Shown here in pieces: positions 1 to 64,000 of a DNA stretch of 64,000 bases. The DNA is from Myxococcota bacterium (GTDB taxonomy: Bacteria > Myxococcota_A > UBA9042). The stretch covers positions 71,180 through 135,179 of the forward strand of contig CAXNCS010000003.1 of the NCBI GenBank assembly GCA_964201005.1, written 5' to 3'. The first letter of the stretch is position 1, and each line of letters begins with the position of its first letter. The position numbers were made by a program, and so were the translations under genes. The notes beneath the pieces were generated by a model. The model did no database searches. It was not told the origin of the DNA and was given only the letters and a program-made list of their open reading frames with translations.

Positions 1-808
1 CCTCTTCGCGGGTCAGGCGGCGGGCCATGGCAAAGCACTCGCGATCGCTGACCTGCATCACATCGTCGATCCACTGGAATTCCAGGGCGCCGCAGACCAT
101 ATCCTCGCCAATACCCTCAACTTTGTAGGTGTGGGGCTCGCCGTGGGTCTTGGTGTGGAACATGTCGTAGTAGATCGACCCCTCGGGGTCAACACCTACC
201 GTGCGCACGCGATTCGTCTGCTCTTTGATGTACTTGGCCGTGCCGCTCAACGTGCCGCCGGTGCCCAGGCCGCCGATCAGGTAGGTGAAGTTGCCGCCGG
301 TCTGCTCCCAAATCTCCGGGCCCGTGGAGCGGTAGTGCGCGTCGATGTTGAGCTTATTGTGGTACTGATTGAGCATGAACGAGCCCGGATTCTCGCGGTG
401 AATGCGCTTGGCCGTCTCGTAGTAGCTGTTGGGGTCGTCGGCCGGCACCGCAGTCGGGGTGACGATGACCTCAGCGCCAAAGGCCTTGAGCCGGTTGACC
501 TTTTCCTGGCTCATCTTGTCGGGCATGGTAAAGATGCAGCGGTAGCCTTTGACCGCCGCGGCCATCGCCACGCCCACGCCGGTGTTGCCTGAGGTATTCT
601 CAATGATCAGCCCGCCCGGCTTGAGCTTGCCGGTGCGCTCGGCCTCTTCAATGATGTGAAGGGCCATGCGGTCCTTGATCGAGCTGCCCGGGTTCATGTA
701 CTCGAGCTTGGCCAGCACTCGAGCGTCGTGGCGGCCCACCACGCGATTGAGCTGGACCAGCGGCGTGTCGCCGATCGCGTGAAGAACATTGTTAAAGATA
801 CCGCGCAT
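1..808 (-). CDS. PLP-dependent cysteine synthase / cystathionine beta-synthase family protein (N-terminal ~269 codons; rest lies beyond the left window edge)
   Basis: Absent from the ORF track because it is open at the window edge. Reverse-strand translation from ATG (complement of 806-808) reads MRGIFNNVLHAIGDTPLVQLNRVV..LEYMNPGSSIKDRMALHII..ENTSGNTGVGVAMAAAVKGYRCIFTMPDKMSQEKVNRLKAFGAEV..GGLGTGGTLSG. This gives the PLP-lysine motif (SIKDR), SGNTG and the GTGGT loop of CysK/CysM/CBS fold-type II enzymes. Confidence 0.85.
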   Translation of the reverse strand, partial: MRGIFNNVLHAIGDTPLVQLNRVVGRHDARVLAKLEYMNPGSSIKDRMALHIIEEAERTGKLKPGGLIIENTSGNTGVGVAMAAAVKGYRCIFTMPDKMSQEKVNRLKAFGAEVIVTPTAVPADDPNSYYETAKRIHRENPGSFMLNQYHNKLNIDAHYRSTGPEIWEQTGGNFTYLIGGLGTGGTLSGTAKYIKEQTNRVRTVGVDPEGSIYYDMFHTKTHGEPHTYKVEGIGEDMVCGALEFQWIDDVMQVSDRECFAMARRLTREE

Positions 809-1024
809 GGATGAACTCCGGCGAAAGGTTCGGAATGAGGCCAGGGCGGTGTTCCTGCAAAGGGCAGGCGCCGAATCGGCCCCTAAGGGGGCAAAATGAT
901 GCCCCACATGCCGAATCGCGCGCAAGTCCCAGCGAGCAGAATCCGCCGGGGTGGCGAGCCAATTCCCGGGCCCGTGCGGGGCCGCGGCATGGACGGAGCC
1001 GGCCGGCATCGCTACCCTAGGGCC

Positions 1025-2989
1025 ATGCTAGCTCGCCTCCACCGCCGTCCATTGCAGTTCCTCGCCGCGCTGATGCTCTTGGCTTTCGCGACTCCCGCGC
1101 GCGCCCATGATCTGCACCGCGATGACCAGGGCCGCGTCGTCAGCTTTGGCGATCGGCCGATCAGCGTCTACCTCAGCAGCGGCGGCGGCCCGGCCGATGT
1201 CAGCCTCGCCGCGCAAGTCAAAGCCCTGCAAGGTGCGCTGGAGGCCTGGCGAGGGGTGCCCGGGACCCACGTGGCGCTGCGGTACGGCGGGGTGGTGGCA
1301 GAGCCGGCGCGCTTTGACATCGACGTCGCCTTTGACAGCGACTTTCAAGCGGAAGCTGGCGAAGTTCTGGCCAAGACCGTGCGCAGCACCTCTAGCGATG
1401 GCAAGCTCTTGCACGCCCAAATTCTCCTCAACGGCCGCGACGTTCAGTGGACCGGGGGCTTCCTGCAACCGGGCCGTGTCGTCACCGCTGATCTGCAAGG
1501 CGTGATCACCCACCAGATCGGCCACGCCCTGGGCCTCGGCCACAGCCGCGACCGCAGCGCCACGATGTACTTTTACGGCACCAAGGCCGTGCTCCGCAGT
1601 CTGTCAGCGGATGACCAGCGCGGCCTGCGGGTGCTGTGGCCTTCGTCGCCCACGCCCACCTCAGAGGGCGGCCAGTGCGACGGCTGTGAAAGCGACGCCC
1701 ACTGCGCGCCCGGAGCCGTCTGCCTCGCTTGGCCTGATGGGGCTCGCCACTGCGCCTTGCCCTGCCAGAACCACGACGACTGCCCCACCGGCCACAGCTG
1801 CGGCAGCTACAAGGGCGGCCAAGCCTGCCTCCCCAATGACGAGCACTGCAAAGCGGACGCGGCCCGCACGGGCTTGGGCGGCAACTGCGCAAGCGATCTG
1901 GCCTGCGGCAATGGGTTTTGCCAGCCCGCTGCCCCTGTTGGCTTCTGTGCGGGCAGCTGCCAGGATTGCGGAGCGCCGGGCCAGTGCGTGCAAACCAATG
2001 TCGGCCCCTTGTGCCTACTGCGCGGACCTGGGGCCCTGGGAGATCCTTGCTGGATCCCAAGTGATTGCAAGTCCATGCTCTGCGCCCCCAGCGTCGGCGG
2101 CGGCGGGCGCTGCACCCAATCTTGCGCAACCGGCTGCCCCAGCGGCTACAGCTGTGCGGCCAACAACACCTGCGAAAAGAGCGGCGGCGCCTTGAGCCTA
2201 CCGGTGGGCTGGCCGTGTCAGAGCGGCTTTGACTGCGCCTCTGGCCTCTGCCACACCACCCCCGGCGCGCGCTTTGACAGTGTGTGCAGCGTCTCCTGCA
2301 AGTTCGCCACCGATTGCCCTTTGGGCACGGGATGTTCTATGCAGGGCGACCAGGGCTGGTGCATCCCGTCCAGCCAGTCTAGCGGTGTCGCCGGCCAGCC
2401 GTGTTCGGCCAGTGGCCAATGCTCAGGCGGCTTGCGGTGCGACAAAGGCTACCTCCCCGAGCTAGGGGCATGCCGCGTCCCCTGCGACCCCTACGCCCCT
2501 GCCCCCAGCGAATGCGCCTCGGCTGAGGTTTGCGTCGGCACCGGCCAGGGCAAGGGCGTCTGCCGACCGGCCTTGGGCGGCCAAAAAGCCTTAGGCCAGC
2601 CGTGTTCCGCCAGCGAACCTTGCCGCGATGACCTCATCTGCGCAGCCTTGGGAAGCGACTCACCGCTGTGCTTGGCGGACTGCGACCCCGCCGACAAAGC
2701 AACCTGCAGCAGCAATTGCGCCGCGCTCGCCGTTGCGCCCGACCGCGGAGTCTGCAGCACCTCCAGCGCAGCCGTGGCCGTGGAGGTTGCCCCGCTCAAC
2801 CCGCCGCCGCCCAACCTGTTTGCCAGGTCCATCGCCTTGCCGGACGTCATCCCCGCGGCGCAATGGAAATACTCCCCCAAGCCGAGCAAGGACAGCGGCG
2901 GATGCGCGGCTGGTCCCTCTGGTCATGTGGGCCTTCTCTGGGCGCTAGGGGCGCTTCTGGCCGGCCTGCGCCGGCGTCGCTCCGCCTAA
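1025..2989 (+). CDS. Secreted matrixin-like (metzincin) domain protein with Cys-rich repeat modules and a MYXO-CTERM-type tail; catalytic Glu replaced by Gln
   Basis: ORF 896-2989, with the start moved to ATG 1025 (MLARLHRRPLQFLAALMLLAFATPARA/HD reads as a signal peptide). Matrixin signature VITHQIGHALGLGHS..SATMYFY..LSADDQRGLRVLW, but the motif is HQxxH (CAG at 1514-1516). About six Cys-rich modules follow (GQPCSASGQCSGGLRC, GQPCSASEPCRDDLIC etc.), then a GGC-hydrophobic-RRRR tail. Confidence 0.8.
   Translation: MLARLHRRPLQFLAALMLLAFATPARAHDLHRDDQGRVVSFGDRPISVYLSSGGGPADVSLAAQVKALQGALEAWRGVPGTHVALRYGGVVAEPARFDIDVAFDSDFQAEAGEVLAKTVRSTSSDGKLLHAQILLNGRDVQWTGGFLQPGRVVTADLQGVITHQIGHALGLGHSRDRSATMYFYGTKAVLRSLSADDQRGLRVLWPSSPTPTSEGGQCDGCESDAHCAPGAVCLAWPDGARHCALPCQNHDDCPTGHSCGSYKGGQACLPNDEHCKADAARTGLGGNCASDLACGNGFCQPAAPVGFCAGSCQDCGAPGQCVQTNVGPLCLLRGPGALGDPCWIPSDCKSMLCAPSVGGGGRCTQSCATGCPSGYSCAANNTCEKSGGALSLPVGWPCQSGFDCASGLCHTTPGARFDSVCSVSCKFATDCPLGTGCSMQGDQGWCIPSSQSSGVAGQPCSASGQCSGGLRCDKGYLPELGACRVPCDPYAPAPSECASAEVCVGTGQGKGVCRPALGGQKALGQPCSASEPCRDDLICAALGSDSPLCLADCDPADKATCSSNCAALAVAPDRGVCSTSSAAVAVEVAPLNPPPPNLFARSIALPDVIPAAQWKYSPKPSKDSGGCAAGPSGHVGLLWALGALLAGLRRRRSA
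2897..2986 (+). other. MYXO-CTERM-type C-terminal sorting tag of the matrixin-like protein
   Basis: The last 30 residues are GGCAAGPSGHVGLLWALGALLAGLRRRRSA: Gly-Gly-Cys, a hydrophobic helix, then an Arg cluster at the extreme C-terminus. Confidence 0.7.
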
Positions 2990-3100
2990 TTCTCCAGCGC
3001 GATTCATTTGCTGCCCAGGCGCTGACCGATCGCTCGCACGGCCCGACGCTGCGGATTCGCGGCAAAACGCCGGTCCAACGTGAAGCGCTCTGTGTGTGTA

Positions 3101-3171
3101 GGCCCCTCATCGCAGGGGCTTTGCCGCGCCGCCTCCCCTGCCGGCCGAATCTTCGCGGCGGGCAGGGGAGG
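3101..3171. terminator. Two GC-rich hairpins between convergent genes (possible bidirectional terminator)
   Basis: ggcccctcatcgcaggggc(ttt) at 3101-3120. CCTCCCCTGCC (3132-3142) pairs with GGCAGGGGAGG (3161-3171). Both lie between the stop of the + gene (2989) and the stop of the - gene (3196). The T-tracts are weak. Confidence 0.35.
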
Positions 3172-3195
3172 GCGCTGGCGTCTCAGCCGTAGCGT

Positions 3196-5235
3196 CTACA
3201 GCTTTCCGTTCAGCAACTGGTCGATCACCTTGGCCATTTTGTCCGGCCGCGGCGCACCATTGTACTGGCGACCGTTGATGTACAGCGCCGGCGTGCCGCG
3301 AACGCCAGAAGCGCCGGCTTCCGCGATGTCTTTGGTCAGCTTGGCTTCGTACTTCTTGCTGTTGACGTACGCTTCGGCCTTGGCCACGTCCATGCCGATT
3401 TCCTTAGCATACTTCTTCATGTTCTCTGTCTGGGCCTTGAGCTTGCTGTCCATGTCGCCGTCATTGGGCATCATGGTCTGGTAGTTCTGGTAAATGATAT
3501 CCTCAAATTCCCAGAACTTGCCCTGCTCCTCGGCCGCCAGAGACCAGTAGTGCGCCATGCAAGCCGCCGGGTGCATGTCGCGGCTCATGCCCTTGTTGCA
3601 CTGGCTGGACAGCGGGAAGTGCTTCCACACGATCGCCACCTTGCCGCCCGAGTCCTTCTGCAACTGCTTGAGAGCCGGGTTGATCTTCGCGCAGAACGGG
3701 CACTGGAAGTCCTTGAACTCGACGATCTTGACTTTGGCGTCCCTGGGGCCCAGGTGCGGCGAGCCGTTGTAGTCAAAATCGTTGACCTTTGCCTCTAGCG
3801 GCGGCGGCGGAATGATCTCCTTGGCGCCTTCCATGGTCTTGGCGTAGACATCCTTCTTGGCCACGCCCGCCTTGACCCGCTCTTCGGCCTTGGGCAGCTC
3901 TTCGTCGATGATCTTCTTGAAGTCGTCAAACGGCCGCGCACCGCCGATCTTGCGGCCCATGATAAAGAACGCCGGCGTACCGGTCGCGGTGATCTTCTCG
4001 GCGGTGGCCATGTCTTTGGCCACGTGATCCTTGTACTTGTGCGCGGTCATGCACGCCTGCCACTTGGCCACGTCCAGGCCGACTTCCTTGGCGTGGGCCG
4101 GCAACTTCTCTGCCGCCAACTCGCCCTGGTTGCTGAACAGGCGGCCTTCCATCTCCCAGAACTTGCCCTGATCCTTGGCGCACAGCGCGGCCTCCGCAGC
4201 GCCCATGGCGTCCTTGTGAAAGTCGAGCGGCAAATTCTTAAACACGATCCGCACTTTGTCGCCGTAGTTCTTCTCCACTTCGTCCAGGGCGCCGCGGGCC
4301 TTGCTGCAGAAGGGGCACTGAAAATCGGTGAATTCCACAACGGTGATCAAAGCATCCGCCGGGCCCTTGGTCGGCTCGTCGCCGTGCAGGTCGACCTTCC
4401 AGACGGTCTTGTCGTCTTCCGGCGGCTTGCGCGGCTTGTCTGCGGCCTGACCGGCGTCTTTGGGCGGCGTACCACCTTTGAACACCAGGTCGATGATCTG
4501 CGCGCCGACGGCGGGGTTGTTCGCCCGCGCCAGCCGCTCGTGCAGCTCTTCGGCCTTGGCGCCCTTGGCGATCTCGTCATTGGCCTTCTGGATCTGCTCG
4601 TCAATGATCTTCTTGAAGTTTTCTTTGGGCTGGGCGCCAGAGACGTTCACGCCGTTGATAAAGAAGCCCGGCGTGCCGCGAACTCCAAGGGCGTTGGCTA
4701 CCTGCTGATCGCGATCGACAAAAGCGGCCACCGCCGGATCCTTGAGATCGGCTTCAAACTTGGCCATGTCCAGGCCGATCTCCTTGCCCCACTTCTTGTA
4801 GTTGTCGTCGCTCAGGTCTTTGGCATTGCTGAACAGCTTGTCGTACATTTCCCAGAACTTGCCCTGCTTGTGCGCGGCGATCGAGGCGATGGCCGAAGGG
4901 CGGGCATTGGGGTGGAAGCCCAGGGGCTGCTGCACAAAGACGATCTTGACGTCCTTGGGATAATCCTTGTGCAATTCGTCCAGCGTCGCCTTGGCGCGCG
5001 AGCAGAATGGGCACTGGAAATCGCTAATCTCAATGATGGTGACCTTGGCATCGGCCGGGCCGAGCACCGGATTGGTCAGCCCGGCCGCAGCAGCGGGCTC
5101 CTTGGGCGCTTCCGCGGGGGCCGTGACCGGAGCCGCGGGTCCGGGCGTCGGCGCCGGCTTCTTGATCAGGTAGCCGCCGACGAACGCCGCGACTGCGACG
5201 GCGACGACGGCAATGATAGTCTTGTCGTTCTTCAT
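3196..5235 (-). CDS. Membrane-anchored thiol:disulfide oxidoreductase with three tandem DsbA-like thioredoxin domains
   Basis: ORF 3196-5277, with the start moved to ATG 5235 (GAGGAA 5 nt upstream; MKNDKTIIAVVAVAVAAFVGGYLI is an N-terminal anchor). There are three repeats of the DsbA pattern, each with an FQCPFC active site plus QGKFWE and GTP(G/A)(F/L) motifs: IEISDFQCPFCSRA, VEFTDFQCPFCSKA, VEFKDFQCPFCAKI. Confidence 0.85.
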   Translation of the reverse strand: MKNDKTIIAVVAVAVAAFVGGYLIKKPAPTPGPAAPVTAPAEAPKEPAAAAGLTNPVLGPADAKVTIIEISDFQCPFCSRAKATLDELHKDYPKDVKIVFVQQPLGFHPNARPSAIASIAAHKQGKFWEMYDKLFSNAKDLSDDNYKKWGKEIGLDMAKFEADLKDPAVAAFVDRDQQVANALGVRGTPGFFINGVNVSGAQPKENFKKIIDEQIQKANDEIAKGAKAEELHERLARANNPAVGAQIIDLVFKGGTPPKDAGQAADKPRKPPEDDKTVWKVDLHGDEPTKGPADALITVVEFTDFQCPFCSKARGALDEVEKNYGDKVRIVFKNLPLDFHKDAMGAAEAALCAKDQGKFWEMEGRLFSNQGELAAEKLPAHAKEVGLDVAKWQACMTAHKYKDHVAKDMATAEKITATGTPAFFIMGRKIGGARPFDDFKKIIDEELPKAEERVKAGVAKKDVYAKTMEGAKEIIPPPPLEAKVNDFDYNGSPHLGPRDAKVKIVEFKDFQCPFCAKINPALKQLQKDSGGKVAIVWKHFPLSSQCNKGMSRDMHPAACMAHYWSLAAEEQGKFWEFEDIIYQNYQTMMPNDGDMDSKLKAQTENMKKYAKEIGMDVAKAEAYVNSKKYEAKLTKDIAEAGASGVRGTPALYINGRQYNGAPRPDKMAKVIDQLLNGKL

Positions 5236-5436
5236 GATTCCTCGGGTTCGACGCGGGGGACGCCGGCAGGTGGCCACCTGGGGCGCAAAGGGTCAGTAGT
5301 TTACCTGCACAGCAGACCCCTTGCAACGCCACCCGCCGCCAAGCTATTCCAGCGGATCCTTGGCCATGCCCTTGCGCTAACGGCCCCAAACAGGTGCAAT
5401 TGAGCCAAGCGCCCGCCGTGGCGCTGCGAGCCCGCC

Positions 5437-6393
5437 GTGTCGCTTCCCCGTATTGCCCCTGCTGTCACCGCAGCCTTGGCCACCGCCGCAGTGGCATGCC
5501 AGCCCACTGTGCCAGCCGCGCCCAGTTCAGCGGCCGCTTCCACAGCCTCGACTGCCGCCGCGCCGCTTTCTCCTGCCGATGTCCACCGCCAAGCCCTTCA
5601 ACGCGACCCCGAGCCCACCGATGAGGCCTTGCGCGATCTGCTCAGCGAACTCAAAGACCGCTTTCGCTGCAACGCCATCTCAGGCTGTCCGGTACACACG
5701 CGCATCGTCCAATACGGTTGGGCGGCAAGACCTTACTTGGAGACGCTGTTCAATAAGGCCGGCTGGCAGGCGGCCTATCGCGCGCGAACCGCCCAAATCG
5801 TCGCGGAGCTGGCCGATCCCTTGGCGGAGCCATTCTTGGTGCGCTTGCTCGAAGACCGAGACCCAGAAGCGCGCGGCCACGCGGCGGTGGGCTTGGCACG
5901 GCTGGGAGCTGTCCAACACCGCACTCGATTGCAGGAACTGCGCCACTCCGATCAGCTTTGGCAGGCTCCGGCGCGCTTGGGCGCCTTGTTCGCCCTGTGG
6001 CGCCTAGGCGATTCCGCGGCGGGCAGCGAGTTTGCCTCGGCCTTGGCGGGTCTCGCCCCGCTGCACAGCGCCGGGCCCGCACTGACGCTGGGCGCAGATC
6101 TGTGCCGCCAAACCGACGCACCGGACTGCAGCGCCGCCCTGCCGCTGATCGCCCGCCATCCCGGTTTTCAACCTAGACGCGCGGCATTGCACGCCATGAC
6201 CTCGCGTCTGCGACCCAGCTACGCCCCGGCCTTGGTCTATTTGCTTGGCGACCAAGCTCGGTCGATTCGCGATGAAGCCGAAGGCGCCCTCGTCGCCCTC
6301 ACTGGCGATCACCAGCGCTCTGGACGGCAGGCCTGGCACGAGTGGTGCAGCGCCGGTGGTTGTGCGGCTCTAACCGGCCCGCAGCAGCGGTAG
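5437..6393 (+). CDS. HEAT-like repeat protein, probable lipoprotein
   Basis: GTG start. The N-terminus SLPRIAPAVTAALATAAVAC/QPT looks like a lipoprotein signal. Repeats of HEAT/PBS-lyase type are present (LLEDRDPEARGHAAVGLARLG, LLGDQARSIRDEAEGALVALTG). Codon bias is consistent with coding. The 3' end overlaps the convergent gene by 24 nt. Confidence 0.6.
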   Translation: MSLPRIAPAVTAALATAAVACQPTVPAAPSSAAASTASTAAAPLSPADVHRQALQRDPEPTDEALRDLLSELKDRFRCNAISGCPVHTRIVQYGWAARPYLETLFNKAGWQAAYRARTAQIVAELADPLAEPFLVRLLEDRDPEARGHAAVGLARLGAVQHRTRLQELRHSDQLWQAPARLGALFALWRLGDSAAGSEFASALAGLAPLHSAGPALTLGADLCRQTDAPDCSAALPLIARHPGFQPRRAALHAMTSRLRPSYAPALVYLLGDQARSIRDEAEGALVALTGDHQRSGRQAWHEWCSAGGCAALTGPQQR

Positions 6394-7704
6394 CGTCAAG
6401 CAGCGGGGCCCGCCGCGACCGCGCGAAAGCTCAGATCCGCCCAGCGCCACCACAAAGCGCCGGCCGCCCTGCAGCAGCCACTCCGCATTGGCGATGAACT
6501 GCGCCGGCGTCAAGACCTCAAAACCGCGGCGGTTCAGCTCGCGCAAGGTCGCGGTATTGCGGCCATACAGCACAATTCTCCCGGGGGCCAGGCACACGGC
6601 GTTGGCGCCGTCCGACCACTGCTCGCGCGCCGCTGCCCGGGGGTCGCTGCCGCCGCAGGGCACCCATTCTACAGGTGAACCAGCTTCTTGGAGGGCGCGA
6701 TCGACCCCATAGGGCAGGGCACGGCCGCCGTCCAGCAGATCGATGACCCGCAGCGCTTCAGGGCCCTGCAGCGCCGGCAAATAGGCCAGGGCCAGCCCGC
6801 GGTCCACAAAGGTCATCACCGTGTCCAGGTGCATCATCGCCCGCGCCAGGGGCAGCTGCACGCCCAGGACATGGCGAAATCCTTGCCCCTGCAGGCCGCG
6901 AGCCACAGCCAGCGCACCCCGCAGAGTCGTGCGCTCGCCGATGCCGATGAGCACGGTGTCCGGCGTCACCACCAGCACGTCGCCGCCTTCTACGCAGCGA
7001 TCGTCGATCAGTTCCTCAGGGGCCAAGCCACCGGGCTGGCCGCGGTGATCGGCGCGAATGTCCAGCAGCTGTGCGCCAGCCAACCGCGGATGGTGGCGCG
7101 CTACGCAGCGGGCCAGCACACCGTCGCGCTTTCTCGCCCGCGCCCGGGGATACCCAAGTACCAACTGCTGGCCGACGACAGCCCATAAATCCCGTGCAAA
7201 CAATACGTTGGGGCAAGGTCCCCCCAGAATCTCGGCGTCGTCCCGCGGATCCAGACCGCTGAGCAAGGCCTCGCTGAGCTCGTGGGGGGCCAATTCGCCC
7301 AAGCGGCCGCGCGCCAGGCCCAGCTGACCTGGGTTCGCGCCCAGTTGCAGCTCCAGATCTAGGATTTCCTCGGTCAACGCCCCGCGCACCCCGGGCAGCT
7401 GGAGCACTTGATCCAGAAGATCGCGGAAATCCAGGCACTGGCGGTCACCGGTCGCAGCGGCAATGACCGCCTGCAACTGAGCATGCTCGCTGGCTAACTG
7501 CGGCAGCAGCACCAAGTCATCAAACAGCAGATAGTCGGGATTGGGCTGCCACTCTTCGCCTTGGGTCAATCCGCCGGTGTCGGTCTGGCGTTGGCGCAAG
7601 GCCTGAATGTGCCGCGGCACCATTGCATCCAGCTCCCGGCCGGGAGCGCAGAGGATGCAGGACTGCAACCTCCCCGTTTCGCTGCGGATCGCCGGAGCTG
7701 ACAT
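6370..7704 (-). CDS. Arginine deiminase / amidinotransferase-fold family protein
   Basis: ORF 6370-7755, with the start moved to ATG 7704 (MSAPAIRSETGRLQSCILCAPG resembles the ADI N-terminal SE.G.L..V..H.PG). The C-terminus ELSRGRGGPRCLTLPLLR matches the catalytic-Cys end motif of arginine deiminases (GGG.C.t.Pl.R). No signal peptide. The start lies 5 nt after the stop of the upstream lipoprotein gene. Confidence 0.7.
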   Translation of the reverse strand: MSAPAIRSETGRLQSCILCAPGRELDAMVPRHIQALRQRQTDTGGLTQGEEWQPNPDYLLFDDLVLLPQLASEHAQLQAVIAAATGDRQCLDFRDLLDQVLQLPGVRGALTEEILDLELQLGANPGQLGLARGRLGELAPHELSEALLSGLDPRDDAEILGGPCPNVLFARDLWAVVGQQLVLGYPRARARKRDGVLARCVARHHPRLAGAQLLDIRADHRGQPGGLAPEELIDDRCVEGGDVLVVTPDTVLIGIGERTTLRGALAVARGLQGQGFRHVLGVQLPLARAMMHLDTVMTFVDRGLALAYLPALQGPEALRVIDLLDGGRALPYGVDRALQEAGSPVEWVPCGGSDPRAAAREQWSDGANAVCLAPGRIVLYGRNTATLRELNRRGFEVLTPAQFIANAEWLLQGGRRFVVALGGSELSRGRGGPRCLTLPLLRAG

Positions 7705-7709
7705 GGCGG

Positions 7710-9704
7710 CTAAGGCCCCGGAATAGTGAACTTCACGCTCGCCTGGGGGCTCCACGCATAAGCCGAAGTCGCCTCATCATAGCCCTGGGCCTGGCCCACG
7801 ATCTCGTATTCGCCCGGCACATCCGGCAGCACTTTGGTCGACGGCGTCTGGTCGCTATTCTGCTCGCCTTCCGGGATCCAGGTGGTCGATCCGGCTGGGC
7901 GCTTGGCCACAACCCAGCGGTAATAAAAGGTCTTGTCGGCAAAGGACCCGGGGCTGGTGACGGCCATCGCCAGCTTGACCGGCGTATTCAGCGCTAGCTT
8001 GCTCGGGTCGTCCACCACACTGAGCGCCACTTCGGGCCGCGTCGGGGTGTTTGCCGTTGCCAGCGCCCCGGTCAGCACTAGCGAGCGCGACACGACTTGG
8101 CCGCCGTTGCACTGCCCTCCGCTCCAGCTGCCGGTGCAATAGAAGACATGGAGCAGATCATTCATCACCAACAGGTTCTCAGTCGCGGGCTTAAAGGCGA
8201 TCTCAATAGATGACGTGCTGTACGGCTGCACCGTGACCGGCAAGAAGTTGTTGGCGAGCGCATGGTTCTTGCTCGGGGCGCTGCACGGATCGGTGCCCTT
8301 GTAGCTCGCCGGCGCCACGCAGGCATTGACCAGCTGCAGCGGCGCACAGCCCTGGTTGGCCACAAACACCGAGCTCTTGGCCTCCACGCTGACCTTTGAC
8401 TGGCTCCACAGCTCCGGCGATGGGCCAAACTGCGGCGCCACCGGCGAAGCGCATCCCCCGGCCTCAATCGCGATAAACAGGCTGGCGCTCGGCGCTCCGG
8501 CGCTTGAGGTCGTCACCACCACCTGGGCCGGCGGCGGCGCGCCCGTAGCTGGAGCCTTATACGTCACCACCAGGCTCGCCGACTTGCCCGCCGCGGCCGA
8601 AAAGATCGACTGGGGATTGCCGGCGACATCCAGCAATTGCGCCGAGTACACCTGCGCGACCGCGTCCTTGTCAGCGGCGTTGAGCGCCTGCACTTCCACT
8701 TGCTTGAGCACCAGCGGCGGCGGGCCCGCATTGACCACTTTGCAGGTCGAGGTGGTCTTGCCGCCCTCCGAAAACACAAACGCGACCTTGCCCGTCGGGT
8801 TGCTGCAATCGACCGTAAACGTCGCCTCGGCCTCCATCTTCGCCGAGATTTTTGCCGTGACCATCGACGGCTTGGCGTTCGTCTCGACCACCAACTTCAC
8901 GTCTTCATTGTCTTTGGTCGCATCGGGCTTGTAGCGCACGCAAATTTCCAGCGACTTGCTGCCGTCCGGATTGCCCGCTGAGCCCTTGGGGGCGATTTCG
9001 TCCGATGCATTGGGCACTTTAACCAGGGTGTACTGGTCATTGCTCGGGTCAAACGACGCGCCTTGGAAGCTCAGCGCTGACGTGCCGTTGTTCAGCAGCT
9101 TAAAGCACTGCGTCGCCGGGTTGGCGCTGGTGGTGTTCACAAAGGTGTATTCGCTGGGCTGGAGCACGGGCTGCACGCCCACCGTCGCCAAGCCAAAGCA
9201 GTAGCTCAGGGCCGACTTGCTGGGGTCATTGTGCGTAACGTTCAGCTTGAGCGGCTCGGTATCGCCGCTTTCATTGGCCTTGTACTCAATTTCCAGCTTG
9301 AGGGTCGCACCGATCACCAGCGCCGCCATCTTGCCCGGGCACTTGGCGTCGTCCTTGGTCGCTCCAGAGATGACATTGAGCTTGAACTGGCTGTTCGCCT
9401 TGGTCGAGGTCCAGCTCAGGCACAGGGGCTGGTTATTGCCCGTGTCCGCGCCCGTGTTCTTGATCTCCACATACTTGCGGTAGGTCAGCTGGCCGCGCGA
9501 GTCGTCGGGCACAAACGTGCTGCACTGCCCGCCAGACGGCGGCGACTTGGCGTCGATCTTTACGTCGATGCGCGGCTCGGACTCCGCCGAATAGCCACTG
9601 CCGTCGTCGCTACAGCCGCTCGTCAGAGCCGCCATCGCCAGGGCCGCCGTGGTCAGGGTCGCCACTGCGACCGCCCGCTGAAACTGCTTTGTCATCGCCA
9701 TCAT
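7710..9704 (-). CDS. Large lipoprotein with repeated Ig-like (ASH/PapD-like, choice-of-anchor-D type) beta-sandwich domains and a C-terminal PKD-like domain
   Basis: ORF 7710-9734, with the start at ATG 9704 (GAGGA upstream). Lipobox AMAALTSG/CSDD. The sequence is beta-rich, with repeats of the pattern 'F.....C..V.N.G...L.L' and a terminal PKD-like segment (FYYRWVVAKRPAGSTTW..PDVPGEYEIVGQAQGYD..VKFTI). It resembles the N-terminal parts of the four paralogs listed below but lacks their C-terminal domain. Confidence 0.8.
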   Translation of the reverse strand: MMAMTKQFQRAVAVATLTTAALAMAALTSGCSDDGSGYSAESEPRIDVKIDAKSPPSGGQCSTFVPDDSRGQLTYRKYVEIKNTGADTGNNQPLCLSWTSTKANSQFKLNVISGATKDDAKCPGKMAALVIGATLKLEIEYKANESGDTEPLKLNVTHNDPSKSALSYCFGLATVGVQPVLQPSEYTFVNTTSANPATQCFKLLNNGTSALSFQGASFDPSNDQYTLVKVPNASDEIAPKGSAGNPDGSKSLEICVRYKPDATKDNEDVKLVVETNAKPSMVTAKISAKMEAEATFTVDCSNPTGKVAFVFSEGGKTTSTCKVVNAGPPPLVLKQVEVQALNAADKDAVAQVYSAQLLDVAGNPQSIFSAAAGKSASLVVTYKAPATGAPPPAQVVVTTSSAGAPSASLFIAIEAGGCASPVAPQFGPSPELWSQSKVSVEAKSSVFVANQGCAPLQLVNACVAPASYKGTDPCSAPSKNHALANNFLPVTVQPYSTSSIEIAFKPATENLLVMNDLLHVFYCTGSWSGGQCNGGQVVSRSLVLTGALATANTPTRPEVALSVVDDPSKLALNTPVKLAMAVTSPGSFADKTFYYRWVVAKRPAGSTTWIPEGEQNSDQTPSTKVLPDVPGEYEIVGQAQGYDEATSAYAWSPQASVKFTIPGP

Positions 9705-9769
9705 CCTAAGATCCTCGGCCGCATGGGGAACCAAAGTCCCGCAGCCTATTCGCGTCGAGCGCAGCTAAC

Positions 9770-12700
9770 TTAAGGGAAGCACAACATCTTGTAGTAAATC
9801 GACACCGTGTCGCCCTTGGCCGGCATGCACGGGCTGCCCTGGGGGAAGATGACGCTGTTCGACGCGGCGTCGTACTGGAAATTGCCCTTGGCGCACACCT
9901 GGCCCTTGACCTTGACCACGATCGTCGATTCCTCCGGCGTGCGCGTCAAGAAGAACTGCTGGGCCAAGCCAAAGGCCACATTGCCGATATCCTTAAGTAC
10001 TTGGGCAAAGCTCGTGGAGCAGATCGAGCCGATCTTGCCGCCCGTCGCCTTGGCCACTGCCAGGTAGCGATCGCCCGCCACCGCGTCGCCGCCACTGCCT
10101 TTGCAGCCGTTGCCCGCGTCGCCCACGATGGCGTGCAAGTGAAACAGACCCTTGTTGGCAAATCCTTTGATGCTGAACAAGAAATTGGTGTAATAGTTGA
10201 TATCGGCGGCGGAACCGTCTTCCTCGTCGCTCAGCACCACCACTTCAAGACCGGCGCCCTTGCGCACAAAGGTGCGGTTGGTGCCGCCGCACTTCTTAGT
10301 CGCCGGATCCTCGGCGTCGGGCACGCAGAAGCCGCCGTCGCTCTTGCAGTCCGCGTCCGCCGCACACTTCTTGCCGCTGTCGTAGACGTTGGGCAGGGTC
10401 AGGGCAGCTTCCGCCGCGCTCAGGCCCTGCTCGTCGCCGGAGCCGTTGGTGCCTTGCTTGACCATGCTCAGCAAAATTTGCGGGCCGTTGACGGTTTTGG
10501 GCGTCACCACCCGCACACCGCTTTTCTCAATCAGTTTGCCGCTCTGCTTGGCGTCGTCCATGTCGGTCGTCACCACGCCAATGTGGTAGTTGTTCTGCCA
10601 CAGGTCGGCGATCTGGGTGAACGTTCCAAAGTTCTTGGCCAAATTGTCTTGCTCTTCGCTCATAGAGCCCGAGTTGTCGACAATAAACAGCACATCCACC
10701 TGCTTGCCCACGCCCTGCACAAACTCGTCGGTGAACTCCGTCTCCAGCGTGCCTTCGCCGTTGATGGGCACGGTGAACAGCTGGCCGCCGCAGAACTCGC
10801 CCGCCCCGCAGTCGCCGTTGACGCTGCAATCCTTGCCGGTCTGCGTGCCGTCGTTCTTCATGCACGTACCGGACAGGTTGGTCCACACCAGCAGCTGGCA
10901 CTGATCCTTGCCGACATTCTGCGGACCGTACTGCACCTTGAACGTCGCGGGCTTGGCCTGAGAAATCGGATAGCCGGTCTTGGGGATGCCCGGCCAGCCC
11001 AGCGGCTGCACTTCCAGGCCGCAGCCCTGCAGCTCGAGCTTGTTGATGTAGGCCTCCGTCGTGCCCGTGTTGAACACGCTGACTTCCTTGCCCGGAGACT
11101 TGCAACCTACGGATACAACGCCAAAATCCAGCTGGCCAGGCAGCACGGACACCTGAGCCTTGCCCACCTTGGCCTCCAGATTCGGCGCCGTCGCGGCGAC
11201 CTTGGCCGGGTCGGTCAGGGCCACGTTGGGGAAGGTCTTGACTTGCCCGGTCGAGGAATCCTCAAAAGACGCCACCAGCAAGGCGCCAAATGGCGTCACT
11301 TCATTGGGTTTACCCAGCAGGAAGCCCAGGTCGTCGGGCGCCGTAAAGGTCACCAGCATCTTGCCCGTGTCGCCGGGGGCCAGCTTGAACAGCGCCGTCG
11401 ACGGCGCGGCCGCATAGAACTGCGGCGATCCGCTCTGCTTGCACTTCATCGGCCCCGGACCCAGCGGCGGCGGCAGGCCATTGCCCCCACAGGCCAGCAC
11501 GTTGACCGACTTGAACACGCACATACCGCTGCCGGTATTCTTGAAACCAATCGGAATCGTCTTGGTCGCGCCGTATGGCAGCAGGCCAAAGTTGAGGATC
11601 GGCGGCACCAGCTGCACGTTGCAGACCACGCCTTCTTTGCGCTCCGCGTACATCGGCAGCACCTTGTCTGGCGTGCCTGGGTCGGTCGAGTAAATGTGCA
11701 GGTTGGCCTGGGCCTTCATGTCGGGCGGACCTTTGGCCTCAAACTGCACCTGGAACACCGCGTACTGCCCCGGCGCCAGCGTCTCCGGCTGCGGATTGGC
11801 GGCGCTTGGACCAAAAGTCCCCGGCAGAATGCTGAATTCCCCCAGCTTGTCCTTCTCGTCGGTGATCGCCAACTTGGTCACATCCAGCGGCGCCGAGCCC
11901 TCGTTGAACAGCTCGATCTTGCGCGTGACCTTGACGCCCTTGCCCACCAGCGAAAAATCGACGTAGTCATCCGGCGTGACCAGCAGCTTGGGCGAGTTGG
12001 TCTCGGCAAAAATCGGCAAGGTCAGCGTCGGATTCACCGGGTCATTGCTCGAAAACACGATGCTGGCCACCGGGCTGCCGTTCTTGGGCACCGCTTTGTC
12101 CGCCTTGAGGGTCAGCACCATCGTCACGCCCGTCTCGCACAGCCCCGCCTGCTTGGGCGCAGCGATGTTCAGGGGCGCCGCCACGCTCAGCTTGACGTCC
12201 TTGATCAGCGAGACCGGCGACACCTCCATCTTGGCGACTTTGAGCTCGGCAAAGCCCACGTTGCACACCTTGATGTCCGCCTTGACCTCCTGACCCAGCT
12301 CAATCGCCCCCAAGTTGACCTTGGGCGGAACCACAGAAATGCGCGGCGCGATCTCATTGCCCTGGACTTCCACCTGGTACTTGCGGCCGTCAGACGACTC
12401 AAACAGCAGGTGAGACAGGTCTGAGTCGCCGCCCTTGGGCGAGTACTTCACGCTCATTTTCGCGCTATTGCCCGGCGGAATCGCTTTGGTCAGGTCCGGC
12501 AGCGCCTCGATGACAAAGTCGGGGCTTTCGTTCTTGGCCAGCTGCACTGACGTCAAAAGCAGATCCAGCGTGCCCGTATTGAGCAGCGTCAGCTCTTTGA
12601 CCGGCGTAGCGCCAGCGGCAATATTGCCAAACTCCACGGGATTTGGGTTGACCGTCAGCTGGGCCGCCGCCGCCGCCACCTTGACCGGCACCTTGAACTG

Positions 12701-13138
12701 GCGCTTGGCGTTGTCGGTGTCGTTGTTGGCGAGCACCAGGTTCAGCGACTTCGCTCCCGCCGACTTAGGCGTATAGCGCACGATGATCTTGGCTTTTCCG
12801 CCCTTGTCGAGGCTCAGGGCCTTCCAATCGACGACCTGGAACTCTTCGGTCTCCGGGGCAAAAATCGCCGAGTCCACCTTGAGGGTCCCAGAAGTACCCG
12901 CGTGCGAAATGGTCAGCTCGCGATCGCTGCTCTGGCCCACTGGCAGATCGGTAAACAGCAATTGGGCCGGCGACACGCCGATGCGGATGTCGTCCTCAAT
13001 GCAGAATCCGCCGGAGCAGGTCTGGGTATTGCCGTTGCCCGCGCTGCCCGTGCCGGAGTCGGCGGTGTCCGAGCAATGGGCCAGCGGCAGCGCAAGCAGC
13101 GCCGTCAGAATCGCAGCGATGTGGGGTTGGCGCACCAT
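9770..13138 (-). CDS. 1122-aa lipoprotein: ~8 Ig-like beta-sandwich repeats followed by a C-terminal von Willebrand A (vWA) domain
   Basis: ORF 9770-13693, with the start moved to ATG 13138 (GGAGGA 6 nt upstream; MVRQPHIAAILTALLALPLAH/CSD is a lipoprotein signal). Repeats include PVEFGNIAAGATPVKELTLLNTGTLDLLLTSVQL, KVNLGAIELGQEVKADIKVCNVGFAELKV and LDFGVVSVGCKSPGKEVSVFNTGTTEAYI. The vWA MIDAS motif is VDVLFIVDNSGSMSEEQ, with later VVTTD and VVVLSDEEDGS. Confidence 0.85.
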   Translation of the reverse strand: MVRQPHIAAILTALLALPLAHCSDTADSGTGSAGNGNTQTCSGGFCIEDDIRIGVSPAQLLFTDLPVGQSSDRELTISHAGTSGTLKVDSAIFAPETEEFQVVDWKALSLDKGGKAKIIVRYTPKSAGAKSLNLVLANNDTDNAKRQFKVPVKVAAAAAQLTVNPNPVEFGNIAAGATPVKELTLLNTGTLDLLLTSVQLAKNESPDFVIEALPDLTKAIPPGNSAKMSVKYSPKGGDSDLSHLLFESSDGRKYQVEVQGNEIAPRISVVPPKVNLGAIELGQEVKADIKVCNVGFAELKVAKMEVSPVSLIKDVKLSVAAPLNIAAPKQAGLCETGVTMVLTLKADKAVPKNGSPVASIVFSSNDPVNPTLTLPIFAETNSPKLLVTPDDYVDFSLVGKGVKVTRKIELFNEGSAPLDVTKLAITDEKDKLGEFSILPGTFGPSAANPQPETLAPGQYAVFQVQFEAKGPPDMKAQANLHIYSTDPGTPDKVLPMYAERKEGVVCNVQLVPPILNFGLLPYGATKTIPIGFKNTGSGMCVFKSVNVLACGGNGLPPPLGPGPMKCKQSGSPQFYAAAPSTALFKLAPGDTGKMLVTFTAPDDLGFLLGKPNEVTPFGALLVASFEDSSTGQVKTFPNVALTDPAKVAATAPNLEAKVGKAQVSVLPGQLDFGVVSVGCKSPGKEVSVFNTGTTEAYINKLELQGCGLEVQPLGWPGIPKTGYPISQAKPATFKVQYGPQNVGKDQCQLLVWTNLSGTCMKNDGTQTGKDCSVNGDCGAGEFCGGQLFTVPINGEGTLETEFTDEFVQGVGKQVDVLFIVDNSGSMSEEQDNLAKNFGTFTQIADLWQNNYHIGVVTTDMDDAKQSGKLIEKSGVRVVTPKTVNGPQILLSMVKQGTNGSGDEQGLSAAEAALTLPNVYDSGKKCAADADCKSDGGFCVPDAEDPATKKCGGTNRTFVRKGAGLEVVVLSDEEDGSAADINYYTNFLFSIKGFANKGLFHLHAIVGDAGNGCKGSGGDAVAGDRYLAVAKATGGKIGSICSTSFAQVLKDIGNVAFGLAQQFFLTRTPEESTIVVKVKGQVCAKGNFQYDAASNSVIFPQGSPCMPAKGDTVSIYYKMLCFP

Positions 13139-13281
13139 CGTCGTCCTCCAATTAGGGCAGCGCTGGGCGATCCAGCGGTCCGGAGATTCCGCGCGGCATT
13201 GCGCAGAGGTCGACCGGACAGGGGCTATGTCATCGCACTGCACAGGCGCGCAGGGCACGGGACCGCGACCGGCCCCTTGGC

Positions 13282-15459
13282 TCAGTCCAGCGCGGGCGTC
13301 GGGTACTTCTTGGTGATGAAGTGCCCAGGCGTCCCAGGAACCTTGAGCGCGGCTTCGATGTCGGCTTGCGGCCAGGAGACCCGTGCCACGTACCACATGT
13401 CGCCCTTGCTCAAGTTGGACGAAGTCACCTCGTACTGCAGCGTGCCGTAAATGTACACGCGCACGGTGGCTACGGAGACGCCTAGACCAAAGTCGTTGTA
13501 ATAATGCACGCCCACCGCATAGGTGCGGCCTTCTTCCGGCAGGGTGAGGTTCAGGTTTTCCGGGCCGGCGCCGTCGGTATCGTCGCGATCGAGGCTCGGA
13601 TCGTCGTCCATGTTGGGGTCGTAGCTGCCCCACTCCACCGTGTTGCCGTTGCCGCAGTTGAACCAGAAGCAGTCGTACTGGCCGGCGAACCACGGATCGG
13701 GCTTGCCGTCGCCGTCATAGTCCTGGCCCGCGGCAAACTGGTGGGCAAAGTGCAGGTCCAGGTCCGTGCCGACGCCCGGGCCCGTATCGCTCTCGTCCTT
13801 GTCGCCCGGGGTCTTCCAAAGCAATTCCACGTGGATCGCTTGGTCCGGGATCACCTTGACCACCTTGGTGGCCGGGGCGCACGACTTCTTGCCGCTGGCG
13901 TCATACACATGCAGGCGGAAGGTGTACTCGCCGGCGATGTTGGGCTGGAAGGTCACGGCGCCGGCCTTGTTGTTGGGGGTAAACAGCGCCACGGAGCCCT
14001 TGGCCTGGTCGACTTCCCACTCATACTGGCCAATCGTCGAGCCGGTGGCGTAGCTCTGCTTGCCGTCCAAATGCAGCACGGTTTGCGGCGTCACCGTGTC
14101 ACCTTCGGCGATGGTGATGATCGGCGTCGGGCAATCGGCAGAAGCGCCGTAGCCTTCCAGCTTGACCGTGGTGCCGCCGCTCGCGGTGTTGGCGTTGAGC
14201 ACGAGATCGGCGCTGTCGAGCGTCACGCTGCCGTTGGGCTTGGTGGGCGACAGTTTGTCGGGCTGGTACGTCAACTCCAGGGTCGCCACGCCGTTGACGG
14301 GCAGCTTGAGCGGCGCCTGATCGGTCGGAGCCTTGCCGCCGGTCTGGGTCAGCGACTCCCACTTGACGGCAAAGTTGCCAGAAGCCGTGGTCGGATCGGT
14401 GCCGATCTCGATCTTCTTGATCTCCAGGGCCTCATCGCCACAGCTCTTGATCTGCAGCGCCTGCACCTTGGTCTGCCCCAGCTGGGTCGGGCCAAACACC
14501 ACCGTCTTGGGCGATACCAGCAGGCACGGTCCGGTCGAATTGACCTTGACCGGCACGCGCTTGATACCCACGCCGTTGGCCACAAGGCTGGGATCATTGG
14601 TAGAAAGCAGCATCTCCACAGAGCGCGGCTTGTCATCCTTGGCGCTGTAGAGCAGAGAGAAGGGCACCACATCGCCGGCCTTGAGCGAAAGCGGCGGGTT
14701 CTGCGCCAGCATGCCGCCGGTGGGATACTCCTTGCCCTGCAGCACCAGCTTGAACAGGTCCTTGTCCAGCGAGCTGAGATCAATAGAAGAAATCAGCAGT
14801 TCACCATTGCCCACGTTGAGCAAGGAGCCATCGACGACGGGATTGGAACCCACGCTGACAAAGCCAAAGTCCATGACCTCAGGCTGCACCGAGATCTTGG
14901 CTTGGCCGGCGGCGGTCTGGAACTTCTGCTTCCAAATCTCGTTCTTCTTCAGGTCGTTGCTGTAGACCACCAAGGTGGCGGTGCGGTTGGCCTGGTCTGC
15001 GGGGCGCTTGAACGACACCAGCACCGTAACCGCGGTGATGTCGCCCTTGCCGGCCGGAGAAATCGCAGGAAACTTGGCCTGATCGCAAGGCACTTCCTGG
15101 CCGCCGATGATCGCCGCACAGCCAAACGCCGGGCTCTCCTCGCCGGGCGCGCCTTGGTACTCCAGGGCCACCTTGCTGACCACCAGGTCGCCCACCGAGC
15201 CGGAATTGCTGACCACCAAAGCTTTTTCGAGCTTTGCCCCCACGGCCATGCCGCCGGCGTTGATCGCGATCGTGCCGCTGTTGTTCAGCACCTTGCCGGA
15301 GTCTTTGACGGCGATGGTCTGGTTGCTCTCCAGCGTGAAACCACCGCCCCCTGTGCCCCCGGTGCCGCCAGTTCCTGTGCCATTGTCCGTGGATGAGCAG
15401 GCGGCCCAGGTCAACGCCAGTGCGGCGATTAGCAGGGGGCTGCGGGTCGAGCGAATCAT
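13282..15459 (-). CDS. Ig-repeat lipoprotein, paralog 1 of the family with the conserved 'DLDLH / DDTDG.GPEN / VGVHYW' C-terminal domain
   Basis: ORF 13282-15537, with the start moved to ATG 15459 (GGAGGA upstream; MIRSTRSPLLIAALALTWAA/CSS lipobox, then a Gly/Thr linker). It has Ig-like repeats (VMDFGFVSVGSNPVVDGSLLNVGNGELLI; VVFGPTQLGQTKVQALQIKSCGDEALEI) and a PKD-like segment (GQYEWEVDQAKGS..PNIAGEYTFRLHVYD). The C-terminal domain reads IHVELLWKTPGD..GTDLDLHFAH..DGDGKPDPWF..DDPSLDRDDTDGAGPENLN..YAVGVHYYND..VRVYIYG..GDMWYVARVSWP. Confidence 0.85.
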   Translation of the reverse strand: MIRSTRSPLLIAALALTWAACSSTDNGTGTGGTGGTGGGGFTLESNQTIAVKDSGKVLNNSGTIAINAGGMAVGAKLEKALVVSNSGSVGDLVVSKVALEYQGAPGEESPAFGCAAIIGGQEVPCDQAKFPAISPAGKGDITAVTVLVSFKRPADQANRTATLVVYSNDLKKNEIWKQKFQTAAGQAKISVQPEVMDFGFVSVGSNPVVDGSLLNVGNGELLISSIDLSSLDKDLFKLVLQGKEYPTGGMLAQNPPLSLKAGDVVPFSLLYSAKDDKPRSVEMLLSTNDPSLVANGVGIKRVPVKVNSTGPCLLVSPKTVVFGPTQLGQTKVQALQIKSCGDEALEIKKIEIGTDPTTASGNFAVKWESLTQTGGKAPTDQAPLKLPVNGVATLELTYQPDKLSPTKPNGSVTLDSADLVLNANTASGGTTVKLEGYGASADCPTPIITIAEGDTVTPQTVLHLDGKQSYATGSTIGQYEWEVDQAKGSVALFTPNNKAGAVTFQPNIAGEYTFRLHVYDASGKKSCAPATKVVKVIPDQAIHVELLWKTPGDKDESDTGPGVGTDLDLHFAHQFAAGQDYDGDGKPDPWFAGQYDCFWFNCGNGNTVEWGSYDPNMDDDPSLDRDDTDGAGPENLNLTLPEEGRTYAVGVHYYNDFGLGVSVATVRVYIYGTLQYEVTSSNLSKGDMWYVARVSWPQADIEAALKVPGTPGHFITKKYPTPALD

Positions 15460-15737
15460 CCTTTCCTCCGGGCCGTGCACGGTGCGCGCATGAGGCGCCT
15501 GATGAGGCAGCTTGCGCGCGAATTCAACCAGGCGCACCTAAGGCGGTCGCCCGAGCAACGCTGCAGTCTGCCAAGGACTGCCCCACCGCGCAACCTCATT
15601 CTGCGTTCAAGGGCCGCCGGTGGGGACGGCCGTGTGCCAGCCGGTCCTGCGCGGCTTCAGCGGAGCCCAAAACGCCGCACGCCCCGCCGAATCCGCAGAT
15701 CCGCGCGAGGCGTGCGCTTGGGGCTGTGGCGCCGCGG

Positions 15738-15998
15738 TTACTTGAGCAGGCGCTCTTTGGCCGTCTCAATCATCGCCGGGCGAAACGACTTCTTGAGCTT
15801 GAGCAGCTTGTCAAACTTGGCGCGCTGCCGCGATTCCATGTGCAGGGCCGCCGGCTTCTTGACGTCGCCGTCGATCAACTGGTCGCTAAAGTCGTAGAAC
15901 TTGGCCTTTTCTTCGGCCGCGGCGGGGCTGCTGTAGCCCACCGTCAAACCAGACAGGGCCAGGCTTGCCAGGGCCACTACAGCGAGGACTTTCTTCAT
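15738..15998 (-). CDS. Small (86 aa) secreted protein of unknown function
   Basis: This is the in-frame tail of ORF 15738-16349. ATG 15998 gives MKKVLAVVALASLALSGLTVGYSSPAAA/EEKAKFYDFSDQLIDGDVKKPAALHMESRQRAKFDKLLKLKKSFRPAMIETAKERLLK. It has a clean signal peptide, GGAG upstream and good GC3 bias. It sits directly after the TPR gene block. Confidence 0.6.
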   Translation of the reverse strand: MKKVLAVVALASLALSGLTVGYSSPAAAEEKAKFYDFSDQLIDGDVKKPAALHMESRQRAKFDKLLKLKKSFRPAMIETAKERLLK

Positions 15999-16107
15999 GG
16001 TGGGACTCCGCGGTCTGCAGAGGGGCCTCATTGCCCCCCAGGCTCTGTTGAAACTACAAGCTTCGCTGTGGCGGCGCAAGCACAAAAGTGCACTGCCGTT
16101 GGACGGT

Positions 16108-18165
16108 CTACTTGGGCGTCGGCTGCGGATCCTTGGCCTGGCCTTCCAGGGTCTTGGCCGCCTCGATTTCCTGAATGCGCGAAACGATCGCCACGAGCGC
16201 CTTCCACTTGCCGTCGGCTTCGTCGCTCTTCTTGATGAGCTCGTTCTTCTTTGCTGCCCAGTCCGGCGTCGCCTTCTTGGGTGCGCCGCTCGCCTTGATG
16301 AGCACCAGCGTCGCCGGCCAATCGGCTCCGGGCTTCTTGAGCGCAACATGGGCCTTCAGTTGCTCGCGCAGGGCATCGCGCTCGGCCTTGAGCTTGTCGG
16401 CCTTGCCCTGAGCCTCGGCGGGATCGGTGTCCATGGCCTCGCGCAGGTACTGCTTCCACAGGGCCACGGCCTTGTCAGAATTGTTAAAGTACTTGTAGTT
16501 CATGATCGCCAGACGCACCAAGATGGCGTAGCGCTTGGGATCCTTGGCCAGCACCTTGTCGTAGTATTCCGCGGCCTTCTGTGGATTGCGCAGGCCTTCC
16601 ATGGTCAGGGCATAGCCGGTGATCGCCTCCAAGTTGCCCGGCTCCAGGGCCAGCGCCTCTTTGTAGACCTTGTCGGCATCGCGGTAGTTCAAATATTCTA
16701 GGTAGATGGCGCCCAGATTGAGTCGCGCCGACACGGAACCGGCGTTGAGCTGCACCGCGTTCTTGAGCGCCACCACCGCGCGCGGCAGGTCGCCCAGCAG
16801 CACGTAGGTCATGCCCAGGTTACCCCACGCTTCCGGGTTGGCGGGGTCGATGGCGAGCACCTTCTCCTCCAAAATCCACCGGGCGATATCGTAGCGGCCC
16901 TGCTTGAGGTTGATCAGACCGCGGACATTCAGCGCAATCGTGTCTTCGCGGTTGACGCGCAAAGCCTTTTGCAGAAACTGCTCGGCGAGCTTGAAGTCGT
17001 CCGCAGCCAGCCAATAGACGGCGAGCGCCACGTTGTTCATGGCGTTGTCCGGGTCTTGGCCCAGGATCGAGTCGCAGATGCCCTTGGCTTGATCGCGCAA
17101 ACCTTTGGCTTTGTCCGCTTCGCCGGCTTCCGCCAGACGGTTGGCCTGGGCGAGCATGGAGCGGGCGATGTACGCCTGGGCCGACAGCTGCAGGCCGCGC
17201 TCGCGATCGTCCTTGGGCTCAATCAGCTTGGCGGCTTCGTACGACTTGCGCGCTTCGTCGTATTTGCCCAGGCGCTCATAAGCCATGCCAGCGTTGAAGT
17301 AGGCTTCATAGAAGCGCTTATCCAGGTCCGCGGCGCGCTGAAACTCGACCGCAGCGCTCTGGTAGTCCGGGCCGCACTTGCTGCAACGACCGTCCGCGGC
17401 CTTACACGCGCTGGGGCAACCGTACGCCGTGCACTTGCCGCTGCCCAGGTCGATGTACTCGCCCACTTTGCACGGGCCAGCGCCTTCGCTGCTGTTGGAG
17501 GTGAGTTCCTGCTCCGTGCATTCGCGGGTAGCGAGCTCGCAGCCTTCAGAGCCGGGCTTGCACCGCACAAACTTAAAGCTCGGCGCGCCAGCCACTGCAC
17601 CGGCGTCGGCGGCGGGCGGGGCTTCGACCTTCTTCATCCAGTCGCCACACCACTTGTTGCGCCCGGCCGCGTCCATGACTTTCTTGTCGCAAGCCTTGGT
17701 GTCCAGCTCGCACGCCAGATCGCGCGTGCCGTCCTTCCACGGTTCGCACGGCACCTCAACGTCCTTCTCGACTTCCTCTTCCTTGCCCTCGTCGTTCTTG
17801 ACCTTTTCCTTCTTCTTCTCCGTGCGCACGTACTTGGCGCAGCGGTCCAGCACGCAGGAATCGGGGCTCTCAATCGCCACCGAGGCGCAGGTATTGGGGC
17901 CGACGCGCGCGCAGCTCTTGCCCAGCGAGACAAAGCCCGCGGCGCAGCACTGGCCGTCATCCAATATCTGATAAGGATTGCACTTAGGCACCTTGCGCAG
18001 CGCCGACTGCAGGCCAGAGCGCATCGCATCCTGGGCCTTGTCGTCGATGCCGGGCAGGTATTCTTGGGCGTAGGCGCTCGCGGTCGCCACCGTGGTGAGC
18101 ATCAGCCCCAGCAGGGCCGACGCCAGCTTGGGACCGCTTGCGAACTTCTTGAAAGTCGTGGTCAT
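16108..18165 (-). CDS. Secreted protein with an N-terminal Cys-rich region and multiple TPR repeats
   Basis: ORF 16108-18186, with the start moved to ATG 18165 (AGGAGA upstream; MTTTFKKFASGPKLASALLGLMLTTVATASAYA/QE is a signal peptide). More than 20 Cys occur in the first ~260 aa. TPR units follow (YFNAGMAYERLGKYDEARKSYEAAKLIEP; WGNLGMTYVLLGDLPRAVVALKNAVQLN; EAITGYALTMEGLRNPQKAAEYYDKVLAKDP), then a charged C-terminal tail. Confidence 0.85.
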   Translation of the reverse strand: MTTTFKKFASGPKLASALLGLMLTTVATASAYAQEYLPGIDDKAQDAMRSGLQSALRKVPKCNPYQILDDGQCCAAGFVSLGKSCARVGPNTCASVAIESPDSCVLDRCAKYVRTEKKKEKVKNDEGKEEEVEKDVEVPCEPWKDGTRDLACELDTKACDKKVMDAAGRNKWCGDWMKKVEAPPAADAGAVAGAPSFKFVRCKPGSEGCELATRECTEQELTSNSSEGAGPCKVGEYIDLGSGKCTAYGCPSACKAADGRCSKCGPDYQSAAVEFQRAADLDKRFYEAYFNAGMAYERLGKYDEARKSYEAAKLIEPKDDRERGLQLSAQAYIARSMLAQANRLAEAGEADKAKGLRDQAKGICDSILGQDPDNAMNNVALAVYWLAADDFKLAEQFLQKALRVNREDTIALNVRGLINLKQGRYDIARWILEEKVLAIDPANPEAWGNLGMTYVLLGDLPRAVVALKNAVQLNAGSVSARLNLGAIYLEYLNYRDADKVYKEALALEPGNLEAITGYALTMEGLRNPQKAAEYYDKVLAKDPKRYAILVRLAIMNYKYFNNSDKAVALWKQYLREAMDTDPAEAQGKADKLKAERDALREQLKAHVALKKPGADWPATLVLIKASGAPKKATPDWAAKKNELIKKSDEADGKWKALVAIVSRIQEIEAAKTLEGQAKDPQPTPK

Positions 18166-18189
18166 GGCTGGGATTCTCCTGTGCAAGGG

Positions 18190-21100
18190 CTACTTGGCGT
18201 CGGCCTTGGGCTTGTAGGAAACGGTAAACTTGCCGCGGCGCACGCTGGTGACGAACGCTGCAGAAGTGGCCGGGTCCGAAGACTCGTTGGCCGACACAGT
18301 CGCGGCTGCCTTGGGCAGGTTGGGGTCTTTTTCCACCGTCGGGTACGCGTCCGGATTGACCTTGTACGCGTAATCGCCAGCTTCTTTGGACCACTTGTTG
18401 TACACGCCCAAGTTGTGGGCGATGTTGATGGCGCTCTTGAGCGCGGTGACGGACTGCTCTTCGATCGGCGTCGCCAGCTTCTCGATTTCCAGCTTGTAGG
18501 CGTCTTCCAGCTCGGCGTTGCCGACGATCTGCGGCGGAACCGGAGCGTTGAACAGGTCTTCCTTGAACTTGAAGTACAGCAAACCGATGCGGAAGGCCGC
18601 CGCTGCCGCGTACGCCTTACCGCCGCCGGCAGAGGCCTTTTCAACCACGTCAAAGTAGCGACCTTCGGCCTTCTTGAGCGCCTCGGCCTTCTTTTGCAGC
18701 ATCGGCAGCAGGCCCTTCATGTTCTTGACGCTCTTGAGGGTCAGGACGTCGAAGTCGTCAAAGTCGTACTCGGTGCGATAGAACAGCGCTTGCGCCACAT
18801 AGAACGTCGCCTTGCCGCCCTTGCCGTCGGGCTTCTCATAAGCCTTGGCTGCGGAGTCGGCGGCGGAAATGGCGTCCTTGCGGTTCTTGCCGGCGTCGGC
18901 CAAGCGCAGTTGCTCGGTCTTGCGGCCCAGTGCCTCTACGTGCAGGTCCGGGCGGGCAGGGTACTTGCTGACCACCGCGGCGTAGGAGCCGGCGGCGAGC
19001 TTGGCGCCTTCCACGCCCATTTTCTCGTAGACGTGGCCCTTCTCCATCTCGGCATCGGCGACCAGGCCCTTGAGGCGCTTGGTATTCTCGTCGTCGCCCT
19101 TGAGCGCGTTGGCCACGCCGATGAACTTGTCATACGCCGCCGCCGCACCGCGGTAGTCCTGGAGCGCCGCGAGGATCTGGCCGGCGTTGATCAGCGCCTG
19201 GGCTGCATCGGCGTTGTCGCGGAACTTGGCCATGTCCAAGAAGGCGTCGGCCGCTTCGCGGAAGCTGGTCATCGCCTCATAGAGCATACCGACCTGGAAC
19301 TTGGCCTCGGGGGCGATCTTGGACTTGGGGAACTCCTTGACCACGCGCTCAAACGTGTCGATGGCGACCTTGTCGTCCTTCTGGTCGATGTAGAGCATGG
19401 CCTTGTTGTACAGAGCAATCGCCGCCAACTCCGGCTCTTCGCTCTTGAATTCGCGCAGAATGGTGTCGTACTTGGCATGTGCGCCTTCGTAGTCCTTCTT
19501 CTCCGCCAGCTGGATGGCCTGTTCGGCGACCGAAACTGCAATGTACTTCCGCAGATCCTTGGTCTCGAGCACGATGCGGCTCTTGCGCTTGAGCATCAGC
19601 CGCGCCCACTCTTCGATCTTGACCCAGTCCTTCTGGCGCGCGTAGATGTCGATCAAGCTGCGCACAGCGATCTCAGCGACTTTGTTGTCTTCCTGGTACT
19701 TGTAGACGCGCTCGTAGCCGCTGATGGCCTCACTGTACTGGCCGCGGTCATAGAAGGCCGAGGCGGCGAGGTACATGATCTCCGGGACCATCTTGCCCTT
19801 GCCGCACTGCTTCTTCTTGCCGCCGGTGCAGTCAACTTTGGCCTTCTCCATCAACTCGACGTACTTGTCGGCCGCCTTGACGTACGACACTTCGAGCGGG
19901 TGCAATTCCTGGCGCTTCTTGGGTACCTGGGCGGCCTTGATCTGCTCTTCCGTCAGGTCGGCCTTCTTGTCTTTCTTGACGACGGTGACCTTGACGCCGC
20001 CGCCTTCCACCGTGTCGACCAGCGGCGAGCAGTCAGCCCGCTCTTCCCAGGCCTGCTTCTTGTCGTTGTAGCACGCCTTGGTGTTGCGCATCAGGTTTTC
20101 CGTAGCGTAAATCACGCCCAACGCGGCGTCTTCGACGTACTCGCCACTCGGGTCCAGCTCGATGACGCGCTCGTAGGCGACGCGAGCTCGGTTGAAGTCC
20201 TTGAGCTGGTCGTACAACAATTCCGCATAGTAGAAGTTGACGATGTACGCCTTCTTGCTGTCCGGATAGCGGCGGATGAACTCTTTGTAGTCGTCCGCAG
20301 CCTTGTTGTAGTAGGGCAGCGACTTGGCCGAGTCCTTGGTCTCGTCGTCGGTCTTCTGGGCCAACTGGTGGTAGTAGTTGGAGATGTACAGCAGGTAGTT
20401 CTCGCCGTTGCGCTGGGCCTTGTCGCGGGCCTCTTCAGACTTGGCGTCCTTGCGCTGCTTCATGGCCGACAGCCACGGCGAGGTGCGGTCATCCGTGAAC
20501 GCCAAGAACTTGCGCATCGCCGCTTCGATGTCCGGGAACGCTCCGAGCTTCTTGTAGATGTCGACAATCTGCTCGTGCCACTCGACGCAGCGCGGATCGG
20601 TCGGCTTGCTCTCGATAAAGTGCGTGTGCAGGTCAACCGCGTCTTTGTCTTTGTCGATCGACACGTAGATTTCGCCCAACTTGTACATGCGTTCCCAGGC
20701 CTTGGCCTCGCCTTCGACCGAGATGAAGTACTCCTTGGCCTTGGGCCAGGCGCCGTCGAGCTCGGCATAGGCCTGCACAAGGTCTTTGAGCGCCTGATCG
20801 CGGAACTCGATCTTGCCCTTGTCGCCTTCCTTGCTGATTTCCTTGACCACCGCCTGGAAGGTCTCGATCGTCCGCTGGAATTCGCGCAAGTTGTAGTACA
20901 CCCAACCGAGCTTGTAGAGCGCGTAGTTGTACATCGCCGCATTCTTGAAATTCTGCGTGATCTTCTCGTAGTTCATCTTGGCGAGGGTCAGGTTGTTCGC
21001 CTCAAAGAAGTGCTCGGCCAGCGCCAAGTGGGCTTGCGGGATGAGCGGGCTCGTCTGGAACTTCTGAATCAGCTGATTGAGGTACTGCACGCCCTTTTGC

Positions 21101-21759
21101 GACAGCACTTTGTCGCCCAGCGCCTTGCCCTGCTGCATGCACGCCTTGCCCACGCGGTACAGAATCTCTGAGAGGCGCGGGTAGTTGGGGTACTGCTGCA
21201 ACACCTTCTCGTAATACGAGATCGACTGCTGATAATTCTCCACTGGCTGTACCGGCTTCTCTTTGAGGATGCCTTTCTCAAACTGCTCCATCTTGCGGTC
21301 GTAGTCCGAGCGCTCGAGCAGATAGAGGAACTTGGTCTCTTCCCACCACGCCTCCGCCATGCGGAAGTAGTAGTCGGGGGCGTTGGGATCGCGCGGATTG
21401 CGCGCCAGCAGATCTTCCAGCGTCTTGATCGTCCGCACGCGAATCTTGGACTTTTCCTGCTGCAGCGCCCGCTCTTTGGGGGTAAAGCCCAGCTGGTCGA
21501 GCCGATCGGCGGTGAAGGAGCCTTTCTGCAGGGCATCCTCATCGCGCTTGGGCTTGGCCACTTCGACTTTCTTCTCTTCCTCCACCAGCGAGGTCTTCTT
21601 TTCGACCTTCTTGGTGGCGGCGCCGGCCTCGACGTCTTCTTCCTGGGCCCAAGCGGCCGCGCCACCGGCGACGACGCCCAAAGTGGTGACGAGGGCTACC
21701 AAGCGTCGCCACGGGCGCGAGGCTCCCGAGACGCTGCGCTGCAAGCTGGATTCACGCAT
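18190..21759 (-). CDS. 1189-aa secreted all-TPR protein (size and position of GltD/AgmU-NfsD-type proteins)
   Basis: Signal peptide MRESSLQRSVSGASRPWRRLVALVTTLGVVAGGAAAWA/QEE, then a charged K/E linker, then TPR-like helical repeats throughout (e.g. YALYKLGWVYYNLREFQRTIETFQAVV; YYAELLYDQLKDFNRARVAYERVIELDP; LYNKAMLYIDQKDDKVAIDTFERVVKEFP). Its stop lies 24 nt before the next gene's start. Confidence 0.85.
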   Translation of the reverse strand: MRESSLQRSVSGASRPWRRLVALVTTLGVVAGGAAAWAQEEDVEAGAATKKVEKKTSLVEEEKKVEVAKPKRDEDALQKGSFTADRLDQLGFTPKERALQQEKSKIRVRTIKTLEDLLARNPRDPNAPDYYFRMAEAWWEETKFLYLLERSDYDRKMEQFEKGILKEKPVQPVENYQQSISYYEKVLQQYPNYPRLSEILYRVGKACMQQGKALGDKVLSQKGVQYLNQLIQKFQTSPLIPQAHLALAEHFFEANNLTLAKMNYEKITQNFKNAAMYNYALYKLGWVYYNLREFQRTIETFQAVVKEISKEGDKGKIEFRDQALKDLVQAYAELDGAWPKAKEYFISVEGEAKAWERMYKLGEIYVSIDKDKDAVDLHTHFIESKPTDPRCVEWHEQIVDIYKKLGAFPDIEAAMRKFLAFTDDRTSPWLSAMKQRKDAKSEEARDKAQRNGENYLLYISNYYHQLAQKTDDETKDSAKSLPYYNKAADDYKEFIRRYPDSKKAYIVNFYYAELLYDQLKDFNRARVAYERVIELDPSGEYVEDAALGVIYATENLMRNTKACYNDKKQAWEERADCSPLVDTVEGGGVKVTVVKKDKKADLTEEQIKAAQVPKKRQELHPLEVSYVKAADKYVELMEKAKVDCTGGKKKQCGKGKMVPEIMYLAASAFYDRGQYSEAISGYERVYKYQEDNKVAEIAVRSLIDIYARQKDWVKIEEWARLMLKRKSRIVLETKDLRKYIAVSVAEQAIQLAEKKDYEGAHAKYDTILREFKSEEPELAAIALYNKAMLYIDQKDDKVAIDTFERVVKEFPKSKIAPEAKFQVGMLYEAMTSFREAADAFLDMAKFRDNADAAQALINAGQILAALQDYRGAAAAYDKFIGVANALKGDDENTKRLKGLVADAEMEKGHVYEKMGVEGAKLAAGSYAAVVSKYPARPDLHVEALGRKTEQLRLADAGKNRKDAISAADSAAKAYEKPDGKGGKATFYVAQALFYRTEYDFDDFDVLTLKSVKNMKGLLPMLQKKAEALKKAEGRYFDVVEKASAGGGKAYAAAAAFRIGLLYFKFKEDLFNAPVPPQIVGNAELEDAYKLEIEKLATPIEEQSVTALKSAINIAHNLGVYNKWSKEAGDYAYKVNPDAYPTVEKDPNLPKAAATVSANESSDPATSAAFVTSVRRGKFTVSYKPKADAK

Positions 21760-21857
21760 AGCGATACCTTTGCTGGGGGGAATGGGAGCGGCGCTCTGGC
21801 TGCGGGCGGCTCAGCGCTGGCCCACTTTGGCGGCGATCCCCATGCGGGGTCACGAAC

Positions 21858-23783
21858 TCAGTTGCCGACCGCGGGGGCCGAACTGGTCTTGCACTTGGAC
21901 TTGAGGAACGAGCGGTAGGCGCCGATCTCGTCTTTCCAGAATTCACCTTCAAACGGCCACTGCATGGCGTCCGAGCCGGCGATCGCCACCGGGCCTTCCT
22001 TGGCCACCGCCTCGCCTTCAGCCGCCGACTTGCCGGCCTGCTCGTCTTCGATCGCCTGCAGGCGGATTTCGTCGAGGTCGAGGCGCAGCTGGGCGAGCTT
22101 ATCCTGATAGGTATCCAGGTCTTTGGCCGCCTGACGCAAGGTCTGCTGGATGACCACACCGGCCTCAGAAATGCGCTCCGTCTTGCGCTGGCCGAGCTTG
22201 GCGAGCATCTCCTGACCAAAGGCGCCGAGCTGCTGCAGGTTGGCCTTGACCACCCGCTCCTCTTTCTCGATCTGCTTGATCGTGTTGTAAAGGTTGTAGA
22301 ATTCGACATTCATCAGCACGGGCGACTGCAGCTGCCGCGGCAATCCGCCGCCCTGCTTGGGCTTGTTCACCGTGGCCAAGAAGGCGTTGTAGAACTCTTC
22401 CGGCTTGCGCGAGCGCTTGAGGAAGTCGCGCAGCGGCGGGGCGAGGACGATCACCCGCTCCTCAAACATCTTCATGGCCTCTTCCGCCTCCGCCGACAGG
22501 CACAGGTTGACGTACGCCGTCGCCTCCAAGATCCACAGCTCCGGGTAGAAGTGGTGGGCAAAGTAGGGGCTGTGCAAGGCGTGAAAGGTACCCAGGGCCC
22601 GCGAGGTGTCGCCTTTGAGGAAGTAGGTCCAGCCGCTCTCATAGAACGCGGTCGCCAGCTTGGGCGAGTTCTTGCTGATCTTCTTGTAGTAGTAGATCGC
22701 CGCGTCGTACTGCTGAATATCGTACGCCAAACGCGCTAGAGCCAGATAGGCCAGATCGACCACCGGCCGGCCATCCGCTTGGGTCTCCGCGGCGAGCACG
22801 GCTTTCTGGAACGCCTCGGCGGCGGCCTTGACTTGGGCACCGGCGAGGCGATCTTCGGCGTTGTCCGGAATCTCCATCAGGCCAAGCAGATACTGGGCGC
22901 GACCATAGTCCAGGCCCTTGTCCGATACCTTCTCCAGGTAGGGGCGCGCGGCATCTTTGACGCCAAAGTCGTTGAGCGCTTCGCCTACAAAGTAGTAGAA
23001 GCCGTCTTGAAACCCCGCGTCAAAGGTATTGACCGACAGCTTGGTCAGTTCTTCAAGCTCCGGCGGGCGATAGATGATCTGCTTGCGCAGGTCGCGCAGC
23101 TGTTGGAACGCGGTGGTAAAGAACATCTTGTCTGAGCCGGCGCGCACCACGTCAAGCAGCGTATCCGCAGCCGACTGAATCAGCCCCGCGCGGGCCAAGG
23201 CGTTGGCGATGCCGTACTTGGCGACGTAGGCCTCGTTGCTGTCCGGAGCGAATGGGATGCCGCCAACGCCGTCTTCGACGAACTTGGTGAACACCTGCAC
23301 GGCTTTGACGAACTCGCCAGAGTTGGCGTAGTCCTGGCCCTGCTTGAGGATCTTGCCGGCAAAGGCCTTGCGCTGGCCCTCTTCGCGGCGCTTCTGCTCT
23401 TCCGCCAACCGCACCGACTCTTCGCGCAGCCGGGCCTCTTCGGCGGCCATCTCGGCGGCGGTCAGCACTTTTTCGGCGGGCTTGTCCACCGGCTTGTCCG
23501 CCGGCTTGGGCGCGGTGCCGGCGCCAGTCGACAGCATGAAGCGGATGAGCTTGTCCGTCGCGCCGCGGCGCTTGAGCTCCATGATCTCCTTGGGCGCCAG
23601 GGCAAACTTGCTGCCGTCCTTGGTGATCTTCTTGATGATCTGATCGTCGGTCGCTTCAGCTTCCAACAGGGCATACACCTGGTCCAGGCTGATGGCCCAA
23701 GCGGGAACGGCCTGACTCGCGGAGACGAGCAGGGCAGCGGCCATGGCCCAAGAGCCCAAGCGGCGGCGGTGGTGAAGGTGCAT
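21858..23783 (-). CDS. 641-aa secreted TPR / coiled-coil protein
   Basis: GGAGGAACC precedes ATG 23783. Signal peptide MHLHHRRRLGSWAMAAALLVSASQAVPAWA/IS. A small N-terminal helical module is followed by a P/A/K linker, TPR-like repeats (RAQYLLGLMEIPDN.., YLALARLAYDIQQYDAAIYYYKKI) and a C-terminal coiled coil (LDTYQDKLAQLRLDLDEIRLQAIEDEQ). Confidence 0.8.
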   Translation of the reverse strand: MHLHHRRRLGSWAMAAALLVSASQAVPAWAISLDQVYALLEAEATDDQIIKKITKDGSKFALAPKEIMELKRRGATDKLIRFMLSTGAGTAPKPADKPVDKPAEKVLTAAEMAAEEARLREESVRLAEEQKRREEGQRKAFAGKILKQGQDYANSGEFVKAVQVFTKFVEDGVGGIPFAPDSNEAYVAKYGIANALARAGLIQSAADTLLDVVRAGSDKMFFTTAFQQLRDLRKQIIYRPPELEELTKLSVNTFDAGFQDGFYYFVGEALNDFGVKDAARPYLEKVSDKGLDYGRAQYLLGLMEIPDNAEDRLAGAQVKAAAEAFQKAVLAAETQADGRPVVDLAYLALARLAYDIQQYDAAIYYYKKISKNSPKLATAFYESGWTYFLKGDTSRALGTFHALHSPYFAHHFYPELWILEATAYVNLCLSAEAEEAMKMFEERVIVLAPPLRDFLKRSRKPEEFYNAFLATVNKPKQGGGLPRQLQSPVLMNVEFYNLYNTIKQIEKEERVVKANLQQLGAFGQEMLAKLGQRKTERISEAGVVIQQTLRQAAKDLDTYQDKLAQLRLDLDEIRLQAIEDEQAGKSAAEGEAVAKEGPVAIAGSDAMQWPFEGEFWKDEIGAYRSFLKSKCKTSSAPAVGN

Positions 23784-23890
23784 GGTTCCTCCGCGGTGCG
23801 GTGCGGTGTGCGGGCTGGCGGTCTAGCGCGGACCCACTGAGTCAATTGCAGAAAAGCGGTGCTTCTACCCAAAGCCCCCGTACGTCCAGG

Positions 23891-24856
23891 CTATTCCGCC
23901 GGGGCGGTGAACCAGGTCAGCGAAACGGTGACAGAAACCGGCTTGGACAAACCGGCTGAGGCGTCGTTCTTCACGTCGTCAAAGGCCGGGTAGTAGAGCT
24001 GCTGGATGTTGGCGCGCAGGGCCCAGCGCTCGGCGATGTAGAACTGCAGGTAGGTGCCCACTGAGCCAGCGGCATCAAAGCGGTACGCTGGTTCGATTAC
24101 GCCTTTCTTGGTCACACGGGTGTAAACGCCGCCGATGCCAAAGCTCAGCGCTGCGTCAAACTCGTTGAGGCCCGTGCCAAAAAAGCTGAACTTACCGTGC
24201 ATCAAGTTCCAGTCGACGCCCGCCGTCGTGTAGGCCTGCAGCGTCTGCGGCAACCGCACGTTCAGCTCAAAGCCGTCGGGGCGCTTCGACTGCAGCTTGT
24301 CGCGCAAGGATGTCGGCTGATCGTAGGTGTAGGCACCCTGGACGTGCAGCGCAAGGTCTTCAGAGAAATAGTAATTGTAGCCCACGCCGCCGGTGATGTA
24401 GGTCCAGAAGTCGTCGTTGGGCACCACGCCGCCCAAGAAGGAGACGCTGTGGCGGCCTTCCTTGATGACCGCGCGCTTCTGGATCACTTTGATGTCGCGG
24501 CGCTTGGCCCACTCCATCCGCGCTCCAGGGGGCACCGCGTCGTCGCCGACACCGTAGATGTCTTGGTCGCCGGTTTCGCCCATGAGGTCAGGGGCTTTGC
24601 CTTTGTCCCCGCCCTTGTCCGCTGCCGGCTTTGGCTCGGCTTTTGGCGTTTCAGCTGCGGGGTCCTTGGCGGCGTCGGCGACTGGCGCTTCGGCCGGGGC
24701 TGTTGGATCCGCTGGCTTTTCCGCCGGGGTCTCTTGGGCCAGGGCCGGTACGGCGGCCAGGGCAGTCGCGCCCAACCACGCCGCCAGGCTCAGGCGCCCA
24801 ACCAGTGCGGATCGCCAAGAGCGCCGGGACAGGGGAGAAAGGAAGAAACTGCGCAT
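23891..24856 (-). CDS. Outer-membrane beta-barrel-type protein (321 aa) with a Pro/Ala/Lys-rich N-terminal linker; paralog of 25026-25769
   Basis: ORF 23891-24958, with the start moved to ATG 24856 (MRSFFLSPLSRRSWRSALVGRLSLAAWLGATALAAVPALA/QE). After the linker, amphipathic beta-strand patterning is shared with the neighbouring gene: FLGGVVPNDDFWTYITGGVGYNYYFSEDLALHVQ, NLMHGKFSFFG..FDAALSFGIGGVY, GTYLQFYIAERWALRANIQQLYYP. Confidence 0.7.
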   Translation of the reverse strand: MRSFFLSPLSRRSWRSALVGRLSLAAWLGATALAAVPALAQETPAEKPADPTAPAEAPVADAAKDPAAETPKAEPKPAADKGGDKGKAPDLMGETGDQDIYGVGDDAVPPGARMEWAKRRDIKVIQKRAVIKEGRHSVSFLGGVVPNDDFWTYITGGVGYNYYFSEDLALHVQGAYTYDQPTSLRDKLQSKRPDGFELNVRLPQTLQAYTTAGVDWNLMHGKFSFFGTGLNEFDAALSFGIGGVYTRVTKKGVIEPAYRFDAAGSVGTYLQFYIAERWALRANIQQLYYPAFDDVKNDASAGLSKPVSVTVSLTWFTAPAE

Positions 24857-25025
24857 TTCGAACCTCAGCAGCCGCGGCGGGCCGCCCTCTTGGCAGGGAC
24901 CTTGGGGAGCTGCGGCCGACCTCTGCAGGTGAGTCGCGGCGCTTTGGGGTCCCGTCAACCGCTCGTCTCGCGCCGGTAGGGCGGCTTGCGGCGGCGCATG
25001 GTGAAGTCGCCCGGAGGGCGGATTT

Positions 25026-25769
25026 CTACTTGCTCAAGTAGGCAAGACCGAGGGTGAACTCGGCCGGAGCCAGGAACGAGATATTGTCCTGCGGCTTGTA
25101 CAGGTACTGGCTGTATCCGAGCTGGACGTTGAGAAACCGCGACAGATAGAAGCGGAAGCCAATGCCCCAGTGCCCGCCGACCTTGATGGCATTGACGGGC
25201 TCCTTGTTGCCGCGCGACTCGTCAACGTCGACGTTGATCACGCCCACGCCGCCCGAGAAGTTCACGTCAAAGCTGGTCAGCTTCTTGTCAAAGATGCCCC
25301 ACTTGCCGTGAAAGGGCGTGTAGACCAGGTCCAGCGCGCTCGTCCAGTTCATCTTGGGCGCGGCCTGGGCGCCCCGGGTCAGGACGTTGCAGCTGCCGCC
25401 GCTCGCTGGCACGCACTTGAGGAAGGTGAGGATGTTGGAATCCTCGGCCATGAGGTACTGGAAGCCGCCCTGCAAGGCCAGGGTGTCCGCCAGGTAGTAC
25501 GCCACCCGACCGCCCGCCGTGTAGAACAGGTAAAAGTTGTCGTTGGGGATGGTGCCGAGCTGCACCGAGCCTTCAAAGCCGCCCTTGCGCTCGTAGAGCG
25601 GGTTGGTCAGCGACGGCACGGCCTGGTCGACGTTCCAATACTTGCCCAGCTCGCGATCGATCGGCTCGGCAGATTCTGCCGCCATGGCGGAACTCGCCAG
25701 CGCCCAGGCAGAAACCGTGATCAGGGCTGTCGCGATGGTGCGGCGCAGCGCCCGGTGCATCCAATTCAT
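25026..25769 (-). CDS. Outer-membrane beta-barrel-type protein (247 aa); paralog of 23891-24856
   Basis: GGGAGGAACAGAGG precedes ATG 25769. Signal peptide MNWMHRALRRTIATALITVSAWALASSAMA/AE. Alternating beta-strand patterning: VQLGTIPNDNFYLFYTAGGRVAYYLADTLALQG, YTPFHGKWGIFDKKLTSFDVNFSGGVGVINV, HWGIGFRFYLSRFLNVQLGYSQYLYKP, EFTLGLAYL. Confidence 0.7.
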   Translation of the reverse strand: MNWMHRALRRTIATALITVSAWALASSAMAAESAEPIDRELGKYWNVDQAVPSLTNPLYERKGGFEGSVQLGTIPNDNFYLFYTAGGRVAYYLADTLALQGGFQYLMAEDSNILTFLKCVPASGGSCNVLTRGAQAAPKMNWTSALDLVYTPFHGKWGIFDKKLTSFDVNFSGGVGVINVDVDESRGNKEPVNAIKVGGHWGIGFRFYLSRFLNVQLGYSQYLYKPQDNISFLAPAEFTLGLAYLSK

Positions 25770-25938
25770 CCTCTGTTCCTCCCGCGCGACTCCAGGGGTG
25801 GGGTCGCAGGTGCCGCCTCGCCGCGGCGATCTCTGGCGGTCTGTGGCGCCGGCAGCCCGTCGCTAGGCGGGGGCAGGGCATCGGCAATTCACTTCAGCGG
25901 TTCAGACCTCTCGCTCTACCCAGTTCCGCTTGCCAAAA

Positions 25939-27930
25939 TCAGCCCTTGCAGACGCCGTCGCACTTGCCGTCGGCTTTGCACGTCCCGCCGCAGCACTTGC
26001 CCTTGCCGTCCGCGCCACAGGGCAGCAGATCCGGCGACGGGTCCGCCACGCACTCGCCCGCGGGGCTGCAGTGGTTGGCTCCGCAGGGATCGCTGCCGCC
26101 GCAGTCGGCGTCGCTGGCGCAGGACAAGTGGAAGATCATGCGGCGATCGCGTGAACCGTCCTGGGTGAACTGCCACTCTTTCTCGTTCTTGAACACTTCT
26201 TTGAGGCTGCTAAACACCGTGGACTGCATGGTCATTTTGCCGCGCATGGCGGTGACGGCGCCCTTCTTGACCGAATCGTCTTTGAAGCGATTGTCCATAA
26301 AGCCAACGCGCCAGTTGCCGGCCAGGGTGTAGCGCACCATGGCGATCGAGCGGCTCATGGCGTCTTGGAACGGGGTCGGGTCCTTGTTGTTCATGTCCAA
26401 GGTGTTGATGAACTGATAGGTGCCTTCCGTGCGGCAAGCGAGGTCCTGCAGAAACGCGTCCGGCTGCGGGTGGGTCTTGGACTGCACTTGGACGACGTGG
26501 AGGCGCACCGGGAACTTGTCGTCGTGCATGACCTGCAGCAACGCCTTGTAATCGGTGGTGATCATTGCGCACTGCTTGCGGCAGTCGCCGCCCTTGCCAA
26601 CCTTGGGATCGACAAATTGGTACAGGTCCGAATAGGTGCAGCTGTCCGGGCCGTCGGTCAGAAGAACGATGTGCCGAGGCGCGCCCGCTCCCAGGTCTTT
26701 GTCGCGCAGGAAGGTGTACGCCGTGTTCAGGGCCTCATACACCGGCGATCGCCCCGTGGCGGCCTCGCGGATGCGCTCTTCCAGACCCAGGCGGTTCTGC
26801 GCCTTGACCTTGTCGGAGCTGCCAAAGCACTTCACCATCTGCTCAGGCTGAGAAAGATTGGCAAAAGAGTCATTGGCAAAGGACGGATCGGCGGCGCACT
26901 GATAGTTGCCCTTGTTGCCGTCCGGGTCGACCAGATCTTTGCAGTCCGCGTTGCTGATGCAGGACTTGGTCGTGACCTCGTTGACGGTGCCGTCGGTGTA
27001 CTGGCAGCGCAGGTCGTCGGTGCACGCCACGCGCACGCCGTCGTTGCTCTCGTCGTAGTACATCGTCAGCACGCGATCGCGGGGATTGAGCGTATCGATG
27101 AGCTGTTGGGCGCCAGCGACGAGCACGCTGTAGCGGTCCGACGAGCACTCCGGGAATGAATCGGGCGTCCACTTGCCGGGCATATCCTCAATGAACTTGC
27201 TGGCCGTGGTGCAGTCGCCGGTGTCGGTGTAGACAAAGCCGTCTGTCGATCCGCTGTGGTCCACGAGGATCGCGACGTTCTGGAAAGTTTCCTTGCGATC
27301 GGGGTCGCACCGATCCGGGGCAACCGCCTTGTATTTAAGGGCCTTGCCCGTACCGCCGGAGCCTTCAGCCGAAGTGCTGCACGTCGCCGGATCTTGGATC
27401 CCAGCGCGCGGCTCATAGCAGCCCAAGTCGAGCTCAAAGTTCGCGGGCGAGATCGTCTGAAGCGCCGGATCGGTGGTGACCGGCTGCTGCTCGATGCGAT
27501 CGCCATCGCGAATGCCCAGATCGACGTCGCCCTCGCACTTGGGGCTCGTGACCTTGAGCTCGGTCGACACGAGGTTGACCGTCAGCTCGACGCCGTTCGC
27601 TTCCAGTACCGGTTCTCCGTCAGCCAGTGGCGCGCCGCAAACCCGGGTCACCGTCTTCGTCTGGGCGTTGACGAACGCCGGAAAGGCCGAGACGACTTGG
27701 ACTTTGTCGAAGATCAAGTTGTCCAGGCCAAAACGCGCGGTCGAGTCGCAGCTCGACAGGCCGCCGGTGATCAACCAAGCGGTGCCAAGGAGCGCGCTCG
27801 CGATCGTCGCCGGGACCCCAAGGCGTCCGCGCGGCTGTCGCGGTGCGGAATCTTGGCCTTGATCTGGGCGGCGCTTAGGGAATTGGGCCTGCGCGTTGGA
27901 ATCGACCTGCGGCTGGGACTGGATGGGCAT
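25939..27930 (-). CDS. 663-aa lipoprotein with a vWA domain and a Cys-rich C-terminal module
   Basis: GAGAGG lies upstream of ATG 27930. Lipobox LITGGLSS/CDS after a charged N-region. The vWA MIDAS-type motif is NVAILVDHSGSTDG, with later RHIVLLTDGPDSC. About 40 Cys overall. The C-terminus reads CASDADCGGSDPCGANHCSPAGECVADPSPDLLPCGADGKGKCCGGTCKADGKCDGVCKG. Confidence 0.85.
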   Translation of the reverse strand: MPIQSQPQVDSNAQAQFPKRRPDQGQDSAPRQPRGRLGVPATIASALLGTAWLITGGLSSCDSTARFGLDNLIFDKVQVVSAFPAFVNAQTKTVTRVCGAPLADGEPVLEANGVELTVNLVSTELKVTSPKCEGDVDLGIRDGDRIEQQPVTTDPALQTISPANFELDLGCYEPRAGIQDPATCSTSAEGSGGTGKALKYKAVAPDRCDPDRKETFQNVAILVDHSGSTDGFVYTDTGDCTTASKFIEDMPGKWTPDSFPECSSDRYSVLVAGAQQLIDTLNPRDRVLTMYYDESNDGVRVACTDDLRCQYTDGTVNEVTTKSCISNADCKDLVDPDGNKGNYQCAADPSFANDSFANLSQPEQMVKCFGSSDKVKAQNRLGLEERIREAATGRSPVYEALNTAYTFLRDKDLGAGAPRHIVLLTDGPDSCTYSDLYQFVDPKVGKGGDCRKQCAMITTDYKALLQVMHDDKFPVRLHVVQVQSKTHPQPDAFLQDLACRTEGTYQFINTLDMNNKDPTPFQDAMSRSIAMVRYTLAGNWRVGFMDNRFKDDSVKKGAVTAMRGKMTMQSTVFSSLKEVFKNEKEWQFTQDGSRDRRMIFHLSCASDADCGGSDPCGANHCSPAGECVADPSPDLLPCGADGKGKCCGGTCKADGKCDGVCKG

Positions 27931-28287
27931 GGGCCTCTCGCATGGATTCGCCCGGCATGGGCGAAGGACATGCGCGGGTTGCTTCGCTTTCTTCTGGGCA
28001 GTGGCGGCTCAAATAGAGCGTCTACCCAGTGGCAGCTGCGCAATCCTGAAGGGCCGGTCGGCTTTTCTCCGGCGCGCGCCATGAGGGCGGTGCTGGGTAA
28101 GCTCTTGGCGAATCAGGGGGTTATCCCGCGTCTCCCCTGCGCCGGCACCAGGACCGGAACGCTCGGGAGCAAGCAATAGTTCCCGCGCCATCGCGGCAAG
28201 TCAAGCTGATCCCCCTCACAAAGGGCGGCAAAGTCTCCAGGGCCTCTTACCGACCCGCCGATCTACCCCGATGGGCGCAAATCGACA

Positions 28288-28316
28288 TTGACTGTCCATT
28301 GGCGTCTCGGTACATT
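28288..28316 (+). promoter_or_regulatory. Candidate sigma70-type promoter for the three-gene lipoprotein paralog operon
   Basis: TTGACT (28288-28293), a 17-nt spacer, then TACATT (28311-28316), about 70 nt upstream of ATG 28387 in the 455-bp divergent intergenic region. This is a motif match only. Confidence 0.3.
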
Positions 28317-28386
28317 TGTGTGTTCGGGCAAGCCCGTTTTGCAGCCGTCCTGCCACCGCGTCTCTTTCGCCCTCCAGGAGCCCTCG

Positions 28387-30789
28387 ATGACGTCCTCTCT
28401 CTCCCTGCGGACCTCCACCCCGGTTCGATTTCGGGATGTGCTTGCTGGATCGGCGACGACGCTGCGGGCGACGCTGCTCGTGGGCGCTTCGCTGGTTGCA
28501 GCAGCGTGCAGCGACCCTGCGACCGGCACGAACACCGGCACGGGGGCCTCTGCGTGCCTCAACGGCGTGACCGCGGACTGCCGGCCGATCGCCGACATCA
28601 AGTCCGAGACGGCCAACATTGGCCAGGTCAATTCGGAGCAAAGCAAGCTCAGCGGCAACCTGGTCCTGGACGTCGGCGGCGTGGCCCTCAAGGAAAAGTC
28701 GTACCGCACGGTGACCTTGAGCAACTCGGGGAACGTCATTCTTCCGGCTGGTTACAAGATCCGCTCGGTCAGGATGCAGTACGACGCGCAAAATCCGGAA
28801 GAGACCGACATCAAGGCGTTGGAGTGCTGGGACGTATCCGAGACCGTGCCGTGCGACAAGCTCGACAAGGTTTGGAAGACCGTGGCGCCCAAGGGCTACA
28901 CCATCAAGGACGCCGACAAGAGCTGGATGACTTCCGGTGAGTCGTTCGTCATCAAGTACACGGCATTCGACAACAAGGTGCGCACCGGAACTGTGCTGGT
29001 CGAGCTCCAGGGGATCTCCGCGCAGGTGCTGACCTTCTCGATCAACATCAGCACCAAGGCCGGTTCGCCCAAGGCCAATCTCCTTCCGCCGTCGGTCAAC
29101 TACCCCTACGTCAAGCCCAAAGAGTGCGCTACCGAAGTGGTCAAGATGGCCAACACCGGCGACGCCGTGCTCAACATCAGCCAGATCAACCTCTCGGGCG
29201 TCGACAAGTCCTTCCAGATGCGCCTGGTCAAGCCGGAAGACCTCGATACCGAGTGGCACGAAGGCGGGGCGATGTGGACTCTGCCGGCGCCGCTGTCGAT
29301 CAAGCCGTCGAACAGCGCCGACTTTGAGGTCAAGTTCTGCCCGGCCGACGACAAGAAGAAGCAGGGCCAGATCAAGTTCATCGGCAACGACTCTTCGGCT
29401 CCCTCGCTCACGGTGCAGGCCAACAGCTCGGTCCCTTGCATCCAGGTGCTGCCGCCGACGATGAATTTTGGCGGCGCTATCCCGGGTTCTGAGAGCCCGA
29501 TGGATCTGACCATCAAGAATTGCGGCTCTCAGGAGCTGGTGGTGACGGACTTTGTGCTGACCGAGGACACCCAAGACGCCAACCAAGAGTTCTTTATCGA
29601 CCAAACCCCGCTCGCGGCGACCGGCAAAGTCAAAGCGCCGCCGCCGATTTCGGTTGAAAATCCGCTGGTTTTGGGGATCAATGAGCTTGCTGTGGTGACG
29701 GTGAAGTACGCGCCGGCCGACATCTCCAAGGAGAATACCCCCGACACCGGCGAGATTACCGTGGTGTCGAGCGCGTATATCCAGCCCAAGGTGAAGTTGT
29801 CGGGTATCGGCGTCGAGCAGACCTGCCCCATCGCCAAGGTCAAGGTGGCTGAGGGCGAAGAGGTGGTGCCGCAGACCAACTTGCACCTCAACGGCTCTAG
29901 CTCGCTGGCCCCCGGCGGCGGCACCATCAAGAAGTACAAGTGGACGGTCAAGCAGCCGACGGGCTCGAACCAGCCGTTGCTGCCAAGCGCGACTTTTCCC
30001 AACCCCACCTTGCAGGCCAACACGGCGGGCGAGTACGAGTTCTGCCTAGAGGTGTGGGACCAGAACGACGTCAAGTCGTGCGTGCCCGCGTGCACCACCG
30101 TGCTGGTGATCCCCAACAATGCGATCCACGTGGAATTGCTCTGGGATACGCCTTCCGACCCCGACCAGACCGACACGGGCCCGGCCGCTGGCGCCGACCT
30201 CGACCTGCACTTTGCCCATCCGCTGGCTGCGGCCCTCGACATCGACTGCGACAAGTCGGGCGATCCTTGGTTCAGCAACCCCTGGGACGCGTTCTGGTTC
30301 AACCCCAATCCGGCCTGGGGCGCGGCGCCGATCAGCGACGATCCCAGCCTGGACTTGGACGACACGGACGGTGCGGGCCCAGAAAACCTGAACATCGAAG
30401 AGTCGGAAGGCTCGCTGGAAGACCCGGTCTCGTACTCGGTGGGCGTGCACTACTGGAACGACCACGGCTACGGCACCTCCTATGGCACGGTGTCGATCTA
30501 CTTGCAGGGCGGCCTGGCGCTGCAGTTCACCAAGGTCAAGTTGGACCCGCTGGACATGTGGTACGTGGGCAAGCTGAACTGGCCCAACACCATGAGCGGT
30601 GGCCCCAAGAAGCCGTTTGACACCTGCTACCAGACCGGTGCGCCCTTGGTGGCGGACGGCGGCAAGTGCGCATCTGGCCAGAGCGCGATGTGGCAGCCCA
30701 AGGGCGAGTGGTGCGTGACCAAGTGCTATGAAGACAAAGCGTTTGTCCAGTCCGTCGGTGGCGCGGCGGCGGCTTCCTGCAAGAAGTGA
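28387..30789 (+). CDS. Ig-repeat lipoprotein, paralog 2 (conserved C-terminal 'DLDLH / DDTDG.GPEN / VGVHYW' domain plus an extra Cys-containing tail)
   Basis: ORF 28288-30789, with the start moved to ATG 28387 (AGGAG upstream; ..LLVGASLVAAA/CSD lipobox). It has Ig-like repeats (MNFGGAIPGSESPMDLTIKNCGSQELVV) and a PKD-like segment (KKYKWTVKQPTGS..ANTAGEYEFCLEVWD). The C-terminal domain reads IHVELLWDTPSDPDQTDTGPAAGADLDLHFAHP..SGDPWF..DDPSLDLDDTDGAGPENLN..YSVGVHYWNDHGYG..VSIYLQG..DMWYVGKLNWP. Confidence 0.85.
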   Translation: MTSSLSLRTSTPVRFRDVLAGSATTLRATLLVGASLVAAACSDPATGTNTGTGASACLNGVTADCRPIADIKSETANIGQVNSEQSKLSGNLVLDVGGVALKEKSYRTVTLSNSGNVILPAGYKIRSVRMQYDAQNPEETDIKALECWDVSETVPCDKLDKVWKTVAPKGYTIKDADKSWMTSGESFVIKYTAFDNKVRTGTVLVELQGISAQVLTFSINISTKAGSPKANLLPPSVNYPYVKPKECATEVVKMANTGDAVLNISQINLSGVDKSFQMRLVKPEDLDTEWHEGGAMWTLPAPLSIKPSNSADFEVKFCPADDKKKQGQIKFIGNDSSAPSLTVQANSSVPCIQVLPPTMNFGGAIPGSESPMDLTIKNCGSQELVVTDFVLTEDTQDANQEFFIDQTPLAATGKVKAPPPISVENPLVLGINELAVVTVKYAPADISKENTPDTGEITVVSSAYIQPKVKLSGIGVEQTCPIAKVKVAEGEEVVPQTNLHLNGSSSLAPGGGTIKKYKWTVKQPTGSNQPLLPSATFPNPTLQANTAGEYEFCLEVWDQNDVKSCVPACTTVLVIPNNAIHVELLWDTPSDPDQTDTGPAAGADLDLHFAHPLAAALDIDCDKSGDPWFSNPWDAFWFNPNPAWGAAPISDDPSLDLDDTDGAGPENLNIEESEGSLEDPVSYSVGVHYWNDHGYGTSYGTVSIYLQGGLALQFTKVKLDPLDMWYVGKLNWPNTMSGGPKKPFDTCYQTGAPLVADGGKCASGQSAMWQPKGEWCVTKCYEDKAFVQSVGGAAAASCKK

Positions 30790-30981
30790 CCCCGCGGCAT
30801 GGGATCGCGCGGTCTGCCAGTTCTAGGGCGTCACCAGGCGATCCGCGGTCTTGAGAAGAGACAATCCGTTCGATTTGTTGTGCGGGCCTCGCCGCGAAAC
30901 CGCATCGGTGATCTCGGCGACCCACTTAGCAGCGCAAGGGGCAGCCTCAAGCCGTACAGGCGGTCGCCCCGAGGATAGGCC

Positions 30982-33342
30982 ATGAGCGACAGCCTCTTTC
31001 AGCCGCGCCCCGCCCTCAAGGGTCGGAAAGCGTCGGGTTTGACAGGTTTTTTGCGGATTGCCGCCGCAGTAACCCTGTGGGCGGGCCTCAGCAGCTGCAG
31101 CGACGGGACGGACAACGGCGGCGCAGACGCGGCCACCAGCGCCGACGGCAGCAAGGTCAAGTGCAGCTTTGACAACGCCCAGGTCGGCATCGATCGTTCG
31201 GCGCAGTTTGCGGTCAATCTGTATGGCGGCGCGGCGGTCGATGAGGCCAAGCCGATCGCCATCAACAGCGGCACCATTGCGGTGGGGGCGACGGCCGATA
31301 TCTCGCTGGAAATCAAGAATACCGCCAACCTGGCCAGTGCCGCCGAACTGCTGGTGAGCAAGATCAACGTCGTCTACAGCGGCGACGACGGGGCCTTTGA
31401 CTGCCTCGTAGCCGACAAGGACGGCAAGGCGTTGATGGCCGACGGAAAGACGGTGGCGTGCAGCGGATACGATTTTGGCTCGATTGTCCCCGCGGGCTTT
31501 GACCCGGCGTGCGTGAGCAAGGCAGCGAGCACTGCTGGGCGATTCCTCATTCGCTTCAAGAAGATCGACAGCACCGCCCGCTCGGCCAAGGTGGTGGTCG
31601 TGGCCAGCGGCGATACCAGCCGGACCACGGTGACGCTGCAATTGGAGGCCAAGGCCGGCAAGGCCACCATCAATGTGAGTCCAGATCCGCTAGATTTTGG
31701 CGTGGTTGGCGTGGACGGCCCGGGCAAGGCCCAGCAGCTGAACGTGACCAACATCGGCGATGCCGACCTGGAGCTGAGCGGGGTGCAATGGAGCGTGAGC
31801 GACGCCTCATTCACCATGGAAATCGGCGGCCAAACGGTCAAGGGCAATGCCGACGGCAAATTTGCCCCGCCCCTGGTCGTGCCCGCCAAGAAGTCGCTGG
31901 CGGCGAGCATCACTTTTGATCCCGTGGACGACAAAGGCCGCGAGACCACCGTGACCTTCCTGCACAGCGCCACAAGCGGCAAGGCCAGTGCGCTGCTCAA
32001 AGGCAACCTGGAAGTGCCGTGCGTGCTCGTCAAGCCCGAGAAGAAGCTCGACCTGGGCATCGTTTACGTGGGCCAGACGGCGACCAAGAATGTGGTGCTG
32101 GAGAATTGCGGGACGGTCGAAGTTGAGGTGTCTGGCCTGAGCCTCAGCGAGGATGAGCAAAGCGTTTTTGGCTTTGGCGGCAACTTGATCGCGCCGACGC
32201 CGACCTCGCCCATCAAGATCGCCAAGAACGGTAAGGCGACCGTGCCGGTGACCTGCGCGCCGCCGAGTGAGAACAAGACGCCGCAGGGCGAGCAGAAGCC
32301 CTTTACCGCCAAGCTGAACCTCAGCGACAATACGACAAAGCCCAATAAAGTGGTGGATGTGCAGTGCTATGGCACCGCGGCGACGTGCCCAACGGCGGTG
32401 ATTGTGCCGGACCCGGGCGAGCAGATCGAGCCGCAGCAGAAGCTCTGCCTCAAGGGCTCCAGCTCGTTTGCCGCACCGGGAAAGCAGGTCAAAAAGTACA
32501 AGTGGAAGCTGCTGAGCGCGCCCAAGGGTGCGACAGCCCTCAAGTTTGCCCCCAATGATGTGTCGGCGGATGTCTGCTTTGGCACGGACACCGTCAATCC
32601 CAAGACCGGTGCGACCGAGCTGAGCGTGAATATCGCCGGCGAATACGTATTTGAGTTGCAGGTTTGGGATGATGTGGGGACGGAGTCGTGCAAAGTGAGC
32701 CAGATGCCGGTGTTGGTGATCCCGAGCATGGGGCTGCACATCGAGCTGCTGTGGGATACCCCGGCGGATGAGGAAAAGGACACGGGGCCCACCGCCGACG
32801 GCAGCGACCTGGACTTGCACCTGGTGCACCCCATGGCGTACGACGCAAAAACCTGTGACGCGACCACGACAAAGGCGTGTCAGCCGGATCTGGACAAGGA
32901 CGGCAAGACCGACCCGTGGTTCAATTCGGTGTACGACTGCTACTGGTACAACAACACCAATCAGTGGGGCAGCACGTCGTCGGCGGATAATCCAGGGCTC
33001 GACTTGGACGATACCAACGGCTGGGGCCCAGAGAACATGAACATGCAGGCGCCAGAAGACGGCCTAAAGTACGGCGTGGGTGTGCATTATTGGGACAAGC
33101 ACGGCCTTGCTCCGGACGACACCACCGCCACGGTCAACATTTACGTCCTCGGCATGCTCAAGGGGACATTCACCCAGATGATGCACGAATGCGACATGTG
33201 GTGGGTCAAGCAGGTTGCGTGGCCCACTGGCGATCTCCTTGATTTTGGCGGAGCGAGCACCACGGCGACGGGCAAGGTGACCCCCAAATACTGGAGCATT
33301 CTGGGCAGCACACTGGGTGGCGTCTGCAGCAAGCCCAAATAG
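30982..33342 (+). CDS. Ig-repeat lipoprotein, paralog 3 (same C-terminal domain)
   Basis: GAGGA precedes ATG 30982. Lipobox TLWAGLSS/CSDG. Ig-like repeats (LDFGVVGVDGPGKAQQLNVTNIGDADLEL; LDLGIVYVGQTATKNVVLENCGTVEVEV) and a PKD-like segment (KKYKWKLLSAPKG..NIAGEYVFELQVWD). The C-terminal domain reads LHIELLWDTPADEEKDTGP..GSDLDLHLVHP..DLDKDGKTDPWF..DNPGLDLDDTNGWGPENMN..YGVGVHYWDKHG..VNIYVLG..CDMWWVKQVAWP. Confidence 0.85.
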   Translation: MSDSLFQPRPALKGRKASGLTGFLRIAAAVTLWAGLSSCSDGTDNGGADAATSADGSKVKCSFDNAQVGIDRSAQFAVNLYGGAAVDEAKPIAINSGTIAVGATADISLEIKNTANLASAAELLVSKINVVYSGDDGAFDCLVADKDGKALMADGKTVACSGYDFGSIVPAGFDPACVSKAASTAGRFLIRFKKIDSTARSAKVVVVASGDTSRTTVTLQLEAKAGKATINVSPDPLDFGVVGVDGPGKAQQLNVTNIGDADLELSGVQWSVSDASFTMEIGGQTVKGNADGKFAPPLVVPAKKSLAASITFDPVDDKGRETTVTFLHSATSGKASALLKGNLEVPCVLVKPEKKLDLGIVYVGQTATKNVVLENCGTVEVEVSGLSLSEDEQSVFGFGGNLIAPTPTSPIKIAKNGKATVPVTCAPPSENKTPQGEQKPFTAKLNLSDNTTKPNKVVDVQCYGTAATCPTAVIVPDPGEQIEPQQKLCLKGSSSFAAPGKQVKKYKWKLLSAPKGATALKFAPNDVSADVCFGTDTVNPKTGATELSVNIAGEYVFELQVWDDVGTESCKVSQMPVLVIPSMGLHIELLWDTPADEEKDTGPTADGSDLDLHLVHPMAYDAKTCDATTTKACQPDLDKDGKTDPWFNSVYDCYWYNNTNQWGSTSSADNPGLDLDDTNGWGPENMNMQAPEDGLKYGVGVHYWDKHGLAPDDTTATVNIYVLGMLKGTFTQMMHECDMWWVKQVAWPTGDLLDFGGASTTATGKVTPKYWSILGSTLGGVCSKPK

Positions 33343-33351
33343 GATCAGCAC

Positions 33352-35574
33352 ATGGCCAAGAAGATCGTTCGGCGCGGCGGTTGGGGCAGGGCGGTCGGCG
33401 GTCTGGCCGTCGCGGCGCTCTTAGCAGGCCTTCTGGGCTGTGGAGAGGAGGCCGAAAATCCTTCCGGAGCCTGTAGCGCAAGCACAAGCATCGATAGGTC
33501 GGCGGCGCTGGCGGTCCGGGACAGTGCGGGCTCAGCGGCAGTTGGGCAATACGACTTTGATGTCTCGGCCCTGGGTGTTGGGGCGGTCAAGGAGTTTAGC
33601 TTTCAGATCGCCAATACTGCAGCCGCGGTGGCGGCGCTTCCGCTCCGGGTCAAGTCTGCGCAAATACAGGAATTTGACAACGCCGGGCAGCCCATCGCCG
33701 CCAGCCAGTTTGCCTGCGTCGGGCCTGGGGACAAACCCTGTGACCAAGCGAAGTGGCCCGAGGTGGTTCCGGCCGGCTTCGATCCCGCGTGTGCGGAGGC
33801 CGGAGCTGTCAATTCAGCCGCCTTTAAGGTGCGCTATTCCCGGCCGGCGGCACCAGCCGTGCGCTCGGCTCAATTGACTTTGGTCTTTGAGGGTGACGTC
33901 AAACAAGGGGCGACTCCGGTGGTCCTCAAGTTCGGCGCCCGGCTCGGCTCGCCAAAACTCAGCTGTAATCCGCCTGGTTACGATTTTGGCAAGGTCAACT
34001 TGGCCGATGCCGCGTCCACGACCGTGGTTTGTGCCAACACCGGCAAGGCTGAAGCGGTGATCACCCAGGCCAAAATGCTGGGCTCCCTTCCTCTGCTCGC
34101 AAAACTCGGCGGCCACGTGGTGCAAGCGGCTGCCGCGCTCCCGGAAGGTACCCAGGTTGTGGTGCCCGCCGGTTCGACCCTGCCGATCAATGTCTGGTTT
34201 GAGAAACTGCCCAATGAGCAAAAAATGGAGGCCATCCTGCGGCTCGGCACCAATGACCCGACCAAACCGCAGGTGGACCTGAGCTTTACGGTGAATGCGA
34301 CCGGGCCGTGTCTTTCGGCAACGCCTGCGAGCCTGGATTTTGGCGAGCAGCCGCCGGGGGTCCAGGTCAAGAAAGAGGTGCAGATCAAGTCGTGCGGCAC
34401 AGAGGATCTGAAGATCAGTTCGGTTGTCATCGGTGGCGCCGCCGAGCAGGGCTTTGGCGTCTCGCTGGCGACCACTTGCTTTGACGGCAAGGCGCCGACC
34501 GCGGACGCGCCATTGCTCATCCCCAAGGGCGAATCGTGCTCATTATTCGTCACCTACACCGCGCCTCAGCTGGGGGCCGTCAGTGTGGGCTCCTTGGAGA
34601 TCGACAGCTCAGCGGGCAAGAAGAGCGTGGCACTTCAAGGCGCTGGGGCTGCAAGTGTGGCGTGCCCCAAGGCCTGTATGTCTCTGCAGATCAAGGGGGG
34701 CGGGCCGATCAAAGGCGCGGTGGTGCCGCAGACGGAGGTGCAGCTCGACGCCAGCTGCTCGACGCCGGCCAATCAGCCAATCGCCAAGTGGAAGTGGAGT
34801 GTTCAGCAGCCCGCAGGAAGCTACTCCGTACTTGCGCCTTCGGATGCGGCCAAGGCCCCGACATTTCAGCCTAATATTGCAGGAAAGTACACATTTTCGC
34901 TCGAGATCGCCGACGAAATCGGCACCCCCGGCTGTGCGGCTGCGAACTACGAGCTGATGGTCATTCCGGACGACAAATTGCACGTCGAACTGACATGGGA
35001 CACTGCGGCCGACGGCAACAAGACCGATGTGGGCGACAAGGATGGCAAGCTAACCGATGGTAAATACGCCGGATCAGACATGGATCTGCACCTCGCGCAT
35101 CCGGACGCCCTGGACCAGCCCGGACAGGCCGATCTCGACAAGGATGGCTCGCCGGAACCGTGGAACGCCACCTGTTACGATTGTTTTGTGCTCAACACCC
35201 TGCCGCAATGGGGCGATCTGAGCGACTACGACGACGACGCCACCCTGGATCGCGACGACAAGGACGGCTGGGGGCCAGAGAACATCAATCTTTTCTTGCC
35301 GGAACCGGCAGTTCAGTACTTTGTAGGCGTCTATTACTGGTCGGCGAACGGCTTTGGCAAGTCGACACCCACGGTGCGGATCTACTTGGACGGGCAGTCT
35401 TCGCCGTTTGTGGTCAAGACCGGGCCGCTGATGGCGCAAGGCGAGCTTTGGTGTGCCGGCCGGGTGAGCTGGAAGCCGAGCGCGGTGATTCCTTGCAAGA
35501 ATGCAGATGCACAAGGAAATTTGCTGCACAAGGCCGTGCCGCTGCCGTCGCCCGCTGCCCTGAAGTGCAAGTAG
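33352..35574 (+). CDS. Ig-repeat lipoprotein, paralog 4 (same C-terminal domain)
   Basis: ATG 33352 lies 9 nt after the previous stop, with AGGA upstream. Lipobox LLAGLLG/CGEE. Ig-like repeats (YDFGKVNLADAASTTVVCANTGKAEAVI; LDFGEQPPGVQVKKEVQIKSCGTEDLKI) and a PKD-like segment (AKWKWSVQQPAGS..PNIAGKYTFSLEIAD). The C-terminal domain reads LHVELTWDTAADGNKTD..GSDMDLHLAHP..DLDKDGSPEPW..DDDATLDRDDKDGWGPENIN..YFVGVYYWSANGFG..VRIYLDG..GELWCAGRVSWKP. Confidence 0.85.
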   Translation: MAKKIVRRGGWGRAVGGLAVAALLAGLLGCGEEAENPSGACSASTSIDRSAALAVRDSAGSAAVGQYDFDVSALGVGAVKEFSFQIANTAAAVAALPLRVKSAQIQEFDNAGQPIAASQFACVGPGDKPCDQAKWPEVVPAGFDPACAEAGAVNSAAFKVRYSRPAAPAVRSAQLTLVFEGDVKQGATPVVLKFGARLGSPKLSCNPPGYDFGKVNLADAASTTVVCANTGKAEAVITQAKMLGSLPLLAKLGGHVVQAAAALPEGTQVVVPAGSTLPINVWFEKLPNEQKMEAILRLGTNDPTKPQVDLSFTVNATGPCLSATPASLDFGEQPPGVQVKKEVQIKSCGTEDLKISSVVIGGAAEQGFGVSLATTCFDGKAPTADAPLLIPKGESCSLFVTYTAPQLGAVSVGSLEIDSSAGKKSVALQGAGAASVACPKACMSLQIKGGGPIKGAVVPQTEVQLDASCSTPANQPIAKWKWSVQQPAGSYSVLAPSDAAKAPTFQPNIAGKYTFSLEIADEIGTPGCAAANYELMVIPDDKLHVELTWDTAADGNKTDVGDKDGKLTDGKYAGSDMDLHLAHPDALDQPGQADLDKDGSPEPWNATCYDCFVLNTLPQWGDLSDYDDDATLDRDDKDGWGPENINLFLPEPAVQYFVGVYYWSANGFGKSTPTVRIYLDGQSSPFVVKTGPLMAQGELWCAGRVSWKPSAVIPCKNADAQGNLLHKAVPLPSPAALKCK

Positions 35575-35917
35575 GGCCAGTTACGCCAGAAAGCGCACTC
35601 TGAGCCGGTGGGCGGGCTTGCAAGGAGGGATGAGCTGGCGTAGACTCTGTCTCCCTTCCCGGGGTTGGCTCTGCGCTGACTTTCCCAGGGGGCCCTGGCA
35701 CCCGCGCCGGTGCCAGTGAAAGCTATCCGATGGCCGAGCTCCTCTCACCGGGGGCAAGGCCGGACAATCCGACCCCTACGGGCCTGCAATGCAAGCAGGC
35801 GACTGCTCCCACACGGCGTGGGCAGGCGCCTGCGAAATTCGCGCCGAACGTCACAGCCCGACGCGCGAGCCAATTGTAGCCATTCCCAGCAGCAGCAACT
35901 GCAGCCGAGGCAGCGTT

Positions 35918-36196
35918 ATGACCAAGTCCGACCTGATTGAAGTCGTCGCCCAGAAGGCCAGCCTGACCAAAGACAAGGCCGGCACCGTCGTCAACGCCAT
36001 CTTTGAACTGATGGTCGACGCGATGAAGAGCGACGAGCGCATTGAAATCCGCAACTTCGGCAACTTCACCGTGCGCAAGTACCCGCCGTACGTGGGCCGT
36101 AACCCCAAGTCGGGCAACCCGGTTCAGGTCGCTGAGAAGCGCATGCCGTTCTTCAAGGTCGGCCTCGAGCTGAAGAACCGCGTCGACGGCAAGTAA
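35918..36196 (+). CDS. ihfB: HU/IHF-family DNA-bending protein, integration host factor beta-like
   Basis: In-frame ATG 35918 within ORF 35789-36196 (GAGG upstream). MTKSDLIEVVAQKASLTKDKAGTVVNAIFELMVDAMKSDERIEIRNFGNFTVRKYPPYVGRNPKSGNPVQVAEKRMPFFKVGLELKNRVDG matches the IHF-beta pattern (MTKSELIE.., RIEIRGFGSF.., GRNPKTG.., .PHFKPGKELR.RV). Confidence 0.85.
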   Translation: MTKSDLIEVVAQKASLTKDKAGTVVNAIFELMVDAMKSDERIEIRNFGNFTVRKYPPYVGRNPKSGNPVQVAEKRMPFFKVGLELKNRVDGK

Positions 36197-36317
36197 GGGC
36201 TCCCCCGAGTTTGTCTCGGGTAGAGTTCCTATGCTGGCCCACGTCTCGCTGCTGCGGAGAACTCCGTTTGCACTGGGGCGTGTAGGTCAGTGCCGGGCCA
36301 CGGCTCGTTGAGTTGTT

Positions 36318-36380
36318 CCGCGACCGCGCGGGCTGGCCGGGTCCCCAGGACCACCAGCCCAGCGCGGTCGCGGCGTTTTT
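36318..36380 (+). terminator. Rho-independent terminator after the IHF-like gene
   Basis: CCGCGACCGCGC-GGGCTGG .. CCAGCCC-A-GCGCGGTCGCGG forms a long GC-rich stem and is followed by CGTTTTTCG. Confidence 0.7.
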
Positions 36381-36416
36381 CGCCGATCGTTGCGATTGGC
36401 CGTTCCAAGAGGTCGC

Positions 36417-37862
36417 ATGTCCTCCTCCGCCCAAGCCACCACCTCAGAAACCGCCTCGACCGGCGCGACCGATGCAGATCGCGCGGCGCCGATTGGCTCT
36501 CCGCACCTGCCGATCGCCCTGCCGGGGCTGCCGGTGGCGCGGATTTGCGACATTGCCCAGTTTGAAGGTCAGCGCGTGCAGATTCGCGGCTGGCTGTACA
36601 ATCGCCGCAGCAAGGGCAAGCTCCACTTTCTGCAAGTCCGCGACGGCTCGGGGATTATCCAAGCTGTGATGTTCAAGGGCGACGTCGACGAAGCCACCTT
36701 TGTCCAAGCGGATCACTTGAGCCAAGAGAGCTCGATGCTCGTCAGCGGCACGGTGCGCAAGGATGAGCGCTCGGCCATTGGCTTTGAGCTCGCGTGTGAC
36801 GGCCTAGTGCTCGTCAAGGCTGCCGACCCCGACTACCCGATCTCGCCAAAAGACCACGGCGTAGCATTTCTAATGGATCACAGGCACTTGTGGCTTCGGT
36901 CGCGGCGCCAGGCGGCGATCATCCGGGTGCGGGCGCGCATCATCAAGTCGATCCGCGACTTTTTTGACAGCCGCGGCTTTGTGCTGATGGACACTCCGAT
37001 CTTTACGCCCAACGCCTGTGAAGGCACCTCGACGCTGTTTGAGACCGAATACCACGGCCAAATGGCTTATCTGAGTCAGTCGGGGCAGCTCTACAACGAA
37101 GCCAACGCGATGGCGCTGGGCAAGGTGTACGCCTTTGGCCCGACTTTCCGCGCGGAGAAATCCAAGACCCGCAGGCATTTGACCGAGTTCTGGATGGTCG
37201 AGCCGGAGGCGGCTTACCTGGACCTGGACGGGGTGATGGAGCTGTCGGAGGACCTGCTGTGCACGATCGCCGCCGAAGTGCTGCGCGATTGCCAGGTCGA
37301 GCTCGACACGATTGACAGCATTCGCTCTGAGGCGGAAGAGCAGAAGCAACTGCTGCCGCGGCGCGAGGCGTTGGCGCGGATTCACAAGCCGTTTCCGCGC
37401 ATCGACCACCACGAAGCGGTGCGGCAGCTGCAGGCGATGGGCTCGGACATCACCTTTGCCGACGACCTGGGCGCCGATGACGAGACGCTGCTGACCCAGC
37501 AGTATCCGACGCCGATCTTTGTCAGTCGCTATCCCGCGGAAGTAAAGGCCTTCTACATGAAGCGCGATCCGGCTGAGCCTGAGCGCTCGCTGTCGGTCGA
37601 TATGTTGGCGCCAGAGGGCTACGGCGAGATCGTCGGCGGCGGCCAGCGCGAAGACGACTATGAGACGCTGCTGGCGGCCATTCGCAAGCACGGTCTGCCG
37701 CTGGAGTCGTTTGACTGGTACCTGGATCTGCGCAAGTTCGGCTCCGTGCCCCACGGCGGCTTTGGCTTGGGCGTGGAGCGCACGGTGGCCTGGGTGTGTG
37801 GTCTGCCGCATGTCCGCGAGACAATTCCGTTTGCTCGCATGATGGACCGGCTGCGACCGTAA
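36417..37862 (+). CDS. asnS: Asparaginyl-tRNA synthetase (class IIb)
   Basis: ORF 36390-37862, with the likely start at ATG 36417. It has an OB-fold N-terminus ([31 protein letters not shown]) and class II motifs [21 protein letters not shown] and [28 protein letters not shown]. The FRAE.S.T.RHL.EFWM.E signature is typical of AsnRS rather than AspRS. Confidence 0.85.
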
Positions 37863-37969
37863 CCGCGGCTCAGAGGGACGAACCGCGTCCCGGCAGAAGG
37901 CTCCCGAATCTGCGCCAAAGCGGTGGCCGCAGGCGCGATCAAAGTCGCGGGTTTGGGCGCCAGAGAAGT

Positions 37970-37998
37970 TTGACAGCGAATGCGCCGCAAGTTACGTT
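37970..37998 (+). promoter_or_regulatory. Candidate sigma70-type promoter upstream of the PP2C gene
   Basis: TTGACA (37970-37975), a 17-nt spacer, then TACGTT (37993-37998). This is a motif match only and the -10 element is weak. Confidence 0.25.
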
Positions 37999-38086
37999 CC
38001 AGCGAAGGTTCTGCGTTCCGCACCTGCGGCCCGTGGGCGGGTGGGACGGCGGACAGCGACCCAGCGCGGGTTGCCGAGGCGAGGGC

Positions 38087-39022
38087 ATGGTCAATCATAA
38101 GAAGCAGACCTCGCGCGATCCAGCCCGACCGGCGGCGGCGCGGGCTTCGGCGGGAAAAGCGCGCTTGCGCCTCGAAGTCCATGGGATGACCGATGTCGGC
38201 CTGGTCCGGGATGGCAATGAGGACGCCCTTTTGCTCCTCGGCGGCGAGCACTTGTTTGTCGTCGCCGACGGCATGGGCGGTCACTCCGCCGGTGAGGTGG
38301 CCTCCGCCTACACCATTGAAAGCATGAAAGCTTTCTACGAAAATCCCGATCTGACCAAGAGGGTGAAGGCGGCCTATCTGCGGGCTCGCAAGGCCAAGAA
38401 GGAAATTCCGCAGTCTGAGGCGTCGATGCAGGCCTTCCGGCTCAAGAAAGCCGTGGAGAGCGCCAACCTGACCGTGTTCCAATTGGCTCAGCAGCACGAG
38501 CAGTTGCGCGACATGGGCACGACGGTCGTGGCCGCCTATGTCAACGGCTCCAAGCTGCACGTGGCCAACGTCGGCGACAGCCGCATGTACCGCCTGCGGG
38601 CCGGCAAGCTGCACCAGTTGACCGAAGACCACTCGTTGCTGAATGAATACATCAAGATGAACCTGCTAGCGCCCGAGGAGATCGAGGCATTTCCGTACAA
38701 GAACGTGATTGTGCGGGCCTTGGGGCTACAGGAGGCGGTCGCGGTCGACATCTTTGGCTACACCGTCCGCTCCGGCGATCAATACCTGCTTTGCAGCGAT
38801 GGCCTGACCGATCTGGTGCGGGACGCTGAAATCCGCGCGGTGCTCGACAATGCGCCGACCGCTGCGGCGGCCTGTCACCGGCTCACGGAGCTGGCCAAAG
38901 CCCGCGGCGGGCATGACAATATCACCACGCTGCTGGTGCGGGCCCATCCCAATGACTGGGCGCCTCTGCCACCGCCGCCGCCGAGCATCGGGCCGCCCAG
39001 TGGTCCTGCGCCCACCGACTGA
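38087..39022 (+). CDS. PP2C-family Ser/Thr protein phosphatase
   Basis: In-frame ATG 38087 within ORF 37796-39022 (GAGG upstream). PP2C motifs: GLVRDGNEDA, FVVADGMGGHSAGEVAS, GTTVVAAYV, VANVGDSRMYRL, LLCSDGLTD, GGHDNITTLLVRA. It ends in a Pro-rich tail. The start could instead be the downstream MTDVG. Confidence 0.85.
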   Translation: MVNHKKQTSRDPARPAAARASAGKARLRLEVHGMTDVGLVRDGNEDALLLLGGEHLFVVADGMGGHSAGEVASAYTIESMKAFYENPDLTKRVKAAYLRARKAKKEIPQSEASMQAFRLKKAVESANLTVFQLAQQHEQLRDMGTTVVAAYVNGSKLHVANVGDSRMYRLRAGKLHQLTEDHSLLNEYIKMNLLAPEEIEAFPYKNVIVRALGLQEAVAVDIFGYTVRSGDQYLLCSDGLTDLVRDAEIRAVLDNAPTAAAACHRLTELAKARGGHDNITTLLVRAHPNDWAPLPPPPPSIGPPSGPAPTD

Positions 39023-39121
39023 TCGCGTCTGCCCGCGCATTGGCTGTGCCGCCGGAACAATCACCGCGGCCGGCCGCCGGGTAACGACTTCGCCGCATCG
39101 CCGCGGCGTCAGAGAAAATCC

Positions 39122-40156
39122 ATGGAAACCAAGAAGTACAGGGTGGCAGTGCTGGGAGCTACCGGCGCGGTCGGCCGAGAAATGCTCAACGTGCTGGACG
39201 AGTTGCGCTTGCCCGTCAGCGAGGTCATCGCTCTTGCATCGGCGCGCTCGGAAGGCGAAGAGGTCGAGTTTGGCCGGCGGACCCTCAAGGTCAAGCTCGC
39301 GAGACCAGAGGCTTTTGACGGCGTGGACATCGTGCTGGCCTCTGCGGGCTCGGCGGTGTCCAAGCTGCTCTTGCCTGAGGCCGCCAAACGCGGCGCGCTG
39401 TGCATCGACAATTCCAGCGCCTTTCGCATGGTTCCAGAAGTGCCGCTGGTGGTTCCTGAGGTCAATCCCGAAGCGATGATCCGCCACAACGGCATTATCG
39501 CCAACCCCAATTGCTCGACCATCCAGTTGGTGGTGGCGCTCAAGCCGCTGCACGACGCGGCTGGGCTGCGCAAAGTCGTGGTGACGACTTACCAATCGAC
39601 TTCCGGCGCCGGCAAGAAGGGCATGGATGAGCTGCACGATCAGACGGTCGCCCTGCTGAACAGCCGGCCCTTTGAGGTCGAGGTGCACCACGCGCGCATC
39701 GCCTTCAACGTCGTGCCGCACATTGGCGCCGCGGGCGCGGACGGCTATACCGAAGAGGAGCTCAAGCTCCTGTACGAAACCCGCAAGATCATGGGGTTGC
39801 CAGATTTGCTGGTGAGCCCGACGGCGGTGCGCGTGCCGGTGTTTGCCTGCCACAGCGAGTCGGTGCTGTGCGAGTTTGACCGGCCGATGTCGCCCGAACT
39901 GGCCCGGGAACTCTTGGGCAAAGCGCCAGGCGTCAAGGTTGTGGACGATCTGGCGCAGAAGCAGTACCCGATGCCGATGGATGTCGCTGGCACCGATGAG
40001 GTGTATGTGGGCAGAATCCGTCGGGATCTTGCGAGTCCGCTGGGGCTGGCGATGTGGGTGGTGGCCGACAACCTGCGCAAGGGTGCGGCGACCAACGCGG
40101 TGCAGATTGCCCAGCTGGCGATCAAGGCCGGCTTGGTTCACGGCGCGCGCAGTTAG
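39122..40156 (+). CDS. asd: Aspartate-semialdehyde dehydrogenase
   Basis: YRVAVLGATGAVGREMLNVL (NAD(P)-binding), IIANPNCSTIQLVVALKPLH (active-site Cys), VTTYQSTSGAGKKGMDEL, RVPVFACHSESV. The 344-aa length is typical. Confidence 0.9.
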   Translation: METKKYRVAVLGATGAVGREMLNVLDELRLPVSEVIALASARSEGEEVEFGRRTLKVKLARPEAFDGVDIVLASAGSAVSKLLLPEAAKRGALCIDNSSAFRMVPEVPLVVPEVNPEAMIRHNGIIANPNCSTIQLVVALKPLHDAAGLRKVVVTTYQSTSGAGKKGMDELHDQTVALLNSRPFEVEVHHARIAFNVVPHIGAAGADGYTEEELKLLYETRKIMGLPDLLVSPTAVRVPVFACHSESVLCEFDRPMSPELARELLGKAPGVKVVDDLAQKQYPMPMDVAGTDEVYVGRIRRDLASPLGLAMWVVADNLRKGAATNAVQIAQLAIKAGLVHGARS

Positions 40157-40357
40157 CCGAGGCGCTTGCCAAAATGGCACACCATGGCCCCGCAGCCGGC
40201 GCAAGCTGTGCCTCTGCGTCTGCGCGGGCCGGAGCTGCTCCGGGAACAATCGACCGGGGCAACGGGGTTTGCGAAGGGCACGCGGTTGGCACGGCCCGTG
40301 CATCCTCGCATAGAGACGGCGGGACTTCTGCAAACGCGCCGCCGCGGAGTTTCTAGG

Positions 40358-42124
40358 ATGCTGCAGCCGCTCCACCGTCGTGTGCTCCTGATTTCGTCCC
40401 TGCTTGTGGCCCTGATGGCCGCGCTCGGGGCGTCCGCGTATGCCGTGCCCACTGTGCAGATCCTCAAGATCGAAGCGGCCACGGGATCGGATTGGACGCC
40501 GCCTACGCATTTTGGCCTGGGTCCATCGACGCCCGGGGCCACGGACGACGTCCACTACATCAACAAAGCGGACTGTAAGGCGGTGATTGCCGCGACAAAT
40601 CCGCGGGTCAAGGTGTCGTGGACTTGGTCGCCGTCTCTGGTGCTGGGCACCACGTACACGGGGATCACCAAAGTGGCGCCGCGCGGCAAGAGCTGTACGG
40701 AGACCGCGCTCCAAGAGACCGACACCGCTACGGCGTGCATTGTCGGCGCGGAGGTCACCTACCAGATCGGCAAGACCTACACCTTTGAGGTCGACGTGCG
40801 CGATCTGATTGGCACGGAGACCACTTGCGAGGAGAAGGTTGAGCAAGACGCCTTCTTGTACCTGCTGGTCAACGATCAGGCGTCTGTGGGCGTCAACCAG
40901 GCGGTGGTGGCGTTTAAGTCGCGGATCACCGTGGACTTGGCCGGGCCCGTCGCGCCGACGATCTCAAGTGTGACCCCGGGTGGCGAGAATCTGCGCGTGG
41001 TGTGGAGCCACGCCGACGAGTCGGTGGTTTCCGGCAGCTACGTGTACTGGGCGGAATTGTCCTTTGATTCCTCGCAGGTGACCAGTGGTGCCGTCAAGGT
41101 CAGCAAGTCGGATCTGCTCACGTCTACCAGCCACCAGATCACCGGGCTGACCAACGGCAAGCTCTACTATGTGGGCGTGGTGTCGGTGGACAGCCATGAC
41201 AACGAGTCCGACTACTCTAAGCTGATCACTGGCACGCCGATCGAAGTGCTGGACGGCTGGCAGTACTACAAGGGCGAGGGCGGTGCGGACGAAGGCGGGT
41301 TTGCCCCGTGCAGCGCCGGTCGCACCCCTGCCTCGCTGAGCTGGGCTCTGGGGCTGCTGGCGGTTGGGCTGGTCGTGGCCCTGCGCCGCCGCCGTCCATT
41401 TGGTTTGGGCGCGCTGGGGGTGGTCGGACTGCTTGCGCTGGGTGCGCTGGTGCCGCAGCCGGTCCAGGCCGCGTCGCCGCTGACCAGCAGCATGGACGTG
41501 CGCGTGACCCGCTACCAGCCGGCGATCGACTCCGCGTTCAGCGGCAAGGCCAAGCCCTATGCCGACGTATTTGGCGATTCCGCCTGGCAGTTTGGCATGA
41601 GCTACGATACCCGCCTGTGGGATCGCTTTGGCACTCTTTCTGCGGGTTTTGGCCTCAACTACTGGTCCAAAGAGGGCAAAGGCGTGGTCAAGGCCACCGG
41701 CGAAGCGAGCGGCGACACCACTTCGCTGCAGGTCATGCCGCTGTCTCTCGACCTGGTGTACCGCTTTGACCCCCTGGCCGAGCGCTGGGGCATTCCGTTT
41801 GTCCCCTACGCCAAGCTGGGGCTGATGTACAACGTTTGGTGGATGCGCAACGGCATCGACGAGATTGCCACCACCACCAGCAGCGACGGCACCAAGCAAG
41901 AGGCGCTGGGGGCCACAGGCGGCTGGCACGGCACCTTGGGCCTGCGCTTTATGCTCGACGTGTTGGAGCCGCAGTCCCAGCGCAGCTTTGACATTGAGAT
42001 GGGCGTCAACCACAGCTACTTGTTTGCCGAATACCAGATGATGACCGCGGACGACTTTGGTTCGGGCAAGAGCATGGTGTTGTCCGACGACTTGTTTGTG
42101 TTTGGGCTGGCCTTTGACCTCTGA
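40358..42124 (+). CDS. Composite envelope protein: signal peptide, unknown domain, FN3-like domain, internal MYXO-CTERM-like tag, second signal-like segment, then a C-terminal beta-barrel-type domain
   Basis: ORF 40166-42124, with the start moved to ATG 40358 (GGAG upstream; MLQPLHRRVLLISSLLVALMAALGASAYA/VP). FN3-like segment: PVAPTISSVTPGGENLRVVWSH..LTNGKLYYVGVVSVDSHDNES. Then GGFAPCSAGRTPASLSWALGLLAVGLVVALRRRR (nt 41294-41395), then PFGLGALGVVGLLALGALVPQPVQA/AS. About 210 aa with barrel-like alternating strands follow, ending LFVFGLAFDL. Confidence 0.75.
   Translation: MLQPLHRRVLLISSLLVALMAALGASAYAVPTVQILKIEAATGSDWTPPTHFGLGPSTPGATDDVHYINKADCKAVIAATNPRVKVSWTWSPSLVLGTTYTGITKVAPRGKSCTETALQETDTATACIVGAEVTYQIGKTYTFEVDVRDLIGTETTCEEKVEQDAFLYLLVNDQASVGVNQAVVAFKSRITVDLAGPVAPTISSVTPGGENLRVVWSHADESVVSGSYVYWAELSFDSSQVTSGAVKVSKSDLLTSTSHQITGLTNGKLYYVGVVSVDSHDNESDYSKLITGTPIEVLDGWQYYKGEGGADEGGFAPCSAGRTPASLSWALGLLAVGLVVALRRRRPFGLGALGVVGLLALGALVPQPVQAASPLTSSMDVRVTRYQPAIDSAFSGKAKPYADVFGDSAWQFGMSYDTRLWDRFGTLSAGFGLNYWSKEGKGVVKATGEASGDTTSLQVMPLSLDLVYRFDPLAERWGIPFVPYAKLGLMYNVWWMRNGIDEIATTTSSDGTKQEALGATGGWHGTLGLRFMLDVLEPQSQRSFDIEMGVNHSYLFAEYQMMTADDFGSGKSMVLSDDLFVFGLAFDL
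41294..41395 (+). other. Internal MYXO-CTERM-like segment (Gly-x-x-x-Cys, hydrophobic helix, RRRR) in the middle of an ORF
   Basis: GGFAPCSAGRTPASLSWALGLLAVGLVVALRRRR has the same architecture as the genuine C-terminal tag at 2897-2986, but here about 240 further codons follow with no stop codon. Confidence 0.55.
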
Positions 42125-42137
42125 GATCCCAAGGCCC

Positions 42138-43019
42138 ATGGCCGATCCGACCAGCGCTCAAGACTGGGGCCGCCAGCGCAGCTTGCTGATGTGGGTGCAG
42201 TTTGAAGGCGCGGGTTTTGCCGGCTTTCAGCGCCAGCAGGGCGGCATTCGCACCGTCGGCGGCACCATTGAACAGATGTGGCGCGAACAGTTTGGCGAGG
42301 AAGTGTGGGCCCGATCGTCTAGCCGCACGGACGCAGGGGTGCACGCCCGGCGCATGCCGGTGCTCATTCGCACCAACCTGGCGCTTGCCGCGCGCGGGGC
42401 AATGCTCGGCCTGAACACTCGGCTGCCAGAGGACCTCAAGGTGCTCTCCGCAGAGGACGTGCCGACCGATGCCGACATCCGCGCCGACGCCGTGGGCAAG
42501 CGCTACCTGTATCGCATTCAGGAAGGTCCTGTAATTCTGCCCCTTTGGCGCGGCCACACCTGGCACGTGCGCGGGCCGCTGGACTTGGAGGCCATGCAAC
42601 AGGGGGCGGCGATGCTCCGCGGGGTCCACGATTTTGCCGCGTTTCGCTCGCAGCACTGCGGGTCGGCGACCACGCTGCGCGATCTCCACCTGGTGGCGGT
42701 GAGCGAGGTGCTGCGCGAGGGACCGTGCCGGGTCCTGCAGGTTGAAGTCGACGGCAACGCCTTCTTGCACAACATGGTGCGGATTATCGCCGGCACGCTG
42801 GTGGATCTGGGGCGCAGGCGGCGCAAACTGGCCGATTTGCAGCGGGCCCTGCAGCTGGGCGATCGCAGAGCCGCGGGACAGACCGCGCCGCCCCACGGCC
42901 TGCAGCTGGACGATGTGTACTTTGGCCCATGGGGCCAGCGCTTGGGCACGGATTACAAGGCGATTTTGGCGCACATGGATGCCGATCGCGCTCGCCGGGC
43001 CGCAGAAGCGCCTCAGTAG
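42138..43019 (+). CDS. truA: tRNA pseudouridine(38-40) synthase TruA
   Basis: In-frame ATG 42138 within ORF 42057-43019. FEGAGFAGFQRQ, SSSRTDAGVHARRM (catalytic Asp), DFAAFRS, NAFLHNMVRIIAGTLVDLG. The 3' end overlaps the convergent gene by 7 nt. Confidence 0.9.
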   Translation: MADPTSAQDWGRQRSLLMWVQFEGAGFAGFQRQQGGIRTVGGTIEQMWREQFGEEVWARSSSRTDAGVHARRMPVLIRTNLALAARGAMLGLNTRLPEDLKVLSAEDVPTDADIRADAVGKRYLYRIQEGPVILPLWRGHTWHVRGPLDLEAMQQGAAMLRGVHDFAAFRSQHCGSATTLRDLHLVAVSEVLREGPCRVLQVEVDGNAFLHNMVRIIAGTLVDLGRRRRKLADLQRALQLGDRRAAGQTAPPHGLQLDDVYFGPWGQRLGTDYKAILAHMDADRARRAAEAPQ

Positions 43020-44062
43020 ATGCAGGCGAACTTGCCGGTGCTTCCGTCCCAGCCGCACTTGACCGCGCCCACATCCAGGCATTTGACAAAGCTCAGTTTT
43101 CCGCTGTTGCAGTAGACCCACGTGTCGCCGCTGCACTGGCCTTGGGCGGGGAACGTGGTGGCGCTGCAGCTGCCGCCGGCGACCGGGGTGCAAGCCGTTA
43201 CGTCGCACTTCCAGCCCTCCGGGCAGGTGCCGCAGGGCTCGCCGCAGCCGTTGGTGCCGCAGACCATCTTCTTGCCGGTGTCCGTCACGCAAGCGCTGTC
43301 GCACTGTTTGACCACGCAGGTGTGGCTGTTCTTGACCGGATCCCAGCCGCACGTCAGGTTGTTGAGGTTGGGGGGCGCCGCGCAGTCCTTGGCGATTTTC
43401 TGAGCGCTTGCGCCGCTGCCGCTGCAGGTGAGCAAGATGTCGCCCTCGCACGAGCCCTTCTGCGGGTCGATGCCTTTGCACGGGCTGGCCTTGCACTGGT
43501 CGACATCGCAGAAATCGCCAACGCCGCAGCCGCCGCAGGACACGCCGCAGCCGTTGTCGCCGCACTGCTTGCCGGTGCAACTGCCTTTGCAGTCGGGCGT
43601 GTAGCATTTGCCGTCGGCGGCGCACTGCTTGTCTCCGTCGCAGGTGCCGCACTGGCCGCCGCAGCCGTCGGGACCGCAGATCTTGCCTGTGCACTGCTTT
43701 TCGCAGAATCCTTTGCAGGCGCTGCCGTCTTCGGCGCAGAATTCGCCGGATTTGCAGAAGCCGCACACCGAACCGCAGCCGTTGGGCCCGCAGACTTTGC
43801 CTTTGCACTGCGGGGTGCAGGGGCCCGTGTCGGCTTTGGCCGTATCCGCACCGTTGCTGTCGGCTGGCGGGGCAGCGGTATCCAGGGCGTCGTCGGCAGC
43901 GTCGGTCGCGACGGTGTCGGCTAGGTTTTCCGAGACCTCGGCCGCATCGACCACCGCATCGGCGGAGCCGCTCTTGGCGGGCTTTTCTGCGGCGACACAA
44001 CCACCTAGGCCAGCTACGCCGACCAGGACTAGCGCTGCGCCCCACCGTGTCCACCCGTTCAT
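43013..44062 (-). CDS. Cys-repeat lipoprotein (349 aa)
   Basis: ORF 43013-44434, with the start moved to ATG 44062 (MNGWTRWGAALVLVGVAGLGG/CVAA lipobox). There are four copies of the C.GK.CG..GCG..CG.C module (CKGKVCGPNGCGSVCGFC; CTGKICGPDGCGGQCGTC; CTGKQCGDNGCGVSCGGC; KKMVCGTNGCGEPCGTC). There are also two copies of a C.GD...C.SG..C..CGWD..C module. Confidence 0.8.
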   Translation of the reverse strand: MNGWTRWGAALVLVGVAGLGGCVAAEKPAKSGSADAVVDAAEVSENLADTVATDAADDALDTAAPPADSNGADTAKADTGPCTPQCKGKVCGPNGCGSVCGFCKSGEFCAEDGSACKGFCEKQCTGKICGPDGCGGQCGTCDGDKQCAADGKCYTPDCKGSCTGKQCGDNGCGVSCGGCGVGDFCDVDQCKASPCKGIDPQKGSCEGDILLTCSGSGASAQKIAKDCAAPPNLNNLTCGWDPVKNSHTCVVKQCDSACVTDTGKKMVCGTNGCGEPCGTCPEGWKCDVTACTPVAGGSCSATTFPAQGQCSGDTWVYCNSGKLSFVKCLDVGAVKCGWDGSTGKFACIY

Positions 44063-44396
44063 GCATCCCCCTGAGCGGTTAGGCCGCACCGCCAATTCTA
44101 CCGGGCTTCCAGGGCCTGTACAGGGCAGAGGCGAATTTGTCCCGGGTTTGCCGGTCTTGCCAAAATGGCACGCACTGCCGCCGCGTCTGCCGATTGTGCT
44201 GCCAGTGCGGCGTGTCGCTGGGCAGGGTTGAAGGGGCAAAATCTCTGGATCCGCATAGTTGTCGCCGCAGCTCGCTGGCACGGGTTTTGCTCCATTGCAG
44301 GGGTGGAATGGGCGAGGCCACTGGCGCGTTGGCGCCACCGACCTCAAACGGTCGCGGTCGGGCCCAGCACGGGCGTTTGCGGTCCGCAGGAGAGCG

Positions 44397-45416
44397 ATGG
44401 AGACGCTGCTAAAGCGACACTTCTGGGCCATCAATCTGGCAGCGCTGGCGGCGATTGCCTATTTTGCCGCGGGCTCCGTCAACGCCTTGATCGGCCTGCA
44501 GTTGTCCAAGGCGTCGCGGCCGGATGACAAGAGCCAGGTGGTCGCTTCGGCCGACGAGTCGCCGCTGACCAAGAAGCTCCGCGACGGCCGCCTCCGCGAA
44601 GAATCGGGCGCCGTCATGGCGGGTCGCCGGCCGTTTTGGCAGGAAGAGCCCGCGCCGCCGGAGCCGCCGCCAGAAGAGCTGCCGCCGGAGGGCGCAGGCG
44701 GCCCAGAGACGCCACCGGAGCCCAGTTTTGATCCGACCACGCTGCCGATCAAGCTCCTGGGCACCATGGTGGTGGCGCCGGAGACTTGGTCGTCCGCCAG
44801 CGTCGAGGTCGAGAGGACCAGCCAGAAGATCGTCAACGTGGGCATGGAGTTGCTGGGCGGGCAGGCGACGGTCTACGCGATTCGCCGCAACTACTTGGTG
44901 CTCAAAGAGGGCGACAAGCTCACGGTGGCCAAACTGTTTGCCGACGAAGCCCAGCAAGCCGCAGGCGGGGCGCCGCTGGCGCCGGGTGCAGCCGTACCGG
45001 TACCTGGGGCGGGTCGCGCACCCGGAGCGCCGGTCCGGCCAACGCCAGCTGCGATGGCGGGCGGGGTTGATCCGCCGGGCGTCAAGAAAGTCGGCGACGG
45101 CGTGTACAACCTCGAGCGCGGCAATGTCAACGAGAAGCTCAAGGATGTCACCACTTTGGGTACGCAGGTGCGCATTGTGCCCAATTACCGCGGCGGCAAG
45201 TACGAGGGATTTCGCATGATCGGCATGGGCGGCGGCAGCCTGTTTAGCGACATCGGCTTCCTCAACGGCGACATCGTCCAAGCGATCAACGGCGAGCGCA
45301 TCGACAGCCCCAACAAAGCCCTGGCCCTGTATGAAGCGCTCAAGAACAAAGCCCGCTTGACCGTGCTGATCGAGCGCGACGGCCAGCCCAAGACCCTTCG
45401 CTACACCATCCGCTAG
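44397..45416 (+). CDS. gspC: Type II secretion system protein GspC-like (TM anchor, Pro-rich linker, C-terminal PDZ)
   Basis: In-frame ATG 44397 (AGGAG upstream) within ORF 44259-45416. It has the TM helix FWAINLAALAAIAYFAAGSVNALIG and a PDZ-like end (GFRMIGMGGGSLFSDIGFLNGDIVQAINGERIDSPNKALALYEALKN). It sits immediately upstream of the secretin gene. Confidence 0.65.
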   Translation: METLLKRHFWAINLAALAAIAYFAAGSVNALIGLQLSKASRPDDKSQVVASADESPLTKKLRDGRLREESGAVMAGRRPFWQEEPAPPEPPPEELPPEGAGGPETPPEPSFDPTTLPIKLLGTMVVAPETWSSASVEVERTSQKIVNVGMELLGGQATVYAIRRNYLVLKEGDKLTVAKLFADEAQQAAGGAPLAPGAAVPVPGAGRAPGAPVRPTPAAMAGGVDPPGVKKVGDGVYNLERGNVNEKLKDVTTLGTQVRIVPNYRGGKYEGFRMIGMGGGSLFSDIGFLNGDIVQAINGERIDSPNKALALYEALKNKARLTVLIERDGQPKTLRYTIR

Positions 45417-45418
45417 CC

Positions 45419-48406
45419 GTGCGGCCGTCGCGCCGCGCAGCCACGCAGCAGTTTCGAATTCCAGACCAGACGGAGCACGCTTTGAGGACTCCCCATCATC
45501 GACAGCATCTCAGCCTTCGGGCTTACCTGACCGCGGTCCTGACCCTGGCGCTGGCCAGTTGGGCGACGCCCGCGTTGGCGCAGGAGGCCGGCAGTCCAGA
45601 AGCAGGCGGCCGAGGGCCCGGAGGCGCCGCGGCTGCCCCTGGGGCCGAGCGCAGCGGCGAGCGGGCTATCCCGGTGACGGGCGGGGCCGGCAAGCTCTCC
45701 AAGAAGCCCAAGACCGGCGAGATCAAGGCCGGCGGAAGCGGATCTGGGGTGCTCAAGCGCAAGCCGGGGGCCAAGCTGGACCCGGAGTACGATCCGGCCG
45801 CGGCGAGCCGTAGGGCCAAAGAAGGCGAGGAGCCCGCTGCGGCAGAACCGCGCACGCCCGGCCGCGGAGCCGAAGTGCCGCCGCCGGCTTCGCCTGGCAG
45901 TCCGCCGTCCAGCGATGAGCTCAAGAAGCTCGACGACGTGATGACCGTCAAGAACAACTTTACGGATATCAAGTGCAAGCGCCTGCCGCTGTCGGCCAAA
46001 GTGTCGGTCGACTTCCAGGATGCGCCGCTCGAGATCGTCACCAAGATGATGTCCTGCTGGCTGGACCGGAACTTTGCCGTGATGACGCAAAAGCGCGGCG
46101 GCAAGGTGACGATTTTGTCGCCGCAGCCGGTCACCGTGTACGAGGCCTACCGGGCTTTTCTTTCGAGCTTGGCGGTCAACGGCCTGACAGTGACCAAGAA
46201 GGGCCAGTTTTACCACATCGTCGATACGCCTGACGCGCGCAGCTCTGGCGCCCCGGTCATCGGCACACGGGGAAACGTCCCCGATGAAGACAACGTGGTC
46301 ACCCGGCTCATCCGCCTGCGGCACATCGACGCCAAGGACGCGGAAGCGGTGGTGGGCAAGTTCAAGTCCAAGACCGGCGACGTGTTTCTATACGCCCCGA
46401 CCAACACGCTGATCGTCACGGACATGGCCAGCAGCATTCGGACGATCATCAAGCTCCTCAACGAGATTGACGCGCCTCTGGGTGCCGACCGCATCTTTAT
46501 TCGCCCCGTGCAGCACATGGACGCCAGCGAGTTGGTCGAGAAGATCAACGCGGTGTTTGGCGAGGGCGGCGGCGGCGGCGGCCCGGCTCGGGGTGGCGCG
46601 GCGCCAGGCGGGGCCAACGCGGGTTCGCCCAGCTCGGCGGCCAAGGTCACCTTGACCAAAGTGGTGGCCGACGACCGCAGCAACCAGCTCATCATCATCG
46701 CCACGCGCTCCAACTACCTCAAAGTAGATGCATTGGTCCGCAAGCTCGACATGCCGATCCCCGGCGAAGGCGCCATCCACATCCACCATTTGGAGAATGC
46801 CGACGCCGAAGACGTGGCCCAGACCCTCTCTTCGCTCACTGGCGGCGGCGGCGCAGCGCGCTCGACCAAGGGCAGCAAGAGCACCGGCAGCAAATCCGCA
46901 GGCGCCAAGAGCGGCGGCGGCGCGGCGAGCCTTTTTCAGGGCGATGTGAAGATCACCGCTCATAAGGCCACGAATGCTCTGGTTATTGAGTCTAGCCTCA
47001 AGGACTATTTGAGCCTGCAGAAGGTCATTGGCGAGCTCGATCGCCGCCGCAAGCAGGTGTACGTAGAAGCGGTGGTGATGGAGATTTCGACCTCCAAGAA
47101 GCGCAACACCCAGCTGGCCGGCTCGGCGGGCACGGTGTTTGACATCGGCGGCGACCAAGTGCCGTTGCTGTTTGGCCTGGGCGGCTTGGGCATGTCGGGC
47201 GTGTCGCTCCAGCAGCTCAATTCCGGTGGCTTTGCCGCCGGTCTGCAAGGCCCTCTGCTCAACGTCAACGCGGGCAATACCGGCTCGAGCTCGGTGGCCA
47301 CCGGCGTGACCCTGTCGATCCCCGCGTTTGGCTTTCTGATTCAGGCGATTCAGGAGAATAGCGACGTCAACGTGCTGTCGACCCCGCACATCCTGACCCT
47401 GAACAATGAGGACGCGGAAATCACCGTGGGCCGCAAAATCCCCTATCGGTCCCAGAGCATGGGCAGCGGTCTTGGCGGTCTTAGCGGCCTAGGCTCCCTG
47501 GGTTCCAGTGCCCTGGGCTCGCTCGGCGGTTTGGGGGCGTTGGGCGGCATGATGGGCGGCATGATGGGCGGCATGGTGCAGTTCCTTGACGTCGACCTGA
47601 CCCTGAAGATCACCCCGCAAATCAACGAGTCGGACTTCATCAAGCTCAAGATTGAGCAGCAGCTCGACGAGGTGGAAGGGATCGATCCCAACCTCGGGCC
47701 GACAACGTCCAAGCGCAAAGTCAACAATACCGTGGTGGTGCGCGATCAGCAGCCGGTGGTGATCGGCGGCCTGGTCACGGATCGCGAGTCGACCGGCGTG
47801 GCCAAGGTGCCGATTCTGGGCGACCTGCCGCTGATCGGCATGCTGTTCCGCAAGTCGACCAAGACGATTGAGAAGAAGAACCTGATGCTCATCGTGGTGC
47901 CGCACATCATCAAGGATCCCAGCGATCTGGAGAAGATGCACGAAAACAAGATGGAGCAGATTCGCCAGTTTGCAGACGAGTTGGCCACCAAGCAGAAGGA
48001 GTACCAGGGCAAGGTCGACTACCGCAAGAAGAAGGGCTTCTTGGAGACGGTGTTTCAGGAGGTCGACAAGGCGGCCCAAGAGCGCAAGCTGATGGAAAAG
48101 GCCTACTTTGACAACCAGGATGTCGACAAGGTCGGTTCGCCGGAGAGCCACGATCTGCACTACGACCCGAGCAAGGGCAAGGATGCAGGCAAGGCCCCCA
48201 GCAAGGGCAAGAAGGCTGAAAAGCCGGCGCCTGAGGACGACGACGACGGCCCCGCGGTCGAAGTGATCGACCTGCCGGAAGACGACAAGGCCGAGGAAGA
48301 AGCCAAGGACGCGCCTGCAGAAAAGAAGGCATCGGCCAAGAGCGGCGAGAAGAAGCCGGCGGACAAGAAGGACGACGCCAAGGACAGCAAGAAGGGTGAT
48401 AAGTGA
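45419..48406 (+). CDS. gspD: Type II secretion system secretin GspD, with long disordered N- and C-terminal extensions
   Basis: GTG 45419 lies 2 nt after the gspC stop. An alternative start is TTG 45482, preceded by GGAG. Signal peptide ..LTAVLTLALASWATPALA/QE. N-domains: DFQDAPLEIVTKMMS, LIRLRHIDAKDAEAVV, NTLIVTDMASSIRTIIKLLNEID. Secretin core: VLSTPHILTLNNEDAEITVG, VVVRDQQPVVIGGLV, KVPILGDLPLIGMLFR..NLMLIVVPHII. Confidence 0.9.
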   Translation: MRPSRRAATQQFRIPDQTEHALRTPHHRQHLSLRAYLTAVLTLALASWATPALAQEAGSPEAGGRGPGGAAAAPGAERSGERAIPVTGGAGKLSKKPKTGEIKAGGSGSGVLKRKPGAKLDPEYDPAAASRRAKEGEEPAAAEPRTPGRGAEVPPPASPGSPPSSDELKKLDDVMTVKNNFTDIKCKRLPLSAKVSVDFQDAPLEIVTKMMSCWLDRNFAVMTQKRGGKVTILSPQPVTVYEAYRAFLSSLAVNGLTVTKKGQFYHIVDTPDARSSGAPVIGTRGNVPDEDNVVTRLIRLRHIDAKDAEAVVGKFKSKTGDVFLYAPTNTLIVTDMASSIRTIIKLLNEIDAPLGADRIFIRPVQHMDASELVEKINAVFGEGGGGGGPARGGAAPGGANAGSPSSAAKVTLTKVVADDRSNQLIIIATRSNYLKVDALVRKLDMPIPGEGAIHIHHLENADAEDVAQTLSSLTGGGGAARSTKGSKSTGSKSAGAKSGGGAASLFQGDVKITAHKATNALVIESSLKDYLSLQKVIGELDRRRKQVYVEAVVMEISTSKKRNTQLAGSAGTVFDIGGDQVPLLFGLGGLGMSGVSLQQLNSGGFAAGLQGPLLNVNAGNTGSSSVATGVTLSIPAFGFLIQAIQENSDVNVLSTPHILTLNNEDAEITVGRKIPYRSQSMGSGLGGLSGLGSLGSSALGSLGGLGALGGMMGGMMGGMVQFLDVDLTLKITPQINESDFIKLKIEQQLDEVEGIDPNLGPTTSKRKVNNTVVVRDQQPVVIGGLVTDRESTGVAKVPILGDLPLIGMLFRKSTKTIEKKNLMLIVVPHIIKDPSDLEKMHENKMEQIRQFADELATKQKEYQGKVDYRKKKGFLETVFQEVDKAAQERKLMEKAYFDNQDVDKVGSPESHDLHYDPSKGKDAGKAPSKGKKAEKPAPEDDDDGPAVEVIDLPEDDKAEEEAKDAPAEKKASAKSGEKKPADKKDDAKDSKKGDK

Positions 48407-50160
48407 TGGCGGCTGTCGCGACCAAGCAGTTGAGCAGCATTGATGCGCGGCCCATCGGCCAGATCCTGATTGCGCGCGGCTATACCAGTGACGAACACGT
48501 CAAGGTGGCGCTGCAGACGCAAAACGATCGGGGCGGACTGCTGGGGGAGCTGCTTGTGCAGCAGAACGGCGCGACCAAGCTACAGGTGCTAGAGGCCCTG
48601 GGCGCGCAGTTTGGCCTGCCCGTGACCGCCAAAATCGACGAAGACAGCATTGACGTCGCCTTGGTGGGGCCGCTGTCGATTTCGTATGCCCGCGAGGCCG
48701 AGGTGCTGCCGATCGGCAAGGAGCACGGCGTGCTGACCGTGGCGGTGTCGAATCCGCTGTCGCTCGGCGCCCTGGACGACCTGCGGGTGCTGTTTGGCGG
48801 CGTGCGCATAGAGCCGGTGCTGGTGACCCAGGAAGTGCTCAACGCGGCGATCAACTATAGTTTTGACCGCCGTGCCCGCGCCGATCAGGTCGTCGACGAC
48901 ATGGAGAAGGGCGAGAGCGGCGTGGCCGACATCGCCATGGAGTTGGAAGACGCGGCCAAAGACATCCTGGATGAGGACGACGAAGCGCCGATCATCCGCT
49001 TGGTCAATTCCGTACTCAACCAGGCGGCCAAGGAGAAGGTCAGCGACGTCCACATCGAGCCGATGGAGAAGTACGTGATGGTGCGCTTCCGCAAGGACGG
49101 CGTGCTCAAGGAAGTGGTCAAGACCTCTAAGAAATTTCAGCCTTCGATCACCAGCCGCGTCAAGATCATGGGCGGCCTGAACATTGCCGAGAAGCGCCTG
49201 CCCCAGGACGGCCGCATCCGCATCAAGGTGGCGGGGCGCGACATCGACCTGCGCCTTTCGACCATCCCCACGGCCCACGGCGAGCGCATCGTGATGCGTT
49301 TGCTCGACAAGACCTCGACGACCTTGGACCTCAAAGTGCTGGGTATGCGCGAGTCGATCCGCACGGCGATTGACCAGATTGTCCACAAGCCCAACGGGAT
49401 TTTCCTTTGCACCGGCCCCACCGGCTCCGGCAAGACCACCACGCTGTATTCAGCGCTGATGACGATCAACAAGCCGGATATCAACATCTTGACCATTGAG
49501 GACCCGGTCGAATACCAGCTGGAGGGGATCGGCCAGATGCAGGTCAACCCCAAGATCGACTTCACCTTTGCCCGCGGTCTGCGCGCCACGCTGCGCCAGG
49601 ATCCGGACGTGGTGCTGGTGGGCGAAATCCGCGACCTGGAAACTGCTGAAATCGCTGTGCAAGCCGCGCTCACCGGCCACTTGGTGCTGAGCACGGTCCA
49701 CACCAATGACGCCGCCTCCACCTACACCCGTATGATCGACATGGGGGTGGAGCCGTTCCTGCTTTCCTCTTCGATCGCCGGGATTTTGGCCCAGCGGCTT
49801 ATCCGCAAGCTGTGCAAAGACTGCCGGTTGCCGCACATCCCCACCGATCTGGAGCTCGAACAGCTGGGCCTGGAGCGCAAGGACCCCAAGGTGCAGCGGG
49901 CGACCTTCTATCGCGCCAAGGGCTGTCCGCAGTGCTCCATGTCGGGCTATGCGGGGCGATCGGGTTTGCACGAACTGATGATTCCTACGGAAGAAATCAA
50001 GCGCCTGGTGGTGGCGCGGGCCGACGCGAGCACGATCAAGAAGGCCGCGGTAGCCCAGGGGATGGAGACGCTGCTGATGGATGGCGCGGCCAAGTGCATG
50101 GTCGGCGACACCACCGTGGAAGAAGTGATGCGCATCGCCAACGCGGACGAGGAAGACTAG
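48406..50160 (+). CDS. gspE: Type II secretion ATPase GspE
   Basis: ATG 48406 overlaps the gspD stop (TGATG); the track starts 3 nt earlier at a GTG. It has an N-terminal GspE-N/MshEN-type domain, Walker A GPTGSGKTT, LRQDPDVVLVGEIRD, the His box TGHLVLSTVHTND and a tetracysteine CKDC..CPQC. Confidence 0.92.
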   Translation: MAAVATKQLSSIDARPIGQILIARGYTSDEHVKVALQTQNDRGGLLGELLVQQNGATKLQVLEALGAQFGLPVTAKIDEDSIDVALVGPLSISYAREAEVLPIGKEHGVLTVAVSNPLSLGALDDLRVLFGGVRIEPVLVTQEVLNAAINYSFDRRARADQVVDDMEKGESGVADIAMELEDAAKDILDEDDEAPIIRLVNSVLNQAAKEKVSDVHIEPMEKYVMVRFRKDGVLKEVVKTSKKFQPSITSRVKIMGGLNIAEKRLPQDGRIRIKVAGRDIDLRLSTIPTAHGERIVMRLLDKTSTTLDLKVLGMRESIRTAIDQIVHKPNGIFLCTGPTGSGKTTTLYSALMTINKPDINILTIEDPVEYQLEGIGQMQVNPKIDFTFARGLRATLRQDPDVVLVGEIRDLETAEIAVQAALTGHLVLSTVHTNDAASTYTRMIDMGVEPFLLSSSIAGILAQRLIRKLCKDCRLPHIPTDLELEQLGLERKDPKVQRATFYRAKGCPQCSMSGYAGRSGLHELMIPTEEIKRLVVARADASTIKKAAVAQGMETLLMDGAAKCMVGDTTVEEVMRIANADEED

Positions 50161-50163
50161 CCC

Positions 50164-51432
50164 ATGCCGGTTTACGAATATGTCGGCAAGGATACCGCGG
50201 GTCGCAGCGTCAAAGGATCGCTGGACGTCGACGGCGTGCGCGCGCTCAAGTCCGCCCTCCGTCGGCAGAACATCTTCTTGACCGAGTATCGCGAGGCCAA
50301 TGCCCGCGGCGCGCAGAAAGGCGCCAAGATCAAGGCCGGTGTCCAGCAGAAGTCTGGGTCGCGCGATGTCGAAGTCGGTGAGATGTTTACGCGGATCACC
50401 CCGCAGGAGATCTCAGAGACGACCCGGCAGCTTGCCACCCTCCTCAAGGCCACGGTGCCGCTGGTCGAGGCGCTGGCAGCGACGGTCGAGCAGGTAGAAA
50501 ACCCCAAGCTCAAGCGGGTGTTGGCCCAGGTCCGCACCGATGTCAATGAGGGTGCGCCGTTCTGGCGGGCTCTGGCGGTGCACGACAAGATCTTTGAGTC
50601 CACCTACTACAACATGATCCGCGCGGGCGAGTCGTCGGGCAACCTCGACGCGGTGATGATGCGCTTGGCCGATTTTACCGAGTCGCAGGTCAAGCTCCGC
50701 AACAAGATCGTGGGCGCGATGACCTATCCGGTGATCATGCTGATCATCTCGCTGCTCATCGTCATGGGCATGATGCTGTTTGTGGTCCCCAGTATCACCG
50801 CGATGTTCAAGGACTTGGGCGCAGATCTGCCGTTCATCACCAAGCTGCTGATCGGTATGTCGGAAGGCCTGGCGAATTTCTGGTGGCTGGGCGTGCTGAT
50901 CCTGGTGGGCGCCTGGCAGGCCTTTAAGCGCTGGAAGAACTCGGAGAGCGGTGCGGAGTCTTGGGACCGCGCGCTGCTCAAAGTGCCCGTTCTGGGCGAC
51001 TTGCTGCGAAAAATCGCCATTGCCCGGTTTTCAAGGACTTTGGGTACGCTGCTGCAGGCCGGCGTGCCGCTGCTGACGGCGATGGAGATTGTCGAGAATG
51101 TCGTGGCCAATCGGGTGTTGACCAAGGTGTTGACGGAAGCGCGCAACGCCATTCGCGAAGGCGACAGCATTGCCGGGCCGCTCAAGCGCTCCGGGCAGTT
51201 TCCATCGATGGTTGTGCACATGATCGCCATTGGCGAGCGCTCTGGCGAGCTGGAGAACATGCTGACCAACGTCTCAGAGAGCTATGAAAATCAAGTCGAT
51301 ACTCGGGTGGCGGCGCTGACCAGCCTGCTAGAGCCGCTGATGATCGTCTTTATGGGCATCGTGGTGGGCTTTTTGGTCGCGGCGATCTTGCTGCCGATGA
51401 TGAAGCTTACCCAAGCCGTACAACAGGGATAA
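50164..51432 (+). CDS. gspF: Type II secretion inner-membrane platform protein GspF
   Basis: 422 aa with a duplicated GspF/PilC domain (TRQLATLLKATVPLVEALA; FSRTLGTLLQAGVPLLTAMEIV), three TM segments and the C-terminus LLPMMKL. Confidence 0.9.
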   Translation: MPVYEYVGKDTAGRSVKGSLDVDGVRALKSALRRQNIFLTEYREANARGAQKGAKIKAGVQQKSGSRDVEVGEMFTRITPQEISETTRQLATLLKATVPLVEALAATVEQVENPKLKRVLAQVRTDVNEGAPFWRALAVHDKIFESTYYNMIRAGESSGNLDAVMMRLADFTESQVKLRNKIVGAMTYPVIMLIISLLIVMGMMLFVVPSITAMFKDLGADLPFITKLLIGMSEGLANFWWLGVLILVGAWQAFKRWKNSESGAESWDRALLKVPVLGDLLRKIAIARFSRTLGTLLQAGVPLLTAMEIVENVVANRVLTKVLTEARNAIREGDSIAGPLKRSGQFPSMVVHMIAIGERSGELENMLTNVSESYENQVDTRVAALTSLLEPLMIVFMGIVVGFLVAAILLPMMKLTQAVQQG

Positions 51433-51456
51433 ACGCTTATGCAATTGGAGGATACG

Positions 51457-51882
51457 ATGCGCAAGTTGGAGCTGCGGAACCTGGATCAGATCGCCATCGC
51501 CGCTGGCCGTCAGGGCGAGCGCGGCATGACCCTGATCGAGATCATGGTGGTGATTGTCATTATCGGCGTGCTGGGCTCGGCGCTCGCTTACGGCGTGTTT
51601 GGCATGCTCGGCGATGCTCGGGCGGACGCGGCGCGGGCCCAAGTCGCGACGGTGGGCGGCGTAGTTGAGGCGTATGAGGCGCGCAACGGCGACTTCCCGG
51701 CGTCCCTGGCCGAGCTGACCGAGGGCAAGAATCCCAAGCTCAAGCCGGATAACCTCAAGGATCCGTGGAAGCAGGAACTCAACTACCAGGCGAGCGGCGA
51801 CGGCTTTACCCTCTGCTCCAACGGCCAGGACAAGAAGAGCGGCGGCGAAGACGACGTTTGCTACGGCGGCAAGGGCCGTTAG
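51457..51882 (+). CDS. gspG: Major pseudopilin GspG
   Basis: ATG 51457 is preceded by GGAGGA; the track ORF starts at 51439. Prepilin leader and cleavage motif ..GERG/MTLIEIMVVIVIIGVLG (Glu at +5). GspG-type C-terminus: DPWKQELNYQASGDGFTLCSNGQDKKSGGEDDV. Confidence 0.9.
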   Translation: MRKLELRNLDQIAIAAGRQGERGMTLIEIMVVIVIIGVLGSALAYGVFGMLGDARADAARAQVATVGGVVEAYEARNGDFPASLAELTEGKNPKLKPDNLKDPWKQELNYQASGDGFTLCSNGQDKKSGGEDDVCYGGKGR

Positions 51883-52541
51883 TGACGCCACGCCTGCCAG
51901 TACGCCCGCTGCCTCAGGTCGGAATTCGCCGATCTCAGCTGGGTTTTACCCTCATCGAGCTGGTGGCCGTGGTGGTGATCATCGCGGTGGTCACGGCGGC
52001 GGTGGCAGCGGGAGTGCAGAATGTCCGCGGTGCGTCGGTGCAGGCGGAGGCGGGCAAGCTCGCGGCGGCGGTGCGCTACTTGTACAACCTTGCGGTGGTA
52101 TCGGGGCGCAACCAGCGGCTGGTGATCGACATGGATTCGCAGAGTTGGTGGGCAGAGGAACAGGCGTCCAACGACCCGTGCGAAGCGTTTCTGCTGCCGG
52201 GCGAAGAGGGCGACGAGCCGGAGGACGGCAAAGAAGGGCCAGACGGACAGCGCGCGGCCAAGGGCGGTTTTGAGGCGACCAAGTCGCAGCTGCTGCAAAA
52301 AACCTCGCTGGAGAAGGGGATTACCTTCCTTGGCGCCATGACCAGCCACGACAACCAGCCGCTGGAAAAAGGTCAGGCCTACGTCTACTTCTTCCCCAAC
52401 GGCACGACCGAGCAGGCGCTGATCCAGCTGCAGGGCCGCGAAGACGACGTGATGACGGTGGAGGTGATGGCGCTCCAGGGCGCAGCGCGGATTCACGGGG
52501 ACAAAGTTGAGCTGGACACGCTAGCGCGAGAGAAGGAGTAG
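51882..52541 (+). CDS. gspH: Minor pseudopilin GspH-like
   Basis: GTG 51882 overlaps the gspG stop (TAGTG), in frame with ORF 51765-52541. Prepilin motif RRSQLG/FTLIELVAVVVIIAVV. It is in the fourth position, after gspG. Confidence 0.7.
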   Translation: MTPRLPVRPLPQVGIRRSQLGFTLIELVAVVVIIAVVTAAVAAGVQNVRGASVQAEAGKLAAAVRYLYNLAVVSGRNQRLVIDMDSQSWWAEEQASNDPCEAFLLPGEEGDEPEDGKEGPDGQRAAKGGFEATKSQLLQKTSLEKGITFLGAMTSHDNQPLEKGQAYVYFFPNGTTEQALIQLQGREDDVMTVEVMALQGAARIHGDKVELDTLAREKE

Positions 52542-52544
52542 AGA

Positions 52545-53447
52545 GTGCACAGGCGGCGGCCCCAGGCGGGCTTTACCTTGCTGGAAGTGATGGTGGCGAT
52601 GGCGCTTTTGGCCTTCGCGCTCACCATTATTACCGGCTCGGCGTCGTCGTCGGCCACGTATTCCAAGCGCGTGTATCGCTCGACGGTGGCGGCGCTGCTG
52701 CTCCGCGGGACCATCTTGGACATCGAGGAGAAGTACCGCAAAGACGGCTTTCCGACCAATGACCAAACGGGCAAAGACTGCGAATTGCCCAAGATGTACG
52801 CCAAGCAGTTCAAGTGCCAATACGATCTGATCGGCCTGAATCTGGACGACGGCTCGATCGCCGACATGAGCACCAACGCCCAGACGCTGCTGGCTAAAGC
52901 CCAGGAAACCTTGGCCCAATCGGGTGCGATGGACAAGCTGAGCGGCGGTGGTGCAGACGGCGGCGCCAAGCCCAAGGCGACCGATTTGGGCAATGCGGCG
53001 CAGACCGCCCAGTCGGCTGGACTCGACCTCGGCTCGCTGGCCAAGGGCGCCGATCTCATGCAGCTGCTTCAGGTAATTCTGCTTTCTGGCGATCAGGGTC
53101 TCAACCTGCTGCAACTCTGCGACATCAACATCAGCGTGCTGCAGATGTCCATGGGGCTGATGATCGGCGAGCTGCTGCCGCGGGTGCTCAAGCGGGCCTC
53201 TGACCGCACGCGCAAGATCGTCGTGCACCTGTCTTGGAAAGACGAAGAGCGCAACCAGCGGACCCTGGAGATGGAGACTTTTACCACCGCGGTTAGCCAG
53301 GAAGAGGCGGAGGCAATTCGCCAGATGAAGACGCAGGAGAAGATCCAAAACGCCATGGACCCGACCGGTGGCGCAGGTCCCGCGGGCCTTCCCGGCGTGC
53401 CCGGTCTTGGACTGCCCGGCTTGCGCGCGCCGACGGGGGGCCGATGA
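52545..53447 (+). CDS. gspI: Minor pseudopilin GspI-like, unusually long (300 aa)
   Basis: GTG 52545 is preceded by AAGGAG. Prepilin motif PQAG/FTLLEVMVAMALLAFAL. It carries an extra ~170 aa of low-complexity and helical sequence compared with what I expect for GspI. Confidence 0.65.
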   Translation: MHRRRPQAGFTLLEVMVAMALLAFALTIITGSASSSATYSKRVYRSTVAALLLRGTILDIEEKYRKDGFPTNDQTGKDCELPKMYAKQFKCQYDLIGLNLDDGSIADMSTNAQTLLAKAQETLAQSGAMDKLSGGGADGGAKPKATDLGNAAQTAQSAGLDLGSLAKGADLMQLLQVILLSGDQGLNLLQLCDINISVLQMSMGLMIGELLPRVLKRASDRTRKIVVHLSWKDEERNQRTLEMETFTTAVSQEEAEAIRQMKTQEKIQNAMDPTGGAGPAGLPGVPGLGLPGLRAPTGGR

Positions 53448-54343
53448 ATTTGCGGCGCGCCGGCTTCACCATGGTCGAGATTCTGGTGGGAGTGGCCCTG
53501 TTGGCCATGCTCGGCTTGATCTTGGCGGTGTCGACCAGCTCGCTGATGGGCTCGATTCGCGATACCCGCATTCTGCAAGAGTATTATCACACGGCGCGCG
53601 TCGCCTTGGGCCGCATGGAGCGCGAGGTGGCGATGGCCTATCTCAGCAAGCACCAGAGCGAGCGCCGCACCACCAAGACGGTATTTCTGGGCAAAACCAA
53701 CAGCTTGACCTTTACCACCACCGGTCACCGCCGCATGGTCCGCGGCGCCCGCGAGAGCGACGAGGCCGTGGTCGAGTTCAAGGTGGAGCGCGACAGCCGC
53801 ACGGGCGACAACGTGCTGATCCGCAGAGAGAAGCCCATCATCGATGACTCCCCGTATAAGGGAGGGCGCAAGCAGATCCTGGCGCGCGGCGTCAAGAAGC
53901 TGAGTTTTGCCTACTGGGACATGGACAAGGAATCCTGGCAGGCCGACTGGAAGGTGGAGATCGACAACGTCAAAGAAGAAGAGATGAAAAAGGCCCAGAC
54001 GGCAGCGGGGGTGACGGCGGCGACGGGCAATTTGGCCTTGGGCAAGGCGCTGGCCGGGGCCCAGCAGGAGGCGACCCACGGCCCCCAGGATTACTGGCTG
54101 CCGGCGCGGGTGCGCATGACCCTGACCTTGGAGACGGAGGATGGCGAGCTGGCCTTTGAGACCCAAACGCGGGTGCGGCTGATGCAACCGCTGGACTTGG
54201 GCGGCATTCATGTGCCCAAAGCCTTTGAGAATACGCTGAATCCCTATGCCGCGATGCCGGCCCAGACACCGTCTAGCTTTGTCTTGCCCACCCAAGGTGG
54301 CATGCCGGCGACTGGCGGCGGGCTATTGGGAGGTGGGCGATGA
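53444..54343 (+). CDS. gspJ: Minor pseudopilin GspJ-like
   Basis: ATGA overlap with the previous gene. Prepilin motif RRAG/FTMVEILVGVALLAMLG. The size and position fit GspJ. Confidence 0.7.
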   Translation: MNLRRAGFTMVEILVGVALLAMLGLILAVSTSSLMGSIRDTRILQEYYHTARVALGRMEREVAMAYLSKHQSERRTTKTVFLGKTNSLTFTTTGHRRMVRGARESDEAVVEFKVERDSRTGDNVLIRREKPIIDDSPYKGGRKQILARGVKKLSFAYWDMDKESWQADWKVEIDNVKEEEMKKAQTAAGVTAATGNLALGKALAGAQQEATHGPQDYWLPARVRMTLTLETEDGELAFETQTRVRLMQPLDLGGIHVPKAFENTLNPYAAMPAQTPSSFVLPTQGGMPATGGGLLGGGR

Positions 54344-55614
54344 CCGTTGCGCCGCAGACAAAGAGCAGCCGCTGGAGCGCTGCGTGGGCCGCCGCTCAGC
54401 GGGCCGTGGGCGAAGGGGCGGCGGGTCCGTCGGATCGCCAGCGCGGTGTCGCACTTCTCCTTGCAGTCTCAGCGATTGCCATTTTGACAATTTTCTCGCT
54501 CGAGTTCACATATACCTCCAGAGTGTCTGTGCGCACGGCCACTTACGTCGAGGCCGAGGTCGAAGCGCACCTGCACGCGCGCGCCGCGGTCGAATTGGCG
54601 GCCATGGTGATCGGCTCGACCGACATTATCGAGTCGATCATCAACAAATACGCGTCGATGATGGGAGGCCGCAAGCCGACGATCAACACCAGCAATTACG
54701 CCTGCGAATTCGTCAACGCCTTCTGCCGCGGCGAGATGACGCTGATGGGCCTGCAACTGGTCAACCTGGAAGGACATCCCGCTGTAGGCCTCAAGCGCGG
54801 CAGCTGCGGGTGTACCTCAACGGACGACGACGGTCGGGTCAACATCAACCGCGTGGGCGACCTGAACCAGAAACAGGCGGTGTTCGATACGCTGTACAAG
54901 CTCCTGGAGCGCAATGCCGGCGTGACTCAAGTGGGCGATCTGGATAAGGATATGGCGCAGTTGGCCCTCAACATCATCGATTGGGCGGACAAAGATCAGA
55001 GCAAGACCGACATTGATCCGGGCTCGCGCAAACTAGTAGAGGGCTCCGGGGCCGAGGGCGGCAGCTATGCCCGCGGCGGTCTCAAGGTCAAAGACGCACC
55101 TTACGACACGACGGAAGAGGTGCGGCTGGTAGAGGGCATGACCGACCAGCTGTGGTGCAAACTCAAAGACCAGCTCACCGTCTACAATACCGACAAATTG
55201 AACGTCAATTCCGCGCCGATCGAGGTGATCAAGGCGCTGGTCTGCAAGAATTTGGCCAATCCCGCCAATGAGCCGGTGGCCTGTGCCCGAGGCTTTGCCC
55301 AGAATCAGTTTGTACCGGTCAATGTCGCCGGGCAGTACATCGAAGTGTGTCGGGCCTTGAAGAAGATGGTGTTTTCGCCGCCTTTTGCCAACGCCGGGCG
55401 CTTTGCCCAGTTCTTTGACAAGCTCGGCACGGTTTTGCCGCCCGACTACGCCCAGGTGTTGCAGGTCAACCAGCAGCGCATGCTCGACGATGTCGGCACC
55501 AGCGGTAAGATCGTGCGCATTCAAGCTTTTGGCACTTCGGGCAAGGTGCAAAAACGCATCACTGCGCTGCTGGACACCACCAGTCAGCGCTACGTCTACT
55601 GGAGAGAGGACTAG
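54340..55614 (+). CDS. gspK: Minor pseudopilin GspK-like
   Basis: ATGA overlap with the previous gene. It has the GspK-type leader QRGVALLLAVSAIAILTIF (no Glu+5). Helix-hairpin-helix-like LNVNSAPIEVIKALV. 424 aa. Confidence 0.75.
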   Translation: MTVAPQTKSSRWSAAWAAAQRAVGEGAAGPSDRQRGVALLLAVSAIAILTIFSLEFTYTSRVSVRTATYVEAEVEAHLHARAAVELAAMVIGSTDIIESIINKYASMMGGRKPTINTSNYACEFVNAFCRGEMTLMGLQLVNLEGHPAVGLKRGSCGCTSTDDDGRVNINRVGDLNQKQAVFDTLYKLLERNAGVTQVGDLDKDMAQLALNIIDWADKDQSKTDIDPGSRKLVEGSGAEGGSYARGGLKVKDAPYDTTEEVRLVEGMTDQLWCKLKDQLTVYNTDKLNVNSAPIEVIKALVCKNLANPANEPVACARGFAQNQFVPVNVAGQYIEVCRALKKMVFSPPFANAGRFAQFFDKLGTVLPPDYAQVLQVNQQRMLDDVGTSGKIVRIQAFGTSGKVQKRITALLDTTSQRYVYWRED

Positions 55615-57672
55615 ATGGCCCACCGCATTCTCGGTTTGGACATCGGCAGGACGGCGGTGCGCCTGGCGATCGTCGACAAATCCCTGCGTCAGGCGGCGCT
55701 GGCCGGCTTTGACCAGCAGGCTGTCGTTGAGGCCGCAGCCCCTGCAGAGGGCGAAGGGGTAAAGCACGACCGCCACGCAGCGTTTTCTCCGGGCCAACAA
55801 GAGGCGGTTCGGCTGTTGCTCGCGCGCAACTTGCGCCCAGACGATGTGCTTTCCGTCGCTCTTCCGTCGCTGCAATGCATGCACCGGACCCTGTCGTTCC
55901 CGTTTAAGGATGACAAGGCGATCGCCGACGCGGTGGGCTTTGAGCTGGAGAACCACATTCCGACCCCGCTAGCCGATGTGGTGGTCGATTTTGTGCGCAT
56001 CGGCGAAAAAGACGGCCAGACCGAGGTGTTGGCCCTAGCCGCTCCCCGCACAGAGGTGATTCGCTATCTGGACGGCTACAAGGCCATGGGCATCGAGGCC
56101 CGCCGCCTGGGCCTGCAGAGCTTGGCGTACAGCGCGCTAATTCGGCATTTGCCAGAAGAAAAGACCGGCGTGACGCTGCTGGTAGACATCGGCTCGCGGG
56201 CAACGGAAGTCCTCGCGGCGCTGGACGGCAAGCCGCAGATGCTGCGCTCCTTTGCTTTTGGCGCAGAGACGGCGGCGGAGTTGTTCGCCAGTCAAGTCAC
56301 CAGCGATCTGCCGGCCGGACAGTTGTTGCAGCAACACGCTCTGCTCCTTCCAGACGATGTTTTGGAAAGTACGCAGGAAAGGGCCGTTGCCGAGGCGACC
56401 CGGCTGGCCCTACAACCTCTGCTGCGCGAGCTTCGCTTGACGCTCTCCGGCTGGTTGCGCCGCGCCCATCGCCGCCCCGATCGCGTGCTGGTCACCGGTG
56501 GCCTAGCCCAGTTGAACGGACTCGCTGAATACCTGGAGCGCTGCCTCGACTTGCCGGTGCGCCACGTTCGCCTCGGGGACATGCCCGACGTGCGCGTGGC
56601 AGAAGCCAGCCAACTGGGGGACAGCGCCGCGTTGGCCGTCGCCCTGGCCTTGGGCGCTGGCGAGGCAATTCCTGAGGGCGACGTCGATTTTCGCCAGGGC
56701 GATCTGGCCTATGAAGGCGACTTCAAGATCCTGCGCCAGCGCCTTCCTCTGCTCGCAGCCTTTGTGATCATTGCCTTGTGCCTCATGGGCATCCGCGCCA
56801 GCTTGAACTACCGGGCCTTGGTCACCGAGCAAGAGCAGCAGCGGGGGACCTTGCAGGTGCTGGCCAAGCAGCTGACGGGCAAGGCCTCCACCGATTTTGA
56901 CGCGGTCAAGACCGAGCTTGAGCGGCCGATCGCTTTGGATATCGCGAGCTTCTATCCGGAATTGTCTGCGTTTCGCGCCTTGGAGGAAGTGTCCAACATC
57001 ATCGACAAGGTCACGGAGCCGCCGGATTTCAAGACGCCAGGTGGTCCAGAAGAAGCCGCGGCGCCGCAACCGTCGACCGATCCGGCCAACCTTCCACCGG
57101 CACAGTTTCGAGGTGTTCCAGATTTGGGGGGCCGTCCGCTCGAGGGGATGCGCGCCGTTCGCGCCCGCCGGGCTGCGGGCCGCTCTGACAGCGAAGAGGA
57201 CACGCCACCGGCGTCTGTGCCGCCCATGGCCCCCGGGGCCCCAGGCGGCGACGTTCCTGCGGATCCCGCAGCCGCCATGCGCGCTGCAGCCGCAGGCCGC
57301 GCCGGGCCGTCTGGCGCAGCGCCTGCGGAAGATGGGGCGGCAGCCGGCGGGGACGCGCCCAAGGGTGAGTTCTCTGGCCACCAGATTGAACTTTCCTCTG
57401 TGCAAATCGACCGAGGCCACGCCACCCTTCGAGGCGACGCCGACACGCAGGACGCGCTGTTGGCCTTGCAGCAAGCGGTCGACGCCCATCGCTGCTTTGG
57501 CAAGGTCAAGTCGTCATCCGACCGCATCACCTTTGAACGCCACAACGACTGGTTCAAGTTCACCCTCGAGTTCGAGATTGCCTGCCCCTCTGCCGCCGCC
57601 AAAGCCGCAGAGCAGGGCAAGGACGCCAAAGGCGCCGCCAAGGGCAGCAAGGCTGACAGCGAAGAAGAGTAG
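55615..57672 (+). CDS. gspL: GspL-like assembly protein with an actin/PilM-like cytoplasmic domain, one TM helix and a long Pro/Ala-rich periplasmic region
   Basis: ATG follows directly after the gspK stop. ILGLDIGRTAVRLAIVD and TLLVDIGSRATEVLAAL are actin-fold phosphate motifs. The TM helix is LLAAFVIIALCLMGI. It is in the position between gspK and gspM. Confidence 0.65.
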   Translation: MAHRILGLDIGRTAVRLAIVDKSLRQAALAGFDQQAVVEAAAPAEGEGVKHDRHAAFSPGQQEAVRLLLARNLRPDDVLSVALPSLQCMHRTLSFPFKDDKAIADAVGFELENHIPTPLADVVVDFVRIGEKDGQTEVLALAAPRTEVIRYLDGYKAMGIEARRLGLQSLAYSALIRHLPEEKTGVTLLVDIGSRATEVLAALDGKPQMLRSFAFGAETAAELFASQVTSDLPAGQLLQQHALLLPDDVLESTQERAVAEATRLALQPLLRELRLTLSGWLRRAHRRPDRVLVTGGLAQLNGLAEYLERCLDLPVRHVRLGDMPDVRVAEASQLGDSAALAVALALGAGEAIPEGDVDFRQGDLAYEGDFKILRQRLPLLAAFVIIALCLMGIRASLNYRALVTEQEQQRGTLQVLAKQLTGKASTDFDAVKTELERPIALDIASFYPELSAFRALEEVSNIIDKVTEPPDFKTPGGPEEAAAPQPSTDPANLPPAQFRGVPDLGGRPLEGMRAVRARRAAGRSDSEEDTPPASVPPMAPGAPGGDVPADPAAAMRAAAAGRAGPSGAAPAEDGAAAGGDAPKGEFSGHQIELSSVQIDRGHATLRGDADTQDALLALQQAVDAHRCFGKVKSSSDRITFERHNDWFKFTLEFEIACPSAAAKAAEQGKDAKGAAKGSKADSEEE

Positions 57673-57718
57673 GGCCCCGCCGACCACCGCGCCCGCCCTA
57701 GGATGAGAGGAGCAGAAG

Positions 57719-58387
57719 ATGACCGTGGCCCTATCAAAATTGACACGCCTTTCCGCCGCTTTTGAGCGGCTCAGCGACCGCGAGCGCAAGATCGTGCTGG
57801 CCGGTTCGGCGCTGGTGGTGCTGGCGGGCCTGGTCCTGGCGGCCCTGCTCGTGTCGCGGCGGGTCAACGCGATGGAAGAAGAGGTCGTGGCCAGCGAGCA
57901 AGCTTTGGCCGACATCGTCGCGGCTGGTCCTGCCTATCTACGCATGCGCGAAGATGAAAAGGCCGTAGCTGACCAGCTGGAGCGGGCGTCCAAGGAGCCG
58001 CTCCAAGCCGCCGTGCTGGGGATTGCCAAGGCGATCGCCTACGACCGTCAAGACCAGGACGGTGCGGTGATCAATGAGAAGCTGGCGGATGTCATCAAGT
58101 TCTCTAATGCCTCCGACATCTTGGCCGAGCTGACCACCAAGACCAAGAAAGTGGCCAAGAAGAAGACCAAGAAGAAGGGCGGCAAAGAAGTGTTCCTGTC
58201 GACGATCGACGCGGTGTTTGAGAACGTCCCCGATGAGGCGATCTTCCGCTTTATGGCCAAGTTGGAGACGCACCCGGAGCCGATGTTTGGCCTCAACGTC
58301 GACATCAACCGCAGCGGCAACGGCAACGAACAAATGCGGGCGACCATCAAGATCGGCCAGTTCCGCTACGGCCAGCTGGAGGAGTAG
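57719..58387 (+). CDS. gspM: GspM-like protein
   Basis: GAGGAG lies upstream of the start. Short cytoplasmic N-terminus, a single TM helix (IVLAGSALVVLAGLVLAALLV) and a ~170-aa periplasmic domain. The position fits GspM. Confidence 0.6.
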   Translation: MTVALSKLTRLSAAFERLSDRERKIVLAGSALVVLAGLVLAALLVSRRVNAMEEEVVASEQALADIVAAGPAYLRMREDEKAVADQLERASKEPLQAAVLGIAKAIAYDRQDQDGAVINEKLADVIKFSNASDILAELTTKTKKVAKKKTKKKGGKEVFLSTIDAVFENVPDEAIFRFMAKLETHPEPMFGLNVDINRSGNGNEQMRATIKIGQFRYGQLEE

Positions 58388-58390
58388 GCG

Positions 58391-59932
58391 ATGCAGCGCT
58401 TCTGGGAACACCCGCGGTTCATCGCCGCCCTACAATACGCCGGCTACACGATGTTTTTCGTGTTGGCCGTGCTCTTGGCTTTTCCATGGACCTTCCCGTC
58501 GCGGCAAGTGCGCACGTTTATTGCAAAGCAGGCGAGAGCTCAGGGCTATCCTTTGCACATGGACGACGTCCAGTTGCGCGGCATTGGCGGTTTGGAGATC
58601 GCCGGCCTGCGGCTGACCCTGCCCGGCAAGCCCGGCGAGCCCCAGCCTGGCGGTGGTTCATCGGCGGCTCTGCCCGAAGTCGAGTTCAAGATCGACAGAA
58701 TATCCGCCAAAGTCGCGGTGTTGCCGCTGTTGTTTGGCAAGACGGTCGATGTCCGCTTTGACATTGAAGCAGGCGGCGGTGCCATCAGCGAAGGCCGTGT
58801 CGTGCGCAAGGGCGAGGTGTTTGACATTGAAATCGGCAAGATCGAAGGCATGGACCTGGGCGACTCCGGCCTCGGCGGCCGGGCCCTGGGAACGCAGACC
58901 AAATTGCTGGGCCAAATCGACGGTTCCCTGGCCGGCAAGCTCCAGGTTCACTACGGCGGCACCAGCGACGATCTGAAGGGATCGGTCGACCTGGAACTCG
59001 CCGACGCGATCCTGAAATCCCCCGAATTGTCCATGCAAGGCGGCCTCAAGTTCACCGATTTGGCGATGGGCACCCTGACCCTCAAGGTCAAGATGGGCCT
59101 CAAGCAAAGCATGGCGGCGCTGGCTGCCGAGCGGGGCGCCGAAAAGGCCACGGTGATTCACATCGAGCAGCTTCAGGCCGAGGGCGAGCAGCTGGAGCTG
59201 ATCACTGCGGAAAACTCACACATCCTGATTCCGCCAGGAAAATCGGGGTGGAAGGCGGCGTCTATGCAGCTGCACTTTGCCTTTCACATCGTCGACAAGC
59301 CGCAAAAGAAGAAGGGCGGCAAAGACGGCGAGAAGGCCGGCGACGATGCGGAGGAAGGCGGCGAAAAGCCTGTGTCGGACCGGCTCAAGTGGACTTCTCT
59401 GCTCAGCATGGCCGGAAACAAGCTCAAGCCGTTTGAGCGCGGCGGCTATATCGGCATGACCTGTACCGGACCTCTGTCGCGGCCACAGTGCAACCCTGCG
59501 ATTCCGCAAGTGACGATTGGTGGACGCGGCACCGTCAAGCTTGAGGGCGGGCCGGCCCCAGCGGGTGCAGCCCCGGCGCCAGCGTCTGCCGATCCTGCGG
59601 CCGCACCGGGCTCACCGCCGCCCAATGTTGAGTTCCGCCCCGTGGCGCGCCCTGAGCCGCCTCCAGTGGCCGTACCTGCGCCGGCCCCAGAGCCTGCGCC
59701 AGTGCCGGAGCCGCAAGCGCAACCGCAGCCAGAACAACGGCCAGCCGAAGGCCAGGCGCCGGGCAGAGCGCCGAGGCAGGACGCGCCGCCGGAAAAACCG
59801 GAGGAGTATCAGGCACCAGCGGGCCAGCCGCGCGAACCTGGCGAGGGCGGCGAGCGCGGCCAAGGCGAGCGTCCGCCGGCGGATCCGCCCCCCGAGGGCG
59901 AAGCGCCGCCTCCAGCCGAACAGCCAGAATAG
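58391..59932 (+). CDS. gspN: GspN-like protein with a Pro-rich C-terminal tail
   Basis: The N-terminal TM helix (YAGYTMFFVLAVLLAFPWTFP) is followed by LRGIGGLEIAGLRLTLPG.. and repeated beta-rich segments typical of GspN/AsmA-like folds. The last ~125 aa are P/A/E/Q-rich. This is the last gene of the cluster. Confidence 0.6.
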   Translation: MQRFWEHPRFIAALQYAGYTMFFVLAVLLAFPWTFPSRQVRTFIAKQARAQGYPLHMDDVQLRGIGGLEIAGLRLTLPGKPGEPQPGGGSSAALPEVEFKIDRISAKVAVLPLLFGKTVDVRFDIEAGGGAISEGRVVRKGEVFDIEIGKIEGMDLGDSGLGGRALGTQTKLLGQIDGSLAGKLQVHYGGTSDDLKGSVDLELADAILKSPELSMQGGLKFTDLAMGTLTLKVKMGLKQSMAALAAERGAEKATVIHIEQLQAEGEQLELITAENSHILIPPGKSGWKAASMQLHFAFHIVDKPQKKKGGKDGEKAGDDAEEGGEKPVSDRLKWTSLLSMAGNKLKPFERGGYIGMTCTGPLSRPQCNPAIPQVTIGGRGTVKLEGGPAPAGAAPAPASADPAAAPGSPPPNVEFRPVARPEPPPVAVPAPAPEPAPVPEPQAQPQPEQRPAEGQAPGRAPRQDAPPEKPEEYQAPAGQPREPGEGGERGQGERPPADPPPEGEAPPPAEQPE

Positions 59933-60100
59933 GCTGCGTTCGACCGCGGTGGGGCGCGCCGCCGAGAAGGGCTCGCTGGCCTGCATCGCGCTGCCGGGGA
60001 GATCGCCAATTTCGCCGATGGCGAGGGGCGGCGGTACCCGGACCTTCGAGCGATAGACCTGGTTTTGTCGGGCCCTAAGTGCGGGGCCTGCATTTTGTCC

Positions 60101-60128
60101 TTGACCTCGCGCCGCTGGTGGGTATCCT
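60101..60128 (+). promoter_or_regulatory. Candidate sigma70-type promoter upstream of the small ORF
   Basis: TTGACC (60101-60106), a 16-nt spacer, then TATCCT (60123-60128), about 50 nt upstream of ATG 60178. This is a motif match only. Confidence 0.25.
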
Positions 60129-60177
60129 CCGCCCGCCGATAGCCGCACCCCCTTGTGTGCGCCCGCAGGATGCCAAG

Positions 60178-60462
60178 ATGTCGACGTTGTTGCCTGCCTC
60201 TGTACTCGACGATAGCGGCCGCCCGCACCGCCTCAGCGACTTCTTCCGCTGCGCCCATCGCAACCGAAACCTGGCCTTGTCCGTCTGCCTGGACGACTAC
60301 ATGAATGCCAATGCCTTGCGCGTCAAGTCGATGGTCTGCTTTGAATGCGGCCAGGGCGGCCTGAACCGCGAGTCGTTTGCCGCCGACGCCGATACCGAGG
60401 GCTTGCTGGACCAGGAAATCTGGGCTCGCCTCATTTCGGACATGAAAGACCCGGAAGGTTAG
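60178..60462 (+). CDS. Hypothetical small protein (94 aa) with four Cys
   Basis: In-frame ATG 60178 (AGGA upstream) within ORF 60079-60462. GC3-rich codon usage. Sequence MSTLLPASVLDDSGRPHRLSDFFRCAHRNRNLALSVCLDDYMNANALRVKSMVCFECGQGGL.. I recognised no family. Confidence 0.4.
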   Translation: MSTLLPASVLDDSGRPHRLSDFFRCAHRNRNLALSVCLDDYMNANALRVKSMVCFECGQGGLNRESFAADADTEGLLDQEIWARLISDMKDPEG

Positions 60463-60914
60463 CGCGCCTGGCCGTTGCGCCCCAACCGGCATCCCCTCGC
60501 GGGTTCGCCCGGCGCCGTTGGGTAGCTCTCCACTTGGCCTTCGCCCCCACAGATACGGCTCGCGCCCAACGGGATCAGGCGGCTCCGTCGCTGCTCTGCG
60601 ACTCTCGCTAGTTGTCGAGTTGTTGCAGGACTGCTCCTTAGGGGCATTCTGCAACGCAGTGCGCCTTGCCAGAGCGGCGAACGGCGTGGTATCGTCGGGG
60701 GCTGCGCAGAGCTAGACACGAGCCCGGCGCGTCAGGGCAGGAGCGGAAATACCGCTGCTCCCCCCTCAGCTGCACAGCCCGACCTCCGTCGCGGCGCCGC
60801 AGACCACCCGCAGGAGCGCTTGCGACGGAATTGCCTTCCGTTGCAGCGCCCTACAAGAGCGACAGGCCGGCCGAGTCGGACGCGACCCGCCGCCGCAAGA
60901 AGCCCCGGAGAAGC

Positions 60915-62981
60915 ATGGCCACGGGCATTACCAGCGCCTACCCCCAGCAGTTTGGTCGCTATATCCTCACGGCAAAGATCGCCATGGGCGGTATGGCCGA
61001 GATTTTCCGCGCCAAAAGCGTCGGCGCTGAGGGTTTTGAGAAGGCCGTCGTCATCAAGCGCATCCTGCCGCACTTCAGCGAGGATGAAGGCTTTGTGACG
61101 ATGTTCAAGGACGAGGCCAAGGTCGCTTCGCACCTGAACCACGCCAATGTCGTTCAGATTTTCGATTTCGATGAAGTCGACAACCTGTTCTACATCGCTA
61201 TGGAGTACGTCGAGGGGCGCGACCTCAAGCGCGTGCTCGATCAGGGCGCCAAGCTCGGCAAGCCGTTGTCGATCGCTCAGGCGGTCTACATCATGATCGA
61301 GGCCAGCAAAGGTCTTGATTACGCGCACAAACGCATCGTCGACGGCCAGCCGCTCAGCATCATTCACCGCGACGTATCGCCGCACAACGTGATGGTGTCC
61401 TTCAACGGCGAAGTCAAGATCATGGACTTCGGCATTGCCAAGGCCGCGGCGCGCTCGACCAAGACGCGCGTCGGCACGGTCAAGGGCAAGTGCGCCTACA
61501 TGTCGCCTGAGCAGGCCCGCGGCCGCAATCTCGACCCGCGATCGGACCTGTTTGCCCTGGGCGTGTGCATGTGGGAGATGCTCACCGGCAAACGGCTTTT
61601 TGTCGGCGACTCTGACTTTGAGACGCTGAACAACGTGCTCAAGGCCGAAGTGCCGCCGCCGTCCGAACTCAACCCCGAAGTGCCCAAGGAGCTCGACGCG
61701 ATCGTGCTGCGGTCGCTCGCTCGCGAAGTCGACGATCGGCAAAAAGACGTCGGCGCGTTCGTGAACGAACTGAATCGCTGGTTCTTCTCTGCAGTTCCGG
61801 ATCCAGAAGCCGTCAACATGAACGGCTACATGCACGATCTGTTTGGCGACGAGATCGCTCAGCTCCGCCAGGATGCCGCCGGCGAAGCCCAGATGCTCGA
61901 CCAAGCGCGCAAGGGCAACACCTTGGGTGGCCAGCGCAAGCCCGGCACCGGATCGCAGCCTGCGGCCCACACCCCGGACGACGAGCGCACCATGGCCCTG
62001 CCAGGCGGCGCGGCCTCGCACATGGACAGCGACCGCACCATGGCGCTGCCCGACGCGATGGCTCAGCTGCGCGGCAAGAGCCAGGTGGCGATCGCCGCCG
62101 CTCCGGTCGCTCCAGTCAAGAAGTCCAACGCCGGGCTCTTTGCCGGCATCGGCGTCGTGCTCGCTGCAGCGATCGGCATCGGCGCGTACGTCGCCACCAA
62201 AGGCAAAGAGCCGCCCCCCGTGGCTGCTGTGGCCCCGGCGGCGCCGGCTGAGAAGCCCAAGTTCAAGATCACGGTCAAGGCCGCAGGTGCAGCCAAGATC
62301 TATGTCGACGGCAAGGTCGCTTGCATGGGCAAGGACGAGTGCGACGAGACGGTTGAAGCCGGCGAACACAAAGTCATGGCCGAAAACGCCGACGGCAAGG
62401 GCGTCGACCAAAAAGTCGACATGACGGCCGATCAGGTCGTGACGCTGACCGTTCCCGCGGTGGAGAAGAAGCCCGAAAACGCCCCTCAGGTGGTCGCGTC
62501 CGCCAATTTCTTCGTCAAAGTCCTGCCCGACAACGCGATCGTCACGGTCAACGGTCAGGCGGTGCAGCTCGTCGGCGGCTCTGGCAAGATCGCCAATGCC
62601 AAGATCGGCGACGCCTTGAAGATCGAGGTCAAGGCGGAAGGGCACAAGACCGAAGTCATCGACAAGATGGCCATGAAGGACGGCGAGATCTTTGAGGTCA
62701 AGCTGGAGAAAGACAAGCCGGCCCAGGCTGCAAGCGCCGGCGGTGACACCAAGCCCAAAGAAGCTGCGCCGGCAGGTCCGGGCAAGCTCAAGATCTCCGC
62801 TAAGCCCTGGGCCAAGATCCAGATTAAGGGCAAGGACTACGGTCTGACCCCCCAGGAAGTGACCCTGCCCGCCGGCAAGTACACGGTAACGCTCGTCAAG
62901 GGCACGGTTCAGAAGACCGCTTCGGTCGCTGTGAAGGCCGGCGGCAGCGCCTCGGTCTCGGTCGACATGAACGAGCCGTAA
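60915..62981 (+). CDS. Membrane Ser/Thr protein kinase with a C-terminal PEGA-type domain region
   Basis: ORF 60666-62981, with the start moved to ATG 60915 (GGAG upstream). Hanks kinase motifs: GGMAEIF, VVIKRI (Lys), HRDVSPHNVMV, DFGIAK, YMSPEQ. A disordered linker is followed by the TM helix LFAGIGVVLAAAIGIGAYVA and extracytoplasmic beta repeats ending KISAKPWAKIQIKGKDYGLTPQEVTLPAGKYTVTLVKG (PEGA-like). Confidence 0.88.
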   Translation: MATGITSAYPQQFGRYILTAKIAMGGMAEIFRAKSVGAEGFEKAVVIKRILPHFSEDEGFVTMFKDEAKVASHLNHANVVQIFDFDEVDNLFYIAMEYVEGRDLKRVLDQGAKLGKPLSIAQAVYIMIEASKGLDYAHKRIVDGQPLSIIHRDVSPHNVMVSFNGEVKIMDFGIAKAAARSTKTRVGTVKGKCAYMSPEQARGRNLDPRSDLFALGVCMWEMLTGKRLFVGDSDFETLNNVLKAEVPPPSELNPEVPKELDAIVLRSLAREVDDRQKDVGAFVNELNRWFFSAVPDPEAVNMNGYMHDLFGDEIAQLRQDAAGEAQMLDQARKGNTLGGQRKPGTGSQPAAHTPDDERTMALPGGAASHMDSDRTMALPDAMAQLRGKSQVAIAAAPVAPVKKSNAGLFAGIGVVLAAAIGIGAYVATKGKEPPPVAAVAPAAPAEKPKFKITVKAAGAAKIYVDGKVACMGKDECDETVEAGEHKVMAENADGKGVDQKVDMTADQVVTLTVPAVEKKPENAPQVVASANFFVKVLPDNAIVTVNGQAVQLVGGSGKIANAKIGDALKIEVKAEGHKTEVIDKMAMKDGEIFEVKLEKDKPAQAASAGGDTKPKEAAPAGPGKLKISAKPWAKIQIKGKDYGLTPQEVTLPAGKYTVTLVKGTVQKTASVAVKAGGSASVSVDMNEP

Positions 62982-63052
62982 GGTGGGCGACCCGACTTGC
63001 AGCCAGGCGGTCCAGAAAAACACCGCTGCGGCAAAAAAACTGGGTCAGACGC

Positions 63053-63081
63053 TTGACGGCTACCCCGACCTCCTCTAAGAT
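63053..63081 (+). promoter_or_regulatory. Candidate sigma70-type promoter for the tRNA-Gly genes
   Basis: TTGACG (63053-63058), a 17-nt spacer, then TAAGAT (63076-63081), about 85 nt upstream of the first tRNA. Confidence 0.35.
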
Positions 63082-63166
63082 GCCCTCGCTTCCGACGGAC
63101 GACGTTGGGGGCAACCAGCAGGCGACCCGCGCGGACGCCCTGGATCCCGGGCTTCGGTCCGGTACC

Positions 63167-63238
63167 GCGGGAATAGCTCAGCGGTAGAGCGCGACCTTGC
63201 CAAGGTCGATGTCGCGGGTTCAAATCCCGTTTCCCGCT
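63167..63238 (+). tRNA. tRNA-Gly (anticodon GCC), copy 1; CCA not encoded
   Basis: GCGGGAA-TA-GCTC-AGCGGTA-GAGC-G-CGACC-TTGCCAA-GGTCG-ATGTC-GCGGG-TTCAAAT-CCCGT-TTCCCGC-T folds as a canonical cloverleaf. The anticodon loop TTGCCAA gives GCC. It closely resembles the E. coli tRNA-Gly(GCC) acceptor and D arm. It is followed by CCC, not CCA. Confidence 0.95.
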
Positions 63239-63273
63239 CCCTCCTTCTGGCCTGTTGGCAGAAGGCACCAGAT

Positions 63274-63308
63274 CAAAGGGGTCCCCCGGGGCCCCTTTGG
63301 CGCTTTTG
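63274..63308 (+). terminator. Rho-independent terminator after tRNA-Gly copy 1
   Basis: CAAAGGGGTCCCCCGGGGCCCCTTTG forms a ~10-bp GC-rich stem and is followed by GCGCTTTTGTG. Confidence 0.75.
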
Positions 63309-63369
63309 TGAGACCCCTTCTCGGCTTGCCGGGTCAGGGGAACTGCGGCGGCTTCAGCGCCGTCGCGCC

Positions 63370-63444
63370 GCGGGAATAGCTCAGCGGTAGAGCGCGACCT
63401 TGCCAAGGTCGATGTCGCGGGTTCAAATCCCGTTTCCCGCTCCA
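63370..63444 (+). tRNA. tRNA-Gly (anticodon GCC), copy 2; CCA encoded
   Basis: The 72-nt body is identical to copy 1 and is followed by an encoded CCA (63442-63444). Confidence 0.95.
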
Positions 63445-63478
63445 ACAGCCGAACCAACAGCGGCTGGTTGCAGCAAAT

Positions 63479-63514
63479 CAAAGGGGTCCCTCGGGGCCCC
63501 TTTGGCGTTTTTGG
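63479..63514 (+). terminator. Rho-independent terminator after tRNA-Gly copy 2
   Basis: CAAAGGGGTCCCTCGGGGCCCCTTTG stem followed by GCGTTTTTGG. It is near-identical to the hairpin after copy 1. Confidence 0.75.
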
Positions 63515-64000
63515 ACCGCTCGCGGGCCGGCCGGCCGGGCCTCTTTGGGGGCGGCGGAAGTGCGCATTTCTGGCCATCGCCGTCGCGAACGGTTGCGAAG
63601 CGCAAGACCCTTTGTTAGCCTTCAACGGGGTGTTGTTCCTCGGTCACGAGATCAGCCCTCCTTCCCCCAAGACCAAGGGCTGCGAGCCCTGGGTCGATCC
63701 GCGTGCCAGCCGCGCCTCCCCCCGCGCAAGGTCACGAACAGACAGAAGAACGCAGGTTGGGCCGCGGCCCTGTGGACTCCGGACCCACAGATGCGCGCGA
63801 CCTGCCGGACGTCGCGGCCGATCCACCGCGGATTTCGCCTGCGTCCCCCCCCAAGCGGGTATCGGCAAGCCCGAGCTGTCCCCCACAGCGCGTGCCCACG
63901 CCGCCCCCGGCTGCCCCATCGCGTCGCGTCGACCCCGTGTCGGCGTCGGCCCGGCACAGCTGTACGGCGCGTATGCGCCAGCTTGCGCGTCCGTTGCACC

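Follow-up and report, generated by a model that had tools for sequence, protein, structure and literature searches.

The DNA analysed here (the window, 64,000 nucleotides in length) encodes four large proteins, A to D, each of which closes with one and the same acidic domain of about 180 residues, and the question that this locus raises is what the domain is and what it might do at the end of these proteins. In a preliminary description made from the sequence, it was proposed that the same ordered set of motifs ends four proteins, that the family sits on lipoproteins, and that the domain resembles the DUF2135/YfaP-type beta-sandwich.

Four predicted lipoproteins with a common C-terminal domain

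In all four proteins, a hydrophobic stretch is followed by a lipobox whose Cys lies no further in than residue 41 (AAAC, LSSC, LLGC and WAAC). The lipoboxes were called by eye and with a regular expression rather than by a dedicated predictor; given the signal peptide and lipobox, A to D are predicted lipoproteins, as had been proposed. Pairwise identity among the four runs from 46 to 56% in the C-terminal domain, from 36 to 47% in the preceding PKD domain and from 26 to 33% in the N-terminal ~440 residues. Since identity extends through all three regions, A to D are full-length paralogues, and conservation is highest in the C-terminal domain. The PKD domain is the sole part that was matched in a PDB sequence search with the family profiles, and the PKD of ColH was among the nearest solved matches.

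The borders of the C-terminal domain (Table 1) were placed by a family HMM, which detects the domain four times in the window, with no fifth copy. The E-values of the four copies range from 3e-52 to 4e-78, and their resemblance is therefore not due to chance. When the four C-terminal regions are aligned with MAFFT, 61 columns are invariant, and all the quoted motifs are present in the same order. Thus, the motif set did not dissolve in a proper alignment, an outcome that the preliminary description had named as fatal to its claim, and the stretches lie nearly exactly where it had placed them. The most divergent copy is that of C, which reads HVELTWDT, DMDLHLAH, DLDKDGSPEPW, LDRDDKDGWGPEN, YFVGVYYW and ELWC. 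In the last 190 residues of A to D, Asp and Glu make up 13-16%, as against 6-8% for Lys and Arg.

The same layout holds in other genomes. Of 134 representatives, 133 end in the domain, and of the 125 that are complete, 90 have a lipobox-like motif. The Cys-rich extension that follows the domain in A is specific to A-type orthologues (22 of 134 representatives). No Pfam or NCBIfam model matches the domain at threshold, and a search with the domain alone at E <= 10 returned nothing relevant; no characterised enzymatic or carbohydrate-binding family, the other result that would have counted against the preliminary description, was matched.

Table 1. Positions of genes, domains and motifs in the window
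Feature	Position	Strand	Remarks
Gene A	28387-30789	+	800-aa lipoprotein (predicted); ORF opens 28288, Met at 28387 is probable start; order by Pfam/NCBIfam: ASH/HYDIN/choice-of-anchor-D Ig-like domains, PKD, C-terminal domain, Cys-rich tail
A, lipobox Cys	28507-28509	+	
A, PKD domain	about 29869-30072	+	K319L-like; Pfam/NCBIfam
A, C-terminal domain	30118-30660	+	family HMM; AlphaFold2 pLDDT 89.1
A, HVELLWDT	30127-30150	+	
A, DLDLHFAH	30196-30219	+	
A, calcium-type loop	30238-30270	+	DIDCDKSGDPW
A, acidic loop	30349-30387	+	LDLDDTDGAGPEN
A, YSVGVHYW	30433-30456	+	
A, DMWY	30553-30564	+	
A, Cys-rich C-terminal extension	30661-30786	+	CYQ..C..W.P.G.WC.T.CY...C-K-K; AlphaFold confidence lower here
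Gene B	30982-33342	+	786-aa lipoprotein paralogue (predicted)
B, lipobox Cys	31096-31098	+	
B, PKD domain	about 32428-32685	+	
B, C-terminal domain	32728-33315	+	
B, DxDxDG loop	32887-32919	+	DLDKDGKTDPW
B, acidic loop	32998-33036	+	LDLDDTNGWGPEN
Gene C	33352-35574	+	740-aa lipoprotein paralogue (predicted)
C, lipobox Cys	33439-33441	+	
C, PKD domain	about 34723-34920	+	
C, C-terminal domain	34972-35562	+	
C, DxDxDG loop	35131-35163	+	DLDKDGSPEPW
C, acidic loop	35245-35283	+	LDRDDKDGWGPEN
Gene D	13282-15459	-	725-aa lipoprotein paralogue (predicted); ORF opens 15537, Met at 15459 is probable start
D, lipobox Cys	15397-15399	-	
D, PKD domain	about 13876-14097	-	
D, C-terminal domain	13285-13842	-	family HMM; AlphaFold2 pLDDT 91.6
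D, DxDxDG loop	13690-13722	-	DYDGDGKPDPW
D, acidic loop	13555-13593	-	LDRDDTDGAGPEN
Cys-rich vWA lipoprotein	25939-27930	-	MIDAS motif VAILVDHSGSTDG; divergently adjoins A; no Pfam/NCBIfam match at threshold
Outer-membrane beta-barrel, OMP_myx_plus	25026-25769	-	paralogue of the next; GltB/GltA or NfsA/NfsB position
Outer-membrane beta-barrel, OMP_myx_plus	23891-24958	-	paralogue of the preceding; same position
GltC-like TPR protein	21858-23783	-	NF033756, E 6.4e-52
TPR protein	18190-21759	-	1189 aa
TPR protein	16108-18186	-	692 aa; weak GltE match
Protein downstream of D	9770-13201	-	1143 aa; multiple ASH/choice-of-anchor-D domains and MIDAS/vWA region
Further choice-of-anchor-D protein	7710-9734	-	after the 9770-13201 gene
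Type II secretion genes	45419-59932		10 kb downstream

Relation to the YfaP (DUF2135) beta-sandwich

When the profile of the 246-domain family was compared by hhalign with 61 YfaP C-terminal domains, a match with a probability of 95.9% (E 5.9e-9) was obtained over 87 columns, in which WDT, DLDLH, LD.D.T.G.GPE and Y.V.V.YY are in register. In addition, home-made HMMs of the two families reciprocally match the opposite family (best E 3.8e-10 and 1.8e-11), and the A2 profile matches a single YfaP sequence at E 3.9e-5; reversed or column-shuffled control profiles gave E values of at least 0.019. Taken together, the hhalign match, the reciprocal HMMs and the controls indicate that the proposed resemblance to DUF2135/YfaP was right. 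The end domain of A to D is, as judged from these profiles, clearly homologous to the YfaP-type C-terminal beta-sandwich and appears to be a diverged branch of it for which no model yet exists.

The Pfam model of DUF2135 does not recognise this branch. PF09906 (gathering score 22 bits) has no match at E <= 10 on the four window domains, and YfaP itself, as a positive control, scores 66.4 bits. Among 116 relatives, the model matches in 12, always below threshold (best E 0.0037), and across 82 loci no canonical DUF2135 was found beyond the family ORFs. It should be noted that PF09906 comprises 48 positions, which span YfaP 199-244 and include neither the DLDLH nor the GPE motif. The window domain thus fails as a member of Pfam DUF2135, but matches the whole YfaP-type domain by profile homology. 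A PDB sequence search with the YfaP profile gave no solved relative, and none of the papers found refers to DUF2135 or assigns YfaP a function. The Pfam model spans only a quarter of the widespread DUF2135/YfaP domain; the family described here displays the full domain clearly, with an added calcium-type loop and probably at the distal end of a lipoprotein stalk, and makes a case for extending the model.

YfaP and the domain of A to D share a core order of L.L.WDT, DLDLH, LD.D.T.G.GPE and Y.V.V.YY followed by one more strand, and both occur in exported envelope proteins. Unlike in YfaP, however, 12 residues are inserted after WDT in the A to D domain and ~30 after DLDLH.HP, and the longer insert holds DxDxDG and PWF..DCFWFN with several invariant Trp and Phe. 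The proteins around the domain also depart from YfaP in architecture and operon: YfaP is a short periplasmic protein, in which (in Cystobacter YfaP) a Glucodextran_B-like domain lies upstream, whereas A to D are lipoproteins of 725-800 aa with ASH and PKD domains at that place. Furthermore, E. coli YfaP (b2225) belongs to the yfaS alpha-2-macroglobulin operon, whereas A to D stand beside Glt-like, vWA and TPR genes.

Calcium-type loop and predicted fold

The loop in the larger insert reads DxDxDGxx(D/E) in B, C and D, and DIDCDKSGD, with the Gly displaced, in A. Its DxDxDG columns are 92-96% conserved in the 246 domains, and the D loop gives a weak match to FG-GAP, the integrin calcium loop, exactly on the loop. 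By its sequence, the loop fits the canonical DxDxDG calcium-binding motif, which an additional acidic ligand follows at a distance of three residues, and the domain is therefore a candidate for Ca2+ binding. The preliminary description had likened the acidic loops to thrombospondin type-3 or EF-like calcium sites, and of this view the calcium-type motif stands but the family names do not. TSP_3 (PF02412) is unmatched in A to D and in 116 relatives, and there is a single loop rather than an array; an EF-hand assignment was ruled out, as no model matches, and DxDxDG is the accurate description. A search for conserved Asp ligands, one of the checks that had been suggested, found 21 Asp/Glu/Asn columns that are at least 85% conserved in the 246 homologous domains of other genomes, along with 25 His/Trp/Tyr/Gly/Pro columns.

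Structure prediction, another of the suggested checks, gave a confident result. Two independent AlphaFold2 models, of the A and D domains, show an all-beta sandwich of about 8 strands (pLDDT 89-92). With the D model, the sole significant Foldseek match in the PDB is 2qng (E 3.5e-4, probability 1.00, TM 0.43/0.47), whereas the A model, which includes the Cys-rich tail, has no significant PDB match; E is ~0.05-0.1 for its best ones, DUF4425 and the alpha-toxin C2-like domain. Against viral structures, Foldseek found nothing at E <= 0.001. The 2qng structure (SAV2460) is a TerD-family protein (PMC9191617), and TerD binds Ca2+ according to Pan et al. 2011, as cited in PMC8123226.

TerD is a lead at the level of the fold, and one with a modest TM. 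TerD and the A to D domain have a collinear motif logic (V.L.WD / DLD / acidic G-rich loop / V.V.I), but of four TerD-family structures Foldseek brought up just 2qng, and 2kxt (TerD), 3ibz and 2qz7 are absent from the top 50 matches. Hhalign comparisons with TerD, TerE, TerZ, SAV2460 and SCO6318 profiles gave E 0.057-0.35, all five hhalign/HMM set-ups were non-significant, and Pfam TerD (PF02342) matches neither the four window domains nor 116 relatives. Consequently, a TerD relationship by sequence was dropped.

Gliding-type neighbourhood and proposed role

The gene cluster around A to D resembles the myxobacterial gliding machinery. Its order parallels gltB-gltA-gltC and nfsA-E (PMC3169522), and its genes match models of CglD, a MIDAS adhesin, GltC, GltE and the myxobacterial OMP; the nearest known parallels include the M. 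xanthus gliding adhesins CglB and CglD with the GltA/B/C/K outer-membrane module. When these matches are held against the NCBIfam equivalog cutoffs, GltC reaches 177 of 450 bits, GltE 64 of 225 and CglD 39 of 400, and OMP_myx_plus, which exceeds its cutoff twice (69 and 72 vs 60), is the sole Glt-type match to pass. The cluster thus falls short of Glt/Nfs membership at the equivalog level, and its gene order is compatible with it; inner-membrane Glt/Agl and motor genes were not found within the window. Both CglB and CglD are adhesins of the vWA type, anchored as lipoproteins in the outer membrane, and DxDxDG calcium repeats are present in CglD (bioRxiv 10.1101/2023.10.19.562135). The MIDAS/vWA region downstream of D resembles CglD and a Bdellovibrio MIDAS adhesin. 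CglD, like A to D, combines DxDxDG calcium-type sites with a lipoprotein anchor, but A to D lack a vWA domain, and no counterpart of them has been reported from the M. xanthus machinery.

These findings have led to a proposal in which the domain is a calcium-stabilised binding head of divergent YfaP type on lipid-anchored envelope proteins. We give this reading a probability of about 0.5; it draws on homology, architecture, conservation, synteny and a confident fold prediction. In this model, A to D would start with a lipobox Cys and a flexible linker, continue through about three Ig-like domains and a single PKD domain, and finish in the acidic beta-sandwich. Because the lipid anchor would be at the N-terminus, the C-terminal domain would form the membrane-distal head of the stalk. 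It would bind several Ca2+ through roughly 17 conserved carboxylates, as in the TerD family, and, so stabilised, would bind a partner or substratum. Since the A-B-C triad and D lie within a Glt/Nfs-like outer-membrane cluster, the ligand would most likely be the substratum or matrix, or else the neighbouring vWA/MIDAS proteins, and a part in gliding is suggested. The domain does not amount to a system of a new kind, and a binding function is what we infer for it.

The ligand could more specifically be a sugar, with bound Ca2+ and aromatics gripping slime, exopolysaccharide or prey cell wall in the manner of a lectin or CBM; A to D would then be sugar-directed adhesins. At least nine aromatic columns that are at least 90% conserved lie beside the acidic loops, and a neighbourhood of gliding type speaks for binding to matrix or substratum, but the aromatics may be mere core residues, and no CBM or lectin family appears by sequence or among the top Foldseek PDB matches. 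The collagen-binding domain of the clostridial collagenases ColG and ColH is calcium-stabilised and binds substrate. As in A to D, where the calcium is predicted, a PKD domain directly precedes the terminal domain and an Ig-like stalk ends in a calcium-stabilised beta-sandwich; however, the searches linked the A to D end domain to the collagen-binding (PPC-type) domain neither by sequence nor by fold, and the parallel is an analogy. A sugar-directed head is thus a minority reading with an appreciable chance. Integrin ligands complete the metal site of a MIDAS. By the same logic, the acidic loop could complete that of vWA/MIDAS partners, or dock onto an outer-membrane platform, and A to D would then not be adhesins but subunits with a part in assembly or regulation, which we consider rather unlikely. 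Such docking is favoured by the vWA genes that directly adjoin A and D (the one beside A is syntenic in 22 related loci), by a short family member that adjoins a VIT-vWA gene on an unrelated contig, and by the A-B-C triad being kept as a unit in more than 20 lake Myxococcota genomes. Nevertheless, the loci hold no protein in which vWA is fused to the family domain, the two being adjacent, and when 82 genes directly beside about 50 scattered paralogues were scanned with Pfam, neither vWA nor any other family recurred, although Pfam misses even the vWA proteins of the window.

The remaining explanations are weaker. An envelope calcium buffer or sensor that has no specific ligand, by analogy with TerD, would suit the best structural match and the excess of acidic residues, but TerD proteins are cytoplasmic stand-alone domains with no significant link by sequence, whereas here the domain ends a long Ig/PKD lipoprotein stalk, a layout typical of binding proteins; this is improbable. 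Metal-dependent catalysis by the conserved H4, E6, H31, H34 and H113 of the domain would account for several invariant His and Glu, but the His of DLDLH is the only one common to YfaP, no enzyme family is found by sequence or fold, and the sandwich has no predicted cleft-forming elements, so that an enzyme is very improbable. There is a similarly slight chance that the domain is an export or sorting tag read by a secretion system such as type II, comparable to the type IX C-terminal domain. Its strictly C-terminal position and the type II genes downstream would fit, but known sorting tags are much smaller and simpler than a domain of 180 residues with multi-site conservation, no link to secretion genes is seen for the scattered paralogues, and A to D already have lipoprotein signal peptides.

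If the binding-head reading is taken further, A to D might be unrecognised surface parts of a Glt/Nfs-type envelope machine in uncultured freshwater Myxococcota, and their YfaP/TerD-like calcium heads might serve the neighbouring CglB/CglD-like vWA/MIDAS proteins as physiological ligands or as co-adhesins, so that an integrin-ligand pair would be encoded side by side. This is a doubtful, speculative extension; if true, it would provide a first way into the function of the whole DUF2135/YfaP superfamily, the enterobacterial alpha-2-macroglobulin operon included, and would connect DUF2135/YfaP in evolution with the TerD calcium sandwiches. The position of the triad beside genes related to those of the focal-adhesion outer membrane makes calcium binding, adhesion and MIDAS docking testable ideas.

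The order TPR, GltC-like, OMP and vWA, diverging from A-B-C, HU and AsnRS, recurs in about 20-30 loci of different lake MAGs. The same genomes also hold the scattered paralogues, about 50 of them with no consistent neighbours, and the domain thus has no fixed tie to the Glt-like cluster. In Myxococcota metagenomes the family comprises thousands of 50%-identity clusters, and an exhaustive search found homologues that are typically 526-733 aa long. The host of the window is an uncultured freshwater myxobacterium.

Four lipoproteins and their terminal domain

Four genes, A to D, sit in a single envelope-protein region of ~28 kb, and their products are paralogues over their full length. Pairwise identity rises from 26-33% over the N-terminal ~440 residues to 36-47% across the PKD domain and is highest (46-56%) in the acidic beta-sandwich of ~180 residues that ends each protein, the terminal domain. 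Aligned with MAFFT, the four C-terminal regions share 61 invariant columns and have every motif collinear, as the preliminary description had claimed in reporting a motif set in fixed order at four C-termini; its coordinates for these stretches were right to within about 30 nt. An HMM of the family finds exactly four domain copies in the window (E 3e-52 to 4e-78).

Features of the window. Genes A to D are long ORFs trimmed to the likeliest start codons; rows from the vWA lipoprotein to the choice-of-anchor-D protein follow the minus-strand gene order from 27930 to 7710.
Feature	Position	Strand	Basis or remark
Gene A	28387-30789	+	ORF listing, trimmed start
Terminal domain of A	30118-30660	+	family HMM; loop DIDCDKSGD, variant form
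Cys-rich extension of A	30661-30786	+	
Gene B	30982-33342	+	ORF listing, trimmed start
Terminal domain of B	32728-33315	+	family HMM; loop DLDKDGKTD
Gene C	33352-35574	+	ORF listing, trimmed start
Terminal domain of C	34972-35562	+	family HMM; loop DLDKDGSPE
Cys-rich lipoprotein, vWA-type MIDAS motif	25939-27930	-	Cys-rich tail
OMP_myx_plus outer-membrane barrel, 247 aa	25026-25769	-	72 bits vs cutoff 60; overlooked if ORF listing set at >= 250 aa
OMP_myx_plus outer-membrane barrel, paralogue of the preceding	23891-24958	-	69 bits vs cutoff 60
GltC-like TPR protein	21858-23783	-	NF033756 E 6.4e-52; 177 bits vs cutoff 450
TPR protein, 1189 aa	next after GltC-like gene	-	
TPR protein, 692 aa	between 1189-aa TPR gene and D	-	weak GltE match
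Gene D	13282-15459	-	ORF listing, trimmed start
Terminal domain of D	13285-13842	-	family HMM; loop DYDGDGKPD
1143-aa protein	9770-13201, beyond D	-	at least four choice-of-anchor-D/ASH domains, MIDAS region
Further choice-of-anchor-D protein	down to 7710	-	ends the series
Arginine deiminase-like gene	6370-7755	-	
DsbA/thioredoxin-like protein, 693 aa	3196-5277	-	three such domains
MXAN_2561/MXAN_2562-like ORF	40166-42124	+	
T2SS (or type IV pilus-like) set	45419-59932	+	

That these are lipoproteins, as had been proposed, is supported in all four: each starts with a signal peptide closing on a lipobox Cys (AAAC, LSSC, LLGC and WAAC). A Ser/Gly/Thr-rich linker comes next, then several Ig-like domains of the ASH, HYDIN-VesB-CFA65, Cep192 and choice-of-anchor-D kinds and, immediately before the terminal domain, one K319L-like PKD domain (Pfam, NCBIfam). 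The terminal ~180 residues gave no above-threshold Pfam or NCBIfam model in searches to E <= 10. Weak matches to NF041425, the NCBIfam 'OS_HP2 family (seleno)protein', on residues 516-557 of C (E 1e-3) and 413-444 of the 1143-aa protein (E 9e-7) both cover Ig-like/PKD-adjacent segments.

Among the best 141 representatives of an exhaustive HMMER search, 134 carry the terminal domain; the other seven are PKD-repeat giants recruited through the PKD portion of the query. The domain is the protein end in 133 of the 134, homologues are typically 526-733 aa long, and a lipobox-like motif is present in 90 of 125 complete representatives. The lipobox, the Ig/PKD domains and the domain position thus point to a layout of anchor, stalk and terminal domain, and since the lipid anchor is N-terminal, the terminal domain would be the membrane-distal end. 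A-type orthologues have a Cys-rich extension of ~60 residues past the domain (CYQ..C..W.P.G.WC.T.CY). A Cys among the final six residues, then Lys/Pro, occurs in A, B, C and 44 of the 134 representatives; D has neither the extension nor this Cys.

Relationship to YfaP and predicted fold

The C-terminal half of Escherichia coli K-12 YfaP is LRLVLSWDTDNTDLDLHVVTPDGEHAWYGNTVLKNSGALDMDVTTGYGPEIFAMPAPIHGRYQVYINYYGG, and its motif logic is that of the terminal domain. Alignment of the family with the single YfaP sequence gave an hhalign E value of 3.9e-5, and comparison of 246 family with 61 YfaP-family domains gave a probability of 95.9% and E 5.9e-9 over 87 columns, against E 0.019-0.85 for controls with the YfaP alignment reversed or column-shuffled. 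Furthermore, with heuristics off, the HMM of either family picks up all members of the other (best E 3.8e-10 and 1.8e-11, databases of 246 and 61 sequences). The resemblance to DUF2135/YfaP that the preliminary description had suggested was thus correct, and these profiles argue that the terminal domain is genuinely, though distantly, homologous to the YfaP beta-sandwich.

Pfam model PF09906 gives sub-threshold matches in 12 of 116 relatives, among which it and FG-GAP are the only recurrent non-Ig families. In the positive control, YfaP itself (9371-10144, minus strand, of its locus), the 48 positions of the model fall on residues 199-244, spanning the strands from Y.V.V.YY on and excluding the motifs that are best conserved in the full domain (WDT, DLDLH and GYGPE/GPE); it is because the DLDLH and GPE region is omitted that the curated model fails on the family. 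Compared with YfaP, the family has a ~12-residue insertion after WDT(P) and one of ~30 residues after DLDLH.HP, the latter holding D.D.DG..DPWF..DCFWFN..P.WG. The family is a distinct variant, with no curated model, of a known superfamily of unknown function. It is set apart by the inserted, putative calcium loop, another architecture and context, and a large Myxococcota-specific expansion; we find no evidence of a categorically new system.

AlphaFold2 models of A (domain plus tail, 44 sequences; mean pLDDT 89.1) and D (domain, 116 sequences; mean pLDDT 91.6), each with pTM 0.89, agree on an all-beta fold in which about eight strands are combined with long loops. A Foldseek search of a viral structure library brought no significant match. 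In the PDB, the A model had none either; for the D model the single significant PDB match was 2qng (SAV2460; E 3.5e-4, probability 1.00; TM 0.43/0.47, 20% identity). This structure belongs to the TerD family (TerD phmmer against the PDB, E 1.7e-7; PMC9191617). TerD itself is described as a calcium-binding beta-sandwich (Pan et al. 2011, as cited in PMC8123226). The motifs are collinear with those of TerD (V.L.WD / DLD / L.RDS.DG.GFG.DE / VVGV.I). Sequence profiles of TerD gave nothing significant against the family (E 0.057-0.35) or YfaP (E 0.0099-0.47), and other TerD structures are absent from the best 50 Foldseek PDB matches of the D model; consequently, a TerD-like fold, as the model suggests, is a lead and not a result.

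Acidic loops and distribution of the family

The preliminary description likened the acidic loops to thrombospondin type-3/EF-like calcium sites, a view that stands in part. The insertion carries a DxDxDG motif of canonical form, followed three residues on by a fourth acidic ligand; the loop columns are 92-96% conserved over the 246 domains, and in D the loop weakly matches the integrin FG-GAP calcium loop (Pfam). A thrombospondin type-3 array was rejected: there is one loop only, and TSP_3 matched neither A to D nor the 116 relatives. A further acidic loop, LD.DDTDG.GPEN, is common to the family and YfaP; in the collinear but non-significant alignment with TerD, it takes the place of the acidic Gly-rich loop of the TerD-family proteins, which in TerD (GDNxTGEGDGDDE) forms the ion sites. 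Such motifs give good grounds for proposing that the terminal domain may bind calcium.

The signature of the 246 domains, in which carboxylates and aromatics are extremely conserved (21 Asp/Glu/Asn columns at >= 85%), is a.H.ELlW.TP.D.d..D.Gp.aG.DlDLHf.h..A...D.D.DG..D.WF..p.D.fWfn..P.Wg...DdP.Ld.DDtDGaGPEn.nl..Pe....Y..GvHYW.dhg.G.s.atvr.y ... D.W.v....Wp. Every named homologue is a 'hypothetical protein' and comes from a MAG of Myxococcales, Myxococcota or Deltaproteobacteria. The 2390 clusters found at E <= 1e-30 in the exhaustive search set a ceiling on the number with the terminal domain, since the query profile included the PKD domain as well. Relatives are encoded in 361 stretches (one-genome-per-species contigs), the best 80 of which all derive from MAGs of lakes and groundwater (Mendota, Erken, Zurich, Baikal, others); JBIKTV010000019 (Myxococcota bacterium, Lake Mendota) matches the window at 99% identity. 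Many paralogues occur within single MAGs. Outside the Glt-like cluster, five tandem family genes in locus L063 (2996-12585) and three spaced copies in L045 indicate lineage-specific expansion. Eight public MAG records (L015, L016, L029, L047, L052, L055, L063, L065) are titled 'Klebsiella pneumoniae' or 'uncultured Enterobacteriaceae', yet have Myxococcota-type synteny and family genes, and look mislabelled.

Gene neighbourhood and possible role

A-B-C is transcribed divergently from the vWA gene, and related MAG contigs repeatedly have TPR, GltC-like, barrel(s), vWA <> A, B, C, HU, AsnRS in that order (minus-strand genes at 16-22 loci, the A-B-C triad at about 28); two barrels are also seen in some related loci. 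Because A, B and C each have their own orthologue there (50-99% identity), the triad is old and co-inherited. At about 50 other loci, single or tandem members have unrelated, mostly housekeeping neighbours, with no Pfam family recurring in more than 3 among 82 flanking ORFs. One short member adjoins a VIT-vWA gene.

In the window, the order barrel, barrel, GltC, large TPR, GltE-like resembles that of gltB-gltA-gltC and nfsA-E in Myxococcus xanthus (PMC3169522). In that species, the vWA lipoprotein adhesin CglB is reported to be part of the outer-membrane module, and CglD, a vWA/DxDxDG lipoprotein, to stabilise the focal adhesion (bioRxiv 10.1101/2023.10.19.562135; PMC9946355). The 1143-aa protein hits a MIDAS adhesin of Bdellovibrio at E 3.6e-14 and the gliding lipoprotein CglD at E 2e-10. 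We infer, rather than conclude, that the cluster is Glt/Nfs-like, since motor or inner-membrane Glt genes were not found in the window and the Glt matches lie under curated cutoffs, the barrel domain excepted.

As a general reading, to which we give a probability of about 0.5, the terminal domain would be a calcium-stabilised binding head at the distal end of a lipoprotein stalk, its ligand being the substratum or matrix (possibly a glycan) or else the neighbouring MIDAS proteins. Alternatively, it might serve as a lectin head, a docking handle for MIDAS proteins, a calcium buffer, an enzyme or a sorting domain. Of the leads, the possible link to TerD and the Glt-like surroundings are of greatest interest.

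The arginine deiminase-like gene closes the envelope-protein cluster and overlaps the next ORF by 46 nt. The T2SS set comprises a GspD secretin, GspE ATPase, GspF, and PilM-like and GspN-like proteins. One ORF matches both the MXAN_2561 (MYXO-CTERM-anchored) and MXAN_2562 (outer-membrane barrel) families; it must be a fusion, unless two genes have been taken for a single ORF. Near the DsbA/thioredoxin-like gene are many Cys-rich exported proteins: A, B and C have 18-20 Cys, and the vWA protein has a Cys-rich tail. The 693-aa product may be relevant to them.

Follow-up and report, generated by a model that had tools for sequence, protein, structure and literature searches.

An in-frame sgmI/MXAN_2562-type gene fusion in Myxococcota carries an internal MYXO-CTERM-like tag and probably encodes one precursor cut into two envelope proteins

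Introduction

The sorting tags of the sortase, exosortase, rhombosortase and myxosortase systems are defined as C-terminal. Internal copies of the MYXO-CTERM tag, which is cleaved by the myxosortase MrtX, have been termed rare; in MXAN_5598 such a tag is followed by an outer-membrane barrel, an arrangement that was read as a gene fusion and whose N-terminal part was proposed to be processed and anchored at the cell surface (Guo, Haft and Wall, mBio 2025; PMC11980579). In Myxococcus xanthus, the MYXO-CTERM surface protein TraA acts together with TraB, a partner containing an outer-membrane barrel that is encoded in an overlapping reading frame (PMC11980579, PMC3325183). The sgmI gene (MXAN_2561) encodes an FN3 surface protein that is implicated in T4P-dependent motility, and it appears to be co-transcribed with the outer-membrane barrel gene MXAN_2562, the mutants of the two having similar fitness profiles (bioRxiv 10.64898/2026.08.28.747804).

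Here we describe an open reading frame from a Myxococcota genome, located within a 64,000-nucleotide stretch of DNA (the window, whose positions are used throughout). It is a gene fusion, as shown by the match of one half to MXAN_2561 (sgmI) and of the other to MXAN_2562, which are neighbours in M. xanthus. None of the papers found mentions an sgmI-type fusion or its spread, which covers at least eight families.

Results

A single open frame runs from an ATG at 40358 to a stop codon at 42122-42124 and encodes 588 amino acids ending in FVFGLAFDL. Homologues start at the same methionine, ahead of the N-terminal signal peptide. A sequence-only reading of this DNA had placed a MYXO-CTERM-like tag in the middle of the frame, followed by a signal-like segment with an AxA site and then a barrel, and this layout was borne out by the frame itself, profile HMMs, conservation and the structural model. 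The frame and its neighbours comprise the following features.

39122-40156, + strand: asd (aspartate-semialdehyde dehydrogenase), the upstream neighbour (NF011456, 466.8 bits)
40358-40444, + strand: N-terminal Sec signal peptide, residues 1-29, MLQPLHRRVLLISSLLVALMAALGASAYA, with VP after the cleavage site (hydrophobic window 7-31; model helix 7-23)
40445-41293, + strand: SgmI-like ectodomain (residues 30-312) in which a beta domain with Cys residues precedes an FN3 domain (NF045522, fn3, AF2)
41294-41395, + strand: internal MYXO-CTERM-like tag, residues 313-346, GGFAPCSAG plus helix plus RRRR (TIGR03901, conservation, AF2)
41396-41470, + strand: h- and c-regions of an internal signal peptide, residues 347-371, ending in VQA (hydrophobic window 347-367; model helix 351-363)
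41471-42124, + strand: predicted MXAN_2562-family eight-stranded outer-membrane beta-barrel, residues 372-588, with the stop codon (NF040596, AF2, Foldseek)
42138-43019, + strand: truA, 13 nt downstream of the fused frame (TIGR00071, E 5.4e-36)
44397-48406, + strand: gspC and gspD, opening a type II secretion cluster (NF041515 GspC_delta, 228.7 bits; TIGR02517 GspD, 463.5 bits)

Within the tag, the codon of Cys318 lies at 41309-41311, the hydrophobic segment covers residues 325-342 (modelled as a helix over residues 328-344) and RRRR (residues 343-346) is encoded at 41384-41395. The second hydrophobic segment, PFGLGALGVVGLLALGALVPQ (residues 347-367), is followed by VQA (41462-41470) and AS (41471-41476), and the positively charged n-region of this internal signal peptide is the tag's own RRRR.

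The C-terminal half was matched by the MXAN_2562 barrel profile NF040596 over residues 378-587 and profile positions 3-207 of 208, with 221.8 bits against a curated cut-off of 100 bits (E 7e-66). Because FN3 matches dominated the Foldseek search with the full-length model, the barrel was modelled alone, and structure prediction upheld the barrel that had been proposed: AF2 returned eight long strands (pLDDT 90.4, pTM 0.84), including an OMP-type C-terminal strand. The top Foldseek matches of this model were the OmpA transmembrane domain, OmpX, Ail, NspA and OmpW (E 3e-6 to 1e-4), while a PDB sequence search with the barrel found no relative (best E 0.066). As modelled, the C-terminal half is a small OmpA/OmpX-like barrel that is preceded by a signal peptide and predicted to reside in the outer membrane.

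For the N-terminal half, a profile search with NF045522, the MXAN_2561 family, aligned residues 32-345 (E 8.9e-26) and reached the last profile position exactly at the Arg cluster; the score of 91.1 bits missed the equivalog cut-off of 150 bits. By sequence, this half is thus clearly homologous to MXAN_2561 from end to end, yet below equivalog level, and functional identity with SgmI is not assured because of this shortfall. Pfam fn3 matched residues 206-288 (E 0.0046), the full-length AF2 model resembled tandem FNIII structures in Foldseek (E about 3e-7), and four ectodomain cysteines, C73, C113, C127 and C157, were invariant among 24 full-length homologues. The position is also that of MXAN_2561, downstream of asd and directly upstream of an MXAN_2562-family barrel.

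The tag between the two halves had been likened to a true C-terminal MYXO-CTERM tag elsewhere in the window, and that tag (2894-2986) was confirmed as such, scoring 20.4 / 23.2 bits on TIGR03901 against the curated cut-off of 20 bits and being followed by a stop two codons on. For the internal tag the likeness held in build and failed in score. The tripartite arrangement is present, with a Gly-rich motif containing Cys, a transmembrane helix and an Arg cluster on a protein that has an N-terminal signal peptide, but the score of 16.6 / 16.1 bits was under the cut-off and the lowest of the genome's 14 TIGR03901 matches. Given this score (16 vs 20 bits) and the insertion of FAP between GG and Cys, recognition by a myxosortase is not assured. 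The tag is also not at the extreme C-terminus, as 242 codons follow it; among the other 13 tags of the genome, ten are followed by a stop codon 2-6 codons on and an eleventh within 23 codons, and two are internal. At least 11 canonical MYXO-CTERM tags were counted in this genome, a metagenome-assembled genome (MAG) that is 69% complete in 97 contigs. It also holds a myxosortase-core gene (G000:C14:12802-13113), with 117.3 bits on NF040914 Mrt_core against a cut-off of 100, and 24 of the 25 genomes searched had a match over this cut-off. The first CPBP candidate, on contig C11, was ruled out as the myxosortase with an Mrt_core score of only 22.8 bits.

Both candidate cleavage regions are conserved. 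Among full-length homologues, G313, G314 and C318 were invariant (24 of 24 for the Cys) and R344 nearly so, and invariant A371, S373 and P374 define an AxA/xSP site. Across 23 full-length homologues, with identities down to 42%, the Cys of the tag, its Arg cluster, the hydrophobic segment that follows and the AxA/xSP site were all retained. The predicted cytoplasmic loop between the two helices, about four Arg residues, is very short for a hairpin. In the AF2 model the first strand begins only about six residues after the AxA site, which is too close for a barrel still uncut to reach the outer membrane.

We compared orthologous loci, calling fusion solely from a same-frame match to the N-terminal domain or from the tag itself. 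Open-frame length was discarded as a proxy because long open frames arise by chance in high-GC genomes; four loci (L001, L004, L010 and L016) have open frames of 548-688 aa yet are split. Within the family of the source genome the locus is one gene throughout (30/30 sampled genomes), and a stop after RRRR was not seen there. Fusions were also found in at least 22 genomes of seven further Myxococcota families, with the junction read directly in nine of these, and the junction was likewise read in one f4 genome outside this sample, bringing fused orthologues to more than 50 genomes in all. The fused form is also present in three complete genomes of family f23, each a single contig; the closest named records to this family are Bradymonadaceae and Bradymonadales. 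This family holds both fused genes and genes parted only by in-frame stops, as expected if the two states give the same products. On the barrel tree, three changes between fused and split states were needed, and the starred branches force only one.

The pair is found through much of Myxococcota, and elsewhere it is usually translationally coupled. Split pairs occur in Myxococcus, Corallococcus, Archangium and others, with an ATGA stop/start overlap in 40 of 54 distinct split loci and a GGAGG-type Shine-Dalgarno sequence in the Arg-coding tail of the first gene in 50 of the 54; in split lineages, the place of the internal signal peptide is taken by the N-terminal signal peptide of the barrel gene. 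Among fetched loci with enough flank, most have asd upstream of the pair, whether fused or split, and most keep the order asd, surface protein, barrel, with truA downstream in many lineages. The first option of the sequence-only reading, fusion of a surface-tag gene with an outer-membrane barrel gene, is thereby substantiated: the halves belong to the MXAN_2561 and MXAN_2562 families, and the split pair occupies the same position between asd and truA.

The closest system in sequence is thus sgmI/MXAN_2562 of M. xanthus, in which the same two families stand in the same order downstream of asd, and an FN3-type surface protein with a Cys-helix-Arg tag comes before a signal peptide and a roughly 215-residue barrel. 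It differs in that the Myxococcaceae and Archangiaceae loci fetched consist of two reading frames, usually with the ATGA overlap and a Shine-Dalgarno sequence in the tail, whereas the locus described here is one frame with no stop, no ATG and no Shine-Dalgarno sequence. Its N-terminal half is divergent, and its tag reads GGFAPCSAG where the sgmI type has GGCxxxGGG. In design, the frame shares what has already been described for MXAN_5598, namely a signal peptide, surface cargo, an internal MYXO-CTERM tag and an outer-membrane beta-barrel in one open reading frame. Unlike it, MXAN_5598 carries a large adhesin cargo, lies in a cell-division cluster and adds an OmpA cell-wall-binding domain to its barrel; no OmpA-family Pfam or NCBIfam match was found after the barrel of the present frame, whose chain ends with the last strand. 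TraA/TraB offers a likeness of layout, a tagged surface protein followed by a barrel partner, for which we claim no sequence kinship; TraB carries an OmpA domain, and TraA and TraB are separate genes. Type Va autotransporters also combine an N-terminal passenger with a C-terminal outer-membrane barrel in one Sec-dependent precursor. Their barrels have 12 strands and a linker helix in the lumen, however, and the passenger threads through or beside the barrel while attached, whereas here a membrane hairpin, in which two inner-membrane cleavage sites are predicted, lies between the two domains, and a barrel of eight strands (OmpA/OmpX-like) is too small for a translocation pore. Autotransporter beta domains were only weak Foldseek matches (E of 3e-3 or worse).

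Discussion

The frame is a genuine and old in-frame sgmI/MXAN_2562 fusion, and we consider it likely that its precursor is cut into a surface lipoprotein and an outer-membrane barrel in a 1:1 ratio. The third option of the sequence-only reading, that an assembly or sequencing error such as a lost stop or frameshift hides two genes, might be favoured by a source genome that is a fragmented, incomplete MAG, but its probability is negligible and we reject it: contigs that stem from other metagenomes align over 41226-41708 and 40900-41453 and differ only by substitutions, so that two independent assemblies span the junction with no indels, and the same in-frame junction recurs in all 30 family genomes and in the three complete genomes of f23, among the more than 50 that are fused. 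A real fusion could nevertheless make its barrel by internal translation initiation, leaving the read-through polypeptide as an unimportant by-product. GTG codons are plentiful in high-GC genomes, and the junction has four in-frame candidate starts (GTG, TTG, GTG and GTG at positions 22, 32, 37 and 47 after the Cys); a GTG before RRRR would yield a classical signal peptide, MALRRRRPFGL... Yet none of the four has a Shine-Dalgarno sequence, the position of a candidate start is not conserved across 37 distinct fused junctions, none of which shares a conserved in-frame start with such a sequence, and one junction (L037) has no ATG, GTG or TTG at all. Since split relatives carry both an ATG and GGAGG in 50 of 54 loci, these elements were lost on fusion. 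In addition, the fused chain would be made anyway with no stop codon to end it, and its tag and AxA site stay conserved, making internal initiation very unlikely. A consensus scan for internal promoters and terminators was uninformative, with no promoter-like site and with terminator-like sites no more frequent than chance.

A different alternative keeps the chain whole: anchored in the inner membrane by its two-helix hairpin, it would hold both domains in the periplasm, and there the 'barrel' would have its role. The sub-threshold tag and the very short loop would fit such a protein, and cleavage is predicted from sequence alone. Against this, the C-terminal domain, at 222 bits, keeps its full likeness to the free-standing outer-membrane barrels of split lineages, and its model is that of a membrane barrel whose C-terminal strand is of OMP type; the invariant Cys and AxA/xSP site would have no obvious role in an uncut chain, and fused and split states interconvert within one family. 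We therefore regard an uncut protein as unlikely. The cleaved precursor, the second option of the sequence-only reading, is in our inference the best-supported mechanism, since both cleavage determinants have been conserved, the genome encodes a myxosortase and an internal start is lacking.

For such a precursor, the N-terminal signal peptide would direct the chain to Sec and the ectodomain would cross the inner membrane until the tag helix stops transfer, with RRRR staying in the cytoplasm. The second hydrophobic segment, using the same Arg cluster as its n-region, would then restart translocation, so that the barrel domain would also reach the periplasm and the two helices would form an inner-membrane hairpin. 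Signal peptidase I would cut after VQA371, freeing the barrel for BAM-dependent insertion into the outer membrane, while Cys318 would be lipidated and a myxosortase of the MrtX type would cut behind it, giving a lipid-anchored, SgmI-like surface protein that, by analogy with TraA, may be exported by the T2SS. A hairpin peptide of about 53 residues would be left over, and the mature products would be the two proteins that split lineages also make, here in a fixed 1:1 ratio. By the same analogy, the barrel probably serves the surface protein as TraB serves TraA, as its partner or anchor in the outer membrane; a direct interaction of the two products may be inferred solely from the fusion, the translational coupling and the TraA/TraB parallel.

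The fusion provides 'Rosetta-stone' evidence that SgmI, a motility and development factor that has been little characterised, and the uncharacterised barrel MXAN_2562 are a working pair like TraA and TraB. It also supplies a natural mid-chain sorting tag that is conserved across a whole family, and with it a ready-made test of whether myxosortase acts on internal tags and whether a bacterial Sec substrate can be cleaved within the inner membrane to give two envelope proteins. The complete f23 genomes may come from cultured isolates; if so, a native host would be available for testing the prediction.

The sequence-only reading had further pointed to a T2SS cluster about 2.3 kb downstream and hinted at a functional link to it. 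The cluster is there, with gspC at about 44397-45416 and gspD at 45419-48406, but its adjacency is confined to most loci of the source family, whereas the asd and truA neighbours are kept far more widely. The suggested link to this adjacent cluster is accordingly weak, being unsupported by synteny beyond the source family.

More tentatively, and with more doubt than confidence on our part, the tag helix, Arg cluster and second signal peptide might constitute a general, repeatedly evolved envelope-polyprotein cassette in Myxococcota. A hairpin Sec precursor would in each case be cut by two different inner-membrane proteases, a myxosortase and signal peptidase I or II, to yield a surface lipoprotein and a dedicated partner at fixed stoichiometry, and the barrel would serve as an obligatory outer-membrane receptor or anchor for SgmI-like display.

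Three internal tags were observed in the source genome in all. Of the other two, one precedes a barrel-like domain, and after the other come a lipoprotein-type signal peptide and then a beta-propeller.

A single reading frame joins an SgmI-like surface protein to an outer-membrane barrel

Translation of the window revealed a single stop-free frame on the forward strand, running from an ATG at 40358 to a stop codon at 42122-42124 and encoding 588 aa, with the following layout:

Residues 1-29: N-terminal signal peptide, ending AYA/VP
Next ~280 residues: beta-rich ectodomain
From 41294 (+): GGFAPCSAG, with Cys318 at 41309-41311
Residues ~325-342: hydrophobic tag helix
41384-41395 (+): Arg cluster, RRRR
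Residues 347-367: second hydrophobic segment
41462-41476 (+): VQA/AS
Last 217 residues, after VQA/AS: C-terminal part, ending FVFGLAFDL

The sequence-only reading had described a MYXO-CTERM-like tag in the middle of this ORF, followed by a second signal and a barrel, and both its coordinates and its description were exact. The tag it used for comparison, at ~2894-2986, is a genuine C-terminal MYXO-CTERM (20.4 and 23.2 bits, cut-off 20) with a stop two codons on. When searched with the same model (TIGR03901), the internal tag alone did match, but at 16.6 bits it fell below the cut-off of 20 and scored lowest of the 14 matches in the window's genome.

Residues 378-587 belong to the MXAN_2562 family of outer-membrane beta-barrels (NCBIfam NF040596, 221.8 bits, cut-off 100). 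Residues 32-345 match the family of the MYXO-CTERM-anchored protein MXAN_2561 (NF045522, E 8.9e-26) at 91 bits, below the equivalog cut-off of 150, with the alignment reaching the final profile position precisely at the Arg cluster. SgmI (MXAN_2561), a surface protein, carries two FN3 domains and is implicated in T4P-dependent motility; MXAN_2562 has been described as an outer-membrane barrel co-transcribed with MXAN_2561, and the fitness profiles of mutants in these neighbouring genes resemble each other (bioRxiv 10.64898/2026.08.28.747804). A full-length AlphaFold2 model built on a 64-row alignment (mean pLDDT 85) contains two beta domains, which match tandem FNIII structures in its N-terminal part, helices at 328-344 and 351-363, and eight long strands. 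Modelled alone, the C-terminal domain forms the expected barrel (pLDDT 90.4, pTM 0.84), its closest structures being the OmpA TM domain, OmpX, Ail, NspA, OmpW and the OprF N-domain.

The fusion is genuine and found in several Myxococcota families

A lost stop or a frameshift error at the junction could in principle hide two genes. This is ruled out by independent contigs and by fused orthologues: two stretches, 41226-41708 and 40900-41453, are also covered by Logan contigs of other metagenomes (bioreactor sludge and freshwater), which differ by substitutions only, with no indels, and in a profile search of 401 Myxococcota genomes, 275 of which gave a match, every one of the 30 genomes sampled from the window's family (f1) showed one stop-free, single-frame match across the junction. 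In one of these 30, G012, the match is cut off by a contig end. The same state occurs in seven other families (f4, f21, f23, f26, f38, f56 and f61), with at least 22 genomes between them, bearing out the suggested fusion of two genes. Junctions read directly in nine of these genomes, and in G035 (f4) outside that sample, carry canonical GGC tags, the Arg cluster, a second signal peptide and AxA; three come from f23 genomes that are complete in a single contig and have Bradymonadaceae and Bradymonadales as their nearest named records. Overall, about one in five of the sampled genomes with the pair carry it in fused form. A protein search returned 23 full-length relatives (578-632 aa, identity down to 42%), whose alignment keeps G313, G314, C318, A371, S373 and P374 without exception and R344 almost always.

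Family f13 is also fused, but behind a different, longer anchor (GGFCFIASAAYGS...). At four loci from f13 and f10, both of the window's class (L008, L015, L020 and L052), the SgmI-like protein ends without MYXO-CTERM, and the anchor there, GGFCFIASAAYGS...YYRLSPPLAQ...RLVLLPVV..., is longer, has two hydrophobic stretches and looks like a different sorting domain. At L008 the variant and the barrel form one in-frame fusion.

Fused genes lack the coupling signals of split loci

At 54 distinct split loci, including Myxococcus, Corallococcus, Pyxidicoccus, Archangium, Vitiosangium, Polyangiales MAGs and other families of the window's class, the upstream gene ends in ...RRK(x)S and a stop. Its TGA overlaps the barrel-gene ATG as ATGA in 40 of the 54, and a GGAGG-type Shine-Dalgarno lies within the Arg/Lys-coding tail in 50, which is the classical arrangement for translational coupling. 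Fused genes are without this ATG and Shine-Dalgarno. Between the Cys and the barrel, no conserved in-frame start codon with a Shine-Dalgarno was found across 37 distinct fused junctions, which argues that the barrel can only be produced within the long chain; all four candidate in-frame starts at the window's junction lack a Shine-Dalgarno, and locus L037 has no ATG, GTG or TTG at all in this interval. The RRRR codons in the window are CGC CGC CGC CGT.

We infer that a one-base frame change at the ATGA overlap suffices to fuse both frames. In a barrel-domain tree, the f1 fused genes group together in a single well-supported clade (33 rows, SH-aLRT 99) whose sister group, f10, is split, and the fused f4 and f13 genes are placed elsewhere; the tree needs three changes of state, of which well-supported branches force only one. 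Since f23 holds both fused genes and genes separated only by in-frame stop codons, the two states seem to interconvert easily.

Proposed processing of the fused precursor

The hairpin topology of the fused precursor is self-consistent. The tag helix would span N-out to C-in, leaving the Arg cluster on the cytoplasmic side, and the following helix would span N-in to C-out, placing AxA at the periplasmic face in the orientation required by signal peptidase I. In the AlphaFold2 model the first strand begins about six residues after AxA, too close for an uncut barrel to reach the outer membrane. The window's genome has a gene for a myxosortase-core protein (117 bits, cut-off 100) alongside genes for 11 or more canonical MYXO-CTERM proteins. 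Cleavage of MYXO-CTERM by MrtX has been demonstrated, in E. coli too, and Guo, Haft and Wall proposed processing of an internal tag in MXAN_5598 (PMC11980579). We consider it probable that myxosortase and signal peptidase I both cut this one precursor, the products being an SgmI-like surface protein with a lipid anchor, an 8-stranded outer-membrane barrel and a leftover hairpin of ~53 residues. Eight strands are too few for a translocation pore, and by analogy with TraA/TraB the barrel is more likely a partner or anchor than an autotransporter-like exporter.

The fused ORF shares its design of cargo, internal MYXO-CTERM and outer-membrane barrel with MXAN_5598, the subject of one paragraph, likening it to TraA/TraB, in a study that calls internal tags rare (PMC11980579). 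We found no mention in the literature of the sgmI/MXAN_2562 fusion or its breadth. With the design already known, the interest here lies in the conserved shared Arg cluster, the lost coupling signals and the spread.

Outside the window, the same genome has a second internal MYXO-CTERM tag at C9:14606-14695 (+) (27.1 bits), in a 2041-aa open frame (C9:9524-15649). RRRRR, a second signal-peptide-like segment (ALALLLMGAALVAASPSVAA) and ~285 aa weakly matching outer-membrane barrel family PF13557 (E 0.0048) follow, so that the frame looks like an MXAN_5598-type fusion of large cargo and barrel. A third lies at C62:10964-11062 (-) (21.3 bits) in a 1107-aa open frame, ahead of a lipoprotein-type signal with lipobox (ILGVGFAALALSLG, then C), a D/T-rich linker and an SGL/NHL-type beta-propeller (PF08450, E 1.9e-12). 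In this case the tag would precede not a barrel but a lipoprotein partner cleaved by signal peptidase II.

Gene neighbourhood

A 186-nt contig from sediment metatranscriptome run X19, which stops short of the tag, is 100% identical to window 41421-41606; it may reflect natural transcription of this region or of a near-identical relative, or else carried-over DNA.

The order asd, surface protein, barrel is kept in most fetched loci with enough flank, both fused and split. truA, which starts 13 nt past the fused ORF, is the gene after the barrel in the window's class as well as in several other lineages and is absent there in the fetched Myxococcaceae and Archangiaceae loci. The T2SS neighbourhood pointed out from the sequence is real, but no conserved evidence ties it functionally to the fusion: the block of PP2C, asd, fused gene, truA, Cys-rich lipoprotein (minus strand), gspC and gspD is typical only of most of f1. 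The predicted lipoprotein (window 43013-44062, minus strand; MNGWTRWGAALVLVGVAGLGG, then C) matched no Pfam or NCBIfam family. It has many CGxxGCGxxCGxC-like repeats and is kept between truA and gspC in most f1 loci.
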